Assembly (NCBI RefSeq): GCF_016127575.1
Contig: NZ_CP066018.1
Location: forward strand, 2,070,001 to 2,102,000
Direction: 5' to 3'
DNA: 32,000 nucleotides
From: Cupriavidus necator
GTDB taxonomy: Bacteria > Pseudomonadota > Gammaproteobacteria > Burkholderiales > Burkholderiaceae
The position numbers and the translations under genes are program-made. The notes below the pieces were generated by a model, which saw nothing but the letters and a program-made list of their open reading frames with translations, did no database searches and was not told where the DNA came from. This document shows positions 1 to 32,000 of the stretch, one piece after another. Position 1 is the stretch's first letter, and the number at the start of each line of letters is the position of its first letter.

Positions 1-98
1 GTCCGCCCCCGACCTCACGCCGGGAGGGACGTTCTTTTCGCCGCATTTCGCCAGGGACTCTTTTGTCTCTTATTTCCAGGGTAAAAACAGGAGTTCTC

Positions 99-3032
99 AT
101 GCAAACGGCCCAGAACGAAATCACCACGGGTGGCGCCGCCGCCGGTATTGCACCGACCGCGCAGCAGACCCCCGCCAACGCCGCCAATACGAACTACCCG
201 GATCACAAGATCATTCGACGCAACGGCGCCGTGGTGGCTTTCGAGCCGTCCAAGATCGCCGTTGCCATGACCAAGGCCTTCCTCGCCGTGAACGGCGGGC
301 AGGGCGCCGCGTCCGCGCGTGTGCGCGAGATCGTCGAGCAACTGACTGACAACGTCGTGCGCGCACTGGTGCGCAGCCGCCCCAACGGCGGCGCCATCCA
401 TATCGAAGACGTGCAGGACCACGTGGAACTGGCGCTGATGCGCTCGGGCGAGCATGAAGTGGCCCGCGCCTACGTGCTGTACCGCGAGAAGCGCAAGGAC
501 GAGCGCGCCCAGGCCAACGCCCAGGCCGTGGCCCGCGTGCAGGAAGGCGGCATCTCGGTCAACGTGACCGATGGCGGCGTCACCCACGTGCTGGACATCG
601 CCGCGCTGCATGACCTGATCGACAACGCCTGCAGCGGCCTTGGCAACGCAGTGAGCGCCGAGCCGATCCTGAAGGAAACCCTGAAGAACCTGTACGACGG
701 CGTGCCGATGACGCAGGTGTACGACTCCGCCATCCTGGCCGCGCGTACCCTGATCGAAAAGGACCCGGACTATAGCCAGGTCACCGCCCGTATCCTGCTG
801 CACACGATCCGCAAGGAAATCCTGGGCACCGAAGTGACGCAGGCCGAAATGAGCACGCGTTACGCCGAGTACTTCCCCAAGTTCATCGCCCGCGGCATCG
901 AAGCCGAGCTGCTGGACGAGCAACTGGCCACCTTCGACCTGGCCCGCCTGGGCGCCGCGCTGGACGCCGGCCGCGACTTCCAGTTCAACTACCTGGGCCT
1001 GCAGACCCTGTACGACCGCTACTTCCTGCATATCGATGAAACCCGCATCGAAATGCCGCAGGCCTTCTTCATGCGCGTGGCCATGGGCCTGGCGCTGAAC
1101 GAGAAGGACCGTGAAGCGCGCGCCATCGAGTTCTACCAGCTGCTGTCGTCGTTCGACTTCATGTCGTCCACGCCGACCCTGTTCAACTCCGGCACCCGCC
1201 GCTCGCAGCTGTCGTCGTGCTACCTGACCACCGTCTCCGACGACCTGGAAGGCATCTACGAAGCGCTGAAGGAAAACGCGCTGCTGTCCAAGTTCGCCGG
1301 CGGCCTGGGCAATGACTGGACCAACGTGCGCGCGCTCGGCTCGCACATCAAGGGCACCAACGGCAAGTCGCAAGGCGTGGTCCCGTTCCTGAAGGTGGTG
1401 AACGACACCGCCGTCGCCGTGAACCAGGGCGGCAAGCGCAAGGGCGCCGTCTGCGCCTACCTGGAAACGTGGCACCTGGACATCGAAGAATTCCTGGAAC
1501 TGCGCAAGAACACCGGCGACGACCGCCGCCGCACCCACGACATGAACACGGCCAACTGGATCCCGGACCTGTTCATGAAGCGCGTGATGGAAGGCGGCGA
1601 ATGGACCCTGTTCTCGCCCGCCACCTGCCCGGACCTGCACGACAAGGTCGGCAAGGAATTCGAGAAGGCCTACCTGGGCTACGAAGCCAAGGCCGCCAGC
1701 GGCGAACTGAAGCTGTTCAAGAAGCTGCCGGCGCTGCAACTGTGGCGCAAGATGCTGGGCATGCTGTTCGAGACCGGCCACCCGTGGATCACCTTCAAGG
1801 ATCCGTGCAACATCCGCAGCCCGCAGCAGCACGTGGGCGTGGTGCACAGCTCCAACCTGTGCACGGAAATCACGCTCAACACCAATGAGAGCGAGATCGC
1901 CGTCTGCAACCTGGGCTCGGTCAACCTGGTCGCACACATGGCCAAGCAGGCCGACGGCACCTACGCGCTGGATCACGCCAAGCTGCAGAAGACCGTGCGC
2001 ACTGCCATGCGCATGCTCGACAACGTGATCGACATCAACTACTACGCCGTGGACAAGGCGCGCAATTCCAACCTGCGCCACCGTCCGGTCGGCATGGGCA
2101 TCATGGGCTTCCAGGACTGCCTGCACGTGCTGCGCACGCCGTATTCCAGCGATGCCGCCGTCAAGTTTGCCGATACCTCGATGGAAGCGGTGTGCTACTA
2201 CGCCTACCACGCTTCGACCGAGCTGGCCGAAGAGCGCGGCCGCTACAGCAGCTATGAAGGTTCGCTGTGGGACCGTGGCATCCTGCCGCAAGACTCGCTC
2301 AAGCTGCTGGCCGAAGAGCGCGGCGGCTACCTGGATGTCGACATGTCCGCCACCATGGACTGGGACGCACTGCGCGCCCGCATCAAGCAGCACGGCATGC
2401 GCAACTCGAACTGCATCGCGATCGCGCCGACCGCCACGATCTCGAACATCATCGGCGTGTCCGCCTGCATCGAGCCGACGTTCCAGAACCTGTACGTCAA
2501 GTCCAACCTGTCGGGCGAGTTCACCGTGGTCAATGACTACCTGGTGCGCGACCTGAAGGAACGCGGCCTGTGGGACGAAGTGATGGTTGCCGACCTGAAG
2601 TACTTCGACGGCTCGCTGTCGCGCATCGACCGCATTCCGCAAGACCTGCGCGACATCTACGCCACCGCGTTCGAAGTCGAGCCGACCTGGCTGGTGGAAG
2701 CCGCCAGCCGCCGCCAGAAGTGGATCGACCAGGCCCAGTCGCTGAACATCTACATGGCCGGCGCGTCGGGCAAGAAGCTGGACGACACCTACAAGCTGGC
2801 ATGGGTGCGCGGCCTGAAGACCACGTACTACCTGCGCACGATGGCTGCGACCCACGTGGAGAAGTCCACCGTGTCGCGCGGCTCGCTGAACGCAGTGTCG
2901 TCGGGCAGCGACAGCGGCTCCGCCCTGGACGCAGCCGCCGCATCGGCCCCGGCCATGCCGGAAGCCGAAGGCGCGGTCTGCACGATGCGCCCCGGTGATC
3001 CTGGCTTTGAAGAGTGCGAGGCTTGCCAATAA
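99..3032 (+). CDS. nrdA: Class Ia ribonucleoside-diphosphate reductase, alpha (large) subunit
   Basis: 977-aa product. It has an ATP-cone-like N-terminus (HKIIRRNGAVVAFEPSKIAVAM), active-site stretches LSSCYL and SNLCTEITL, C-terminal LKTTYYLR and a terminal Cys pair (ECEACQ). The track ORF opens at TTG 63, but ATG 99 has AGGAG at 89-93 five nt upstream. Confidence 0.95.
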   Translation: MQTAQNEITTGGAAAGIAPTAQQTPANAANTNYPDHKIIRRNGAVVAFEPSKIAVAMTKAFLAVNGGQGAASARVREIVEQLTDNVVRALVRSRPNGGAIHIEDVQDHVELALMRSGEHEVARAYVLYREKRKDERAQANAQAVARVQEGGISVNVTDGGVTHVLDIAALHDLIDNACSGLGNAVSAEPILKETLKNLYDGVPMTQVYDSAILAARTLIEKDPDYSQVTARILLHTIRKEILGTEVTQAEMSTRYAEYFPKFIARGIEAELLDEQLATFDLARLGAALDAGRDFQFNYLGLQTLYDRYFLHIDETRIEMPQAFFMRVAMGLALNEKDREARAIEFYQLLSSFDFMSSTPTLFNSGTRRSQLSSCYLTTVSDDLEGIYEALKENALLSKFAGGLGNDWTNVRALGSHIKGTNGKSQGVVPFLKVVNDTAVAVNQGGKRKGAVCAYLETWHLDIEEFLELRKNTGDDRRRTHDMNTANWIPDLFMKRVMEGGEWTLFSPATCPDLHDKVGKEFEKAYLGYEAKAASGELKLFKKLPALQLWRKMLGMLFETGHPWITFKDPCNIRSPQQHVGVVHSSNLCTEITLNTNESEIAVCNLGSVNLVAHMAKQADGTYALDHAKLQKTVRTAMRMLDNVIDINYYAVDKARNSNLRHRPVGMGIMGFQDCLHVLRTPYSSDAAVKFADTSMEAVCYYAYHASTELAEERGRYSSYEGSLWDRGILPQDSLKLLAEERGGYLDVDMSATMDWDALRARIKQHGMRNSNCIAIAPTATISNIIGVSACIEPTFQNLYVKSNLSGEFTVVNDYLVRDLKERGLWDEVMVADLKYFDGSLSRIDRIPQDLRDIYATAFEVEPTWLVEAASRRQKWIDQAQSLNIYMAGASGKKLDDTYKLAWVRGLKTTYYLRTMAATHVEKSTVSRGSLNAVSSGSDSGSALDAAAASAPAMPEAEGAVCTMRPGDPGFEECEACQ

Positions 3033-3064
3033 GTTCTGAGGCGGTTGTTTAAGGAGGTGTTGTT

Positions 3065-3244
3065 ATGTTCAAGCTCAAGAAGTTGGAACTGCCAAAGCCA
3101 CCAAAGCCGCCAAAGCCGCCCGATCGGATGCAGAACATGCAAACGTTGCGCCCACTGGGCGCAACGAAATGGGTCCGAGCACACTGGCGGTGGGACTATG
3201 GAACCCGCAAATGGGAATGGGTGTTAGGCCACTGGAGCAAGTAA
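3065..3244 (+). CDS. Small (59 aa) Lys/Pro- and Trp-rich protein with WXXGXW-type repeats, located between nrdA and nrdB
   Basis: Not in the ORF track because it is just under 60 aa. My hand translation is [60 protein letters not shown] strong AAGGAGG (3051-3057) lies 7 nt before the ATG. WVRAHW...WVLGHW resembles the WXXGXW/YXWGXW repeat family. Confidence 0.55.
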
Positions 3245-3262
3245 CACCCAACTAAGTAATCT

Positions 3263-3287
3263 CTGCGCTCGCCAAGTGCGAGCGCAG
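3263..3287 (+). promoter_or_regulatory. Perfect 10-bp stem / 5-nt loop hairpin in the intercistronic region just upstream of the nrdB RBS
   Basis: ctgcgctcgc-caagt-gcgagcgcag. No T-tract follows, so it is not a classic terminator. It ends 4 nt before the nrdB GGAGA. Confidence 0.4.
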
Positions 3288-3302
3288 CCTCGGAGAAGAT
3301 CA

Positions 3303-4490
3303 ATGCTGAGCTGGGACGACGACGTTCAAGCCACCCCGCAGGCCGCACCGCAGCCTGCCCTGCAACCCGCTGCTGTTGCCGCCACCGCCGACCAACAAGG
3401 CGTTCTGCCGCCGGCCGCCACGCAGCCCGGCATCCTGGGCGACAACCCCAACGCCGCCGCCGCGCAAAGCAACCGCCGCGTCAACGCCGCCGACAAGCGC
3501 GTGATCAACGGCTCGACCGACGTCAACCAGCTGGTGCCGTTCAAGTACAAGTGGGCGTGGGAAAAATACCTGGCCGGCTGCGCCAACCACTGGATGCCGC
3601 AGGAAATCAACATGTCCCGCGACATCGCCCTGTGGAAAGACCCCAACGGCCTGACCGAAGACGAGCGCCGCATCATCAAGCGCAACCTCGGCTTCTTCGT
3701 CACCGCCGACTCGCTGGCCGCCAACAACATCGTGCTGGGCACCTACCGCCAGATCACCGCGCCGGAATGCCGCCAGTACCTGCTGCGCCAGGCCTTTGAA
3801 GAGGCCATCCACACGCACGCCTACCAGTACATCGTTGAATCGCTGGGCCTGAACGAAGCCGAGATCTTCAACGCGTACCACGAAGTGCAGTCGATCCGCG
3901 ACAAGGACGAGTTCCTGATCCCGTTTATCGACACGCTCACCGACCCGTCGTTCAAGACCGGCACGCCGGAGAACGACCAGAAGCTGCTGAAGTCGCTGAT
4001 CGTGTTCGCCTGCATCATGGAAGGGCTGTTCTTCTATGTGGGCTTCACGCAGATCCTGGCGATGGGGCGGCAGAACAAGATGACTGGGGCTGCGGAGCAG
4101 TATCAGTACATCCTGCGGGATGAGTCGCTGCACTGCAATTTTGGTATCGACCTGATCAATCAGATCAAGCTGGAGAATCCGCATCTTTGGACGGCGGAGT
4201 TTAAGGCTGAGATTACTGAGCTGTTCAAGAAGGCTGTTGACCTGGAGTATCGCTACGCTGAGGACACGATGCCGCGTGGGGTGCTGGGTTTGAATGCGCC
4301 GATGTTCAAGTCTTACCTGCGCTTCATCTGCAATCGTCGGTGCCAGCAGATTGGGTTGGATCAGTTGTTCCCGAATGAGGAGAATCCGTTCCCGTGGATG
4401 AGCGAGATGATCGATCTGAAGAAGGAGCGGAACTTCTTTGAGACGCGCGTTATTGAGTATCAGACGGGTGGGGCGTTGAGCTGGGATTGA
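3303..4490 (+). CDS. nrdB: Class Ia ribonucleoside-diphosphate reductase, beta (small, di-iron/tyrosyl radical) subunit
   Basis: Iron-ligand motifs [13 protein letters not shown] and [10 protein letters not shown], and it immediately follows nrdA. ATG 3303 is preceded by GGAGA (3292-3296); the track ORF opens at GTG 3276. It has an Ala/Pro/Gln-rich N-terminal extension. Confidence 0.95.
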
Positions 4491-4520
4491 GAGTGATGAA
4501 GCCTCATTCTTAAGCGTTGA

Positions 4521-4558
4521 AAGAATGGGAGCCAATAGGCTCCCATTCTTCTTTCGGA
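4521..4558 (+). terminator. Rho-independent terminator of the nrd operon
   Basis: aagaatgggagcc-aata-ggctcccattctt stem-loop followed by ctttcggattt, 30 nt after the nrdB stop. Confidence 0.7.
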
Positions 4559-4989
4559 TTTCCAATTTGATTGCCGCTATTCGAGGAATGACCGAATTGG
4601 TTTCGCGGAAAGCGGGTCCGCGTGAAAATCCAGGAATAGGGCCGGCGCTCGGCGCATGTTGAATAGCATCGAGGACTGTTTGTGTCGTGGCAGGGGGCTG
4701 GCGAGAGCCCTTCTAGATCATTCTGATCTCCGCTAAGAAGATAGAATTCTAGCGTGAGGACGGTTAGCGTCTTTGGGACTTCCGTTGTGCTGGCCTCCTG
4801 CTTTAGCCGAGACGAGCCCAGCCTACCGAAAGGCTGCTTCCGAATTGCTGGTCGTAGGGCTAAGAAGATGAAAGGCGCGCTCTAGTAAACGTTTCATTTC
4901 CGCGGGACGCCGACCAGGAGGCGGACGGAGGCCTTGCCAACGGCAAAGAGTATGATACTTTACTGGACATTGGTTTAAGAGAGATAAAA

Positions 4990-6024
4990 GTGACAGCAGC
5001 CAAGAAGGTAATCCCAAGAAAAAGGACTACGACGCCGGTATCGCGAAGGATTAGCGAGTCGAACTCGAACCGGCTTCGCTTTTCCGCCTCGCTCATTCAG
5101 CAGGGCGATAAGCAGTTCTATAGCGTCACCATGCCCACCGATATCTTGGCGGCGCATTGCTTTGTCACCACTCGACATGAAGACGTACAGAACGGGTTTC
5201 AGCGGGTTCTTGATAAGAAGCGTGCAGAGGATATCGCTCGCTATATCGATAGCGGCGAAGGCACCATCCCTGGCTCGATTATTCTGTCGGCACAAGAAGA
5301 TGCGGACCTCAAAGTGCTCCAAGGTAAGACGCTCGAATTCAGCGCAGTTCCACGCGCATTTCTTGTCCTAGACGGGCAGCATCGCGTTTACGGTTTTCGA
5401 ATGGCAACCACGGCATTCCGAGTGCCTGTTGTGATTTATAGTGGTCTGACTCCGGTTGAGGAGGCCCGACTGTTCATTGACATAAATACAAAGCAACGCC
5501 AGGTGCCGAATGAGCTATTGCTTGACATCAAGCAACTAGCCCAAAGAGAAGACCAAAGGGACACACTGCTGCGGCAAACTTTTGATCTTTTTTCGTCGGA
5601 CTCAGCAAGCGTCATGTTTGGGCTCATGAGCCCTTCCTCCCGCCAGCATAATAAGATCTCGCGGGTAACGTTTAGCCTTGCCATGAAGCCTGCACTCGCA
5701 GTTTTCAACGCGCCTACCCCGCTGAGCGTATTTCAGATCACTAATGCCTATCTTGCAGCATTCAAGGATGTTCTTGATAAGGCAAGGGTTGACGCCTCGC
5801 TTACTGCGCCCACGACATTTAGAGCGGTGTTTGACATTTTTCCTGAAGTGGCCAGAATTTCTGCCGCTCAGCATGGGAAGAACTTCAGCAAACAGAAGTT
5901 CGCTGCAATTATCAACCCCATTGGCGACCTGCTGACTCGTTCCAAATACGAGAAGGCGTCGGCTAGCGTGAAGACTCTCGGCGAACTGTTCAGTAGCTTG
6001 ATCAAGAAGGACTTCAGTATCTGA
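4990..6024 (+). CDS. DGQHR-domain (DndB/DpdB-like, ParB/Srx-fold) protein
   Basis: Literal motif FLVLDGQHRVYGF followed by RLFIDINTKQRQVPNELLLDIK, the layout typical of the DGQHR/ParB-like family. GTG start after gagagataaaa. GC is lower than the flanks. Confidence 0.75.
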   Translation: MTAAKKVIPRKRTTTPVSRRISESNSNRLRFSASLIQQGDKQFYSVTMPTDILAAHCFVTTRHEDVQNGFQRVLDKKRAEDIARYIDSGEGTIPGSIILSAQEDADLKVLQGKTLEFSAVPRAFLVLDGQHRVYGFRMATTAFRVPVVIYSGLTPVEEARLFIDINTKQRQVPNELLLDIKQLAQREDQRDTLLRQTFDLFSSDSASVMFGLMSPSSRQHNKISRVTFSLAMKPALAVFNAPTPLSVFQITNAYLAAFKDVLDKARVDASLTAPTTFRAVFDIFPEVARISAAQHGKNFSKQKFAAIINPIGDLLTRSKYEKASASVKTLGELFSSLIKKDFSI

Positions 6025-6027
6025 GTC

Positions 6028-6960
6028 ATGGCACTGGATGACGCACTAAGACTGAGTTGGATTGGCGGGCTTACGGCAAGCAGCGGTGTCCGATCTTGGA
6101 CTACCGACAAACTATTCTCAAGGCAACGAGTTACTGTCATGCGTGTCGAAGACGCGAAGGTCGCACTGTATGTTGGTAATGCGACTGACAGTGTTAACTA
6201 CTACGCGCATGAAGCCGATCGGTTTGCCGCAGCCGCATTCGAATCAGTGATTACAAAGGCGGTGTGCGGTGAGCTACCGAGATCATACGGGTGGTTGTTG
6301 ATCCAAGCGTACTACGCTGCGTTCTTCGCTACTCACGCGCTCTTCCGGCTCGCCGGCTGGGCCTGTACTCGACTCACGTCAGAGAATCTTCGATTCATAA
6401 ACGACGAGATCAAGACAATCTATGGGGGAGCCCCGCTGGCGGGCGGTCTTTATCTCTTGAAATGTCTGGATGGAGGGCGCCAGCTCACCTGCGAGCCTTT
6501 GGGAGCGTTCTCAGGAGGATCTCACGAAGCGCTGTGGACACTGATGCCCTCTTATTTGGCCCACATCAGGTCTTTAGCCCTTGGCGCCTCGAACGTTGAT
6601 GCAGATGACACTGCGCCGATTGAACGTTTGGAAAGCTTCGTAAAAGCAAAAGGAGGCCCGAACTGGTTCTCCACTGTACGGAACCGTCTTAACTATTCTC
6701 ACGGCTACGGTGCCTGGCACCCATACGTGAAATCGACGTGTGCGCCTGAACAAATAGGCTCGGCTCTTGATGCTTGGCGAGGTGATATCGACGGGAGCGG
6801 CATAGCACAAGGCACTGATGAGTTGATGCACTTTGCTAGAGCTTGCGCTCTCCTGGTAGGTTTCTGCCGCCTCACAACGAGGGATCTCGCAGAGCGAAGT
6901 AAGGCCCGATCCCCATTTCGATGCTCTAGCGCTCGGCTCATCGCCCTTGGTGCAAATTAG
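6028..6960 (+). CDS. Hypothetical protein with HEPN-like signature, coupled to the DGQHR gene
   Basis: The ATG lies 3 nt after the DGQHR stop. Helix pattern LIQAYYAAFFATHALFRLAG ... GGSHEALWTLM ... STVRNRLNYSHG resembles the HEPN layout (aYYa.fha..AlL, sH, R-x4-6-H). The fold assignment is inference only. Confidence 0.55.
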   Translation: MALDDALRLSWIGGLTASSGVRSWTTDKLFSRQRVTVMRVEDAKVALYVGNATDSVNYYAHEADRFAAAAFESVITKAVCGELPRSYGWLLIQAYYAAFFATHALFRLAGWACTRLTSENLRFINDEIKTIYGGAPLAGGLYLLKCLDGGRQLTCEPLGAFSGGSHEALWTLMPSYLAHIRSLALGASNVDADDTAPIERLESFVKAKGGPNWFSTVRNRLNYSHGYGAWHPYVKSTCAPEQIGSALDAWRGDIDGSGIAQGTDELMHFARACALLVGFCRLTTRDLAERSKARSPFRCSSARLIALGAN

Positions 6961-7010
6961 AGGGTAATACAACGACGCGATGCGTACGGTAGTGGAAGGA
7001 AAGGATTAGG

Positions 7011-7063
7011 AAAGGGGGCAGATCTATTTCAAAATCGAGTCGAGGATAGATCTGCCCCCCTTT
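7011..7063. repeat. AGATCT-centred palindromic element, copy 1; also a likely bidirectional terminator between convergent genes
   Basis: aaagggggcagatctat-N18-atagatctgccccccttt (one extra C in the right arm). Confidence 0.8.
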
Positions 7064-7102
7064 CGTCATCAATGCAGTTGGGTGCAGACAAAAGGACCGC
7101 GC

Positions 7103-9604
7103 CTAAGCTCGATCGAATCCCCCCAGGTCTGTCACTTTTATAACCTCTGAAAGCAGTATGCCTTTGGTCATTTTAATATCATGCAAAAGCTGCTGGGATA
7201 AGGCGATGTATTTTTGTAGATCTCTACTGTTTTTGGCGTAATATTTATCAGCGGAATTTAGTTTGTGTCTAGATCGATCAAACAGGTCGATCGATTCTTC
7301 AATAATCTTGATTGCTGCATCGCGATTGTTGATACTTTTTGAGTAGTGGTATCGGCCAATCCCCATTCTAAGTAGGCAAACGGACTCGGATTTTCCCTCT
7401 CGATTTGCCTTGGAGATGAATTTGTCACCATTTTCTATATCATTTTTGTGATATAGGATAATTCCGTGGGTTAGCAATGCATCGGCATTTTTGTCATTAA
7501 GTTCGACTGCCTTCGCTGATGCGATAAATGCTAACTCAAGCTTGTGTGCCTTGTTGAGCAGAAACCATGCGAATCGATCATGGAGCGCCGAATTCAAAGG
7601 GTCATCCTGAATCGCTAGCTCGTAGAATTCTTTGGCTTCTGATATTTTTCCCTTTTCCGATGCAATTTTTGCGGCTTTTGCGTATGGACCCTTAAAGGCT
7701 TCTGCTACGCGATCTTTTTTGTACTCTCGATCAATGGCTTCCCTTTCACGAGCATAGCGGTCCACTTCCGCCGCATAATTCATGATCTCTTCACGATCTG
7801 TCGAGGTCAACTTGGCCAGCTTCTGAGAGAAAAAGCGTTTCGCTAGTTCAACGATCTCGAGTTCATAAGTGCTGCCTTGTTTCGTTTGGTTGGCAAAATA
7901 AGTCTCATCGAGACTTAGGATGAACTCATCATGAGGAATGCCAACCTCTTGGCATGCGTGCCCTATTGAGAACTCGTCTGCTGGGCAAGTAATCGCGACT
8001 AAGACAAGAAAAACGGTTCTTTGGCCTTGGGTCATCCTTAGCCAGGCATCCTCATATAGAAATTCCAGTAGCTGATCATTGGTCTTTCGAAGGATGCTCG
8101 TAAGCGCCTCATCAATACCGACCGCCGTTCTGGCAATGTACCTGACAAGAGCATCAATTAATAAGGGCTTTTGCATTAACTGCGTTCCAGCCTTGCGAAG
8201 CGTGTTATCCCCCGCCTGAAGAATAGGCTTCGCACCATACTCTTTCGCTAATCGCCTCATGAGTGCGGTAGATTCGAAGTCGCTTAGTCTAGCAACTTGA
8301 ATTGGTGTGGCGTTCAAGAGTTCGCGGCGCCGGGAAGTCACTATAACTCTACCGATCTTTCTAACCACCTGGTTAAAGAACTCTTCAAGTTCTTCATTAT
8401 CTGAGGTTGAGGAGGTTAGTGTCTCGGTGTTGTCCAGCACGAGGAGCACATCATCTCTCTTGTACCCTTGTTCTTTCAGTTGCTGCTGAACTTTGTCGAT
8501 AAGGGCTGTGCCTTCTACTTTATACCAATCTTTACCCAATACGTCTTGCAGGCAATATATTAATTCTCTAATGCCATCCCCCATCGCGCCAGAGATTCCG
8601 CGGAAATGGACGATTCCCTGATCTGTCCACTTAGTCATCTTGGCGGTATAGTAGCTAATTATTTCAGGAGGTGCATTTAATTCTATTCTTCCGTCCAGTA
8701 TTTGATTCAAAAATTCGAGGGCAAGGGTGGTTTTTCCGTATCCACCGTCTCCATAGATTAGGCAGGATTTTGACTCCTCAGGTTCATTTATCCAGGCCTT
8801 GAGTTTTTCTAACTCTTTTGATCGCCCCTCAAAAATGGATGTCTGCCTTGACGGTATGTTTTGGAAGAGAGTGTGAGGAGAACCATTGCAGATAACCGTG
8901 CTGCAATTGAACTTTCCTGCCTTGGCGAAGCCTTGCTCAGAAAATACGTTCTCCCTAGGGAGGTCGACCAGAAATTCTGCTGCATTTTCCCAGCATAGTT
9001 GTTGGCCAAGAAGTTTCCAAATGCCTTTCTTGGAGGTGATCTTGGAAATGACTACGGCCTTACTATTGTAGACTAGCGGCGTGCTAATTCGCAGATTTTC
9101 AAAGTGATTAGGTAAAACTAGTTCAGCGCTGCCCTCTGTGTAGACCGGTAGTGAATTGGAAAAGATTGATAATGCCTTCTTTAGGAGGGTTTCGGCCTTC
9201 GGCGTCCAGTCACGAATGTCGCCTTGGTCAGTCACTCCGTGTGCAAGCACCTTGTTTCTGAATTCAACCCATTCGATAATCTCTGATATCAGTGGTGAGC
9301 CGAAATTAGGTGTGGCCTCGTACCATCCTCTTAGAAAATCGGGGTATATAAATGATCTTATTAGAGGGGTGGCTTTGTCCAATAGCTCCCCCGGCAAACC
9401 GTCGGCCGGCTGATGGAAACGGGAGGCCAGGTAGTCGAAATCTGATTGTTCTGAGCTGCTCAAGTTTCGACGGATAATTTCCAAAGAGACTATGGAGCAA
9501 GCTTGCAGTAAAGAGCGTAGTGTGGAGTTAATATGAGTCAGCTTCTCTAGCGAAGATGTCATATTACTGATGACCGATATCTCTCTTGAGTAGATTTCTA
9601 TCAT
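7103..9604 (-). CDS. STAND (NB-ARC-like) P-loop NTPase with C-terminal TPR-like repeats and a HEPN-like N-terminal domain; Avs/NLR-like architecture
   Basis: Walker A LIYGDGGYGKTTLA and Walker B DDVLLVLDNTE. The C-terminal roughly 200 aa are helical-repeat/TPR-like (EAKEFYELAIQDDPLNSALHDRFAWFLL..., AKAVELNDKNADALLTHGIILY). The N-terminal helical domain contains VEFRNKVLAHG (R-x5-H). GC is about 38% in the one 60-nt line I counted (7141-7200). Confidence 0.8.
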   Translation of the reverse strand: MIEIYSREISVISNMTSSLEKLTHINSTLRSLLQACSIVSLEIIRRNLSSSEQSDFDYLASRFHQPADGLPGELLDKATPLIRSFIYPDFLRGWYEATPNFGSPLISEIIEWVEFRNKVLAHGVTDQGDIRDWTPKAETLLKKALSIFSNSLPVYTEGSAELVLPNHFENLRISTPLVYNSKAVVISKITSKKGIWKLLGQQLCWENAAEFLVDLPRENVFSEQGFAKAGKFNCSTVICNGSPHTLFQNIPSRQTSIFEGRSKELEKLKAWINEPEESKSCLIYGDGGYGKTTLALEFLNQILDGRIELNAPPEIISYYTAKMTKWTDQGIVHFRGISGAMGDGIRELIYCLQDVLGKDWYKVEGTALIDKVQQQLKEQGYKRDDVLLVLDNTETLTSSTSDNEELEEFFNQVVRKIGRVIVTSRRRELLNATPIQVARLSDFESTALMRRLAKEYGAKPILQAGDNTLRKAGTQLMQKPLLIDALVRYIARTAVGIDEALTSILRKTNDQLLEFLYEDAWLRMTQGQRTVFLVLVAITCPADEFSIGHACQEVGIPHDEFILSLDETYFANQTKQGSTYELEIVELAKRFFSQKLAKLTSTDREEIMNYAAEVDRYAREREAIDREYKKDRVAEAFKGPYAKAAKIASEKGKISEAKEFYELAIQDDPLNSALHDRFAWFLLNKAHKLELAFIASAKAVELNDKNADALLTHGIILYHKNDIENGDKFISKANREGKSESVCLLRMGIGRYHYSKSINNRDAAIKIIEESIDLFDRSRHKLNSADKYYAKNSRDLQKYIALSQQLLHDIKMTKGILLSEVIKVTDLGGFDRA

Positions 9605-9976
9605 TGGGATTCTATTTTGGATTGTTGTTTAGGGAGTATCCTATTTCGCGATTTTCTAGATGGTATCATCAGGACAACGACTGCGGGTAATCGCCATTGA
9701 GCCGATAGCGGCCGGATCGTCATTGGCTATTGGGCAAGCGCTCTGCATAGAGCGTTCTCTATCCTGCGCAGTTCTCTTTCGAACCCTGCCGAGGCAGTGC
9801 ACTGCTATCTAGTCCACTCGAGCGTGCCTCGATGAACGTCCAAATGGCGGCTATTGGGTCTTCGTCGCGCCATAGCCGGTAACCAATCCGATAGTCCCCT
9901 TTGGCACTACTATGTTGTCTCTGGCAGAGATTGAGGGACCCGCAGCAAAGAATCTACGAATCCCTTCCCTCTGCGG

Positions 9977-10192
9977 CTACTCCGAGGAAATTACGACAAC
10001 CTTGTTCCGTACTTCCACCGTGAGCGCTTGCCCGATCTTGAAGCCTGCCTGTTCCAACCATACCCCACCTAACCGAATCCATGGAACGCATCGCATCCCA
10101 CTATAGCGATTGCCTTCGGTTGCCTTGACCCGGAAATGCCTGTAGCTGGTCGTGAATGTGCGCACGTGCGCAGTGGAAGATATCTTCCGCAT
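9977..10192 (-). CDS. symE: SymE-family (AbrB/SpoVT-fold) type I toxin-like protein
   Basis: VPWIRLGGVWLEQAGFKIGQALTVEVRNKVVVI matches the hallmark of E. coli SymE (IPAITLKGQWLEAAGF..G..V.V). I chose the internal ATG at 10192 because AGGAG lies 7 nt upstream; the track ORF extends to 10231. Confidence 0.7.
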   Translation of the reverse strand: MRKISSTAHVRTFTTSYRHFRVKATEGNRYSGMRCVPWIRLGGVWLEQAGFKIGQALTVEVRNKVVVISSE

Positions 10193-10470
10193 AGCGAACT
10201 CCTGATTCGAAATTTGAATTCGCCCGTGCAAGCAGGGCGGCCGGGCACTTGAACACCGCCCGCAGATCGGCCCGCATGTTTCCCCTTTCGGGTCTTGTAT
10301 CGATGCGCGCTGCCCGGCCTTAGCAGAAAGCTATGGAAGACACGCCACGACTGTCGGACGTGGCAACGCTGCGGGGGGTGTGTTCAGCACCGATAGCTAG
10401 GCTAAGGATTGCGGATACTGCCGCCAATGAGACAACTCTGCATTGCGGTACCGCAACCCATAAGGGCGGA

Positions 10471-10517
10471 GAAAGCGGCGGATCTATTTCAAGTTCAAAG
10501 ATAGATCTGTGCCCTTT
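10471..10517. repeat. AGATCT-centred palindromic element, copy 2 (degenerate)
   Basis: gaaagcggcggatctatttcaagttcaaagatagatctgtgcccttt. It shares the gatctatttcaa / atagatctg core and the trailing tttcg with the other copies. Confidence 0.65.
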
Positions 10518-10529
10518 CGTCCGGTCCGC

Positions 10530-11170
10530 CACCCTCATGAGACTTCGGCACCTCCATCAAGCTGCACCTCGTCCGACACAGGCCAAAACTTCCCGACCAG
10601 CCTTTCACGCGGAATCGATGCAATCGCAGCCGTACTCAAGCCTTCGCTGTCGACAGAAATGCCCCTCTGCCGCCGACAGGGCAAGGGCGACGCCCTGTGC
10701 GGGGGTCGGAAACGTCGGACGGAACGCCTCGCGATGCGACCAGATCCATTGCGCGACTTCGTCGACGCAACGCTGCGCAAGCGCGGCGTCTCCGGTTGTG
10801 GTGCACACAACCGCCGGGCCGGGGGCCGCGATATCCGCGTAGGGGAAACCGTGGAACCACGAGCAGTCGATCACGCCGGGCTGTGCGGGCGGCCAGCTTC
10901 CGGCAAACGTCGTTGACTTCCGCCGGGATGAGCCCGTCTTGTGTCGTCACGATGTACGGCAGCATCGGCAGGCGTCGCATTGCGGTGACTGGTTTGAGCC
11001 CGCCCCGAATCATCTCAAGCAGCAGCTCGACGGCTTCGACGCCCCGGTCATGGAAGTCGGTATGCGGATACAGCTTGCACGGCAACGTCAGGTCGCAAGC
11101 GGCAGCCAGCTTCTGCAGCCTGCGTTGCAAGCCCGACACCATGTGTCGAGCTTCGGTTGAGGCTTTCTGG
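10530..11170 (-). pseudogene. M81-family (MlrC-like) metallopeptidase remnant, 5'-truncated and frameshifted
   Basis: Family-like segments lie in different minus-strand frames. One is ...KLYPHTDFHDRGVEAVELLLEMIRGGLKPVTAMRRLPMLPYIVTTQ... (frame of 10636..11217). The other is ...DCSWFHGFPYADIAAPGPAVVCTTTGDAALAQRCVDEVAQWIWSHREAF... (frame of 10605..10874). No intact ORF exists. Confidence 0.55.
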
Positions 11171-11980
11171 CTAGTTGCCGGTTGCCAACGCAGGCGCGGC
11201 AGCGGCGTTCGTGTCACTCGATCCCATTTCGGCCAGTCCTACGGTGTAATGACCGCCGGCCTCCCTCTTCAGGGCGAGAAGGTCATAGGTCTTCAGCATG
11301 TCCACCAAGCCCGAATGTCCATAGCTGGCGGGCGAGAAGCTGGGGTCAGTACGCTTGAGATACTGTCCCAGCGCGCCGAGATGCACACGGCCCTCGGAGG
11401 TGTTTGCGGCAAGCAAGCTGATGGCTTCGATCACAAACCTGGGCCGCCGTTTGACTTGAGGCTGCTTTGGCGGAGTTGGCTTCGTCTGGATGGGAGCACC
11501 CCCGACCGCCTCGGTAACCGCTGTGGGGGCCGGTGTCCACTCGAAGAACTGGTCGCTGGCATTGCGCAGCGCTTCGGGCGTCTTTGATTCTCCAACGATG
11601 CAAACCGTCGCGCCACGCTCTCGGAGCTTACGGCAGAGATAGGCAAAATCAGAGTCGCTGGTTACCAGGCAGAACTTGTCAGCCCGGTGGTCGAACATGG
11701 CTTCCAGCGCATCCAGCGCCAGCGCTATGTCGGCGGTGTTCTTTCCCGCCGCGTATTGATACTGAAGGCAAGGCGTAAAAGCCTGCCGAACCAGAGCTTC
11801 TTGCCATGTCTTTCCGAGCGTGCTCTGATTGCCATAGCCGCGCCGGAGCACCACGCGTCCAAACTGGGCCACAACGCGAAGGGCGTAGTCCAGTATCTCC
11901 GGCGTTGTGTTATCGCAGTCGACAAGTACGGCAACGCGAGATTCGGCAACGAGGGGTGGTGCGCTCATCTGTTCGCTCAT
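11171..11980 (-). CDS. NYN-domain (LabA-like PIN-fold) protein with C-terminal OST-HTH/LOTUS-like domain
   Basis: VAVLVDCDNT...GKNTADIALALDA...FCLVTSDSDFAYLCRKLRERGATVCIVG is the NYN layout. The C-terminal part (GRVHLGALGQYLKRTDPSFSPASYGHSGLVDMLKTYDLL) is LOTUS-like. The start is uncertain: ATG 11980 (MSEQM) or upstream up to 12076. Confidence 0.7.
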   Translation of the reverse strand: MSEQMSAPPLVAESRVAVLVDCDNTTPEILDYALRVVAQFGRVVLRRGYGNQSTLGKTWQEALVRQAFTPCLQYQYAAGKNTADIALALDALEAMFDHRADKFCLVTSDSDFAYLCRKLRERGATVCIVGESKTPEALRNASDQFFEWTPAPTAVTEAVGGAPIQTKPTPPKQPQVKRRPRFVIEAISLLAANTSEGRVHLGALGQYLKRTDPSFSPASYGHSGLVDMLKTYDLLALKREAGGHYTVGLAEMGSSDTNAAAAPALATGN

Positions 11981-12216
11981 CGAGTGACGAAGGGTGACGT
12001 CATGATAATGGCAAATCGATTCCCGTCCGTCGAGCGCGTTCCCCGACTGAAGGGCAGCCCGCAAGGGTAGTACCAATTGACGATTGTTGGTCAGTCGCGG
12101 CAGGGCCGGGAATCCGCCAAATGCCGGAGCGGGAACAGGGTCCCGCCCCAGACGGCCTGCCGGCTAACGATTGCCCGATAGCCGGGACGGGGAAAAGAGT
12201 CGATCAAAATGGCGAA

Positions 12217-12552
12217 TTACTGAGAGCTTCCGAACAAACCAATTCCCAGCGGCGGATCAAACGAACCGGCTTCATCGGTCCAGCCGTCGAGGTTGCCGCA
12301 TTTGACCCGGTAGGAAACTAATGCTTTTGTCTCGACGTTGACCAGTCGGCATCGTGTGCCCGGCTGAACGGTTCCCTCGAAAGGCCCGTGCCGTTGCAGA
12401 ACGTCAAGCGGGGCTCTATGCAGCGGAACGGGTGCTACTGCCGTTCGCCCCACAACGTCAATGGTATATCCACCGAACCAAGCGTAAGCGAGGCTGAACG
12501 CAACGGCACATACGCCCCAGACGAACACCTTACCAATTGCCAGACGCGCCAC
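12217..12552 (-). CDS. Small membrane-anchored protein, candidate immunity protein for the upstream effector
   Basis: Proposed GTG start at 12552 (GGAAGG upstream), overlapping the last 23 nt of the effector gene. The N-terminal hydrophobic helix is LAIGKVFVWGVCAVAFSLAYAWFGG, followed by a soluble domain. The immunity role is inferred from position only. Confidence 0.45.
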   Translation of the reverse strand: MARLAIGKVFVWGVCAVAFSLAYAWFGGYTIDVVGRTAVAPVPLHRAPLDVLQRHGPFEGTVQPGTRCRLVNVETKALVSYRVKCGNLDGWTDEAGSFDPPLGIGLFGSSQ

Positions 12553-13099
12553 CTTCGTAACCCTTCCCGTAGAATCTACGTTCGACAAGCCGGTTTGACT
12601 TTTCCAGTGCGGCCAGCAATTCCGCAGGGGATACCGGCATCGGGAGATAGCGGGGATCATGCGCCATGATGCCAATCATCTCCAGCACGTCCGCGACATT
12701 CGAACTACACGAATTATCGAGCACACTATACTCCGCGTCGGCCATTACCCGTCTGTCCAGTTCGACACGGATAATGGTTCTTTCGCGGGGGCTAACCCAT
12801 AAATACAGGCCAACTACATCACGCTTGACCCTTTGCGTATTGCTCTTAAGGTATTCCGCAAGCGGGCCCTTGTAGTACCTTTCATGCGCTCGGCTGTACA
12901 CCGTACCGTCTATGCCTATGGCAACGTGTCCGAAGGCGGATGCAGGGCGTGGCAAGCTGTCGAAGACAAACACCTCAACGTACTCTCGCTTGATATAGAC
13001 GGACTTCGGCTCATCATTGTTGATAGGTGTCGTCGCACGCGTGGTGACCTTTGTCATCCGCTTGTTGTTTGGGGAAATGATCGTATCAGTCATATTCAT
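12530..13099 (-). CDS. Candidate T6SS cargo effector with permuted papain-like (PPPDE/DeSI-like) His...Cys signature
   Basis: ATGA start/stop overlap with the PAAR gene. FGHVAIGIDGTVYS (His) is followed about 70 aa later by YSVLDNSCSSNVADVLEMIG (Cys). That order and spacing match PPPDE-type peptidases. Confidence 0.45.
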   Translation of the reverse strand: MNMTDTIISPNNKRMTKVTTRATTPINNDEPKSVYIKREYVEVFVFDSLPRPASAFGHVAIGIDGTVYSRAHERYYKGPLAEYLKSNTQRVKRDVVGLYLWVSPRERTIIRVELDRRVMADAEYSVLDNSCSSNVADVLEMIGIMAHDPRYLPMPVSPAELLAALEKSNRLVERRFYGKGYEGGASGNW

Positions 13100-13644
13100 C
13101 CTTCCACATAAATTGCAACGTCTTCCGATTGTGTGACGCTCGATAGCAGGTGGGTATGTCCATCGGCGTCTGTCGTGCCGTGTTCGATTTCACCGTTTCC
13201 TCGCCTGATCGCGTAGGCAATACTCGGAACTGGCTCTTGCGAACTCGCGTCGCGAATGACAAAGCGCTCGTCATATGCGAGCACTGAAGCTCTATCTTCG
13301 GATGCGCCGCCATGGATAGCGTTACTCGATGTCTGCGTTTGGTCGTACCCGCTGCGAGAAACCTCAATCGTGAAATCGTTCTGGGTAGGGAATACGAAAG
13401 GCTTGTCTGCACACTGGCAGTTGACGCGGGCGCCACTCACAAGGATTTGTTTGCCGAAGAGATCAAAAGCCGGATAACAATCGTTCACAACCGATCCGCT
13501 GGATTTGCAGGCTGGACACGTCGCAATGTCCCCTTCCACGCCGACGCTCACGCCGTGGTGGATCATGTGGTTTGTATGGGCCATAAGTTGGCCGCCCGTG
13601 CTGGTTGGATCGCCATTCTTTAGTGCGTAGCGAATATCCGGCAT
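13096..13644 (-). CDS. PAAR-domain protein (T6SS spike tip) with C-terminal beta-rich extension
   Basis: MPDIRYALKNGDPTSTGGQLM...GVEGDIATCPACKSSGSVV...GARVNCQCADKP is the PAAR pattern with CxxC / CxC. AAGGAGA lies 5 nt before ATG 13644; the track ORF extends to 13884. The C-terminus (YAIRRGNGEIEHGTTDADGHTHLL...VAIYVEG) is paralogous to the tail of 27054..27608. Confidence 0.8.
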   Translation of the reverse strand: MPDIRYALKNGDPTSTGGQLMAHTNHMIHHGVSVGVEGDIATCPACKSSGSVVNDCYPAFDLFGKQILVSGARVNCQCADKPFVFPTQNDFTIEVSRSGYDQTQTSSNAIHGGASEDRASVLAYDERFVIRDASSQEPVPSIAYAIRRGNGEIEHGTTDADGHTHLLSSVTQSEDVAIYVEG

Positions 13645-13891
13645 TGCCTTCTCCTTGTCATGGACGAAGCTCCATCGATCGTGGCAGATCGCCACCATGG
13701 GATAGAACTGCACGCGGGTTATGGCCGCAATCAGACAAAGCCTAAAAGGCACTGCGAATATTCCCCCTTCGATACCCCAGCGCTGCGCCACCGCCTGCCC
13801 CGGCGTTCGCATCGATCTCAGGGAATGAACAGCCAGGAAGTTCAGCAGTCGCTGCACACGCGGCACAAGGAGAAAGGCACACACAAGGAGA

Positions 13892-13942
13892 AAGGGGACA
13901 GATCTATTTCAAGGTCTAGGTCAGAAATAGATCTGTCCCCTT
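13892..13942. repeat. AGATCT-centred palindromic element, copy 3 (perfect 19-bp arms)
   Basis: aaggggacagatctatttc-N13-gaaatagatctgtcccctt, identical to copy 4. Confidence 0.9.
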
Positions 13943-14057
13943 CGCCCCGTCCCCTTAGCCCCAATGGCGGCCATGTGATCTTCCGTTGAGCCAAGAGGAT
14001 AAGGAGGGTGGGGGTGGGCAAGGGTCGGAAGGGGCGACGGATTACCGATGCGGTCAG

Positions 14058-14660
14058 TCAGCCCTCACCCCGCTGCAAAAACCCCCGCAAAAACAACCGA
14101 ACAGCACGCCGCACCTTCTCACGCCGCGGCGCATCCAACCCCGCCACATCCAATCCCTGAACCGCCCGATGGAACGGCTCGGCCGCCACGCTCTGCAGGA
14201 ACGGCGAGGCCACGAAGGCGATCTCGTCATCGCTCGGATTGCCGGCAGCCCATGTGCGGAATACCGGCTCGAATGAGCGTGCCGCGCCGAGGATGGCGAA
14301 GTCGACTACGGTTCGGGCCAGTTGTGGAAACCGCGGTGCTTCAGCAATCGTCACGCGATACAGGCCCAGGACCTCGGGTCGCAGGATTCATTCGAGCAGC
14401 TCGCAGGCCATGCGGACCAGGCGTTCCTCCAGCGGCTCGCTGTCGGCTTGCGCCGGCTGTCCGGTTCGCAGGTTCTGCGCCACGTAGCGCAGCACGGCCG
14501 CCTCGAAGACTTCTGCCTTGCCGGCGAAGCGGGTGTAGTAGGTCTTCTTGGAAATGCCGGCGGCGGCGGCAATGGCCTCCACGCTGGTGGCGCCATAGCC
14601 ATGCTCAATGAAGAGCCGGGTGGCGTGATCCATGATGGTGTCGGCAAGCTGCCCGGCCCG
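14058..14660 (-). pseudogene. TetR-family regulator pseudogene (paralogue of 23552..24238): 5'-truncated with a premature stop
   Basis: Nearly identical to the intact copy except for a W-to-stop change (TGG to TGA at 14388-14390, ...ELLE* versus ELLEWILRP). Homology is lost upstream of ...RAGQLADTIM at 14660. Confidence 0.85.
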
Positions 14661-14685
14661 ACCAGCGCACGAACGGCAAGCGCCA

Positions 14686-14791
14686 GATTGCCGACGAAGC
14701 CGCCAACGTTCGCCAGGCTGTTGATCGCACCGATGCACGCCGCTGCCGTCGTCCCGCCGAGGAATGCCGTCGGCAACGTCCACATGATCGG
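14686..14791 (-). pseudogene. Short MFS-transporter-like fragment
   Basis: PIMWTLPTAFLGGTTAAACIGAINSLANVGGFVGN resembles a C-terminal MFS helix motif (linsigNlgGfvgP). It is bounded by a stop upstream and by the TetR-duplication junction downstream. Confidence 0.35.
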
Positions 14792-14816
14792 CTAGAAGCT
14801 GATGATCCCTGCTTTG

Positions 14817-16535
14817 TCACCCCGCGGCGTCCGCAACGCTCGGAGCAAGCTCTTGAACGCTGCCGTTCGCGACGCGATATACGCGATCTGACGCCTGGAC
14901 CAGCGCATGGCGATGCGTAATCACAATTATCGTTGGTACCCGTTGCCGGACACGTGCGAAGATTCGCGCCTCGCGTTCTGGGTCGAGCGATGACGTGGGC
15001 TCATCCAGAATAATGACCGCTGGGCGGCGCGCGAGCGCACGGCCCAGCGCGACACGCTGGCGTTCCCCTCCTGATAGGGCCCTGCCTTGAATGCCCAGCG
15101 GGCGATCCAGGATATCGCCGTTTCCTTCCGCGGCGATCTCGTCCAGTTCGAGCAAAGCAATGAGTTCGTGCAGTGCGTGGTCTGACGGCGGGTTGTCACA
15201 GCCGTAGGTAAGATTCGCCCTGAGTGAACCGGTGAGGATCATCGGCGCTTGAGGTGCAACAGCGACTTCGCGTGCGATATCGCTGACGGACAGCTTGCTG
15301 ACGTCCGCGCCAAAAAGGCGAACAGTGCCAGCCGCGGGGCGGGCGAGTCCGAGCATCAAGTGGACCAGGCTCGATTTGCCCGCGCCCGATGGCCCGGTGA
15401 GCGCGACAAGCTCGCCCTGCCTGATAGTGATGTTCACGCCCTGCAAAAGCTGCTTCTCGCCTTGTGTGACAACTGCGTGCTCGATGCGGCAGACTTCGTT
15501 GGCAGTTCGGTCGATGTGCACGCTAGATTCGCTGCGCTCGATTGGCAGCTCCAGAAGCCCGAAACTCTCGCGCAGCGCGAGATGATTGCGACGCAAATCG
15601 GACAGTGATCCCGCGAGGGCAGTGAAAGGCATCGCCAGTGTCACGATGTAGCTAACGATCATGACGAAATCGCCCGCGCGGAATGCCGAACGGGTGACGC
15701 CATAGGCTGTCGTCACCGTGAAGAGCGTGAGCAAAAGGCCGGTGCAGATGGCTTGCGCCGCAAGCAGAAGCGCGAGCCGGGTGTTTCCGCGGGTTACTTT
15801 GCCGATATACACATCAAGCGTGCGGTGCAACGCGGAATCTTCTCTCGCGTACGCGTTGTTGAGTTTGATGTCGAGCATGAATCCGAGTTTTTCAACAAGA
15901 TGGCTCGACAGCATGTCGGCACCGCTGAAAATCTCCTCGTGAGCGCTCTTGCTTTTGTCCGCGAGGAACCATGTTGCGGCAAAGAGAAGCAACATGGATA
16001 TGGCAAATCCTAGAGCGAACGCGCGGTAGGTCAGTTGCCAAAGAACGATGCTGGACAGTATCAACTGGAGAACAGTCGGGACTATTGCCCAGAACACCGC
16101 AAACGTGATTGCACTGAAAGCTGCGCGGCTTCGCGCGATGACTGAGACCAGCTTGCCCGGATCTTCTGCAGTCAGGCGGGGGTAGTCAACTCGGATCAGT
16201 CTGGCAAAGATGGCGTTATGGAATGCGGCATCACACCTTGCGAGAACGGCTGCGGAAAGCATGGCTTTCAGCCAATCGAATGCGCGAGCGGTAGTCCAGG
16301 CGAGTCCGTAGGCGGCTGCCAGAAGCACCGGCGAGCCAGTAGCGCTATGCGTGGCGTCTACAGATAGAGCATTGGTTGCCTCACGCAAGAGGTAGGGGAC
16401 TAACGTCGACAATGCCGCGACCAGCGTTACAAATAAAGTTGCTCCGCAGAAGTGGATTGGCAAGGCTGGATATTCTCTGACCGTGATTCGGTAGGCGAAG
16501 ATCCAATCCTTATACAAATCCATAAGAAACCTCAT
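14817..16535 (-). CDS. ABC exporter, fused transmembrane + ATP-binding domains
   Basis: About six hydrophobic segments in the N-terminal half. Walker A GPSGAGKSS, signature LSGGERQRVALGRAL, Walker B VIILDEPTSSLD. I preferred ATG 16535 because GGAGG lies 8 nt upstream; the track ORF starts at 16544. Confidence 0.9.
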   Translation of the reverse strand: MRFLMDLYKDWIFAYRITVREYPALPIHFCGATLFVTLVAALSTLVPYLLREATNALSVDATHSATGSPVLLAAAYGLAWTTARAFDWLKAMLSAAVLARCDAAFHNAIFARLIRVDYPRLTAEDPGKLVSVIARSRAAFSAITFAVFWAIVPTVLQLILSSIVLWQLTYRAFALGFAISMLLLFAATWFLADKSKSAHEEIFSGADMLSSHLVEKLGFMLDIKLNNAYAREDSALHRTLDVYIGKVTRGNTRLALLLAAQAICTGLLLTLFTVTTAYGVTRSAFRAGDFVMIVSYIVTLAMPFTALAGSLSDLRRNHLALRESFGLLELPIERSESSVHIDRTANEVCRIEHAVVTQGEKQLLQGVNITIRQGELVALTGPSGAGKSSLVHLMLGLARPAAGTVRLFGADVSKLSVSDIAREVAVAPQAPMILTGSLRANLTYGCDNPPSDHALHELIALLELDEIAAEGNGDILDRPLGIQGRALSGGERQRVALGRALARRPAVIILDEPTSSLDPEREARIFARVRQRVPTIIVITHRHALVQASDRVYRVANGSVQELAPSVADAAG

Positions 16536-16630
16536 CGTCATCACCTCCAGGCATCAACGTCATATGCGGCCTCCAGGCTCAGAAATTCGCCCCCTTTTGC
16601 GAATTGACTATCCGGGCATCGGGCGCCCTA

Positions 16631-17659
16631 TCAAGCTGACGTTCGCGCCACGAGTTGTCGTCTGCCAAGCTCTTGTCGCGCAATAGACAGGAATGCTTGC
16701 AGCAGATCGGGCGCTCCTTCTGTGCTATGTACGACGCCTAGTGGGTCGAGCGGTGCGGTGATAGCGATGTCCAGCTCGCACACGCGCCCGCTGGCCACCA
16801 TCCCTGTCGATACACTGCGCGGCAAAAGGGTAACGGCTCCAGGTTGCTGGAGAAATCCTTCGAGCACGGATAAGGACATAGTTGAGAGCGGAAACGAGGT
16901 GGCATTGGGCAGCGCGCCGAGAACGATGCTCTCAAACATCTCTCGCAGTTGGACGCTGGCTGGTGGCAATACCCACCGCGCTCCATCCAGTGCTGCGAGG
17001 GACAAGCCAGCCACCATAGACAGCGGGTGAGACGATGCGGCGACAATGATTGCATCATCCTCAAGCAATGGCTCGAACATCAGTTCCGCAGGTAGTCTTC
17101 GAGGATCCCTGCAGAACAATGCATCCAGTCCACCTCCAATCAGCAGCGGCAATAGGCGCGCACCCGAATCCTCCTCTAAGTCGACGTGCACATCCGGATG
17201 CGTGCCATAGAAGGCAGCCAGGTGTGGCGCGATCAGTGCGTAGGAAGCAGCCGGTATGGATCCAATGCGCAATGCGCTGATAGCGCCCCGTTTGCTGGCC
17301 GCAAGATACTCAGCAGATTGTTGGAGCCTGGCCATGACTTCGCGAGCGCAGGAGATCAATCCACGGCCGCTCTCGGTTGGACGAATTCCGCGCGCATGAC
17401 GCTCGAATAGCCTCATGCCGATAACCCTTTCCAACGCTGCCAGCGCCTGGGTGGCGGCCGACTGGCTCATGCAAACCTCAGAAGCGGCACGCGCAATGCT
17501 CCCGCAATCTTCCACCATCACGAGTAGCTGAAGGTGTCGCAGACGTCCCTGCCTGACAAGGCGCGCATGGATAGTCTTGGCGAGCAGTAAGCTGCGGGTA
17601 CAGGCAATCGCAGGACGCTCTGGTGGTTGTGGAACTAGATCGCTCGCGATTCTTGTCAT
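16631..17659 (-). CDS. LysR-family transcriptional regulator
   Basis: HTH region LRHLQLLVMVEDCGSIARAASEVCMSQSAATQALAALERVIGMRLFER followed by a periplasmic-binding-protein-like effector domain. It has an unusually long (about 40 aa) N-terminal extension if the start is 17659. Confidence 0.85.
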   Translation of the reverse strand: MTRIASDLVPQPPERPAIACTRSLLLAKTIHARLVRQGRLRHLQLLVMVEDCGSIARAASEVCMSQSAATQALAALERVIGMRLFERHARGIRPTESGRGLISCAREVMARLQQSAEYLAASKRGAISALRIGSIPAASYALIAPHLAAFYGTHPDVHVDLEEDSGARLLPLLIGGGLDALFCRDPRRLPAELMFEPLLEDDAIIVAASSHPLSMVAGLSLAALDGARWVLPPASVQLREMFESIVLGALPNATSFPLSTMSLSVLEGFLQQPGAVTLLPRSVSTGMVASGRVCELDIAITAPLDPLGVVHSTEGAPDLLQAFLSIARQELGRRQLVARTSA

Positions 17660-18188
17660 TTGACAGCCGCAGATTTGGTGGTCTTCCTACCTAGGAAATT
17701 TCCTGATCACCTTAACGTAGATTCGAGAGAGGCCCGGAGTCCACCGTGCTGCTGCAAAAGCGTCTGCGGATAGCGTCTCTCATTTTCCGATTACGTATCG
17801 GCGATGGATACTGTCTCGGCCATAGCCTTTCCTTTCGCCCACGGCCTAGGAAATTGAGTTTAGGTCTGGCGGATGGTTCCTACCTTGCGTAGTTTCATGA
17901 ACTTTGATTTGAATCAGAGTAATGAAAGGCTAGTAGGGCTGGCTAGTAGTGCTGGGGAGACTAATCGCTCTCTTCCCCGCTGATGCGTATCTGGATAGAT
18001 GGATTATTCCTAACATATCGACCCCTACCACGCTGGACATGTCCTCACAGCCGCAAGCGAAGATATTGAAGAATCCGATAGCCGCAATAGAAATTCATCT
18101 TCAATAGGTCGCACCGGACTAATAATCTTGATTCGAATCGGCTTGCATGGTGCGTTGCCGATTCAAGTTGAGGACAAAGGAGATGAAG

Positions 18189-18380
18189 ATGAATTCATTG
18201 CACAAGCACGAGGCCACTCAACCTTCAGCACGTCCGGTGATCTTGTTCGAGATTTACAAGGATCTGGTGGTTGCCGACTCACGTACTTCGATCCACTCGC
18301 CACTCGAGACACCAAAGCCGAAACCGGAGCTGCCGAAGAATCGGTTTCCCGGAGACAGTTCAACGCTAGCCTATATGTGA
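18189..18380 (+). CDS. 63-aa ORF immediately upstream of the AsnB-like gene; possible precursor peptide or small accessory protein
   Basis: MNSLHKHEATQPSARPVILFEIYKDLVVADSRTSIHSPLETPKPKPELPKNRFPGDSSTLAYM. AAGGAG (18177-18182) lies 6 nt before ATG 18189. The stop is 39 nt before the next gene. I recognised no homology. Confidence 0.4.
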   Translation: MNSLHKHEATQPSARPVILFEIYKDLVVADSRTSIHSPLETPKPKPELPKNRFPGDSSTLAYM

Positions 18381-18419
18381 TCAACCATTGCGGGGCCGCT
18401 TCCGCCCGGAGAAATTTCT

Positions 18420-20006
18420 ATGCTGAAGGCAACTATCAACATCGATGATCTGGTGCGGACGCCCCGTATTCATAGCGGGGGCATTCAGGTGGAGGGAAGC
18501 GACATTACTCCATTTCCCAACCCATGCCTCCGTACTGTATTTGTACAAGGGAAGGATCGTTGGATCTACGCCGTGCTCGAACGCGGTGCGCAGAAGTTGG
18601 ACGATCGTCTTCCGACTGTGCATGATGCCCGGTCATTTGAAGACTATGCCAGCATCCATCGGACAATTCTGAGTTGGCCTCTTGATTATGTGTTGATTGA
18701 AGCCGTTTCCAATGGGGAAAATGCACAGCTTCGCATCACGTCTGGGAGGCTTGGAGTCGCTCCCCTCTATGCGACTGTGGGAGTGGGGCGCGTGTTGCTG
18801 TCCTGGGACTGCGCTGACTTGATCTCTCGGGGGAGTCATTCTGCCGATTTTGAGGTGCTGGCCCATGCTCTAGGCCTGCGCACCTTCTACGCCAGTCGCC
18901 AAGTTTGTACAGGAATAGCGCTGCTGACCGAGCGCTCGTCACTCAGTCTTGACGCAAACAGCGCGTCATTCGCTTACCCGTCCGCGGCGCCAGCGCTATC
19001 GCCGCACGCTTTGCGGGATGGAGTGGATGCGCTGGGTACTTTCGAATCATACTTGGAGGGCGCCATCGGTGCTCGTCCTCTCGATGCGAGTGCATGTATA
19101 GCGGAACTAAGCGGAGGCATGGATTCTGCATCGGTAGCGATTGCCGCAGCGCGCGTTCTCGGCGGTCTGAAGCAATCGGCTGGCATCGTGCTTGCTGGAA
19201 CGGACCATACCATTCAGAACACCAGGCGGAGGCTGATCGCGCGGGAAATCGGCCTTCGCGACGCGTCCTTTGACATGTCGACGCATATGCCTAGTTTGGA
19301 TCTGGATCCTTCCGCGAGAGAACCTGAGCATCCCCTTGGCGAATTTTATCTCGAGGCATTCGATGAGATATGGCGTCACGCGGCAACGCTTGGGTGCCAT
19401 ACACTTCTGACGGGAATCGGCGGCGACGAACTGTTTCCTCGCTATCAGACCGACAAGGCAGCCGGCGACTGGAAAAGACCTGCGCGGTTGATCGCGGCAG
19501 AACGTATTGCCCGATCAATTCTGAGCCGTCGTGCCCAAGTAGCCTTGGATACCGAGCCGTTGTATTGCGCGCCCGCCAGTGTTGTTCCCCATACTGGGCT
19601 GCTGGCTCATGCCTCGCGCTCGCCGTACATGCTGCGACGCGGACTTTGGCCGGTGAATCCACTGTGCGATCCGGCGCTGATTGGATTCTGTCATCGGTTA
19701 CCGGGGGAATTTCGCCTTGACCGGCAACTACTCCGCCAGTATCTCCGTACTCGTCTGGAGCATGATCTATTTCCAATCGGGTACAAAAAGGAGACATTCG
19801 ACTACGTGCTTCCGGAGGTCATCGGGTGCCATTACGCTCGATTGAGTGCGCAACTCCGCGAAAGTGCACTGGCTGACTTTGGGTTGGTTGATATGACCGC
19901 GGTGAGGAAGGTGCTAAGTGGCGTAGCCGATACACGCGACGTTACCGCGACGGCGCCACTCGCAATTTTTCTTTTTCTTGAGCGCTTCATGAGACAGATC
20001 GCATAG
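18420..20006 (+). CDS. Asparagine-synthetase-B-family (PP-loop) enzyme lacking the N-terminal catalytic Cys; lasso-cyclase-like architecture
   Basis: PP-loop IAELSGGMDSASVA, LLTGIGGDELFPRY, and a GATase-II remnant SGRLGVAPLYATVG...LLSWD. The N-terminus is MLKATI (no Cys2). GGAGA lies 7 nt before the ATG. Confidence 0.8.
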   Translation: MLKATINIDDLVRTPRIHSGGIQVEGSDITPFPNPCLRTVFVQGKDRWIYAVLERGAQKLDDRLPTVHDARSFEDYASIHRTILSWPLDYVLIEAVSNGENAQLRITSGRLGVAPLYATVGVGRVLLSWDCADLISRGSHSADFEVLAHALGLRTFYASRQVCTGIALLTERSSLSLDANSASFAYPSAAPALSPHALRDGVDALGTFESYLEGAIGARPLDASACIAELSGGMDSASVAIAAARVLGGLKQSAGIVLAGTDHTIQNTRRRLIAREIGLRDASFDMSTHMPSLDLDPSAREPEHPLGEFYLEAFDEIWRHAATLGCHTLLTGIGGDELFPRYQTDKAAGDWKRPARLIAAERIARSILSRRAQVALDTEPLYCAPASVVPHTGLLAHASRSPYMLRRGLWPVNPLCDPALIGFCHRLPGEFRLDRQLLRQYLRTRLEHDLFPIGYKKETFDYVLPEVIGCHYARLSAQLRESALADFGLVDMTAVRKVLSGVADTRDVTATAPLAIFLFLERFMRQIA

Positions 20007-20009
20007 CTT

Positions 20010-20984
20010 ATGACTGAAGCCGCTCCCTCCAACGACGTCGCGCTCGTGCGACAGGCCATCGTAGCCGCCTATGGCATAGACGTGGTCGATGTCCGTGAAG
20101 TCGTACGCGGAGTGAACCGAACTTTCTACCTAAGCGAGTCTGGGGATCGGACGTACTATCTGCGCCTGTACAGAATCCATGGACGGGGCGACGTAGAGAT
20201 TGACGCCGAGTTGCGTCTGCTTGAGCGGATCGAGCAGGATGAGGTGCTGGCCATATCGGTCGCACGCCCAACGCTAGAAGGAGCACGCAGCTTTCGCGTT
20301 GCCTTGTCGGATGGTGCGATGCGTCGGGCAGCGTTGTTCAGCGGGGCTGCGGGCCGCCCCTTGGGAATGACGGGGGATGATCTTGGCGTGGCAGCGCAAG
20401 CGCTGAAACGCCTTCATGGCCAGCCGCCGTTAAAGGAGTGCGCACCACGCAGGCAGATCGCCGATCTTTGTGAAGCCGATCGGACGCTGACCCGTCTGGC
20501 AGAAAGATTCACCTTCGCTGGCCATGCTGTCGCCGCGGCTCGGAAACGTTGTGAGCGCCTGGTGGCCGCGGGCTGGCCGCCTGCTGAGATGCCGATCGGC
20601 TTTTGCCATGGCGACTATCGTGTGGCAAACATGCGGATCGATGGCCCCCGGATCACGTTGTTCGACTTCGACGATTGCGGATGCGGGCCGCAATGGTTCG
20701 ATCTGGCCACCATTGGATGGTGGCTTGAGATTGACGGCAGATACGATGCGGCCTTTTTGTGGCGCGCGTTCGTCAGTGCCTACATGCCGGCATTGCATGG
20801 ATCTCCGGCCTTCCGCCATGCAATCTCGCTTCTGATCCTACTTAACGAGATTAACTCGATTCGCTTCTTGCTCGATTACTGTGCACTGGACGACGATCTG
20901 TGGCGCGACGTGTGCAAGCGCCTGGATGATATGAGCTACCGGGTGGTATCGGGGCAGCTCGCGATTAACCGTTGGCCTGCGTGA
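20010..20984 (+). CDS. APH-fold phosphotransferase (aminoglycoside/homoserine-kinase-II/SrkA-like kinase family)
   Basis: Catalytic loop FCHGDYRVANMRI and metal-binding ITLFDFDDCG. The N-lobe reads TYYLRLYR...EIDAELRLLERI. The ATG lies 3 nt after the preceding stop. Confidence 0.8.
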   Translation: MTEAAPSNDVALVRQAIVAAYGIDVVDVREVVRGVNRTFYLSESGDRTYYLRLYRIHGRGDVEIDAELRLLERIEQDEVLAISVARPTLEGARSFRVALSDGAMRRAALFSGAAGRPLGMTGDDLGVAAQALKRLHGQPPLKECAPRRQIADLCEADRTLTRLAERFTFAGHAVAAARKRCERLVAAGWPPAEMPIGFCHGDYRVANMRIDGPRITLFDFDDCGCGPQWFDLATIGWWLEIDGRYDAAFLWRAFVSAYMPALHGSPAFRHAISLLILLNEINSIRFLLDYCALDDDLWRDVCKRLDDMSYRVVSGQLAINRWPA

Positions 20985-21034
20985 GCATGCTGTAATGCCT
21001 GTCGATGGGGACTCACGTGAATCTGGATGGTGAA

Positions 21035-21553
21035 ATGAAAGTGCGCGCTGCGAAGCAGGGCGATCTGGGGTGGTTGCTGGTCCTGCATTCGGGCGGCGCG
21101 TTCAATCGCTGGATAATGCGTGGACCCGAAGATCTGCAATCCCTAGCGGACGAATTCTCCTTCAAGCTAGCAGCGCAGCGTAAGCGCCAGGGCGTATTCG
21201 TCGTGGTGGACGTCAATGGCATAGGTCGGGGGTACGGTGTGCTGCTTTTGTCTCTCACAGGGGATAGCGCTCATGTGGAATTCGGCGTGGACCCTCGCTA
21301 TCAGCGCAAGGGCATTGGTGGCGCGCTACTCGACGAGATCTTGCGTGCTGGTTGCCGTATCGGGCCAAAGCTCAAACGCGTCAAGGCAGTATGTCATCAA
21401 GATAACGAGGGCTGCATCCGGTTGCTAAGGTCACGAGGCTTCATGTCGTCAGCGGCGCCTGACATAGCAGCGCTTCCATACCTGTCGTGGCACCTGATCG
21501 TTGATGCTGGGGAGATTCCTGCTTGCTCACCCCGCTTCATAAATGGAGCCTGA
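21035..21553 (+). CDS. GNAT-family N-acetyltransferase
   Basis: Acetyl-CoA motif VDPRYQRKGIGGALLDEILRAG. The start is uncertain: ATG 21035 (MKVRAAKQGD) or ATG 21005. Confidence 0.8.
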   Translation: MKVRAAKQGDLGWLLVLHSGGAFNRWIMRGPEDLQSLADEFSFKLAAQRKRQGVFVVVDVNGIGRGYGVLLLSLTGDSAHVEFGVDPRYQRKGIGGALLDEILRAGCRIGPKLKRVKAVCHQDNEGCIRLLRSRGFMSSAAPDIAALPYLSWHLIVDAGEIPACSPRFINGA

Positions 21554-21603
21554 GAGAGGCTCGCTACCGCAACCCAGGGGCGACGCCAATCTTTCCCAGT
21601 CGC

Positions 21604-22446
21604 CTAGCCCATGGGCTGGCGAAAGTATCTCCCCCCCAGATAGGCCAAATACAGCTGATGCTCTGGTCGACTAGCCGAACAAAGCTCTCCAAAGATCGCT
21701 TGGTAACTGATGGCTTTGAACTTCAGTTCATCGCCAACCAGTTCATGGAACCTCCGGATCTCGTCCCGATGACGTTCCCCGTGTGGTCCTGGCCAATCGA
21801 AGTACACATACCGGAGTACCCAACGGCTTTCGTACTGACGGGCCAGCGCAAGGGCATGCTTGAGTAGCTGTGGCGCGCCAATGTGCCGGAAGGCCTCCCT
21901 GCCCGCTTGCAGGGCTTCCGCTAGCGCCTGTGCCCTCGGCAACCCGACCTCTTCCCAGCGGCTGCGCCCCCGCGCAAGGTATGGCGGCCTGAACGCCTCG
22001 CCAGCCTGCGTTGCCTTGCCGCGCAGCCACTCCGTGAACTTGCTCTCCAAACCGGCCATGATGCCGTTCGCAAGTGGCAGGCACACATCCAGATTGGCGT
22101 GACTGTCGACTCCCGTGGACAGTTTGGATTCGAATAGCGCTGCGGTGGGGCAGGAGGGCAGCGCCAGCGCATTCATCAATGGCGTGGCATCGGCGCAATC
22201 GGTCCAGAAATCGAAGATGTTCGCGGCCAGCGCAGAGGACGAATGCAGGGCTCGCATCTTTGCTGGCTTGTCCCCACGCTCCACCAGTTCGCTACCGTCG
22301 CCGTTTGCAAATGCCGCAAGTGTTGCTGGCGAGAGTGGCCGCATCAGATTCAGGTCCAGATTGGGGACATAACCGCGTGCGTCAAAGGCGATGCCCCGGT
22401 TCGCTGCCCACTCCTGCTGTTCCCTGCAAATGGCTGCTACAGACAT
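21604..22446 (-). CDS. PD-(D/E)XK-superfamily nuclease-like protein
   Basis: ALHSSSALAANIFDFW followed by NLDVCL...AGLESKFTE (D...ExK arrangement). ATG 22446 is preceded by GGAGG at 6 nt; the track ORF extends to 22599. Confidence 0.55.
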   Translation of the reverse strand: MSVAAICREQQEWAANRGIAFDARGYVPNLDLNLMRPLSPATLAAFANGDGSELVERGDKPAKMRALHSSSALAANIFDFWTDCADATPLMNALALPSCPTAALFESKLSTGVDSHANLDVCLPLANGIMAGLESKFTEWLRGKATQAGEAFRPPYLARGRSRWEEVGLPRAQALAEALQAGREAFRHIGAPQLLKHALALARQYESRWVLRYVYFDWPGPHGERHRDEIRRFHELVGDELKFKAISYQAIFGELCSASRPEHQLYLAYLGGRYFRQPMG

Positions 22447-22689
22447 GAATGACCTCCGTCGAGCGCGTTCCCCCAGCCGACCGGTGGTGTTGCGAGGGGT
22501 CGTGGTTACGGTTGCCGATTGTTTGTCAGTCGGGGTAGGGAGGGAATCCGCCATATGGCGGAACGAGGATTGAGCCAGGCCTGATGACCTGGCTGACACC
22601 CGCTCAATCTATGCCGTAGTCGTAAGGTCATCAAGGCTCAGCAGGCGTTCGCCAACGCACAGACATATGCATGAGCCCAGGAAAGGATT

Positions 22690-23340
22690 GTGCAGCCGAA
22701 CCACCTGCGAGCTCCGATGTTCGACCTGATTGATGCGCTGCTTTTCGATGACGATTTTGTCCAGTTGTGGGAGCCTCAGTATGACGCGATCGCGCACGAT
22801 GAAGCGGAATACCAGTCCCTCGTCCAAGCAGTACGCAAGGACGTCGATTCCATTGGTGCCATAAGGGAAGCGACCCTCAGGCGAATACTTGAATGGAAAT
22901 CCGCCCGCACCAAGGGTCATGTGCACTGGTGGAACTACGGTCTCTACATCGAGACTGTGAGGGACTGTCTCTCCATGCACGGGGATGATCGACTGGACGC
23001 CATCTGCAAACTACCGGGTGTTCGAGAGCGCGTTGGATCGACAATTCTGCATTTCATCTATCCGGACACCTACCCGATTTTCGACATTCGAACCCTGGAA
23101 GCGCTCCGCTATCTTGGCGCCGACCTCGGGAAATCCTTCAGTGTGAACAACTACTATCGATTTCGCGAGTACCTCATCTCGACCCAAGTGGTGCTGAACA
23201 GGTGGACTCTCCGCGAATTGGACCGCGCAATCTTCGCCTTTCATAAGCGCAGCCCGGAGATATTCGGCGCCACACTGGGCAATGGCCGCCGTGCCCAATC
23301 GACGACGCATCCTTACTACTGTCCGAGATCGGGAGCCTAG
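22690..23340 (+). CDS. Hypothetical protein, HhH/OGG-fold-like
   Basis: ILEWKSARTKG...ICKLPGVRERVGSTILHFIYPDTYPIFDIRTLEALRYLG resembles the helix-hairpin-helix segment of proteins annotated as OGG-fold. GTG start after AGGAAAGGA; alternative ATG at 22717. Confidence 0.45.
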   Translation: MQPNHLRAPMFDLIDALLFDDDFVQLWEPQYDAIAHDEAEYQSLVQAVRKDVDSIGAIREATLRRILEWKSARTKGHVHWWNYGLYIETVRDCLSMHGDDRLDAICKLPGVRERVGSTILHFIYPDTYPIFDIRTLEALRYLGADLGKSFSVNNYYRFREYLISTQVVLNRWTLRELDRAIFAFHKRSPEIFGATLGNGRRAQSTTHPYYCPRSGA

Positions 23341-23379
23341 CGCCTCCACCTCGCCCAGCCGTTTGGCGTCCTGCGGAGA

Positions 23380-23430
23380 AAGGGGACAGATCTATTTCAA
23401 GGTCTAGGTCAGAAATAGATCTGTCCCCTT
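23380..23430. repeat. AGATCT-centred palindromic element, copy 4 (perfect 19-bp arms)
   Basis: aaggggacagatctatttc-N13-gaaatagatctgtcccctt, identical to copy 3 including the loop. Confidence 0.9.
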
Positions 23431-23551
23431 CGCCCGTCCTTAGCCCCAATGGCTGCTGCGTGATCTGCCGTCGGGCCAGGCGAGCCAAACGGATGAGGAG
23501 GGCGGGGGTGGGTATGGGGTCGGAAGGGCGACGGATTGCCGACGCGGGCGG

Positions 23552-24238
23552 TCAGCCCTCACCCCGCTGCGAAAACCCCCTCAAAAACAACCGAACAGCA
23601 CGCCGCACCTTCTCACGCCGCGGCGCATCCAACCCCGCCGCATCCAATCCCTGAACCGCCCGATGGAACGGCTCAGCCGCCACGCTTTGCAGAAACTGCG
23701 AGGCCACGAAGGCGATCTCTTCATCGCTCGGATTGCCGGCAGCCCATGTGCGGAATACCGGCTCGAATGAGCGTGCCGCGCCGAGGATGGCGAAGTCGAC
23801 CACGGTTCGGGCCAGTTGTGGAAACCGTGGTGCTTCGGCAATCGTCACGCGATACAGGCCCAGGACCTCGGGTCGCAGGATCCATTCGAGCAGCTCGCAG
23901 GCCATGCGGACCAGGCGCTCCTCCAGCGGCTCGCTGTCGGCTTGCGCCGGCTGTCCGGTTCGCAGGTTCTGCGCCACGTAGCGCAGCACGGCCGCCTCGA
24001 AGACTTCTGCCTTGCCGGCAAAGCGGGTGTAGTAGGTCTTCTTGGAAATGCCGGCGGCGGCGGCAATGGCCTCCACGCTGGTGGCGCCAAAGCCATGCTC
24101 GATGAAGAGCCGGGTGGCGTGATCCATGATGGTGTCGGCAAGCTGCCCGGCCCGTTCCAGCGAGGGACGTCCGGATGGCCGCACGGATGGTTGTCTGGAT
24201 GGCGCCGCCGTCATTGCGGTTTCTCTGCCCTTGCGCAT
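23552..24238 (-). CDS. TetR-family transcriptional regulator (intact copy)
   Basis: HTH ATRLFIEHGFGATSVEAIAAAAGISKKTYYTRFAGKAEVF. It is divergent from the MpaB-like gene. The start is uncertain (24238 or 24217; the track ORF extends to 24301). Confidence 0.85.
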   Translation of the reverse strand: MRKGRETAMTAAPSRQPSVRPSGRPSLERAGQLADTIMDHATRLFIEHGFGATSVEAIAAAAGISKKTYYTRFAGKAEVFEAAVLRYVAQNLRTGQPAQADSEPLEERLVRMACELLEWILRPEVLGLYRVTIAEAPRFPQLARTVVDFAILGAARSFEPVFRTWAAGNPSDEEIAFVASQFLQSVAAEPFHRAVQGLDAAGLDAPRREKVRRAVRLFLRGFSQRGEG

Positions 24239-24339
24239 TGCAATACTGTTCTCCGCTGTCGGCCTGATTGGGTGAGTGCCACGGCAGATGCGGGCCCGCA
24301 TCTGCGCATAGGGAAAGCATGGACTTGCGCATCGGCATC

Positions 24340-24397
24340 GGGCGTCCTATAAAGGAAACGGTCTCGTTTCCTTTGCCGTTTTCTTTATAGGACGCCC
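24340..24397. promoter_or_regulatory. Nested palindromes in the TetR/MpaB divergent intergenic region; likely TetR operator
   Basis: Outer inverted repeat gggcgtcctataaag (24340-24354) / ctttataggacgccc (24383-24397). Inner palindrome gaaacg-gtct-cgtttc (24355-24370). Confidence 0.55.
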
Positions 24398-24462
24398 CAT
24401 CCATTTGGCCAAGAATTATAAGAGGGCTGCATGCAGCCCTCCCGCCGCTCCAGGAGACCCGA

Positions 24463-25680
24463 ATGTCGCATGATGGCAGGCTGTCCCCCGCGTTGCCGGG
24501 CCGTGCAATTGACCAGGCCGCGCTTGCGGCGCGTTTCGGCGCCGAAGCCACGGCGCTGGTGATGGAAATGGCCGCCAGCGCCGATCCGCTGGCCGATGCG
24601 GCCATCGCCGCGCTGAACAGCGGACAGGCCGGCCATCCGGCGATCTTGCAAGCGGGCCTGCGGGAAGGGCGCGCAAGCCTGTCGAGCCCGCCCGAGGCCA
24701 TCGACGCCTTGCTCCGGCAGGCCGAGTGGATCCCGCCGTGGGTGGATCCCGAACGCATACGGCGCGGGGCCGAAGCCTATCTGAGCATTGGCGCGCTGTG
24801 GACGAGCATCTCGCTTGGCCCGGGGTCGCTGGCGCATACCTATAGTTCTCCGGCCATTGCCAGCGTACTGATGGCCACCGGCAACCTGGATGCGCAATCT
24901 CCGCGGCGCCTGCTGGAAACGGCCGTCTGGCAGCAACAGACGCTGCGCCCGGGCGGCCTGGCGGCCGGTGCGCAGGGCTATATACATACCTTGCAGGTTC
25001 GCATTCTGCACGCCCGCGTCCGGGCCGGCTTGCTGGCGCGCGGATGGGACACCGCGCAACGCGGCATGCCCATCAGCCAGCTCGACATGTTGCGCACGTG
25101 GCTGGATTTCACCTTCGTGCCCTTCAACGCGCTGGAGAAGATTGGCATTGAATTTGATGCCGACGAGTTTCGCGACCTCTACCACGTGTGGCAACTGGTG
25201 GCCCACTTGCTGGGGATTGAAGACCGCTACTACCGCCGGGTGACCGACCAGGCGTCCGGCGCGGAAATGCTGGCGCTGATCGATGCAGCCGCCGGCGAGC
25301 CCGATCAGGCCGCCGCGACGCTGACGGCCAAGATGCTGGATGCGGCCGCCCAACGCCTGGGGCCTGCCCTGGGCATGCCCGCAGACGCGGCGGTGGGTCT
25401 GATGCACGCTTTCTGCCGGCTGTTCCACGGCGACGACTTTGCCGACAAGCTGGGCGTGCAACGCAACTGGTGGAGCGGGCTGATGCCGGTCTTCGCCAAT
25501 TCGAACCGCTACCAGCGCCTGCTTGAGCGGAGCGACCCCGAGGTCCGGCAACGCAAGATCGCCGCCACGCTGGCGGCGTTCGATCAGCAGATCGCGGCGC
25601 TCAAGGGGGAGACGACTTATCAGCACAACCTGAGTGCGTACTCGGGGGCGGGGATGCCCAGGACGCTTGCGGGTGCGTGA
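24463..25680 (+). CDS. MpaB/DUF2236-family oxygenase-like protein
   Basis: This is a family resemblance judged by eye, e.g. YIHTLQVRILHARVRAGLL...GMPISQLDMLRTWLDFTF. It has the typical divergent TetR partner. Confidence 0.6.
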   Translation: MSHDGRLSPALPGRAIDQAALAARFGAEATALVMEMAASADPLADAAIAALNSGQAGHPAILQAGLREGRASLSSPPEAIDALLRQAEWIPPWVDPERIRRGAEAYLSIGALWTSISLGPGSLAHTYSSPAIASVLMATGNLDAQSPRRLLETAVWQQQTLRPGGLAAGAQGYIHTLQVRILHARVRAGLLARGWDTAQRGMPISQLDMLRTWLDFTFVPFNALEKIGIEFDADEFRDLYHVWQLVAHLLGIEDRYYRRVTDQASGAEMLALIDAAAGEPDQAAATLTAKMLDAAAQRLGPALGMPADAAVGLMHAFCRLFHGDDFADKLGVQRNWWSGLMPVFANSNRYQRLLERSDPEVRQRKIAATLAAFDQQIAALKGETTYQHNLSAYSGAGMPRTLAGA

Positions 25681-25923
25681 TAGGGGCGGGCGATACTGAC
25701 TGGCACGGCAGGCCGACGGGAGAAAGGGGACCCTTTCATCCCGTCCCAGGAGATCGCGGACTGCTCCGCCAAGGTGGCTGATATTGCCGGCTCCAGAATC
25801 CTGAGCGTTTGCCGCATTGGAGGAACATCTTGCTCTCAGCCGTTCGCTTTCACGACAAGCTTGATCAGCTCGCTCTGCGCAACGCTTCTTTGCAGGACTC
25901 GAGCCAGAGCCCTGCTACCTTAC

Positions 25924-26355
25924 TCAGAAGGGCCAATGTGGCCCGCGATGTGCTCGACATTTTTGCGACGCGATGACAAGGGTGTTGGAATGCATCCGCG
26001 GCGCATCAATTTGTGCGGCGCTATGCCGCTCAGGAAGCTGACGAGTAACCCATCGATCAGTCGCGAGAAACACCGCTACAAATAGGCAGACACCAATGGC
26101 GTAGGAGAGAGATGCCCGCAACCGTTCGCCCGGCCGGCGCAGTAAGACAAACAGCAAAAGCAGCAGACCGCAGAGCGCCAATACAGCTGCGCAGAAGACT
26201 GTGATGCCAGCAATCGCAGCTAATGGGCCGGTTGTGACCTGTGCGAGCGTAACGGGCGTCCGAGCGGCAATCACCGCGAACGTTATACCCAGCAAGGTCA
26301 TGGCCATGGCACATAGATCCACTAGGCGAACTACCTTACTTGCTTTGCGTTTCAT
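25924..26355 (-). CDS. Polytopic membrane protein, candidate immunity protein to the adjacent lipase effector
   Basis: Three to four hydrophobic helices (MAMTLLGITFAVIAA, LAAIAGITVFCAAVLALCGLLLLLFVLL, AIGVCLFVAVFLA). The ATG abuts the lipase stop with 0-nt spacing. Confidence 0.6.
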   Translation of the reverse strand: MKRKASKVVRLVDLCAMAMTLLGITFAVIAARTPVTLAQVTTGPLAAIAGITVFCAAVLALCGLLLLLFVLLRRPGERLRASLSYAIGVCLFVAVFLATDRWVTRQLPERHSAAQIDAPRMHSNTLVIASQKCRAHRGPHWPF

Positions 26356-27051
26356 CTACCTAAGCCCTTCGGCAACAAGACGTTCCGCCAGTGCCGCCCA
26401 ACGTCGCGGACTGTCCGAAACGACATGAGCATAATAGAAATGTCCTTCGCCTTTTCCTGCAAGCATCTGCCTGCTGAGCAATGGGGCACCAGCCACCAAC
26501 TCCAGCCACGGAATGCCTGCATGGATCGGATCCCCATACTGCACCAGGTCAATCACGATAACCTTCCGGATGTTCCGATGGCCGCGCAGGTCCGTGAGAA
26601 ACGCTTCGGCGATTGGCGACCCTACCAGAACCAGATGGTCGATGATATGCCCTTGCCTGGCGTATGACCACGCGGTCTGAGCGGCCAGCAATGACCCATA
26701 GCTGTAGCCGATCAGGTTGAACTGAGGTGCCTCCGCAGCCATGCCGCTGGTGATTGTCCATTCGCCATCGTCGCGGTTTCGGATCACCATGCCAGACCGG
26801 ATGGCATCCAGCAGCATGCCACCCAAGGCGTAGTCTTGCGGCAACGCGTGCGTTGCAGAGTTGGTCAGCCCGGCAAAGCACTGGGAAATGCCGGCTCGAC
26901 GGAAGGCTGCCAGCTGAGGTTGGACGTATTGGCCATCCAGCCCAGCACCACCCCAATACAATGTACCCCGCGGCCGCAACAGGTACACCTTGACTGGTTC
27001 CCTATCCGAAACCGGCGTCAGCCGGACGTTGACAGTCTTGAGCGGTTGCAT
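26356..27051 (-). CDS. Alpha/beta-hydrolase with GxSxG nucleophile elbow; candidate T6SS lipase/esterase effector
   Basis: NLIGYSYGSLLAAQ (G-Y-S-Y-G) and a later LVLVGSPI strand. The start lies 2 nt after the PAAR stop. Confidence 0.65.
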   Translation of the reverse strand: MQPLKTVNVRLTPVSDREPVKVYLLRPRGTLYWGGAGLDGQYVQPQLAAFRRAGISQCFAGLTNSATHALPQDYALGGMLLDAIRSGMVIRNRDDGEWTITSGMAAEAPQFNLIGYSYGSLLAAQTAWSYARQGHIIDHLVLVGSPIAEAFLTDLRGHRNIRKVIVIDLVQYGDPIHAGIPWLELVAGAPLLSRQMLAGKGEGHFYYAHVVSDSPRRWAALAERLVAEGLR

Positions 27052-27053
27052 GG

Positions 27054-27608
27054 TTATGCACCCTCCCCAAAGACCACAAGCCTGACCGTCGCCGCACGGT
27101 CCGCGAACACAGGTGTGGTGAAGCCGTTGCTGTCGGTGTGGCCTTCATGCGTTCCGGTATCGCCGATCAGGCGATACCGCCAGTTTGCCAAGGGCCGTCC
27201 GCTGCCTTCATCAAGCAACTGGATGCGCTGGTCGTAGCTGGCGGGCTCGCCTGAGTGCAACGCTTGCGTGGTCGCAGCAAAGCCGCTGGGCATAGCGACA
27301 CGCAGCTTCGCAATGTGGTCCGCGGTGATAGTCATCGTGAACGGACGCGAGGCATGAAAGACAGGCGCTGGTCGGCAACCGCATGCACAGATGTCTCCGC
27401 TGAGGGCCACTTCCTTGCCTCTATCTCTAGAGGGGATGCGCGGACCGACACAGACAATCACGCCCGGGCGCTTGCATACAGGGCAGTAGACGGCATCGCC
27501 CTCGCGGGCAACTGGCTTGCTGTGCCAGAAGTAGGAACTGCTGCCGCCAACGATGACAGCGCCGTTGTCGGCCTTGTCGCCTCTGACCAGATAGGTTCGG
27601 GTCACCAT
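27054..27608 (-). CDS. PAAR-domain protein (T6SS spike tip) with C-terminal beta-rich (transthyretin-like?) extension
   Basis: YLVRGDKADNGAVIVGG...AREGDAVYCPVCKRPGVIVC...LSGDICACGCRPAP. The C-terminal part reads YRLIGDTGTHEGHTDSNGFTTPVFADRAATVRLVVFG. GAGGG lies 6 nt before the ATG. Confidence 0.85.
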   Translation of the reverse strand: MVTRTYLVRGDKADNGAVIVGGSSSYFWHSKPVAREGDAVYCPVCKRPGVIVCVGPRIPSRDRGKEVALSGDICACGCRPAPVFHASRPFTMTITADHIAKLRVAMPSGFAATTQALHSGEPASYDQRIQLLDEGSGRPLANWRYRLIGDTGTHEGHTDSNGFTTPVFADRAATVRLVVFGEGA

Positions 27609-27865
27609 GGCGCGCCCTCAGCGTCGGAACGAACGTAAGCCAAGATCGGCGCAGGGCAGAGGTCTTTCGATCTCTCAAGATGAAGGTTATCGTTTCTGAT
27701 TGAGGCCATTTTCCGTGTTCCATGAGCATGGCAGGTCGCCACCAAGACATGGAACTAGCCGTGCGGTATGGAATCAATCAGGCAAATCCTAAAGTGGCCG
27801 TTGAAATTGCGTCCATATATTCACCCGGCTCCATTGAACGATTCATGCGACTGACCGCATAAGCT

Positions 27866-28844
27866 ATGACATCGGACAGCGAAACCGCTTCCTCCAACGA
27901 CGTCGCGCTCGTGTGCCAGGCCATCGTGGCCGCCTATGGCATAGACGTGATCAATGTGCGTGAAGTCGTACGGGGGGTGAACCGCACCTTCTCCCTCTGC
28001 GACTCTGGCGATCGGACGCTTCGCCAGTACAGAACCCATGGCCGGGGCGAAGACGATGTTGACGCCGAGTTGCGGTTGCTTGAGCGGATCGAGCAGGATG
28101 AGGTGCTGGCAGTATCGGTCGCACATCCAACGCTAGAAGGAGCGCGTAGCTTTCGTGTTGCCCTGTCGGATGGCGCGATGCGTCATGCAGCGTTGTTCTA
28201 TGGGGCAGACGGGCGTCCGTTGGAAATGACGAGGGATGATCTTGGCGTGGCAGCGCAGGCGCTGAAACGCCTTCATGACCAGCCGTCGCTAAAGGATTAC
28301 GCGCCTCGCAGGCAAATCGCAGATATTCGTGAAGCTGGTCGGACGCTGAACCGTCTAGCAGAAAAATTCACCTTCGCTGGAAGTGCCGTCGGTTGCGGTT
28401 CGGGAGCGTTGTGAGCGCTTGGTGGCGGCGGGCTGGTCGGCTGCTGAGATGCCGTTCGGCTTTTGCCACGGCGACTATCGTGTGGGGAACATGCGGATCG
28501 ATGGCCCCCGGATCACGTTATTCGACTTCGACGATTGCGGATGCGGGCTGCAATGGTTCGATCTGGCCACCATTGGATGGTGGCTTGAGATTGACGGCAG
28601 ATGCGATGCGGCCTTTTTGTGGCGCGCGTTCGTCAGTGCCTACATGCCGGCATTGCATGGATCTCTGGCCTTCTGCCATGCAATCTCGCTTCTGATCCTA
28701 CTTAACGAGATTAACTCGATTCGCTTCTTGCTCGATTACTGTGCACTGGATGATGATCGGTGGCGCGACGTGTGCAAGCGCCTGGATGATATGAGCTACC
28801 GGGCGGTATCGGGGCAGCTTGCGATTAACCGTTGGCCTGCGTGA
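27866..28844 (+). pseudogene. Frameshifted paralogue of the APH-fold kinase gene 20010..20984
   Basis: Split into ORFs 27866..28414 and 28383..28844, both colinear with the 324-aa kinase. By my alignment a 1-nt length difference lies at about 28385-28405. The last 30 or so nt of an AsnB-like gene (IERFMRLTA*) are retained at about 27845-27862. Confidence 0.85.
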
Positions 28845-28864
28845 ACATGCTGCAATGCCTGTCG

Positions 28865-28990
28865 ATGGGGCCTCACGTGAATCTGTATGGTGCAATGAAA
28901 GTGCGCGCTGCGAAGCAGGGCGATCTGGGGTGGTTGCAGGTCCTGGGGAGATTCCTGCTTGCTGACCCAGCTTCATAAATGGAGCCTGGG
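28865..28990 (+). pseudogene. GNAT acetyltransferase remnant with an internal deletion of about 420 bp
   Basis: Colinear with 21005-21085, then jumps to 21509-21553. The junction tcctg|gggagattcc is at about 28945, with ctg microhomology on both sides in the intact copy. Confidence 0.8.
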
Positions 28991-29040
28991 GAGAGGCTCG
29001 CCACCGCAACCCAGCGGCGACGCCAATCTTTCCCAGTCGC

Positions 29041-29250
29041 CTAGCCCATGGGCTGGCGAAAGTAACTCCGCCCAGATAAGCCAGATAGCAGATTCTGCGC
29101 CGCGTAGCACTGCATGGCCGCCTTGAAGACTTCTGCGTTGCCGGCAAAGCGGGTGTAGTAGGTCTTCTTGGAAATGCCGGCGGCGGCAATGGCCTCCACG
29201 CTGGTGGCGCCAAAGCCATGCTCGATGATGAGCCGGCCGGGGTGACCCAT
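29041..29250 (-). pseudogene. Chimeric remnant: TetR N-terminal HTH fragment fused to the 3' end of a PD-(D/E)XK nuclease paralogue
   Basis: MGHPGRLIIEHGFGATSVEAIAAAGISKKTYYTRFAGNAEVF matches the TetR copies (with a 3-nt deletion). The tail ...RSYFRQPMG matches the C-terminus of 21604..22446 (GGRYFRQPMG). The junction is near 29090. Confidence 0.7.
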
Positions 29251-29330
29251 GCACTACACCTCCGGCTGTGACCGCTCGCAAGCGGCTGTCCAGGGGCTTA
29301 GGTAGCTCTAAGCCATTTGTAGGCTCAACC

Positions 29331-30161
29331 TTACAATGGCTTACCGTTGTTCCATCCGCGGCTCGGCTCGGCGACGGGTTCTGATTGAGGCGGCGGGGCC
29401 TGAGGCTTCGTGCCCCTCGTCCATCCGCGACTTGGCTCGGCGGCAGGCTCAAATCGAGGCGGCGGCGCGTGGCGGTTCGCTCGCGGCCTGCCAGGCGGCG
29501 GGGTCGAAGCGGTCACTTGCCCCGGCGCGCAAAGGGCGGCGACAGAATCGTGCTCGTCCCCTGTAGCCGTATGGACGATCGCTATTGCTTCGTCCATGTT
29601 CAGGCCATCATCCGCTAGTACGCGCAGGCATTCGATTAGATTTTCTCTGGTAGGGCGATAGTGCCCACTGGCGTTGGAGATTTCGCGAAGGATGCCTTCT
29701 TTGACCACAATCTCGCCAGCGCAGATCACACTATTGCCAGCATTGAGCGACGAGTGATTGAATTGCGAGCTGACGTTGCCGACCAGGCGCCCGTTTTCGG
29801 TGCTGTTCTGCACGAACAGGTTTCCGTAGAGATCCATGGCATAGATCGTGATGCCCTTGGGCGTCGAATACCAGGCACCGTTGCGGCTAAGCCGCCCATT
29901 TGACACGGTAAGCATCGTTCCAAGGCGCTCATGCTTGCGCATATAGTGGACATACATGCTTTGGCTCGAGATGGGAGCCAGCTTCTCGTAGGCAGTGAAG
30001 TCCTCTGGCCTGAACTGATCGAACGGTCGACCTTGGACCAACGGAGATGGCTGCCTTGTGTGAACATCATGGGCGAAGCTTCCGCCCACCGGCGAAATCG
30101 TCACGTCCAATCCATACGTTATCGCATCGCGAAACTGGTTCCTAGCTTGAATGAACAGCAT
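29331..30161 (-). CDS. Hypothetical protein (toxin-like?) with a Pro-rich tandemly repeated C-terminus; possibly the 3' part of a frameshifted gene
   Basis: Core region YAMDLYGNLFV...NHSSLNAGNSVICAGEIVVKEGILREISNASGHYRP; I do not recognise the family. The C-terminal repeat EP(A/V)AEPSRGW occurs twice (DNA units at 29352-29399 and 29421-29468, period 69 bp). Confidence 0.5.
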   Translation of the reverse strand: MLFIQARNQFRDAITYGLDVTISPVGGSFAHDVHTRQPSPLVQGRPFDQFRPEDFTAYEKLAPISSQSMYVHYMRKHERLGTMLTVSNGRLSRNGAWYSTPKGITIYAMDLYGNLFVQNSTENGRLVGNVSSQFNHSSLNAGNSVICAGEIVVKEGILREISNASGHYRPTRENLIECLRVLADDGLNMDEAIAIVHTATGDEHDSVAALCAPGQVTASTPPPGRPRANRHAPPPRFEPAAEPSRGWTRGTKPQAPPPQSEPVAEPSRGWNNGKPL

Positions 30162-30519
30162 TCGCTCGACGGAGTAGCCCAGGTTGAAGGGGAACGCCTA
30201 TGCGGGGGCCGTAGAGTTGCTTCTTGCGTTGGAACTGCTCGTAATTCATAAGTAAGAGCACCTGCTTGCGAAGGTCCTGCACAGCAACGCTTCGCAACGC
30301 GCTGTTCTTCGATTCTTTCCCCTCCTTAATCTTCATCCACTCGTCACACGCACCCAAGAGGGTGCCAAGATGCTGCATACGCCCATCTGCTGTCGGCGGT
30401 GGATTGGTCACCCATGTCTCCAGCAGAAAGTCGATTTGCAGTAGCTTCTTCCTGCCTCGAAAGCCAGAAAGCGCAGTCTTACTCTTAAATGCCTCCAGAC
30501 TGATCAGGGTGGGTTTCAT
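30142..30519 (-). CDS. Hypothetical protein; probable 5' part of the same gene as 29331..30161
   Basis: Strong AGGAGG lies 6 nt before ATG 30519. It overlaps the downstream ORF by 20 nt. The downstream frame stays open upstream of its ATG (AFPFNLGYSVERM...) back to a stop at about 30205. Confidence 0.5.
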   Translation of the reverse strand: MKPTLISLEAFKSKTALSGFRGRKKLLQIDFLLETWVTNPPPTADGRMQHLGTLLGACDEWMKIKEGKESKNSALRSVAVQDLRKQVLLLMNYEQFQRKKQLYGPRIGVPLQPGLLRRANAVHSS

Positions 30520-30662
30520 GTGGTGCCTCCTGTAGACTGGAATGATGAGCAGTGCTAGCGCCGGCTTTCGCGCAGCGCTATTGGCTCAGCAAAGGTAGTC
30601 CATCATGAGTCCGCGCCAGGCCCTGTGCAATACCTGGAAACTGGTAGTAGTGAATGTACCCA

Positions 30663-31119
30663 TTACCAGTGAGAGGACCGCAAGGCCGGGGAACAGGAGT
30701 CCGATGGCAACAAAAAAAGGTTCTTCGAAGAATTCCGGGGAACGCTGCGCGGATTTTGAGGAAGAAGGCCAACTTGTGCGGCGCTATGCCGCTCAGGAAG
30801 CGGACGCGTAACCCGTCGGTCCGTCGCGAGAAACACCGCTACAAACAGGCAGACACCAATGGCGTAGGAGAGAGACGCCCGCAGCCGTTTGCCCGGCCGG
30901 CGCAGAAAGACAAAAAGCAAAAGCAACAGACCGATGAGCGCCAATACAGCTGCGCAGAAAACGGTGGTGCCAGCTATCGCAGCTAATGGGCCGGTTGTGG
31001 CTCGTGCGAGTGTAACGGGCGTCCGAGCGGCAATCACCGCGAACGTTATACCCAGCAAGGTCATGGCCGCGGCACATAGAATCCACTAGGCGAACCACCT
31101 TGCTTGCGTTGCGGTTCAT
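30663..31119 (-). pseudogene. Orphan, frameshifted paralogue of immunity candidate 25924..26355
   Basis: MNRNASKVVRLVD (frame of 30793..31119) then MTLLGITFAVIAARTPVTLA... (frame of 30663..31064). There is one extra A at 31080/31081 relative to copy 1. It retains catctacctaagccc, i.e. the last few nt of a lipase gene, upstream. Confidence 0.75.
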
Positions 31120-31275
31120 CTACCTAAGCCCGTCTATCCCCGTCGTCAAATCGCGCTAGATGGGGGAGGGCACGCAGGAAAAAATGGTTGATGCTGTGCT
31201 ATCCCACGGTACCCCGTCCGGCGCGACCGTTGGATGGAGCCCAAACTCCGTCATGGTGCTACCGCAATTCGTGCG

Positions 31276-31599
31276 TCACGCCGCAGCCACTGAGAACATG
31301 ACTCGAATCACTCTGGTGTCCAAGGCATAGCAGGCAACGGAGGCCACCACGGCTATGCCGGCTACCATCAGCAATGAGCGACGCTGGTCGGGGATGGTCC
31401 AGAGCAAGTATCCCAACGCCCCAAGCCATACCAGCACAAGGATCAGGTCAGCCAGAAGTACCGCAGCTGACACAACGCCCGCATAGCCAACGAACATATC
31501 GTCCCGTGTTGGCGCAGCAACTATGTGAAAGAGGCTTAGCCCGATAGGCGAAGCAGGCAGCAATACGGAAGGCAGCAGGAATAACCAACGCAGAACCAT
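31276..31599 (-). CDS. Small polytopic membrane protein (107 aa)
   Basis: MVLRWLFLLPSVLLPASPIGLSLFHIV..., VSAAVLLADLILVLVWLGALGYLLW, LLMVAGIAVVASVACYAL. GGAGGGG lies upstream of ATG 31599; the track ORF extends to 31686. Confidence 0.55.
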   Translation of the reverse strand: MVLRWLFLLPSVLLPASPIGLSLFHIVAAPTRDDMFVGYAGVVSAAVLLADLILVLVWLGALGYLLWTIPDQRRSLLMVAGIAVVASVACYALDTRVIRVMFSVAAA

Positions 31600-31890
31600 C
31601 ACCTCACACCCCTCCGCTACGATTCGAGCGGCCAACGCCTGCAGCCCATAGATCCCCAAGGGTGAGCCACCGTGCTTGGCCTGCATTTCATCCAGATAAA
31701 TCCATCGGCAAAATGATACTGCGCCATTGTCTCCCAGCGCCTGGGGAAAAATCCTGAAAACCAGGGCGATATTTCGCTAACATCTGATTTGAATAATTCA
31801 ATCCGCATTTTTAGGGAAAGACTTATAGATCGAATGACTACCTTCGTTTAGATTCCTCGATTCAAGCTATTTGCTGGGGGACATCCTGTG

Positions 31891-32000
31891 ATGAGAAAAG
31901 GCATCATTCGGCAGGGCGACACGACCACGCACGGCGGCGAGGTGTTAGAAGGTATACCGAATTTTAGGATCCACGGCGTACCTGTCGCCGCGGTAGGGCA
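31891..32000 (+). CDS. PAAR-domain protein, 5' partial (runs off the window)
   Basis: My hand translation is MRKGIIRQGDTTTHGGEVLEGIPNFRIHGVPVAAVG, the canonical PAAR N-terminus (GD.T.HGG.V.eG....i.G.pvA). Confidence 0.7.
   Translation, partial: MRKGIIRQGDTTTHGGEVLEGIPNFRIHGVPVAAVG

Follow-up and report, generated by a model that had tools for sequence, protein, structure and literature searches.

A two-gene unit 3' of nrdA-nrdB in Cupriavidus necator

The window, i.e. the whole stretch of 32,000 nucleotides of Cupriavidus necator DNA that was analysed, contains two adjacent genes immediately 3' of nrdA-nrdB, which are referred to here as A and B (Table 1). The first-pass annotation had described them as a stand-alone operon in which a ParB-fold protein carries the literal DGQHR motif together with the string FIDINTKQRQV; it had placed the operon in a low-GC island beside a defence-like gene, and had seen no dnd, dpd or ssp genes in the window. 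These observations all hold. The GC content is 0.51 for A, 0.55 for B and 0.45 for the neighbouring STAND-like gene, lower than the 0.63 of nrdAB and the 0.61 of the DNA past 10.4 kb, so that A-B sits in a low-GC island. The window neighbours of the pair encode this STAND-TPR protein, a SymE toxin, a NYN protein and a PAAR protein. Models for Dnd, Dpd and Ssp matched none of the 26 large ORFs in the window, and the PADLOC matches to mad3 and mad8 that were obtained there belong to an ABC transporter. An Rfam scan of positions 4300-10400 returned only sRNA-Xcc1, near symE, and nothing for A-B, while promoter and terminator scans over 4450-7150 gave results no better than those for shuffled sequences.

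Table 1. Features of the A-B locus, in positions of the window; aa, residue numbers of the encoded protein.
Feature	Position	Strand	Description
Gene A	4990..6024	+	GTG start; 344 aa; DGQHR-domain protein
DGQHR motif of A	5371..5385	+	aa 128-132; NTPase signature of the DGQHR/DUF262 branch, ParB fold
FIDINTKQRQV motif of A	5473..5505	+	aa 162-172; second conserved block of the DGQHR domain
A-B spacer	6025..6027	+	3 nt, TGA GTC ATG
Gene B	6028..6960	+	ATG start; 310 aa; large unannotated family, presumed effector or partner enzyme
YYAAFFATHALFR of B	6310..6348	+	aa 95-107; most conserved helix, H103-x3-R107; inside model helix 88-108
GGSHEAL of B	6514..6534	+	aa 163-169; holds H166, the sole strictly invariant histidine of B
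RNRLNYSH of B	6679..6702	+	aa 218-225; invariant R-N-x3-Y core, then a non-invariant His
STAND-like P-loop NTPase with TPR repeats	7103-9604	-	833 aa; neighbour of A-B

The public annotation of the two genes has to be corrected in two respects. Both genes are annotated too short, since the starts of A and B are placed too late (297 and 273 aa, respectively), and the longer ORFs listed in Table 1 agree better with the conserved N-termini than the annotated starts do. In addition, the label "membrane associated" that B carries at NCBI is misleading. The hydropathy maximum of B is 1.23 and the family median is 1.37, both below the rule-of-thumb value of 1.6, and the membrane-protein reading was therefore rejected. 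Both proteins are basic, with a pI of 9.0 for A and 8.6 for B.

Protein A is a DGQHR-domain protein of probable ParB fold. It begins with a basic, disordered tail, which is followed by a ParB/Srx-like, putative NTPase domain (approximately residues 28-205) and a helical, poorly conserved C-terminal domain (residues 225-337). The score against the DGQHR-domain model TIGR03187 is 171 bits versus a cutoff of 58.85, and Pfam DndB (PF14072) is matched with 54 bits. The N-terminal two thirds of the protein are nearly unchanging across 37 diverse pairs: D128, G129, Q130, H131 and R132 are invariant in all 37 orthologues, as are F162, I163, D164, I165, N166, Q169 and V172, and K168 is conserved in 36. 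The AF2 model (pLDDT 82) gave structural matches in Foldseek to the ParB-like protein PadC (6ryk; probability 0.93, E 0.19) and to SspE (6jiv; E 0.43), none of them with E<0.001. A DGQ(H/Q)R-type motif has also been described for SspE and DpdB (PMC11662687, PMC10164549), and in DndI the equivalent arginine of DGQQR is needed for ATPase activity and defence (PMC11662687, PMC10164549). The first-pass annotation had supposed that A nicks DNA, but the characterised relatives of the domain act as DNA-stimulated NTPases; these ATPases regulate or support a partner protein that works on DNA (PMC10164549, PMC11662687). By analogy with these relatives, A would be expected to possess NTPase activity and to bind DNA.

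Strict pairing, mobility and genomic settings

A and B are real genes, as is evident from strong homologues of the pair (E values down to ~1e-180) and from their pairing in every one of the 46 examined loci that include upstream DNA, in each of which a same-strand gene of the A subfamily lies directly upstream of B. The adjacency on which the first-pass annotation had made its proposal depend is found in the reverse direction too, all A homologues checked carrying B. The spacer in the 44 intact pairs ranges from -4 to +20 nt and mostly measures -4, -1, 2 or 3 nt; the equally short spacer in C. necator indicates, from the sequence, that translation of A and B is coupled. The pairwise identities of the two proteins are strongly correlated (r = 0.91), i.e. 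the partners co-diverge, B evolving at roughly double the rate of A (mean identity 28% vs 53%). In one natural fusion, P0333, the ParB domain of A is joined directly to B, which takes the place of the C-terminal domain of A. Several copies of the pair carry frameshifts.

The loci were found in Proteobacteria, Acidobacteriota, cyanobacterial groups and Gemmatimonadota, with an occurrence that is patchy both across and within phyla. The flanking genes are unrelated from locus to locus, and DNA homology between the C. necator copy and its closest relative is limited to positions 5065-6947, with none outside the two genes. The pair thus travels from genome to genome as two genes and nothing else. 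It is nearly absent from plasmids, and two divergent B queries found no homologue in 50,697 phage genomes. Genes dndCDE were lacking from the window and from ~45 related loci, with none among the 141 neighbours of 31 loci, and the annotated metagenomic loci likewise contained no dnd genes.

In an E. coli P2-like prophage, A-B together with one hypothetical ORF of 50 aa forms the sole cargo between gpQ and gpA, the defence hotspot described by Rousset et al. 2022. The same two E. coli accessions are listed in Table S5A of that study as "DndB + hypothetical"; the pair was left uncurated there as too rare and was not assayed. The locus that this copy occupies is the same one that holds old, tin, DUF4238 and DprA-PRTase cargo, and its cargo also includes non-defence genes such as partition systems and the CDT toxin. 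A cassette of a methyltransferase, NotI, A and B is present on an Acinetobacter plasmid, in a Vampirovibrionales MAG and in Nitrosomonas (3-5 loci overall). Further neighbours are AbiEi/AbiEii, Fic, an HNH protein with AAA_21, a P4-like element and pyocin loci, and on a 10-kb plasmid the pair adjoins BrnT/BrnA. The defence surroundings that the first-pass annotation had anticipated thus do recur (the P2 hotspot, methyltransferase-NotI, AbiE, Fic, HNH), but many loci are flanked by housekeeping genes. Known conflict genes occur in about a third to half of the annotated contexts, a minority that is given here as a raw share.

In P. aeruginosa the pair follows directly on the 3' side of nrdA-nrdB, just as it does, with the same orientation, in the C. 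necator window. We infer that PA1154/PA1153 represent the pair there, and it appears to be widely conserved at this one fixed locus (see also PMC4905994). Such fixed-locus conservation is unusual for accessory defence genes.

Protein B and the HEPN question

The partner protein belongs to a family of 944 cluster representatives at 50% identity. B gave no match at E<=1 in Pfam, NCBIfam or PADLOC, a sequence search of the PDB with three B profiles returned nothing, and a Foldseek search of its model against PDB and BFVD yielded no known fold (best probability 0.10). The AF2 model itself is of high confidence (pLDDT 93.5, pTM 0.92) and describes an alpha/beta protein with ~12 helices and a beta-sheet. 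Despite its faster evolution, B retains an enzyme-like set of invariant residues. In the 37 diverse members Y95, Y96, F99, F100 and R107 are all invariant and H103 is found in 35; H166 is present in all 37 and is invariant in a 78-sequence family alignment as well, and W170, directly past the GGSHEAL block, is invariant too. R218, N219 and Y223 are likewise found in 37 of 37 and N222 in 35, while position 225 is H in only 25 members, Q in 8, L in two and F in one. Since B has no recognisable catalytic fold, its role as the effector is presumed. It was also considered as a paralogue of the C-terminal ("HEPN-like") domain that A shares with DndB, but hhalign gave a probability of ~1% and the idea was dropped.

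The first-pass annotation had read the helices containing YYAAFFATHALFR and GGSHEAL as a HEPN domain, with RNRLNYSH as its R-x4-6-H motif, and B consequently as a HEPN-like RNase. The position of the motif agrees with such a reading: the HEPN motif is found where core helix 3 gives way to the next loop (PMC3710099), and in the model of B helix 213-222 terminates inside RNRLNYSH, with a loop of 17 residues after it. R218 is invariant and is followed by an equally invariant polar N219, as in HEPN proteins. Moreover, the long helix before the motif carries H103-x3-R107 in the place of the E-x3-K/R of HEPN proteins, and the invariant H166 is N-terminal to the motif, as in the AbiV and AF0298-type HEPNs. 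The motif proper is R-x6-H, however, and its histidine is not conserved in the family, position 225 even being L in the natural fusion P0333. Because HEPN families that use an alternative His exist, this loss does not by itself exclude a derived HEPN domain.

Profile comparisons did not favour a HEPN domain either. PF05168 is the commonest Pfam match to the B family, but like all Pfam HEPN families it stays below threshold, matching two of 78 natural sequences (E 0.035) and five of 35 insert-deleted sequences (best E 0.016). Its top score (E 8e-4; 20.0 bits vs a GA cutoff of 22) was obtained with an insert-deleted consensus, an artificial sequence built with the HEPN hypothesis already in view. 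In hhalign, B was compared with HEPN-T profiles of 3 and 120 sequences and with one HEPN_MAE_28990 protein; the probabilities were 0.1-0.3% (<1%) for HEPN-T, with reversed controls equal to or above these values, and 0.1% for HEPN_MAE_28990. The top 50 Foldseek matches of B in the PDB included no HEPN structure, and neither a HEPN nor a nuclease structure was retrieved with the model. As Foldseek was also weak on the known fold of A, this result is not decisive. Finally, ~12 helices and a beta-sheet go much beyond a HEPN core.

Combinations of ParB-like and HEPN proteins are known (PMC3710099), and the operons of a ParB nuclease with HEPN_MAE_28990 resemble A-B, as the first-pass annotation had conceived it, in joining a ParB-fold protein to a small helical putative RNase, sometimes with a methylase nearby. 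A type IV restriction locus in Vibrio, composed of DUF262, DUF262/DndB and HEPN_MAE_28990, is alike in concept. This design also resembles the methyltransferase-NotI-A-B cassettes. B nevertheless differs from HEPN_MAE_28990 in the results given above, i.e. the negligible hhalign probability, the lack of any Pfam HEPN match above threshold and the unconserved motif His. We conclude that B is not demonstrably a HEPN RNase. That it is a true but highly diverged one, perhaps of the AbiV or AF0298 type and using H166 with the motif arginine, is rather unlikely, and equally so the abortive-infection module that would follow, in which A would license RNA cleavage by B.

A candidate anti-phage module

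The pair is mobile, occupies a prophage hotspot and is found behind restriction-modification genes, and it therefore probably constitutes an undescribed anti-phage system. In line with the first-pass annotation, a named system of this composition was found neither in PADLOC nor in the searched literature; the searches on PA1153/PA1154, DGQHR and DndB-like proteins returned no functional study of the pair, and the literature covered holds no experimental report on a protective effect. We lean towards A-B being an obligate, horizontally mobile two-gene conflict module that most likely acts against phages, although our confidence in a defence phenotype, deduced from gene content and context, is only slightly greater than our doubt. 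Points against it are the housekeeping flanks of many loci, the fixed locus in P. aeruginosa, the absence from phage genomes and near-absence from plasmids, the non-defence cargo of the P2 hotspot, the frameshifted copies, and promoter and terminator scans that gave nothing convincing.

In such a module A, a presumed ParB-fold NTPase, would bind DNA in a nucleotide-dependent manner, like DpdB, SspE and DndI, and would be the subunit responsible for DNA sensing or DNA loading. B, with which A may be in direct contact, probably docks on the variable helical domain at the C-terminus of A. B, a basic and soluble alpha/beta protein, would be the catalytic or effector subunit, and its residues E72, H103, R107, H166, R218, N219, N222 and Y223 suggest a metal-independent enzyme working on nucleic acid. 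The outcome would be either a direct attack on the nucleic acid of the invader or growth arrest. B models confidently yet resembles nothing that has been solved, and it may therefore represent a new effector chemistry or fold. It is conceivable, if doubtful, that B is a new enzyme or effector fold, neither HEPN nor nuclease, which is delivered to DNA, or switched on there, by a ParB-type NTP-dependent clamp.

Among the closest known systems are SspE, DndI and GmrSD/BrxU, in which, as may be the case for A, DNA is read by a ParB-fold NTPase that bears a DGQ(H/Q)R motif and governs a module cleaving nucleic acid (PMC11662687, PMC12839542). These proteins are stand-alone defence units that are often found near R-M or BREX systems (PMC11662687, PMC12839542). 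They carry a fused DUF1524/HNH nuclease, whereas the presumed effector of A-B is encoded separately and lacks an HNH/DUF1524 motif. Unlike the SspE type, A-B is not accompanied by a phosphorothioate or other modification system, and the C-terminal domain of A is poorly conserved.

The DpdA-DpdB pair of 7-deazaguanine DNA modification likewise combines a DGQHR-type ATPase with a separately encoded DNA-acting enzyme. [quoted passage not shown] In analogy, A-B could be a DNA-modification pair in which B is a novel DNA-modifying or base-exchanging enzyme that needs the ATPase of A to reach the DNA; we regard this as less probable still than a diverged HEPN domain. The mark would then label self-DNA for an unlinked reader, or would help a prophage to evade restriction by its host, which is just as improbable. 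Indeed, the best specific match of A in the defence libraries is DpdB (PADLOC E 7.6e-10), and the many invariant aromatic residues of B would suit base flipping or stacking. The apparently wide conservation at the fixed P. aeruginosa locus, the many housekeeping surroundings and the lack of an immunity or antitoxin gene with the pair would also fit a modification function. The resemblance to DpdB is weak, however, as the NCBIfam model NF041060 scores 39.3 bits (cutoff 300). B has no similarity to TGT/DpdA, to methyltransferases or to any cofactor-binding fold; the locus consists of two genes only, without dpdC-K or preQ0 genes; precursor-biosynthesis genes and a conserved reader or restriction partner are missing nearby; and the methyltransferase-NotI cassettes already hold a modification enzyme.

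A also resembles the regulator of the dnd phosphorothioation operon, DndB, an ATP-modulated transcriptional repressor (PMC4507180; ref 32 of PMC11662687), in its match to PF14072 and in the combination of a ParB-like N-terminal domain with a helical C-terminal domain. It is distinguished from DndB by a score of 13.7 bits for TIGR03233 (cutoff 328) and by a PADLOC DndB match of E 7e-4 that covers residues 31-139. A lies far below the equivalog cutoffs of DndB, DpdB and DGQHR_dnd_1 alike, and the comparison with PADLOC-DB v2.0.0, in which B matched nothing, gave only these weak DpdB and DndB matches for A. We consider it quite improbable that A-B is a toxin-antitoxin or addiction cassette, or a DndB-like regulator with its regulated gene, and has no role in phage defence. 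The tight, translationally coupled operon and the copy beside BrnT/BrnA would be in line with this, and the frameshifted copies suggest that the pair is costly or dispensable. However, A and B are large by toxin-antitoxin standards, A retains a complete set of NTPase motifs under strong constraint, and an addiction function agrees poorly with the scarcity of the pair on plasmids. That the NTPase domain of A is naturally fused to B points to an enzymatic machine formed by the two and speaks against neutralisation of one protein by the other. Least probable is a housekeeping role tied to ribonucleotide reductase or DNA replication, as the position 3' of nrdA-nrdB in C. necator and P. aeruginosa and an RNR-like gene near the pair in a Gemmatimonas MAG might suggest, given that nrd genes are missing beside ~40 other loci, those of other Burkholderiales included, and that the pair combines a foreign GC content with a patchy distribution and a lack of homology outside the two genes.

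The anti-phage module that we favour comprises ~2 kb of self-contained DNA. Because C. necator H16 and P. aeruginosa carry it, as does a P2-like prophage of E. coli, it is open to direct testing in organisms that are easy to work with. A picture is emerging in which ParB-fold NTPases such as SspE, DndI, GmrSD/BrxU and DpdB read DNA and act as switches in immunity; in the version that the module would add, the switch is coupled to a partner that has its own gene and belongs to a large family. Should B prove to have a new fold, A-B would stand for a class of two-component immune systems that has so far gone unrecognised and is distributed widely across many bacterial phyla; in P. aeruginosa it would be widely conserved, presumably as PA1154/PA1153.

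Strict coupling of the two genes

The open reading frames of A, a DGQHR-domain protein, and of its partner B were recovered with the 3-nt gap proposed in the first-pass annotation, and all the motifs that it had quoted for the two proteins were found in place. In public records A and B are listed as 297 aa and 273 aa, owing to later starts (which omit window positions 4990-5130 and 6028-6138). Since conserved residues precede both annotated starts and most of the homologues have the longer length, the longer frames are the better gene models.

B belongs to a real and large family, with 82 close homologues and, in an exhaustive profile search, 944 clusters at 50% identity, of which 429 reach E<=1e-30. 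Almost all of the 944 are single-domain proteins of about 310-330 aa. An intact B in Ralstonia wenshanensis (L048 7033-7965, HMM positions 3-311) lacks a gene call in the indexed annotation, and counts in protein databases therefore underestimate the family. A scan of the GTDB species genomes yielded 35 loci, in Burkholderiales, Pseudomonadales, Xanthomonadales, Nitrosomonas, Acidobacteriota, Gemmatimonas, Cyanobium, Vampirovibrionales, an enterobacterium and a Methanobacterium MAG.

The pairing of B homologues with DGQHR genes is real and absolute. Using HMMs for both families, a gene of the A subfamily was found directly upstream of B on the same strand in 46/46 loci that contain upstream DNA, the window included, and a PF14072 (Pfam DndB) gene lies immediately 5' of the B homologue in all seven metagenomic or genomic contexts, down to 30% identity. 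In the reverse direction, an intact B follows A in R. wenshanensis (A 91% identical) and in P. aeruginosa. The distance from the A stop to the B start is -4 to +20 nt in the 44 intact pairs, often with ATGA or TAATG overlaps. Pairwise identities of the two proteins are correlated (r = 0.91), with B diverging about twice as fast as A (mean identity 28% vs 53%). A metagenomic protein of 489 aa (P0333) is a natural fusion, in which the ParB-like domain of A (HMM 38-229) is joined directly to a complete B. The variable C-terminal domain of A is omitted from this fusion, which suggests that it normally mediates the contact between A and B.

A or B is frameshifted or split in a Granulosicoccus MAG, an Acidobacteriaceae MAG, Comamonas testosteroni and a Terriglobia MAG (L035, L036, L038 and L043); these may be decaying copies or assembly errors. 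The complete pair on a 3-kb contig of the Methanobacterium MAG (L045), binned to an archaeon, may represent inter-domain transfer or a binning artefact.

Protein A and the fold of protein B

On sequence grounds A can be securely assigned to the DGQHR domain family (171 bits against TIGR03187, cutoff 58.85; 54 bits against Pfam DndB). Its scores fall far under the cutoffs of the equivalog models for DndB (13.7 bits, cutoff 328), DpdB (39 bits, cutoff 300) and the dnd-associated DGQHR protein (91 bits, cutoff 450), and no Dnd, Dpd or Ssp component was found in the window, as had been noted at first reading. Comparison of 37 diverse orthologues shows near-invariance over the N-terminal two thirds of A, including D128-G-Q-H-R132 and F162-IDIN-x-KQ, in contrast to the last 110 residues. 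The AlphaFold model (pLDDT 82) consists of an alpha/beta domain (about aa 28-205) and a helical C-terminal domain (aa 225-337), and its only meaningful Foldseek matches were ParB-like PadC (probability 0.93) and SspE.

For B no match was obtained at E<=1 in Pfam, NCBIfam or PADLOC, nor with three different profiles against PDB sequences. The label 'putative membrane associated protein' at NCBI is not supported by hydropathy; both A and B are basic. The AlphaFold model of B (pLDDT 93.5, pTM 0.92) shows a mixed alpha/beta fold of some twelve helices and five strands, for which Foldseek found nothing in PDB and BFVD (best probability 0.10). Over 37 diverse members, W89, Y95, Y96, F99, F100, R107, H166, W170, R218, N219, Y223, W230 and P232 are conserved in 37/37, and E72, H103 and N222 in 35-36/37.

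The first-pass annotation had read B as a HEPN RNase. HEPN proteins carry Rx4-6H at the end of helix 3, in which the R is followed by a polar residue. An acidic residue, as a rule part of E-x3-K/R, lies upstream, inserts between helices 2 and 3 are frequent, and the AbiV and AF0298 families use an alternative upstream His (PMC3710099, Anantharaman et al.). The first half of the motif stands, as the invariant residues R218 and N219 fall at the end of helix 213-222. The motif histidine does not: it is H in 25/37 members only, and L in the P0333 fusion (RNRLNYRL). H103-x3-R107 and the invariant H166 are located upstream, in line with a very remote, alternative-histidine HEPN. PF05168, a Pfam HEPN family, is the commonest weak Pfam match of the B family, and reaches E 8e-4 (20.0 bits, cutoff 22) on the family consensus after removal of the alpha/beta insert (aa 111-162). 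However, none of the natural B sequences has a significant HEPN match in Pfam, and hhalign against a HEPN-T profile (three solved structures plus 120 homologues) gave 0.1-0.3% probability, below the reversed-sequence control. The same comparison with a genuine HEPN_MAE_28990 protein, encoded at a Vibrio DUF262/DndB locus, gave 0.1%. Foldseek listed no HEPN structure for B, which is not decisive as the method is also weak on the known fold of A. HEPN membership of B is thus not demonstrated, and we consider it unlikely that the pair is a derived HEPN RNase Abi system.

Mobility and genomic contexts

The flanks of the pair are wholly different from locus to locus, and DNA similarity to the nearest relative stays within the two coding regions (5065-6947). 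What moves is therefore the two genes alone. Only two families recur among the 141 ORFs that neighbour the pair at 31 loci, DNA methyltransferases (5) and NotI-family endonucleases (2); the others include integrases, an IS66 transposase and housekeeping genes. A tight four-gene cassette of an N6/N4 DNA methyltransferase, a NotI-like endonuclease, A and B is present in Acinetobacter plasmid pTR3_4 (where it adjoins BrnT/BrnA), a Vampirovibrionales MAG and Nitrosomonas marina; Pseudescherichia has methyltransferase-A-B. Other defence-type contexts are AbiEi/AbiEii with Fic and a large helicase, HNH with AAA_21, a P4-like integrated element, and Fic.

The pair was found in 1 of 5,426 complete E. 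coli genomes, on 2 of 72,556 plasmids and in 0 of 50,697 phage genomes. In the E. coli TW01221 chromosome (L053 8902-10851) it makes up practically all of the cargo that a P2-like prophage carries between gpQ (portal) and gpA (replication endonuclease), with a GC content of 0.35 vs 0.50-0.56 in the flanks. Rousset et al. (2022) defined this site as the P2 defence hotspot, and their Table S5A gives the same two TW01221 accessions as 'DndB + hypothetical', neither curated nor tested (PMC9122126).

The low-GC island described at first reading is apparent in the window: GC is 0.63 in nrdAB but only 0.51 in A, 0.55 in B and 0.45 in the next gene, and it is back at about 0.61 beyond 10.4 kb. A and B share it with a STAND-TPR NTPase, a SymE toxin, a NYN/OST-HTH protein and a PAAR protein (Table). 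The 250-aa N-terminal domain of the STAND-like protein has no Pfam match and contains RNKVLAH (aa 116-122, nt 9239-9259), a HEPN-type RN-x4-H motif; the protein is possibly an Avs-like defence protein. The 189-aa ORF beside the PAAR gene could encode a T6SS effector or an immunity protein. The matches of the ABC transporter to MADS components are generic ABC-ATPase similarity, liable to misreading.

Features of the window, and loci with methyltransferase(-NotI)-A-B
Feature	Position	Strand	Remarks
nrdA	63-3032		5' of A-B
nrdB	3276-4490		~500-bp spacer before ORF A
ORF A	4990-6024	+	GTG start, 344 aa
ORF B	6028-6960	+	310 aa; begins 3 nt past ORF A
STAND-like P-loop NTPase, 833 aa	7103-9604	-	Walker A GDGGYGKT at aa 285; C-terminal TPR repeats; GC 0.45
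SymE-family type I toxin ORF	9977-10231	-	Pfam E 7e-13
sRNA-Xcc1 (Rfam), full-length	10231-10319	-	81 bits vs gathering score 53; abuts symE 5' end
M81 peptidase (DUF1485) fragment	10636-11217	-	
NYN + OST-HTH/LOTUS protein	11171-12076	-	
189-aa ORF	12530-13099	-	start overlapped by PAAR gene stop
PAAR-domain protein	13096-13884	-	
ABC transporter (ABC_membrane + ABC_tran)	14820-16544	-	PADLOC mad3 6e-32, mad8 4e-11
Methyltransferase(-NotI)-A-B loci	L052 427-4303; L023 6946-10930; L027 6730-10754; L019 7930-10942		

Likely function

The domain type of A is described as a DNA-stimulated NTPase (PMC10164549, PMC11662687, bioRxiv 10.1101/2025.10.10.680097): insertion of preQ0 into DNA by DpdA requires the ATPase activity of DpdB (PMC10164549), the DGQQR arginine of DndI and SspE is essential for ATPase activity and defence (PMC11662687), and DndB-like proteins bind ATP and GTP (bioRxiv 10.1101/2025.10.10.680097). 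This known behaviour, the strict coupling, the fusion, the mobility and foreign GC content, the P2-hotspot and R-M-cassette contexts, and a fast-evolving partner with an enzyme-like invariant core incline us, by a little over even chances, to the view that A and B form a self-contained conflict system of two components, directed most probably against phages or plasmids, in line with the defence module first proposed. Going beyond domain identity and genomic association, we infer that A would load on or read DNA in an NTP-dependent manner and that B would act as the effector. Caution is needed because the P. aeruginosa locus is apparently fixed and widely conserved, and many of the neighbourhoods are housekeeping ones.

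That A and B are a DNA-modification pair resembling DpdAB seems to us rather improbable, and a toxin-antitoxin or regulatory cassette more improbable still. In P. aeruginosa a two-component system precedes nrdA, nrdB, A and B, which are followed by a 184-aa ORF, the genes for pyocin S and its immunity protein, and then toxA. From this order we infer that A and B are PA1154 and PA1153; the latter has been called 'well-conserved' (PMC4905994). The pair lies directly 3' of nrdA-nrdB, in the same orientation, both there (L049-L051 3490-9991) and in C. necator (window 63-6960), which could mean that the two genomes share a hotspot for insertion, that they agree by chance, or that the pair is functionally linked to nrd; nrd genes are not near the pair in about 40 other loci, and a housekeeping role linked to nrd is very improbable.

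As first suggested, no named system has this composition: no PADLOC v2 model describes the pair, and the literature searched holds no paper on it, the sole trace being an uncurated line in a supplementary table. In its design, a ParB-fold NTPase with an effector, the preferred conflict system would resemble SspE, DndI, GmrSD and DpdAB; the partner family is new, and its fold and chemistry are possibly new as well.

Follow-up and report, generated by a model that had tools for sequence, protein, structure and literature searches.

The window analysed here is a stretch of 32,000 nucleotides of the Cupriavidus necator genome, and the features of interest within it are listed in Table 1. Genes for an ABC exporter and a LysR-type regulator lie on the minus strand, and a 63-aa ORF and genes for an AsnB-like enzyme, an APH-fold kinase and a GNAT acetyltransferase lie on the plus strand. 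All of the genes in the original prediction, which spanned 14817-21553, were found on the strands and at the coordinates described. The sequence AAGGAG lies 6–11 nt 5' of the ATG (18189) of the 63-aa ORF, in agreement with the ribosome-binding site proposed for it. This ORF ends 39 nt before the AsnB-like gene, the stop codon of which is separated from the kinase start by 3 nt. The divergent intergenic region, originally given as AT-rich and about 530 bp long, has a GC content of 48.8% vs 52–61% in the flanking genes, and a scan of it for sigma-70 consensus promoters found none above background. Domain searches of the window region found no transglutaminase-like protease and no PqqD/RRE domain. 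The block of peptide, enzyme, kinase and GNAT was also present in C. alkaliphilus, B. cepacia and three metagenomic contigs; the genes have not come together by chance.

Table 1 Features of the locus, with their positions in the window.
Feature	Position	Strand	Basis
ABC exporter gene, fused TMD-NBD (575 aa)	14817-16544	-	ABC_membrane and ABC_tran domains
LysR-type regulator gene, divergent from the peptide operon	16631-17659	-	HTH_1 and LysR_substrate domains
Divergent intergenic (regulatory) region, 529 bp	17660-18188	.	48.8% GC
Precursor peptide gene (63 aa) MNSLHKHEATQPSARPVILFEIYKDLVVADSRTSIHSPLETPKPKPELPKNRFPGDSSTLAYM	18189-18380	+	SD site, conservation beside enzyme, dN/dS
Predicted leader recognition motif Pro38-Leu39 (P[M/L])	18300-18305	+	Aligned with motif of relatives
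Predicted core peptide K50-M63 KNRFPGDSSTLAYM	18336-18377	+	K-x5/6-D, selection on codons 46-63
Lys50 codon	18336-18338	+	Invariant Lys column
Asp56 codon	18354-18356	+	Invariant Asp column
AsnB-like / PP-loop ATP-dependent amide-bond-forming enzyme gene (528 aa)	18420-20006	+	Pfam Asn_synthase, 9e-10
APH-fold kinase gene (324 aa)	20010-20984	+	PF01636, 7e-25
GNAT acetyltransferase gene (182 aa)	21005-21553	+	Acetyltransf_1, 7e-8; _7 and _3 also match
Degenerate second kinase copy	27834-29087	+	blastn, three-frame translation; repeat families D1, D4, D7, D9, D11

The 63-aa peptide had no matches in Pfam or NCBIfam. However, each of the 38 complete loci examined has a small ORF beside the homologue of the enzyme, upstream of it in 37 loci and downstream in the remaining one, and most of these ORFs are preceded by GGAG-type SD sites. 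The pairing persists at enzyme identities down to 25% and spans at least three phyla, with members including Cupriavidus, Burkholderia, Xanthomonadales, Bradyrhizobium, Mesorhizobium, Rhizobium, Tenacibaculum and Streptomyces. Compared with C. alkaliphilus, the ORF has a dN/dS of 0.32, and its C-terminal 18 codons (46-63) contain 8 synonymous changes vs 1 non-synonymous change; purifying selection is thus concentrated on the peptide core. The ORF is therefore a real, conserved and translated precursor, and the prediction withstands the refutation that it had set for this ORF. The conserved core of the locus is this peptide and the AsnB-like enzyme alone, a two-gene RiPP cassette, which bears out the RiPP-type cluster first proposed. 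No protease, RRE or other neighbouring gene recurred across the family neighbourhoods, with the sole exception of AraC-type regulators, so the missing leader protease and RRE of the original prediction are a general property of the family.

Met1 aside, a single Lys column and a single Asp column were the only invariant positions when the first 28 peptides were aligned with MAFFT. Near the C-terminus, 34 of the 39 collected peptides contain K-x5-D and the other 5 contain K-x6-D (the chance of either by shuffling is ~ 0.23 per peptide). The core originally suggested, S13...E21 with a 42-aa tail, was misplaced: the conserved and selected part is the C-terminal 14–18 residues, which contain Lys50 and Asp56. 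The residue before the Lys is mostly Pro, there is no Thr at -2 relative to it, and the residue following the Asp varies (I, S, A, R, G, L, K, N). Upstream, Pro38-Leu39 aligns with the Xanthomonadales leader motif NPFG[IV]Q[ML][DE]xP[ML], and in 25/25 proteobacterial peptides of the main clade the P[ML] lies 12–13 residues from the invariant Lys. This fixed distance implies recognition of both leader and Lys by the enzyme on one uncleaved chain.

The 528-aa enzyme starts with MLKA, without the glutaminase Cys2, and keeps the PP-loop SGGMDS (S231-S236, nt 19110-19127), both as predicted. It belongs to a family of ~ 297 clusters at 50% identity (E ≤ 1e-30), in which SGGMDS, GGDELF and K457-E458 are invariant. 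Cys2 is missing in 32/32 family members, whereas 9 of 12 outgroup ORFs start with MCG and a tenth (L041) has glutamine-amidotransferase domains. NCBIfam gave weak AsnB and lasso-type cyclase matches, all below cut-off: 33 bits against TIGR01536 (cut-off 267 bits) and 19–32 bits against the lasso cyclase models (cut-offs 300–525). The lasso-type macrolactam cyclase model NF033561 was weakly matched by 30/30 family members. The enzyme is thus about equally remote from the lasso cyclase and AsnB profiles and far under every curated cut-off. The lack of Cys2 and the low TIGR01536 score exclude a primary-metabolism asparagine synthetase.

The AF2 model of the enzyme (pLDDT 86.5) contains both domains. 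Its best solved-structure matches in Foldseek were beta-lactam and carbapenam synthetases (E 1e-14 to 1e-11, the top match being beta-lactam synthetase at 1e-14), at an identity of only 12–16%; TsnB9 had the highest query-normalised TM-score (0.64), and no lasso cyclases were found among the solved matches. The original description of exactly the lasso cyclase architecture therefore holds for the PP-loop and the missing Cys2 but was otherwise overstated. Beta-lactam and carbapenam synthetases, which also have a Cys-less N-domain, adenylate a carboxylate and then close an amide by intramolecular amine attack. Their substrates, however, are small molecules of the clavulanate or carbapenem pathways, none of the genes of which are present here, and there is a co-conserved peptide instead.

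We predict that the enzyme is a macrolactam synthetase, which most likely ties the side chain of the invariant Lys to the invariant Asp seven residues away, counted from the Lys. The reading that best fits the locus as a whole, at a probability of about 0.55, is ATP-dependent formation of a Lys-to-Asp side-chain macrolactam on a leader-bearing precursor. The enzyme would have lost its glutaminase chemistry and retained the ATP-pyrophosphatase (PP-loop) synthetase domain, with the P[M/L] motif as its handle on the N-terminal leader. It would adenylate the side-chain carboxylate of Asp56, and the epsilon-amine of Lys50, six residues upstream, would attack the adenylate. The product would be a macrolactam in which an isopeptide bond joins Lys50 N-zeta to Asp56 C-gamma, with a 7-residue ring (8 residues in some relatives) and a 7-residue C-terminal tail. 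No leader protease or RRE would be needed, as the nucleophile would be a side chain and not a freshly exposed N-terminus. We infer the bond from sequence conservation, and any threaded topology of the product would be conjectural.

The invariant Lys could alternatively be a cleavage or recognition determinant. If it is merely a binding determinant, the enzyme may modify the Asp without the Lys amine, by amidation to Asn with free ammonia, by ligation of another amine (for which TsnB9-type hydroxyamidotransferases are the comparison) or by forming an aspartimide via the next backbone nitrogen. The Asp is itself invariant, AsnB-superfamily enzymes adenylate carboxylates and take varied nitrogen nucleophiles, and the TM-score of TsnB9 also points this way. 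We nevertheless consider Asp-only chemistry improbable: the glutaminase nucleophile is missing in all members, leaving no built-in ammonia source; the variable residue after the Asp does not favour aspartimide chemistry; and the strict K-x5/6-D register over at least three phyla exceeds the usual constraint on a simple binding residue.

Canonical lasso clusters (McjABCD: precursor, B protease with or without an RRE, AsnB-like C cyclase and ABC exporter) likewise combine a ribosomal precursor that carries an N-terminal leader with a PP-loop, ATP-dependent member of the AsnB superfamily, the glutaminase-like N-domain of which is inactive, and some loci here share the fused ABC exporter. Lasso rings have 7–9 residues. 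Counted from the Lys, the ring here would be 7–8 residues and the tail 6–15 across the family, which fits lasso dimensions. A true lasso peptide would require that the cluster lost its protease, that an unlinked housekeeping protease cuts directly before the Lys and that the AsnB-like enzyme joins the alpha-amine of Lys1 to Asp7 or Asp8, which would produce the classical ring of 7 or 8 members with a 6–15-residue tail. The weak match of all family members to lasso-type cyclase models is in keeping with this, yet we regard it as unlikely. B1/B2 genes are linked in 0/38 loci, Thr at -2 is missing, and the Pro mostly found at -1 is a poor P1 residue for general endopeptidases. Use of the alpha-amine alone would also leave an invariant Lys at residue 1 unexplained, and the fixed spacing from the leader motif suggests action on the uncleaved precursor. 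Under the side-chain reading, the Lys side chain rather than the N-terminus would donate the amine, and the leader would not have to be removed.

In favour of a true lasso peptide, triculamin shows that a lasso cyclase can work without B proteins (PMC12070363), and triculamin/albusnodin-type clusters (TriA, TriC, TriT, TriD) resemble this locus in lacking a leader protease and in their minimal gene set, which comprises a precursor, an AsnB-like macrocyclase, a GNAT and an ABC exporter. However, triculamin bypasses the protease by means of an N-terminal core and a follower peptide, with an N-truncated cyclase (PMC12070363; bioRxiv 10.64898/2026.07.03.736388), whereas the core here is C-terminal behind a 49-residue leader, the enzyme has two domains, an APH kinase is present, and the phyla and peptide sequences differ. 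The triculamin-type GNAT was demonstrated to provide self-resistance by acetylating ring lysines (PMC12070363; bioRxiv 10.64898/2026.07.03.736388).

The remaining genes, originally included as parts of the cluster, are present but not core: the LysR, the GNAT and the Cupriavidus-type ABC exporter are lineage-specific additions, and the kinase, like the GNAT and the exporter, is an accessory restricted to particular clades. The kinase (HGDYRVAN at residue 200, DFDD at 219; PDB match 6ef6 APH, 2e-9) has only 20 homologues in a database of 5.8 billion proteins, a tiny subfamily confined to these loci. It was only found beside family enzymes whose peptides bear D-S-[SA]-x-[LM]-x-Y, and its association with D-S...Y tails is 5/5 vs 2/27 (Fisher p = 1e-4, uncorrected for phylogeny); it should be noted that Bradyrhizobium peptides have the D-S...Y tail without a linked kinase. 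In the Cupriavidus/Burkholderia/Mesorhizobium branch the predicted substrate of the kinase is the peptide, with the Ser or Tyr of this tail as the probable phosphorylation site, and the modification would serve tailoring or immunity. The GNAT (RKGIGG at residue 101; best matches RimI and Ard1) is kept 3' of the kinase in Cupriavidus, Burkholderia and one further locus (L107) and is missing in Mesorhizobium; within the branch it is present in Burkholderiales only. It is predicted to N-acetylate the peptide, either as a tailoring step or for self-resistance. The second kinase copy is 89% identical, frameshifted and fused to the final ~ 50 nt of the GNAT gene and ~ 100 nt of the downstream flank of that gene. 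It is a relic of a rearranged duplicate of the 3' end of the cluster, and a 184-aa fragment of it (P0282) carries an annotation in C. necator.

Antibiotic resistance is a classical role of APH kinases and of GNATs, both types being used by capreomycin and viomycin producers, and the best solved-structure matches of the AsnB-like enzyme act on small molecules. The original prediction had left room for a small molecule with kinase/GNAT self-resistance. The operon would then make or detoxify a small molecule, with the AsnB-like enzyme as an amide ligase, and the small ORF would be a regulatory leader peptide or an unrelated small protein. We consider this very improbable, as kinase and GNAT are missing from most family loci, the conserved unit of peptide and enzyme contains no precursor-supply genes across the family, and purifying selection on the C-terminal peptide residues is strong, with the reactive residues invariant.

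The exporter is of the ABCB/Atm1 type in PDB searches (Walker A GPSGAGKS at 384, LSGGERQ at 490, ILDEPT at 512), contains no peptidase domain and is predicted to export the product. In C. alkaliphilus an exporter with 86% identity adjoins the same cluster, and the LysR, which in Cupriavidus would control expression, is 76% identical in the same position. Burkholderia and Mesorhizobium loci have other ABC exporters (only 28–33% identical, in partial alignments), so different lineages recruited different exporters; the LysR is absent from Burkholderia and Xanthomonadales loci, and no exporter or immunity gene is linked in the latter.

A Lys side-chain isopeptide is also found in class V lasso peptides (lariocidin, gelatinamin), the clusters of which contain a GNAT self-resistance enzyme (PMC13178200). 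There, however, B1/B2 proteins are retained and the Lys is bound to the C-terminus extracellularly by the clostripain-like transpeptidase GelP, not by an AsnB-like cyclase. The predicted Lys-Asp macrocycle, formed on a leader-bearing ribosomal precursor with no prior proteolysis, has the same chemistry as graspetides/microviridins. The enzymes of the latter belong to a wholly different superfamily, ATP-grasp ligases that form Lys-Asp/Glu omega-amide rings via an acyl-phosphate, whereas a PP-loop enzyme with an acyl-adenylate is predicted here and no ATP-grasp gene is present at the locus. We found no published description of such a peptide-enzyme family in the literature open to searching. The locus is probably one example of a widespread and hitherto undescribed family of ribosomally made peptide natural products which do not need a leader protease.

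All of the gene elements named in the original prediction were reproduced by ORF listing and domain scans: a fused ABC exporter and a LysR regulator and, transcribed away from them, a 63-aa peptide ORF, a 528-aa AsnB-like enzyme, an APH-fold kinase and a GNAT. The cluster has a GC content of 52-60% and lies in a low-GC, rearranged island downstream of the ribonucleotide reductase genes. A Cupriavidus necator database protein matches the AsnB-like protein at 100% identity, and the operon had no match among plasmids by megablast. A consensus scan for promoters and terminators gave counts at or below shuffle expectation and no usable candidate, and the RNA fold of the 39-nt spacer between the peptide and enzyme genes was not stabler than that of shuffles (z = +0.86). 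No tRNAs were found in the window, and the sole Rfam match in the whole window, sRNA-Xcc1, lies outside the locus.

Features of the peptide cluster and its surroundings (window positions, or residues of the named protein)
Feature	Position	Strand	Remarks
Low-GC block	4990-9604		44-54% GC
DndB-like protein	4990-6024
Unannotated 310-aa protein	6028-6960
833-aa STAND/AAA NTPase	7103-9604	-
sRNA-Xcc1 (Rfam)	10231-10319	-	full-length match, 81 bits vs gathering score 53; inside low-GC island
NYN + OST-HTH/LOTUS protein	11171-12076
PAAR-domain proteins (two)	13096-13884, 27054-27608	-, -
TetR/AefR-like segment, ~0.8 kb	13887-14790, 23375-24301, 29088-29251		three occurrences
61-nt palindromic element, GGAGAAAGGGGACAGATCTATTTC...GAAATAGATCTGTCCCCTTCGCCC	13887-13947, 23375-23435		two copies 100% identical
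TetR gene copy, frameshifted and truncated	14058-14783		abuts 3' end of ABC exporter gene
Fused ABC exporter	14817-16544	-	ORF listing and domain scan
LysR regulator	16631-17659	-	ORF listing and domain scan
Intergenic region after LysR			529 bp, 48.8% GC
63-aa ORF	18189-18380	+	AAGGAG 6-11 nt 5' of ATG
63-aa peptide, leader motif	Pro38-Leu39
63-aa peptide, invariant residues	Lys50, Asp56		predicted core KNRFPGDSSTLAYM
528-aa AsnB-like gene	18420-20006	+	start 39 nt past 63-aa ORF
Enzyme, PP-loop SGGMDS	residues 231-236		invariant
APH-fold kinase	20010-20984	+	start 3 nt past AsnB-like gene
Kinase, HGDYRVAN and DFDD	residues 200 and 219		catalytic HxDxxxxN loop and DFD metal-binding motif of APH/eukaryotic-like kinases
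GNAT	21005-21553	+	domain scan
GNAT, QRKGIGGA	about residues 100-107		acetyl-CoA-binding R/Q-x-x-G-x-G/A motif
REase-ARP family nuclease	21604-22599	-	past GNAT
TetR gene copy, intact	23552-24301
DUF4386-like repeats	26007-26370, 30770-31134, 31653-31706		genes repeated ~4.8 kb away
Second APH kinase copy, frameshifted	27834-29087		89% identical; 7.8 kb downstream
TetR fragment	29088-29251		164 bp

Enzyme homologues were collected from genomes, metagenomes, assemblies and plasmids, and the flanks of their genes were inspected. A same-strand ORF of 36-71 aa adjoins the enzyme gene in every locus with intact flanks, lying 5' of it in all loci but one (L072, where it is 3'), and most of these small ORFs are preceded by a GGAG-type ribosome-binding site. 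The original prediction depended on the 63-aa ORF being conserved in homologous loci, and this is what was found. Between C. necator and C. alkaliphilus 28% of its nucleotides differ, with a dN/dS of 0.32, and the last 18 codons contain 8 synonymous changes and 1 non-synonymous change. Judged by these comparisons, the 63-aa ORF is a genuine, conserved gene. The peptides had no match in Pfam or NCBIfam, even at E ≤ 10.

When the first 28 peptides were aligned with MAFFT, the only invariant columns were Met1, one lysine and one aspartate. The latter two are spaced as K-x5-D in 34 and as K-x6-D in 5 of 39 peptides, none of which lacks the motif; it lies 6-15 residues from the C-terminus, persists where enzyme identity falls to 25-32%, and occurs in Beta-, Gamma- and Alphaproteobacteria, Bacteroidota (Tenacibaculum) and Streptomyces. 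Shuffles which keep the composition contain the motif in ~23% of cases per peptide, so chance does not account for a motif found in every peptide of many unrelated sequence groups. The conserved Lys/Asp core is C-terminal and follows a leader of 21-54 residues. Within the main proteobacterial clade, each of the 25 peptides has a P[M/L] leader motif 12-13 residues before the lysine, and in Xanthomonadales this belongs to a larger leader motif, NPFG[IV]Q[ML][DE]xP[ML]. The lasso-like register S13...E21 which had been suggested for the 63-aa peptide was rejected because this stretch, in the poorly conserved leader, is not kept even between the two Cupriavidus species. It should also be noted that two related loci (L071, ~240-807; L112, 2378-2876) carry two tandem precursor genes with differing cores and a third (L067, 2969-6566) carries two enzyme paralogues in tandem, a diversification typical of RiPP loci.

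The enzyme family comprises 297 clusters at 50% identity (full HMMER scan, E ≤ 1e−30). With an SGGxDS PP-loop and the AsnB/BLS two-domain fold, the window enzyme is a synthetase of the AsnB superfamily; the PP-loop SGGMDS, GGDELF and a K-E pair are invariant in an alignment of 30 members, and 29 of 30 members tested matched the AsnB model. Cys2 is absent from all of the 32 members compared, which start M-[LIF]-K/H/Q... (MLKA in the window enzyme); 9 of 12 outgroup ORFs begin MCG. No GATase Pfam domain was found in the enzyme, and its score against TIGR01536 (AsnB) was 33.2 bits, the cut-off being 267.1. By the missing Cys2 and this low score the enzyme differs from AsnB, a glutamine-dependent class II amidotransferase, and the assignment which would have spoken against the original prediction, an asparagine synthetase of primary metabolism, does not fit. 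It also differs from canonical lasso cyclases in scoring below the curated cut-offs (NF033535, 19.1 bits vs 525; NF033561, 31.8 bits vs 300); the latter, a lasso-type macrolactam model, was matched weakly by 30/30 members (best E-value 7e−13). The family was monophyletic versus the outgroup amidotransferases. The distant AsnB-like loci tried as lasso-cyclase outgroups were rejected in this role, being mostly true Cys2 amidotransferases from polysaccharide clusters, and as the outgroup holds no lasso cyclases the tree cannot place the family relative to them.

The AF2 model of the enzyme (pLDDT 86.5, with the N-domain confidently modelled) consists of two AsnB-type domains only. Its best Foldseek match was beta-lactam synthetase (E 1e−14), followed by TsnB9, carbapenam synthetase and AsnB; matches to BLS, CarA, AsnB and TsnB9 had E-values of 1e−14 to 1e−8 and covered both domains, and there was no lasso cyclase among the solved-structure matches. 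Intramolecular amide closure after adenylation of a carboxylate is the chemistry of beta-lactam and carbapenam synthetases and of lasso cyclases alike. No natural enzyme-peptide fusions were found among the longer family members. On this sequence and model evidence the enzyme family is distinct, and curated Pfam and NCBIfam models do not name it.

We compared flanking ORFs all-against-all in 31 loci and found that AraC-type regulators were the sole recurrent neighbours. The leader protease and RRE which had been reported missing from the cluster are indeed missing: neither a transglutaminase-like leader peptidase (B/B2, searched with Pfam) nor a PqqD/RRE (B1 or fused) was found in the window genes or was recurrent in the 31 loci, and the gene tables of the related loci L001-L003 and L105-L112 contain neither. 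There was no ATP-grasp domain in the cluster or the conserved neighbourhoods. Small-molecule pathway genes such as CEAS, CAS or CarB/CarC were absent from the window and the related loci, which sets the system apart from the beta-lactam and carbapenam synthetase pathways; a small-molecule pathway in which the small ORF is irrelevant is very improbable. By gene content, peptide and enzyme alone make up the minimal system.

The invariant Lys and Asp at fixed spacing in a peptide which co-evolves with the enzyme, the fixed distance from leader to Lys and the lack of an ammonia domain make a Lys-Asp bond the simplest reading, and we put the probability of a macrolactam between the Lys epsilon-amine and the Asp side chain at roughly 0.55. 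The enzyme would act as an ATP-dependent carboxylate activator without an ammonia-generating domain, adenylating the Asp side chain; attack by the Lys epsilon-amine would then form a Lys-Asp isopeptide macrolactam while the precursor is still uncleaved. A Lys side-chain nucleophile needs no unmasking, which would explain why a leader protease is never linked. If instead a classical lasso ring were closed from the Lys alpha-amine, after a cut by an unlinked protease, then the invariance of the Lys, the frequent Pro at −1 and the leader-to-Lys ruler would all go unexplained, and we consider this unlikely. Amidation of the Asp, its ligation to an amine or aspartimide formation would leave the Lys without a role, and these appear slightly less probable again. 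Returning to the Lys-Asp macrolactam, we see about an even chance of a new RiPP class in which a 7-8-residue ring is made on a leader-bearing precursor by a lasso-cyclase/BLS-like PP-loop enzyme without protease or RRE. With 6-15 residues trailing the ring, even a threaded, "two-tailed" lasso is conceivable as the product.

The system resembles canonical lasso clusters in enzyme superfamily, Asp acceptor and ring size, but differs in having neither B protease nor RRE. In canonical lasso precursors, position −2 is Thr, +1 is a small residue, and an Asp or Glu lies between +7 and +9. Counted from the Lys, the Asp here is at +7/+8, but the +1 residue is invariably Lys, Pro predominates at −1 and there is no Thr at −2. 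The nearest protease-free precedent is the triculamin type, which the window and the related loci L001, L004 and L105 resemble in gene content (precursor, cyclase, GNAT and ABC exporter, no B protease). Its solution is an N-terminal core with a C-terminal follower and an N-truncated cyclase, whereas here the core is C-terminal and the 528-aa enzyme is full-length. Graspetides share the side-chain Lys-Asp amide predicted here, on a leader-bearing precursor, but there is no ATP-grasp ligase in our system. The Lys cross-link of class V lasso peptides was considered as a cyclase product and discarded, as a clostripain-like transpeptidase makes that bond (PMC13178200). We found no description of an AsnB-like Lys-Asp RiPP in the openly searchable full-text literature. 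We regard the system as a candidate RiPP class resting on known chemistry.

The kinase (PF01636, 88.7 bits vs cut-off 23.2) and GNAT (PF00583, 33.2 bits vs 20.7) genes, together with an ABC gene, stand beside the cassette in C. necator, C. alkaliphilus and B. cepacia and on the metagenomic contigs L105 and L106, with the short contig L107 showing kinase and GNAT only; stop and start codons abut or overlap. In Mesorhizobium the kinase is accompanied by an ABC/HlyD pair, and a GNAT is lacking. All kinase-linked peptides have the sequence D-S-[SA]-x-[LM]-x-Y after the ring, and Ser follows the Asp in 5/5 kinase-linked vs 2/27 kinase-free loci (Fisher p = 1e−4, phylogeny ignored). Because this D-S...Y tail tracks the presence of the kinase, the tail Ser or Tyr is likely to be a phosphorylation site. 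The kinase subfamily is very small, with 20 matches in 5.8 billion proteins. Over partial alignments, the exporters found in Cupriavidus, Burkholderia and Mesorhizobium share only 28-33% identity. Their recruitment thus seems to have been independent, and this speaks for export of the product. The kinase and GNAT may serve either in product tailoring or in producer protection; the GNATs of triculamin, gelatinamin and albusnodin are self-resistance enzymes which acetylate lysines (PMC12070363, PMC13178200). The LysR regulator is limited to Cupriavidus. On a plasmid of Streptomyces sp. NBC_00334 (L115, 4601-7009) an unannotated 39-aa ORF (...DKMPGGGDNNGDHCSK) is followed by a 490-aa family enzyme whose gene overlaps a methyltransferase gene, and the Streptomyces lineage therefore has another tailoring enzyme.

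The family ranges over Alpha-, Beta- and Gammaproteobacteria, Bacteroidota and Actinomycetota. Plasmid records containing it number 53, mostly from Rhizobium and Bradyrhizobium but also from Mesorhizobium, Xanthomonas and Streptomyces; 33 Rhizobium plasmids carry such an enzyme gene, and a Bradyrhizobium copy is surrounded by IS elements. On the Rhizobium sp. WSM4643 plasmid (NZ_CP104042.1, 306475-308305) an enzyme of 25% identity is encoded between nifHDK and the rhi quorum-sensing genes (rhiI/rhiA), together with an annotated 52-aa peptide of its own (...MIKGGKPGDMDKLDV).

The first two TetR segments in the window are direct repeats (~94% identical) which bracket the peptide cluster and two further genes in a 9.5-kb unit. 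The 61-nt element marks the outer edge of each repeat, has a weaker copy at about 7010-7059, and may represent a REP-like element or else a hairpin for recombination or termination. The second kinase copy is fused with the final ~50 nt of the GNAT gene and the flank downstream of that gene, the remaining GNAT being deleted, with the TetR fragment directly after; the whole is a degenerate partial copy of the cluster's 3' end. Together, the repeats and the broken kinase copy point to recent rearrangement inside the island. The sRNA-Xcc1 family is described in Xanthomonas and is associated with integrons and mobile DNA.

The island is rich in competition and defence genes, including those for PAAR proteins, the STAND NTPase and the DndB-like and REase-ARP proteins. 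The low-GC block looks like an anti-phage defence module inserted just past the ribonucleotide reductase genes. The second PAAR gene is followed by a thioesterase/lipase-like gene and small DUF4386-like genes (25924-27608), and the PAAR regions look like T6SS effector/immunity cassettes with spare immunity genes. Past the GNAT, the segment 21604-23340 encodes the REase-ARP nuclease and an unannotated 216-aa protein. The REase-ARP nuclease is 78% identical in C. alkaliphilus (L004, 2402-3347), where it also adjoins the cluster, though at the opposite end, upstream of LysR; in Cupriavidus, nuclease and cluster seem to travel together.

If the Lys-Asp prediction is true, AsnB-type macrolactam synthetases would not be confined to N-terminal (lasso) ring closure, and a two-gene cassette for peptide and enzyme would suffice to produce a constrained cyclic peptide with no proteolytic step, which would be attractive as a minimal system for cyclising and displaying peptides. 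Also defined would be a large family outside the canonical lasso criteria (B protease, RRE, Thr at −2), comprising about 300 enzyme clusters at 50% identity, of which the Cupriavidus/Burkholderia version is elaborated by a dedicated kinase, GNAT and exporter. The predictions are testable at the level of single residues, at Lys50, Asp56 and Ser57 or Tyr62, and the relatives beside nifHDK and the rhi genes on the Rhizobium plasmid hint at roles beyond antibiosis.
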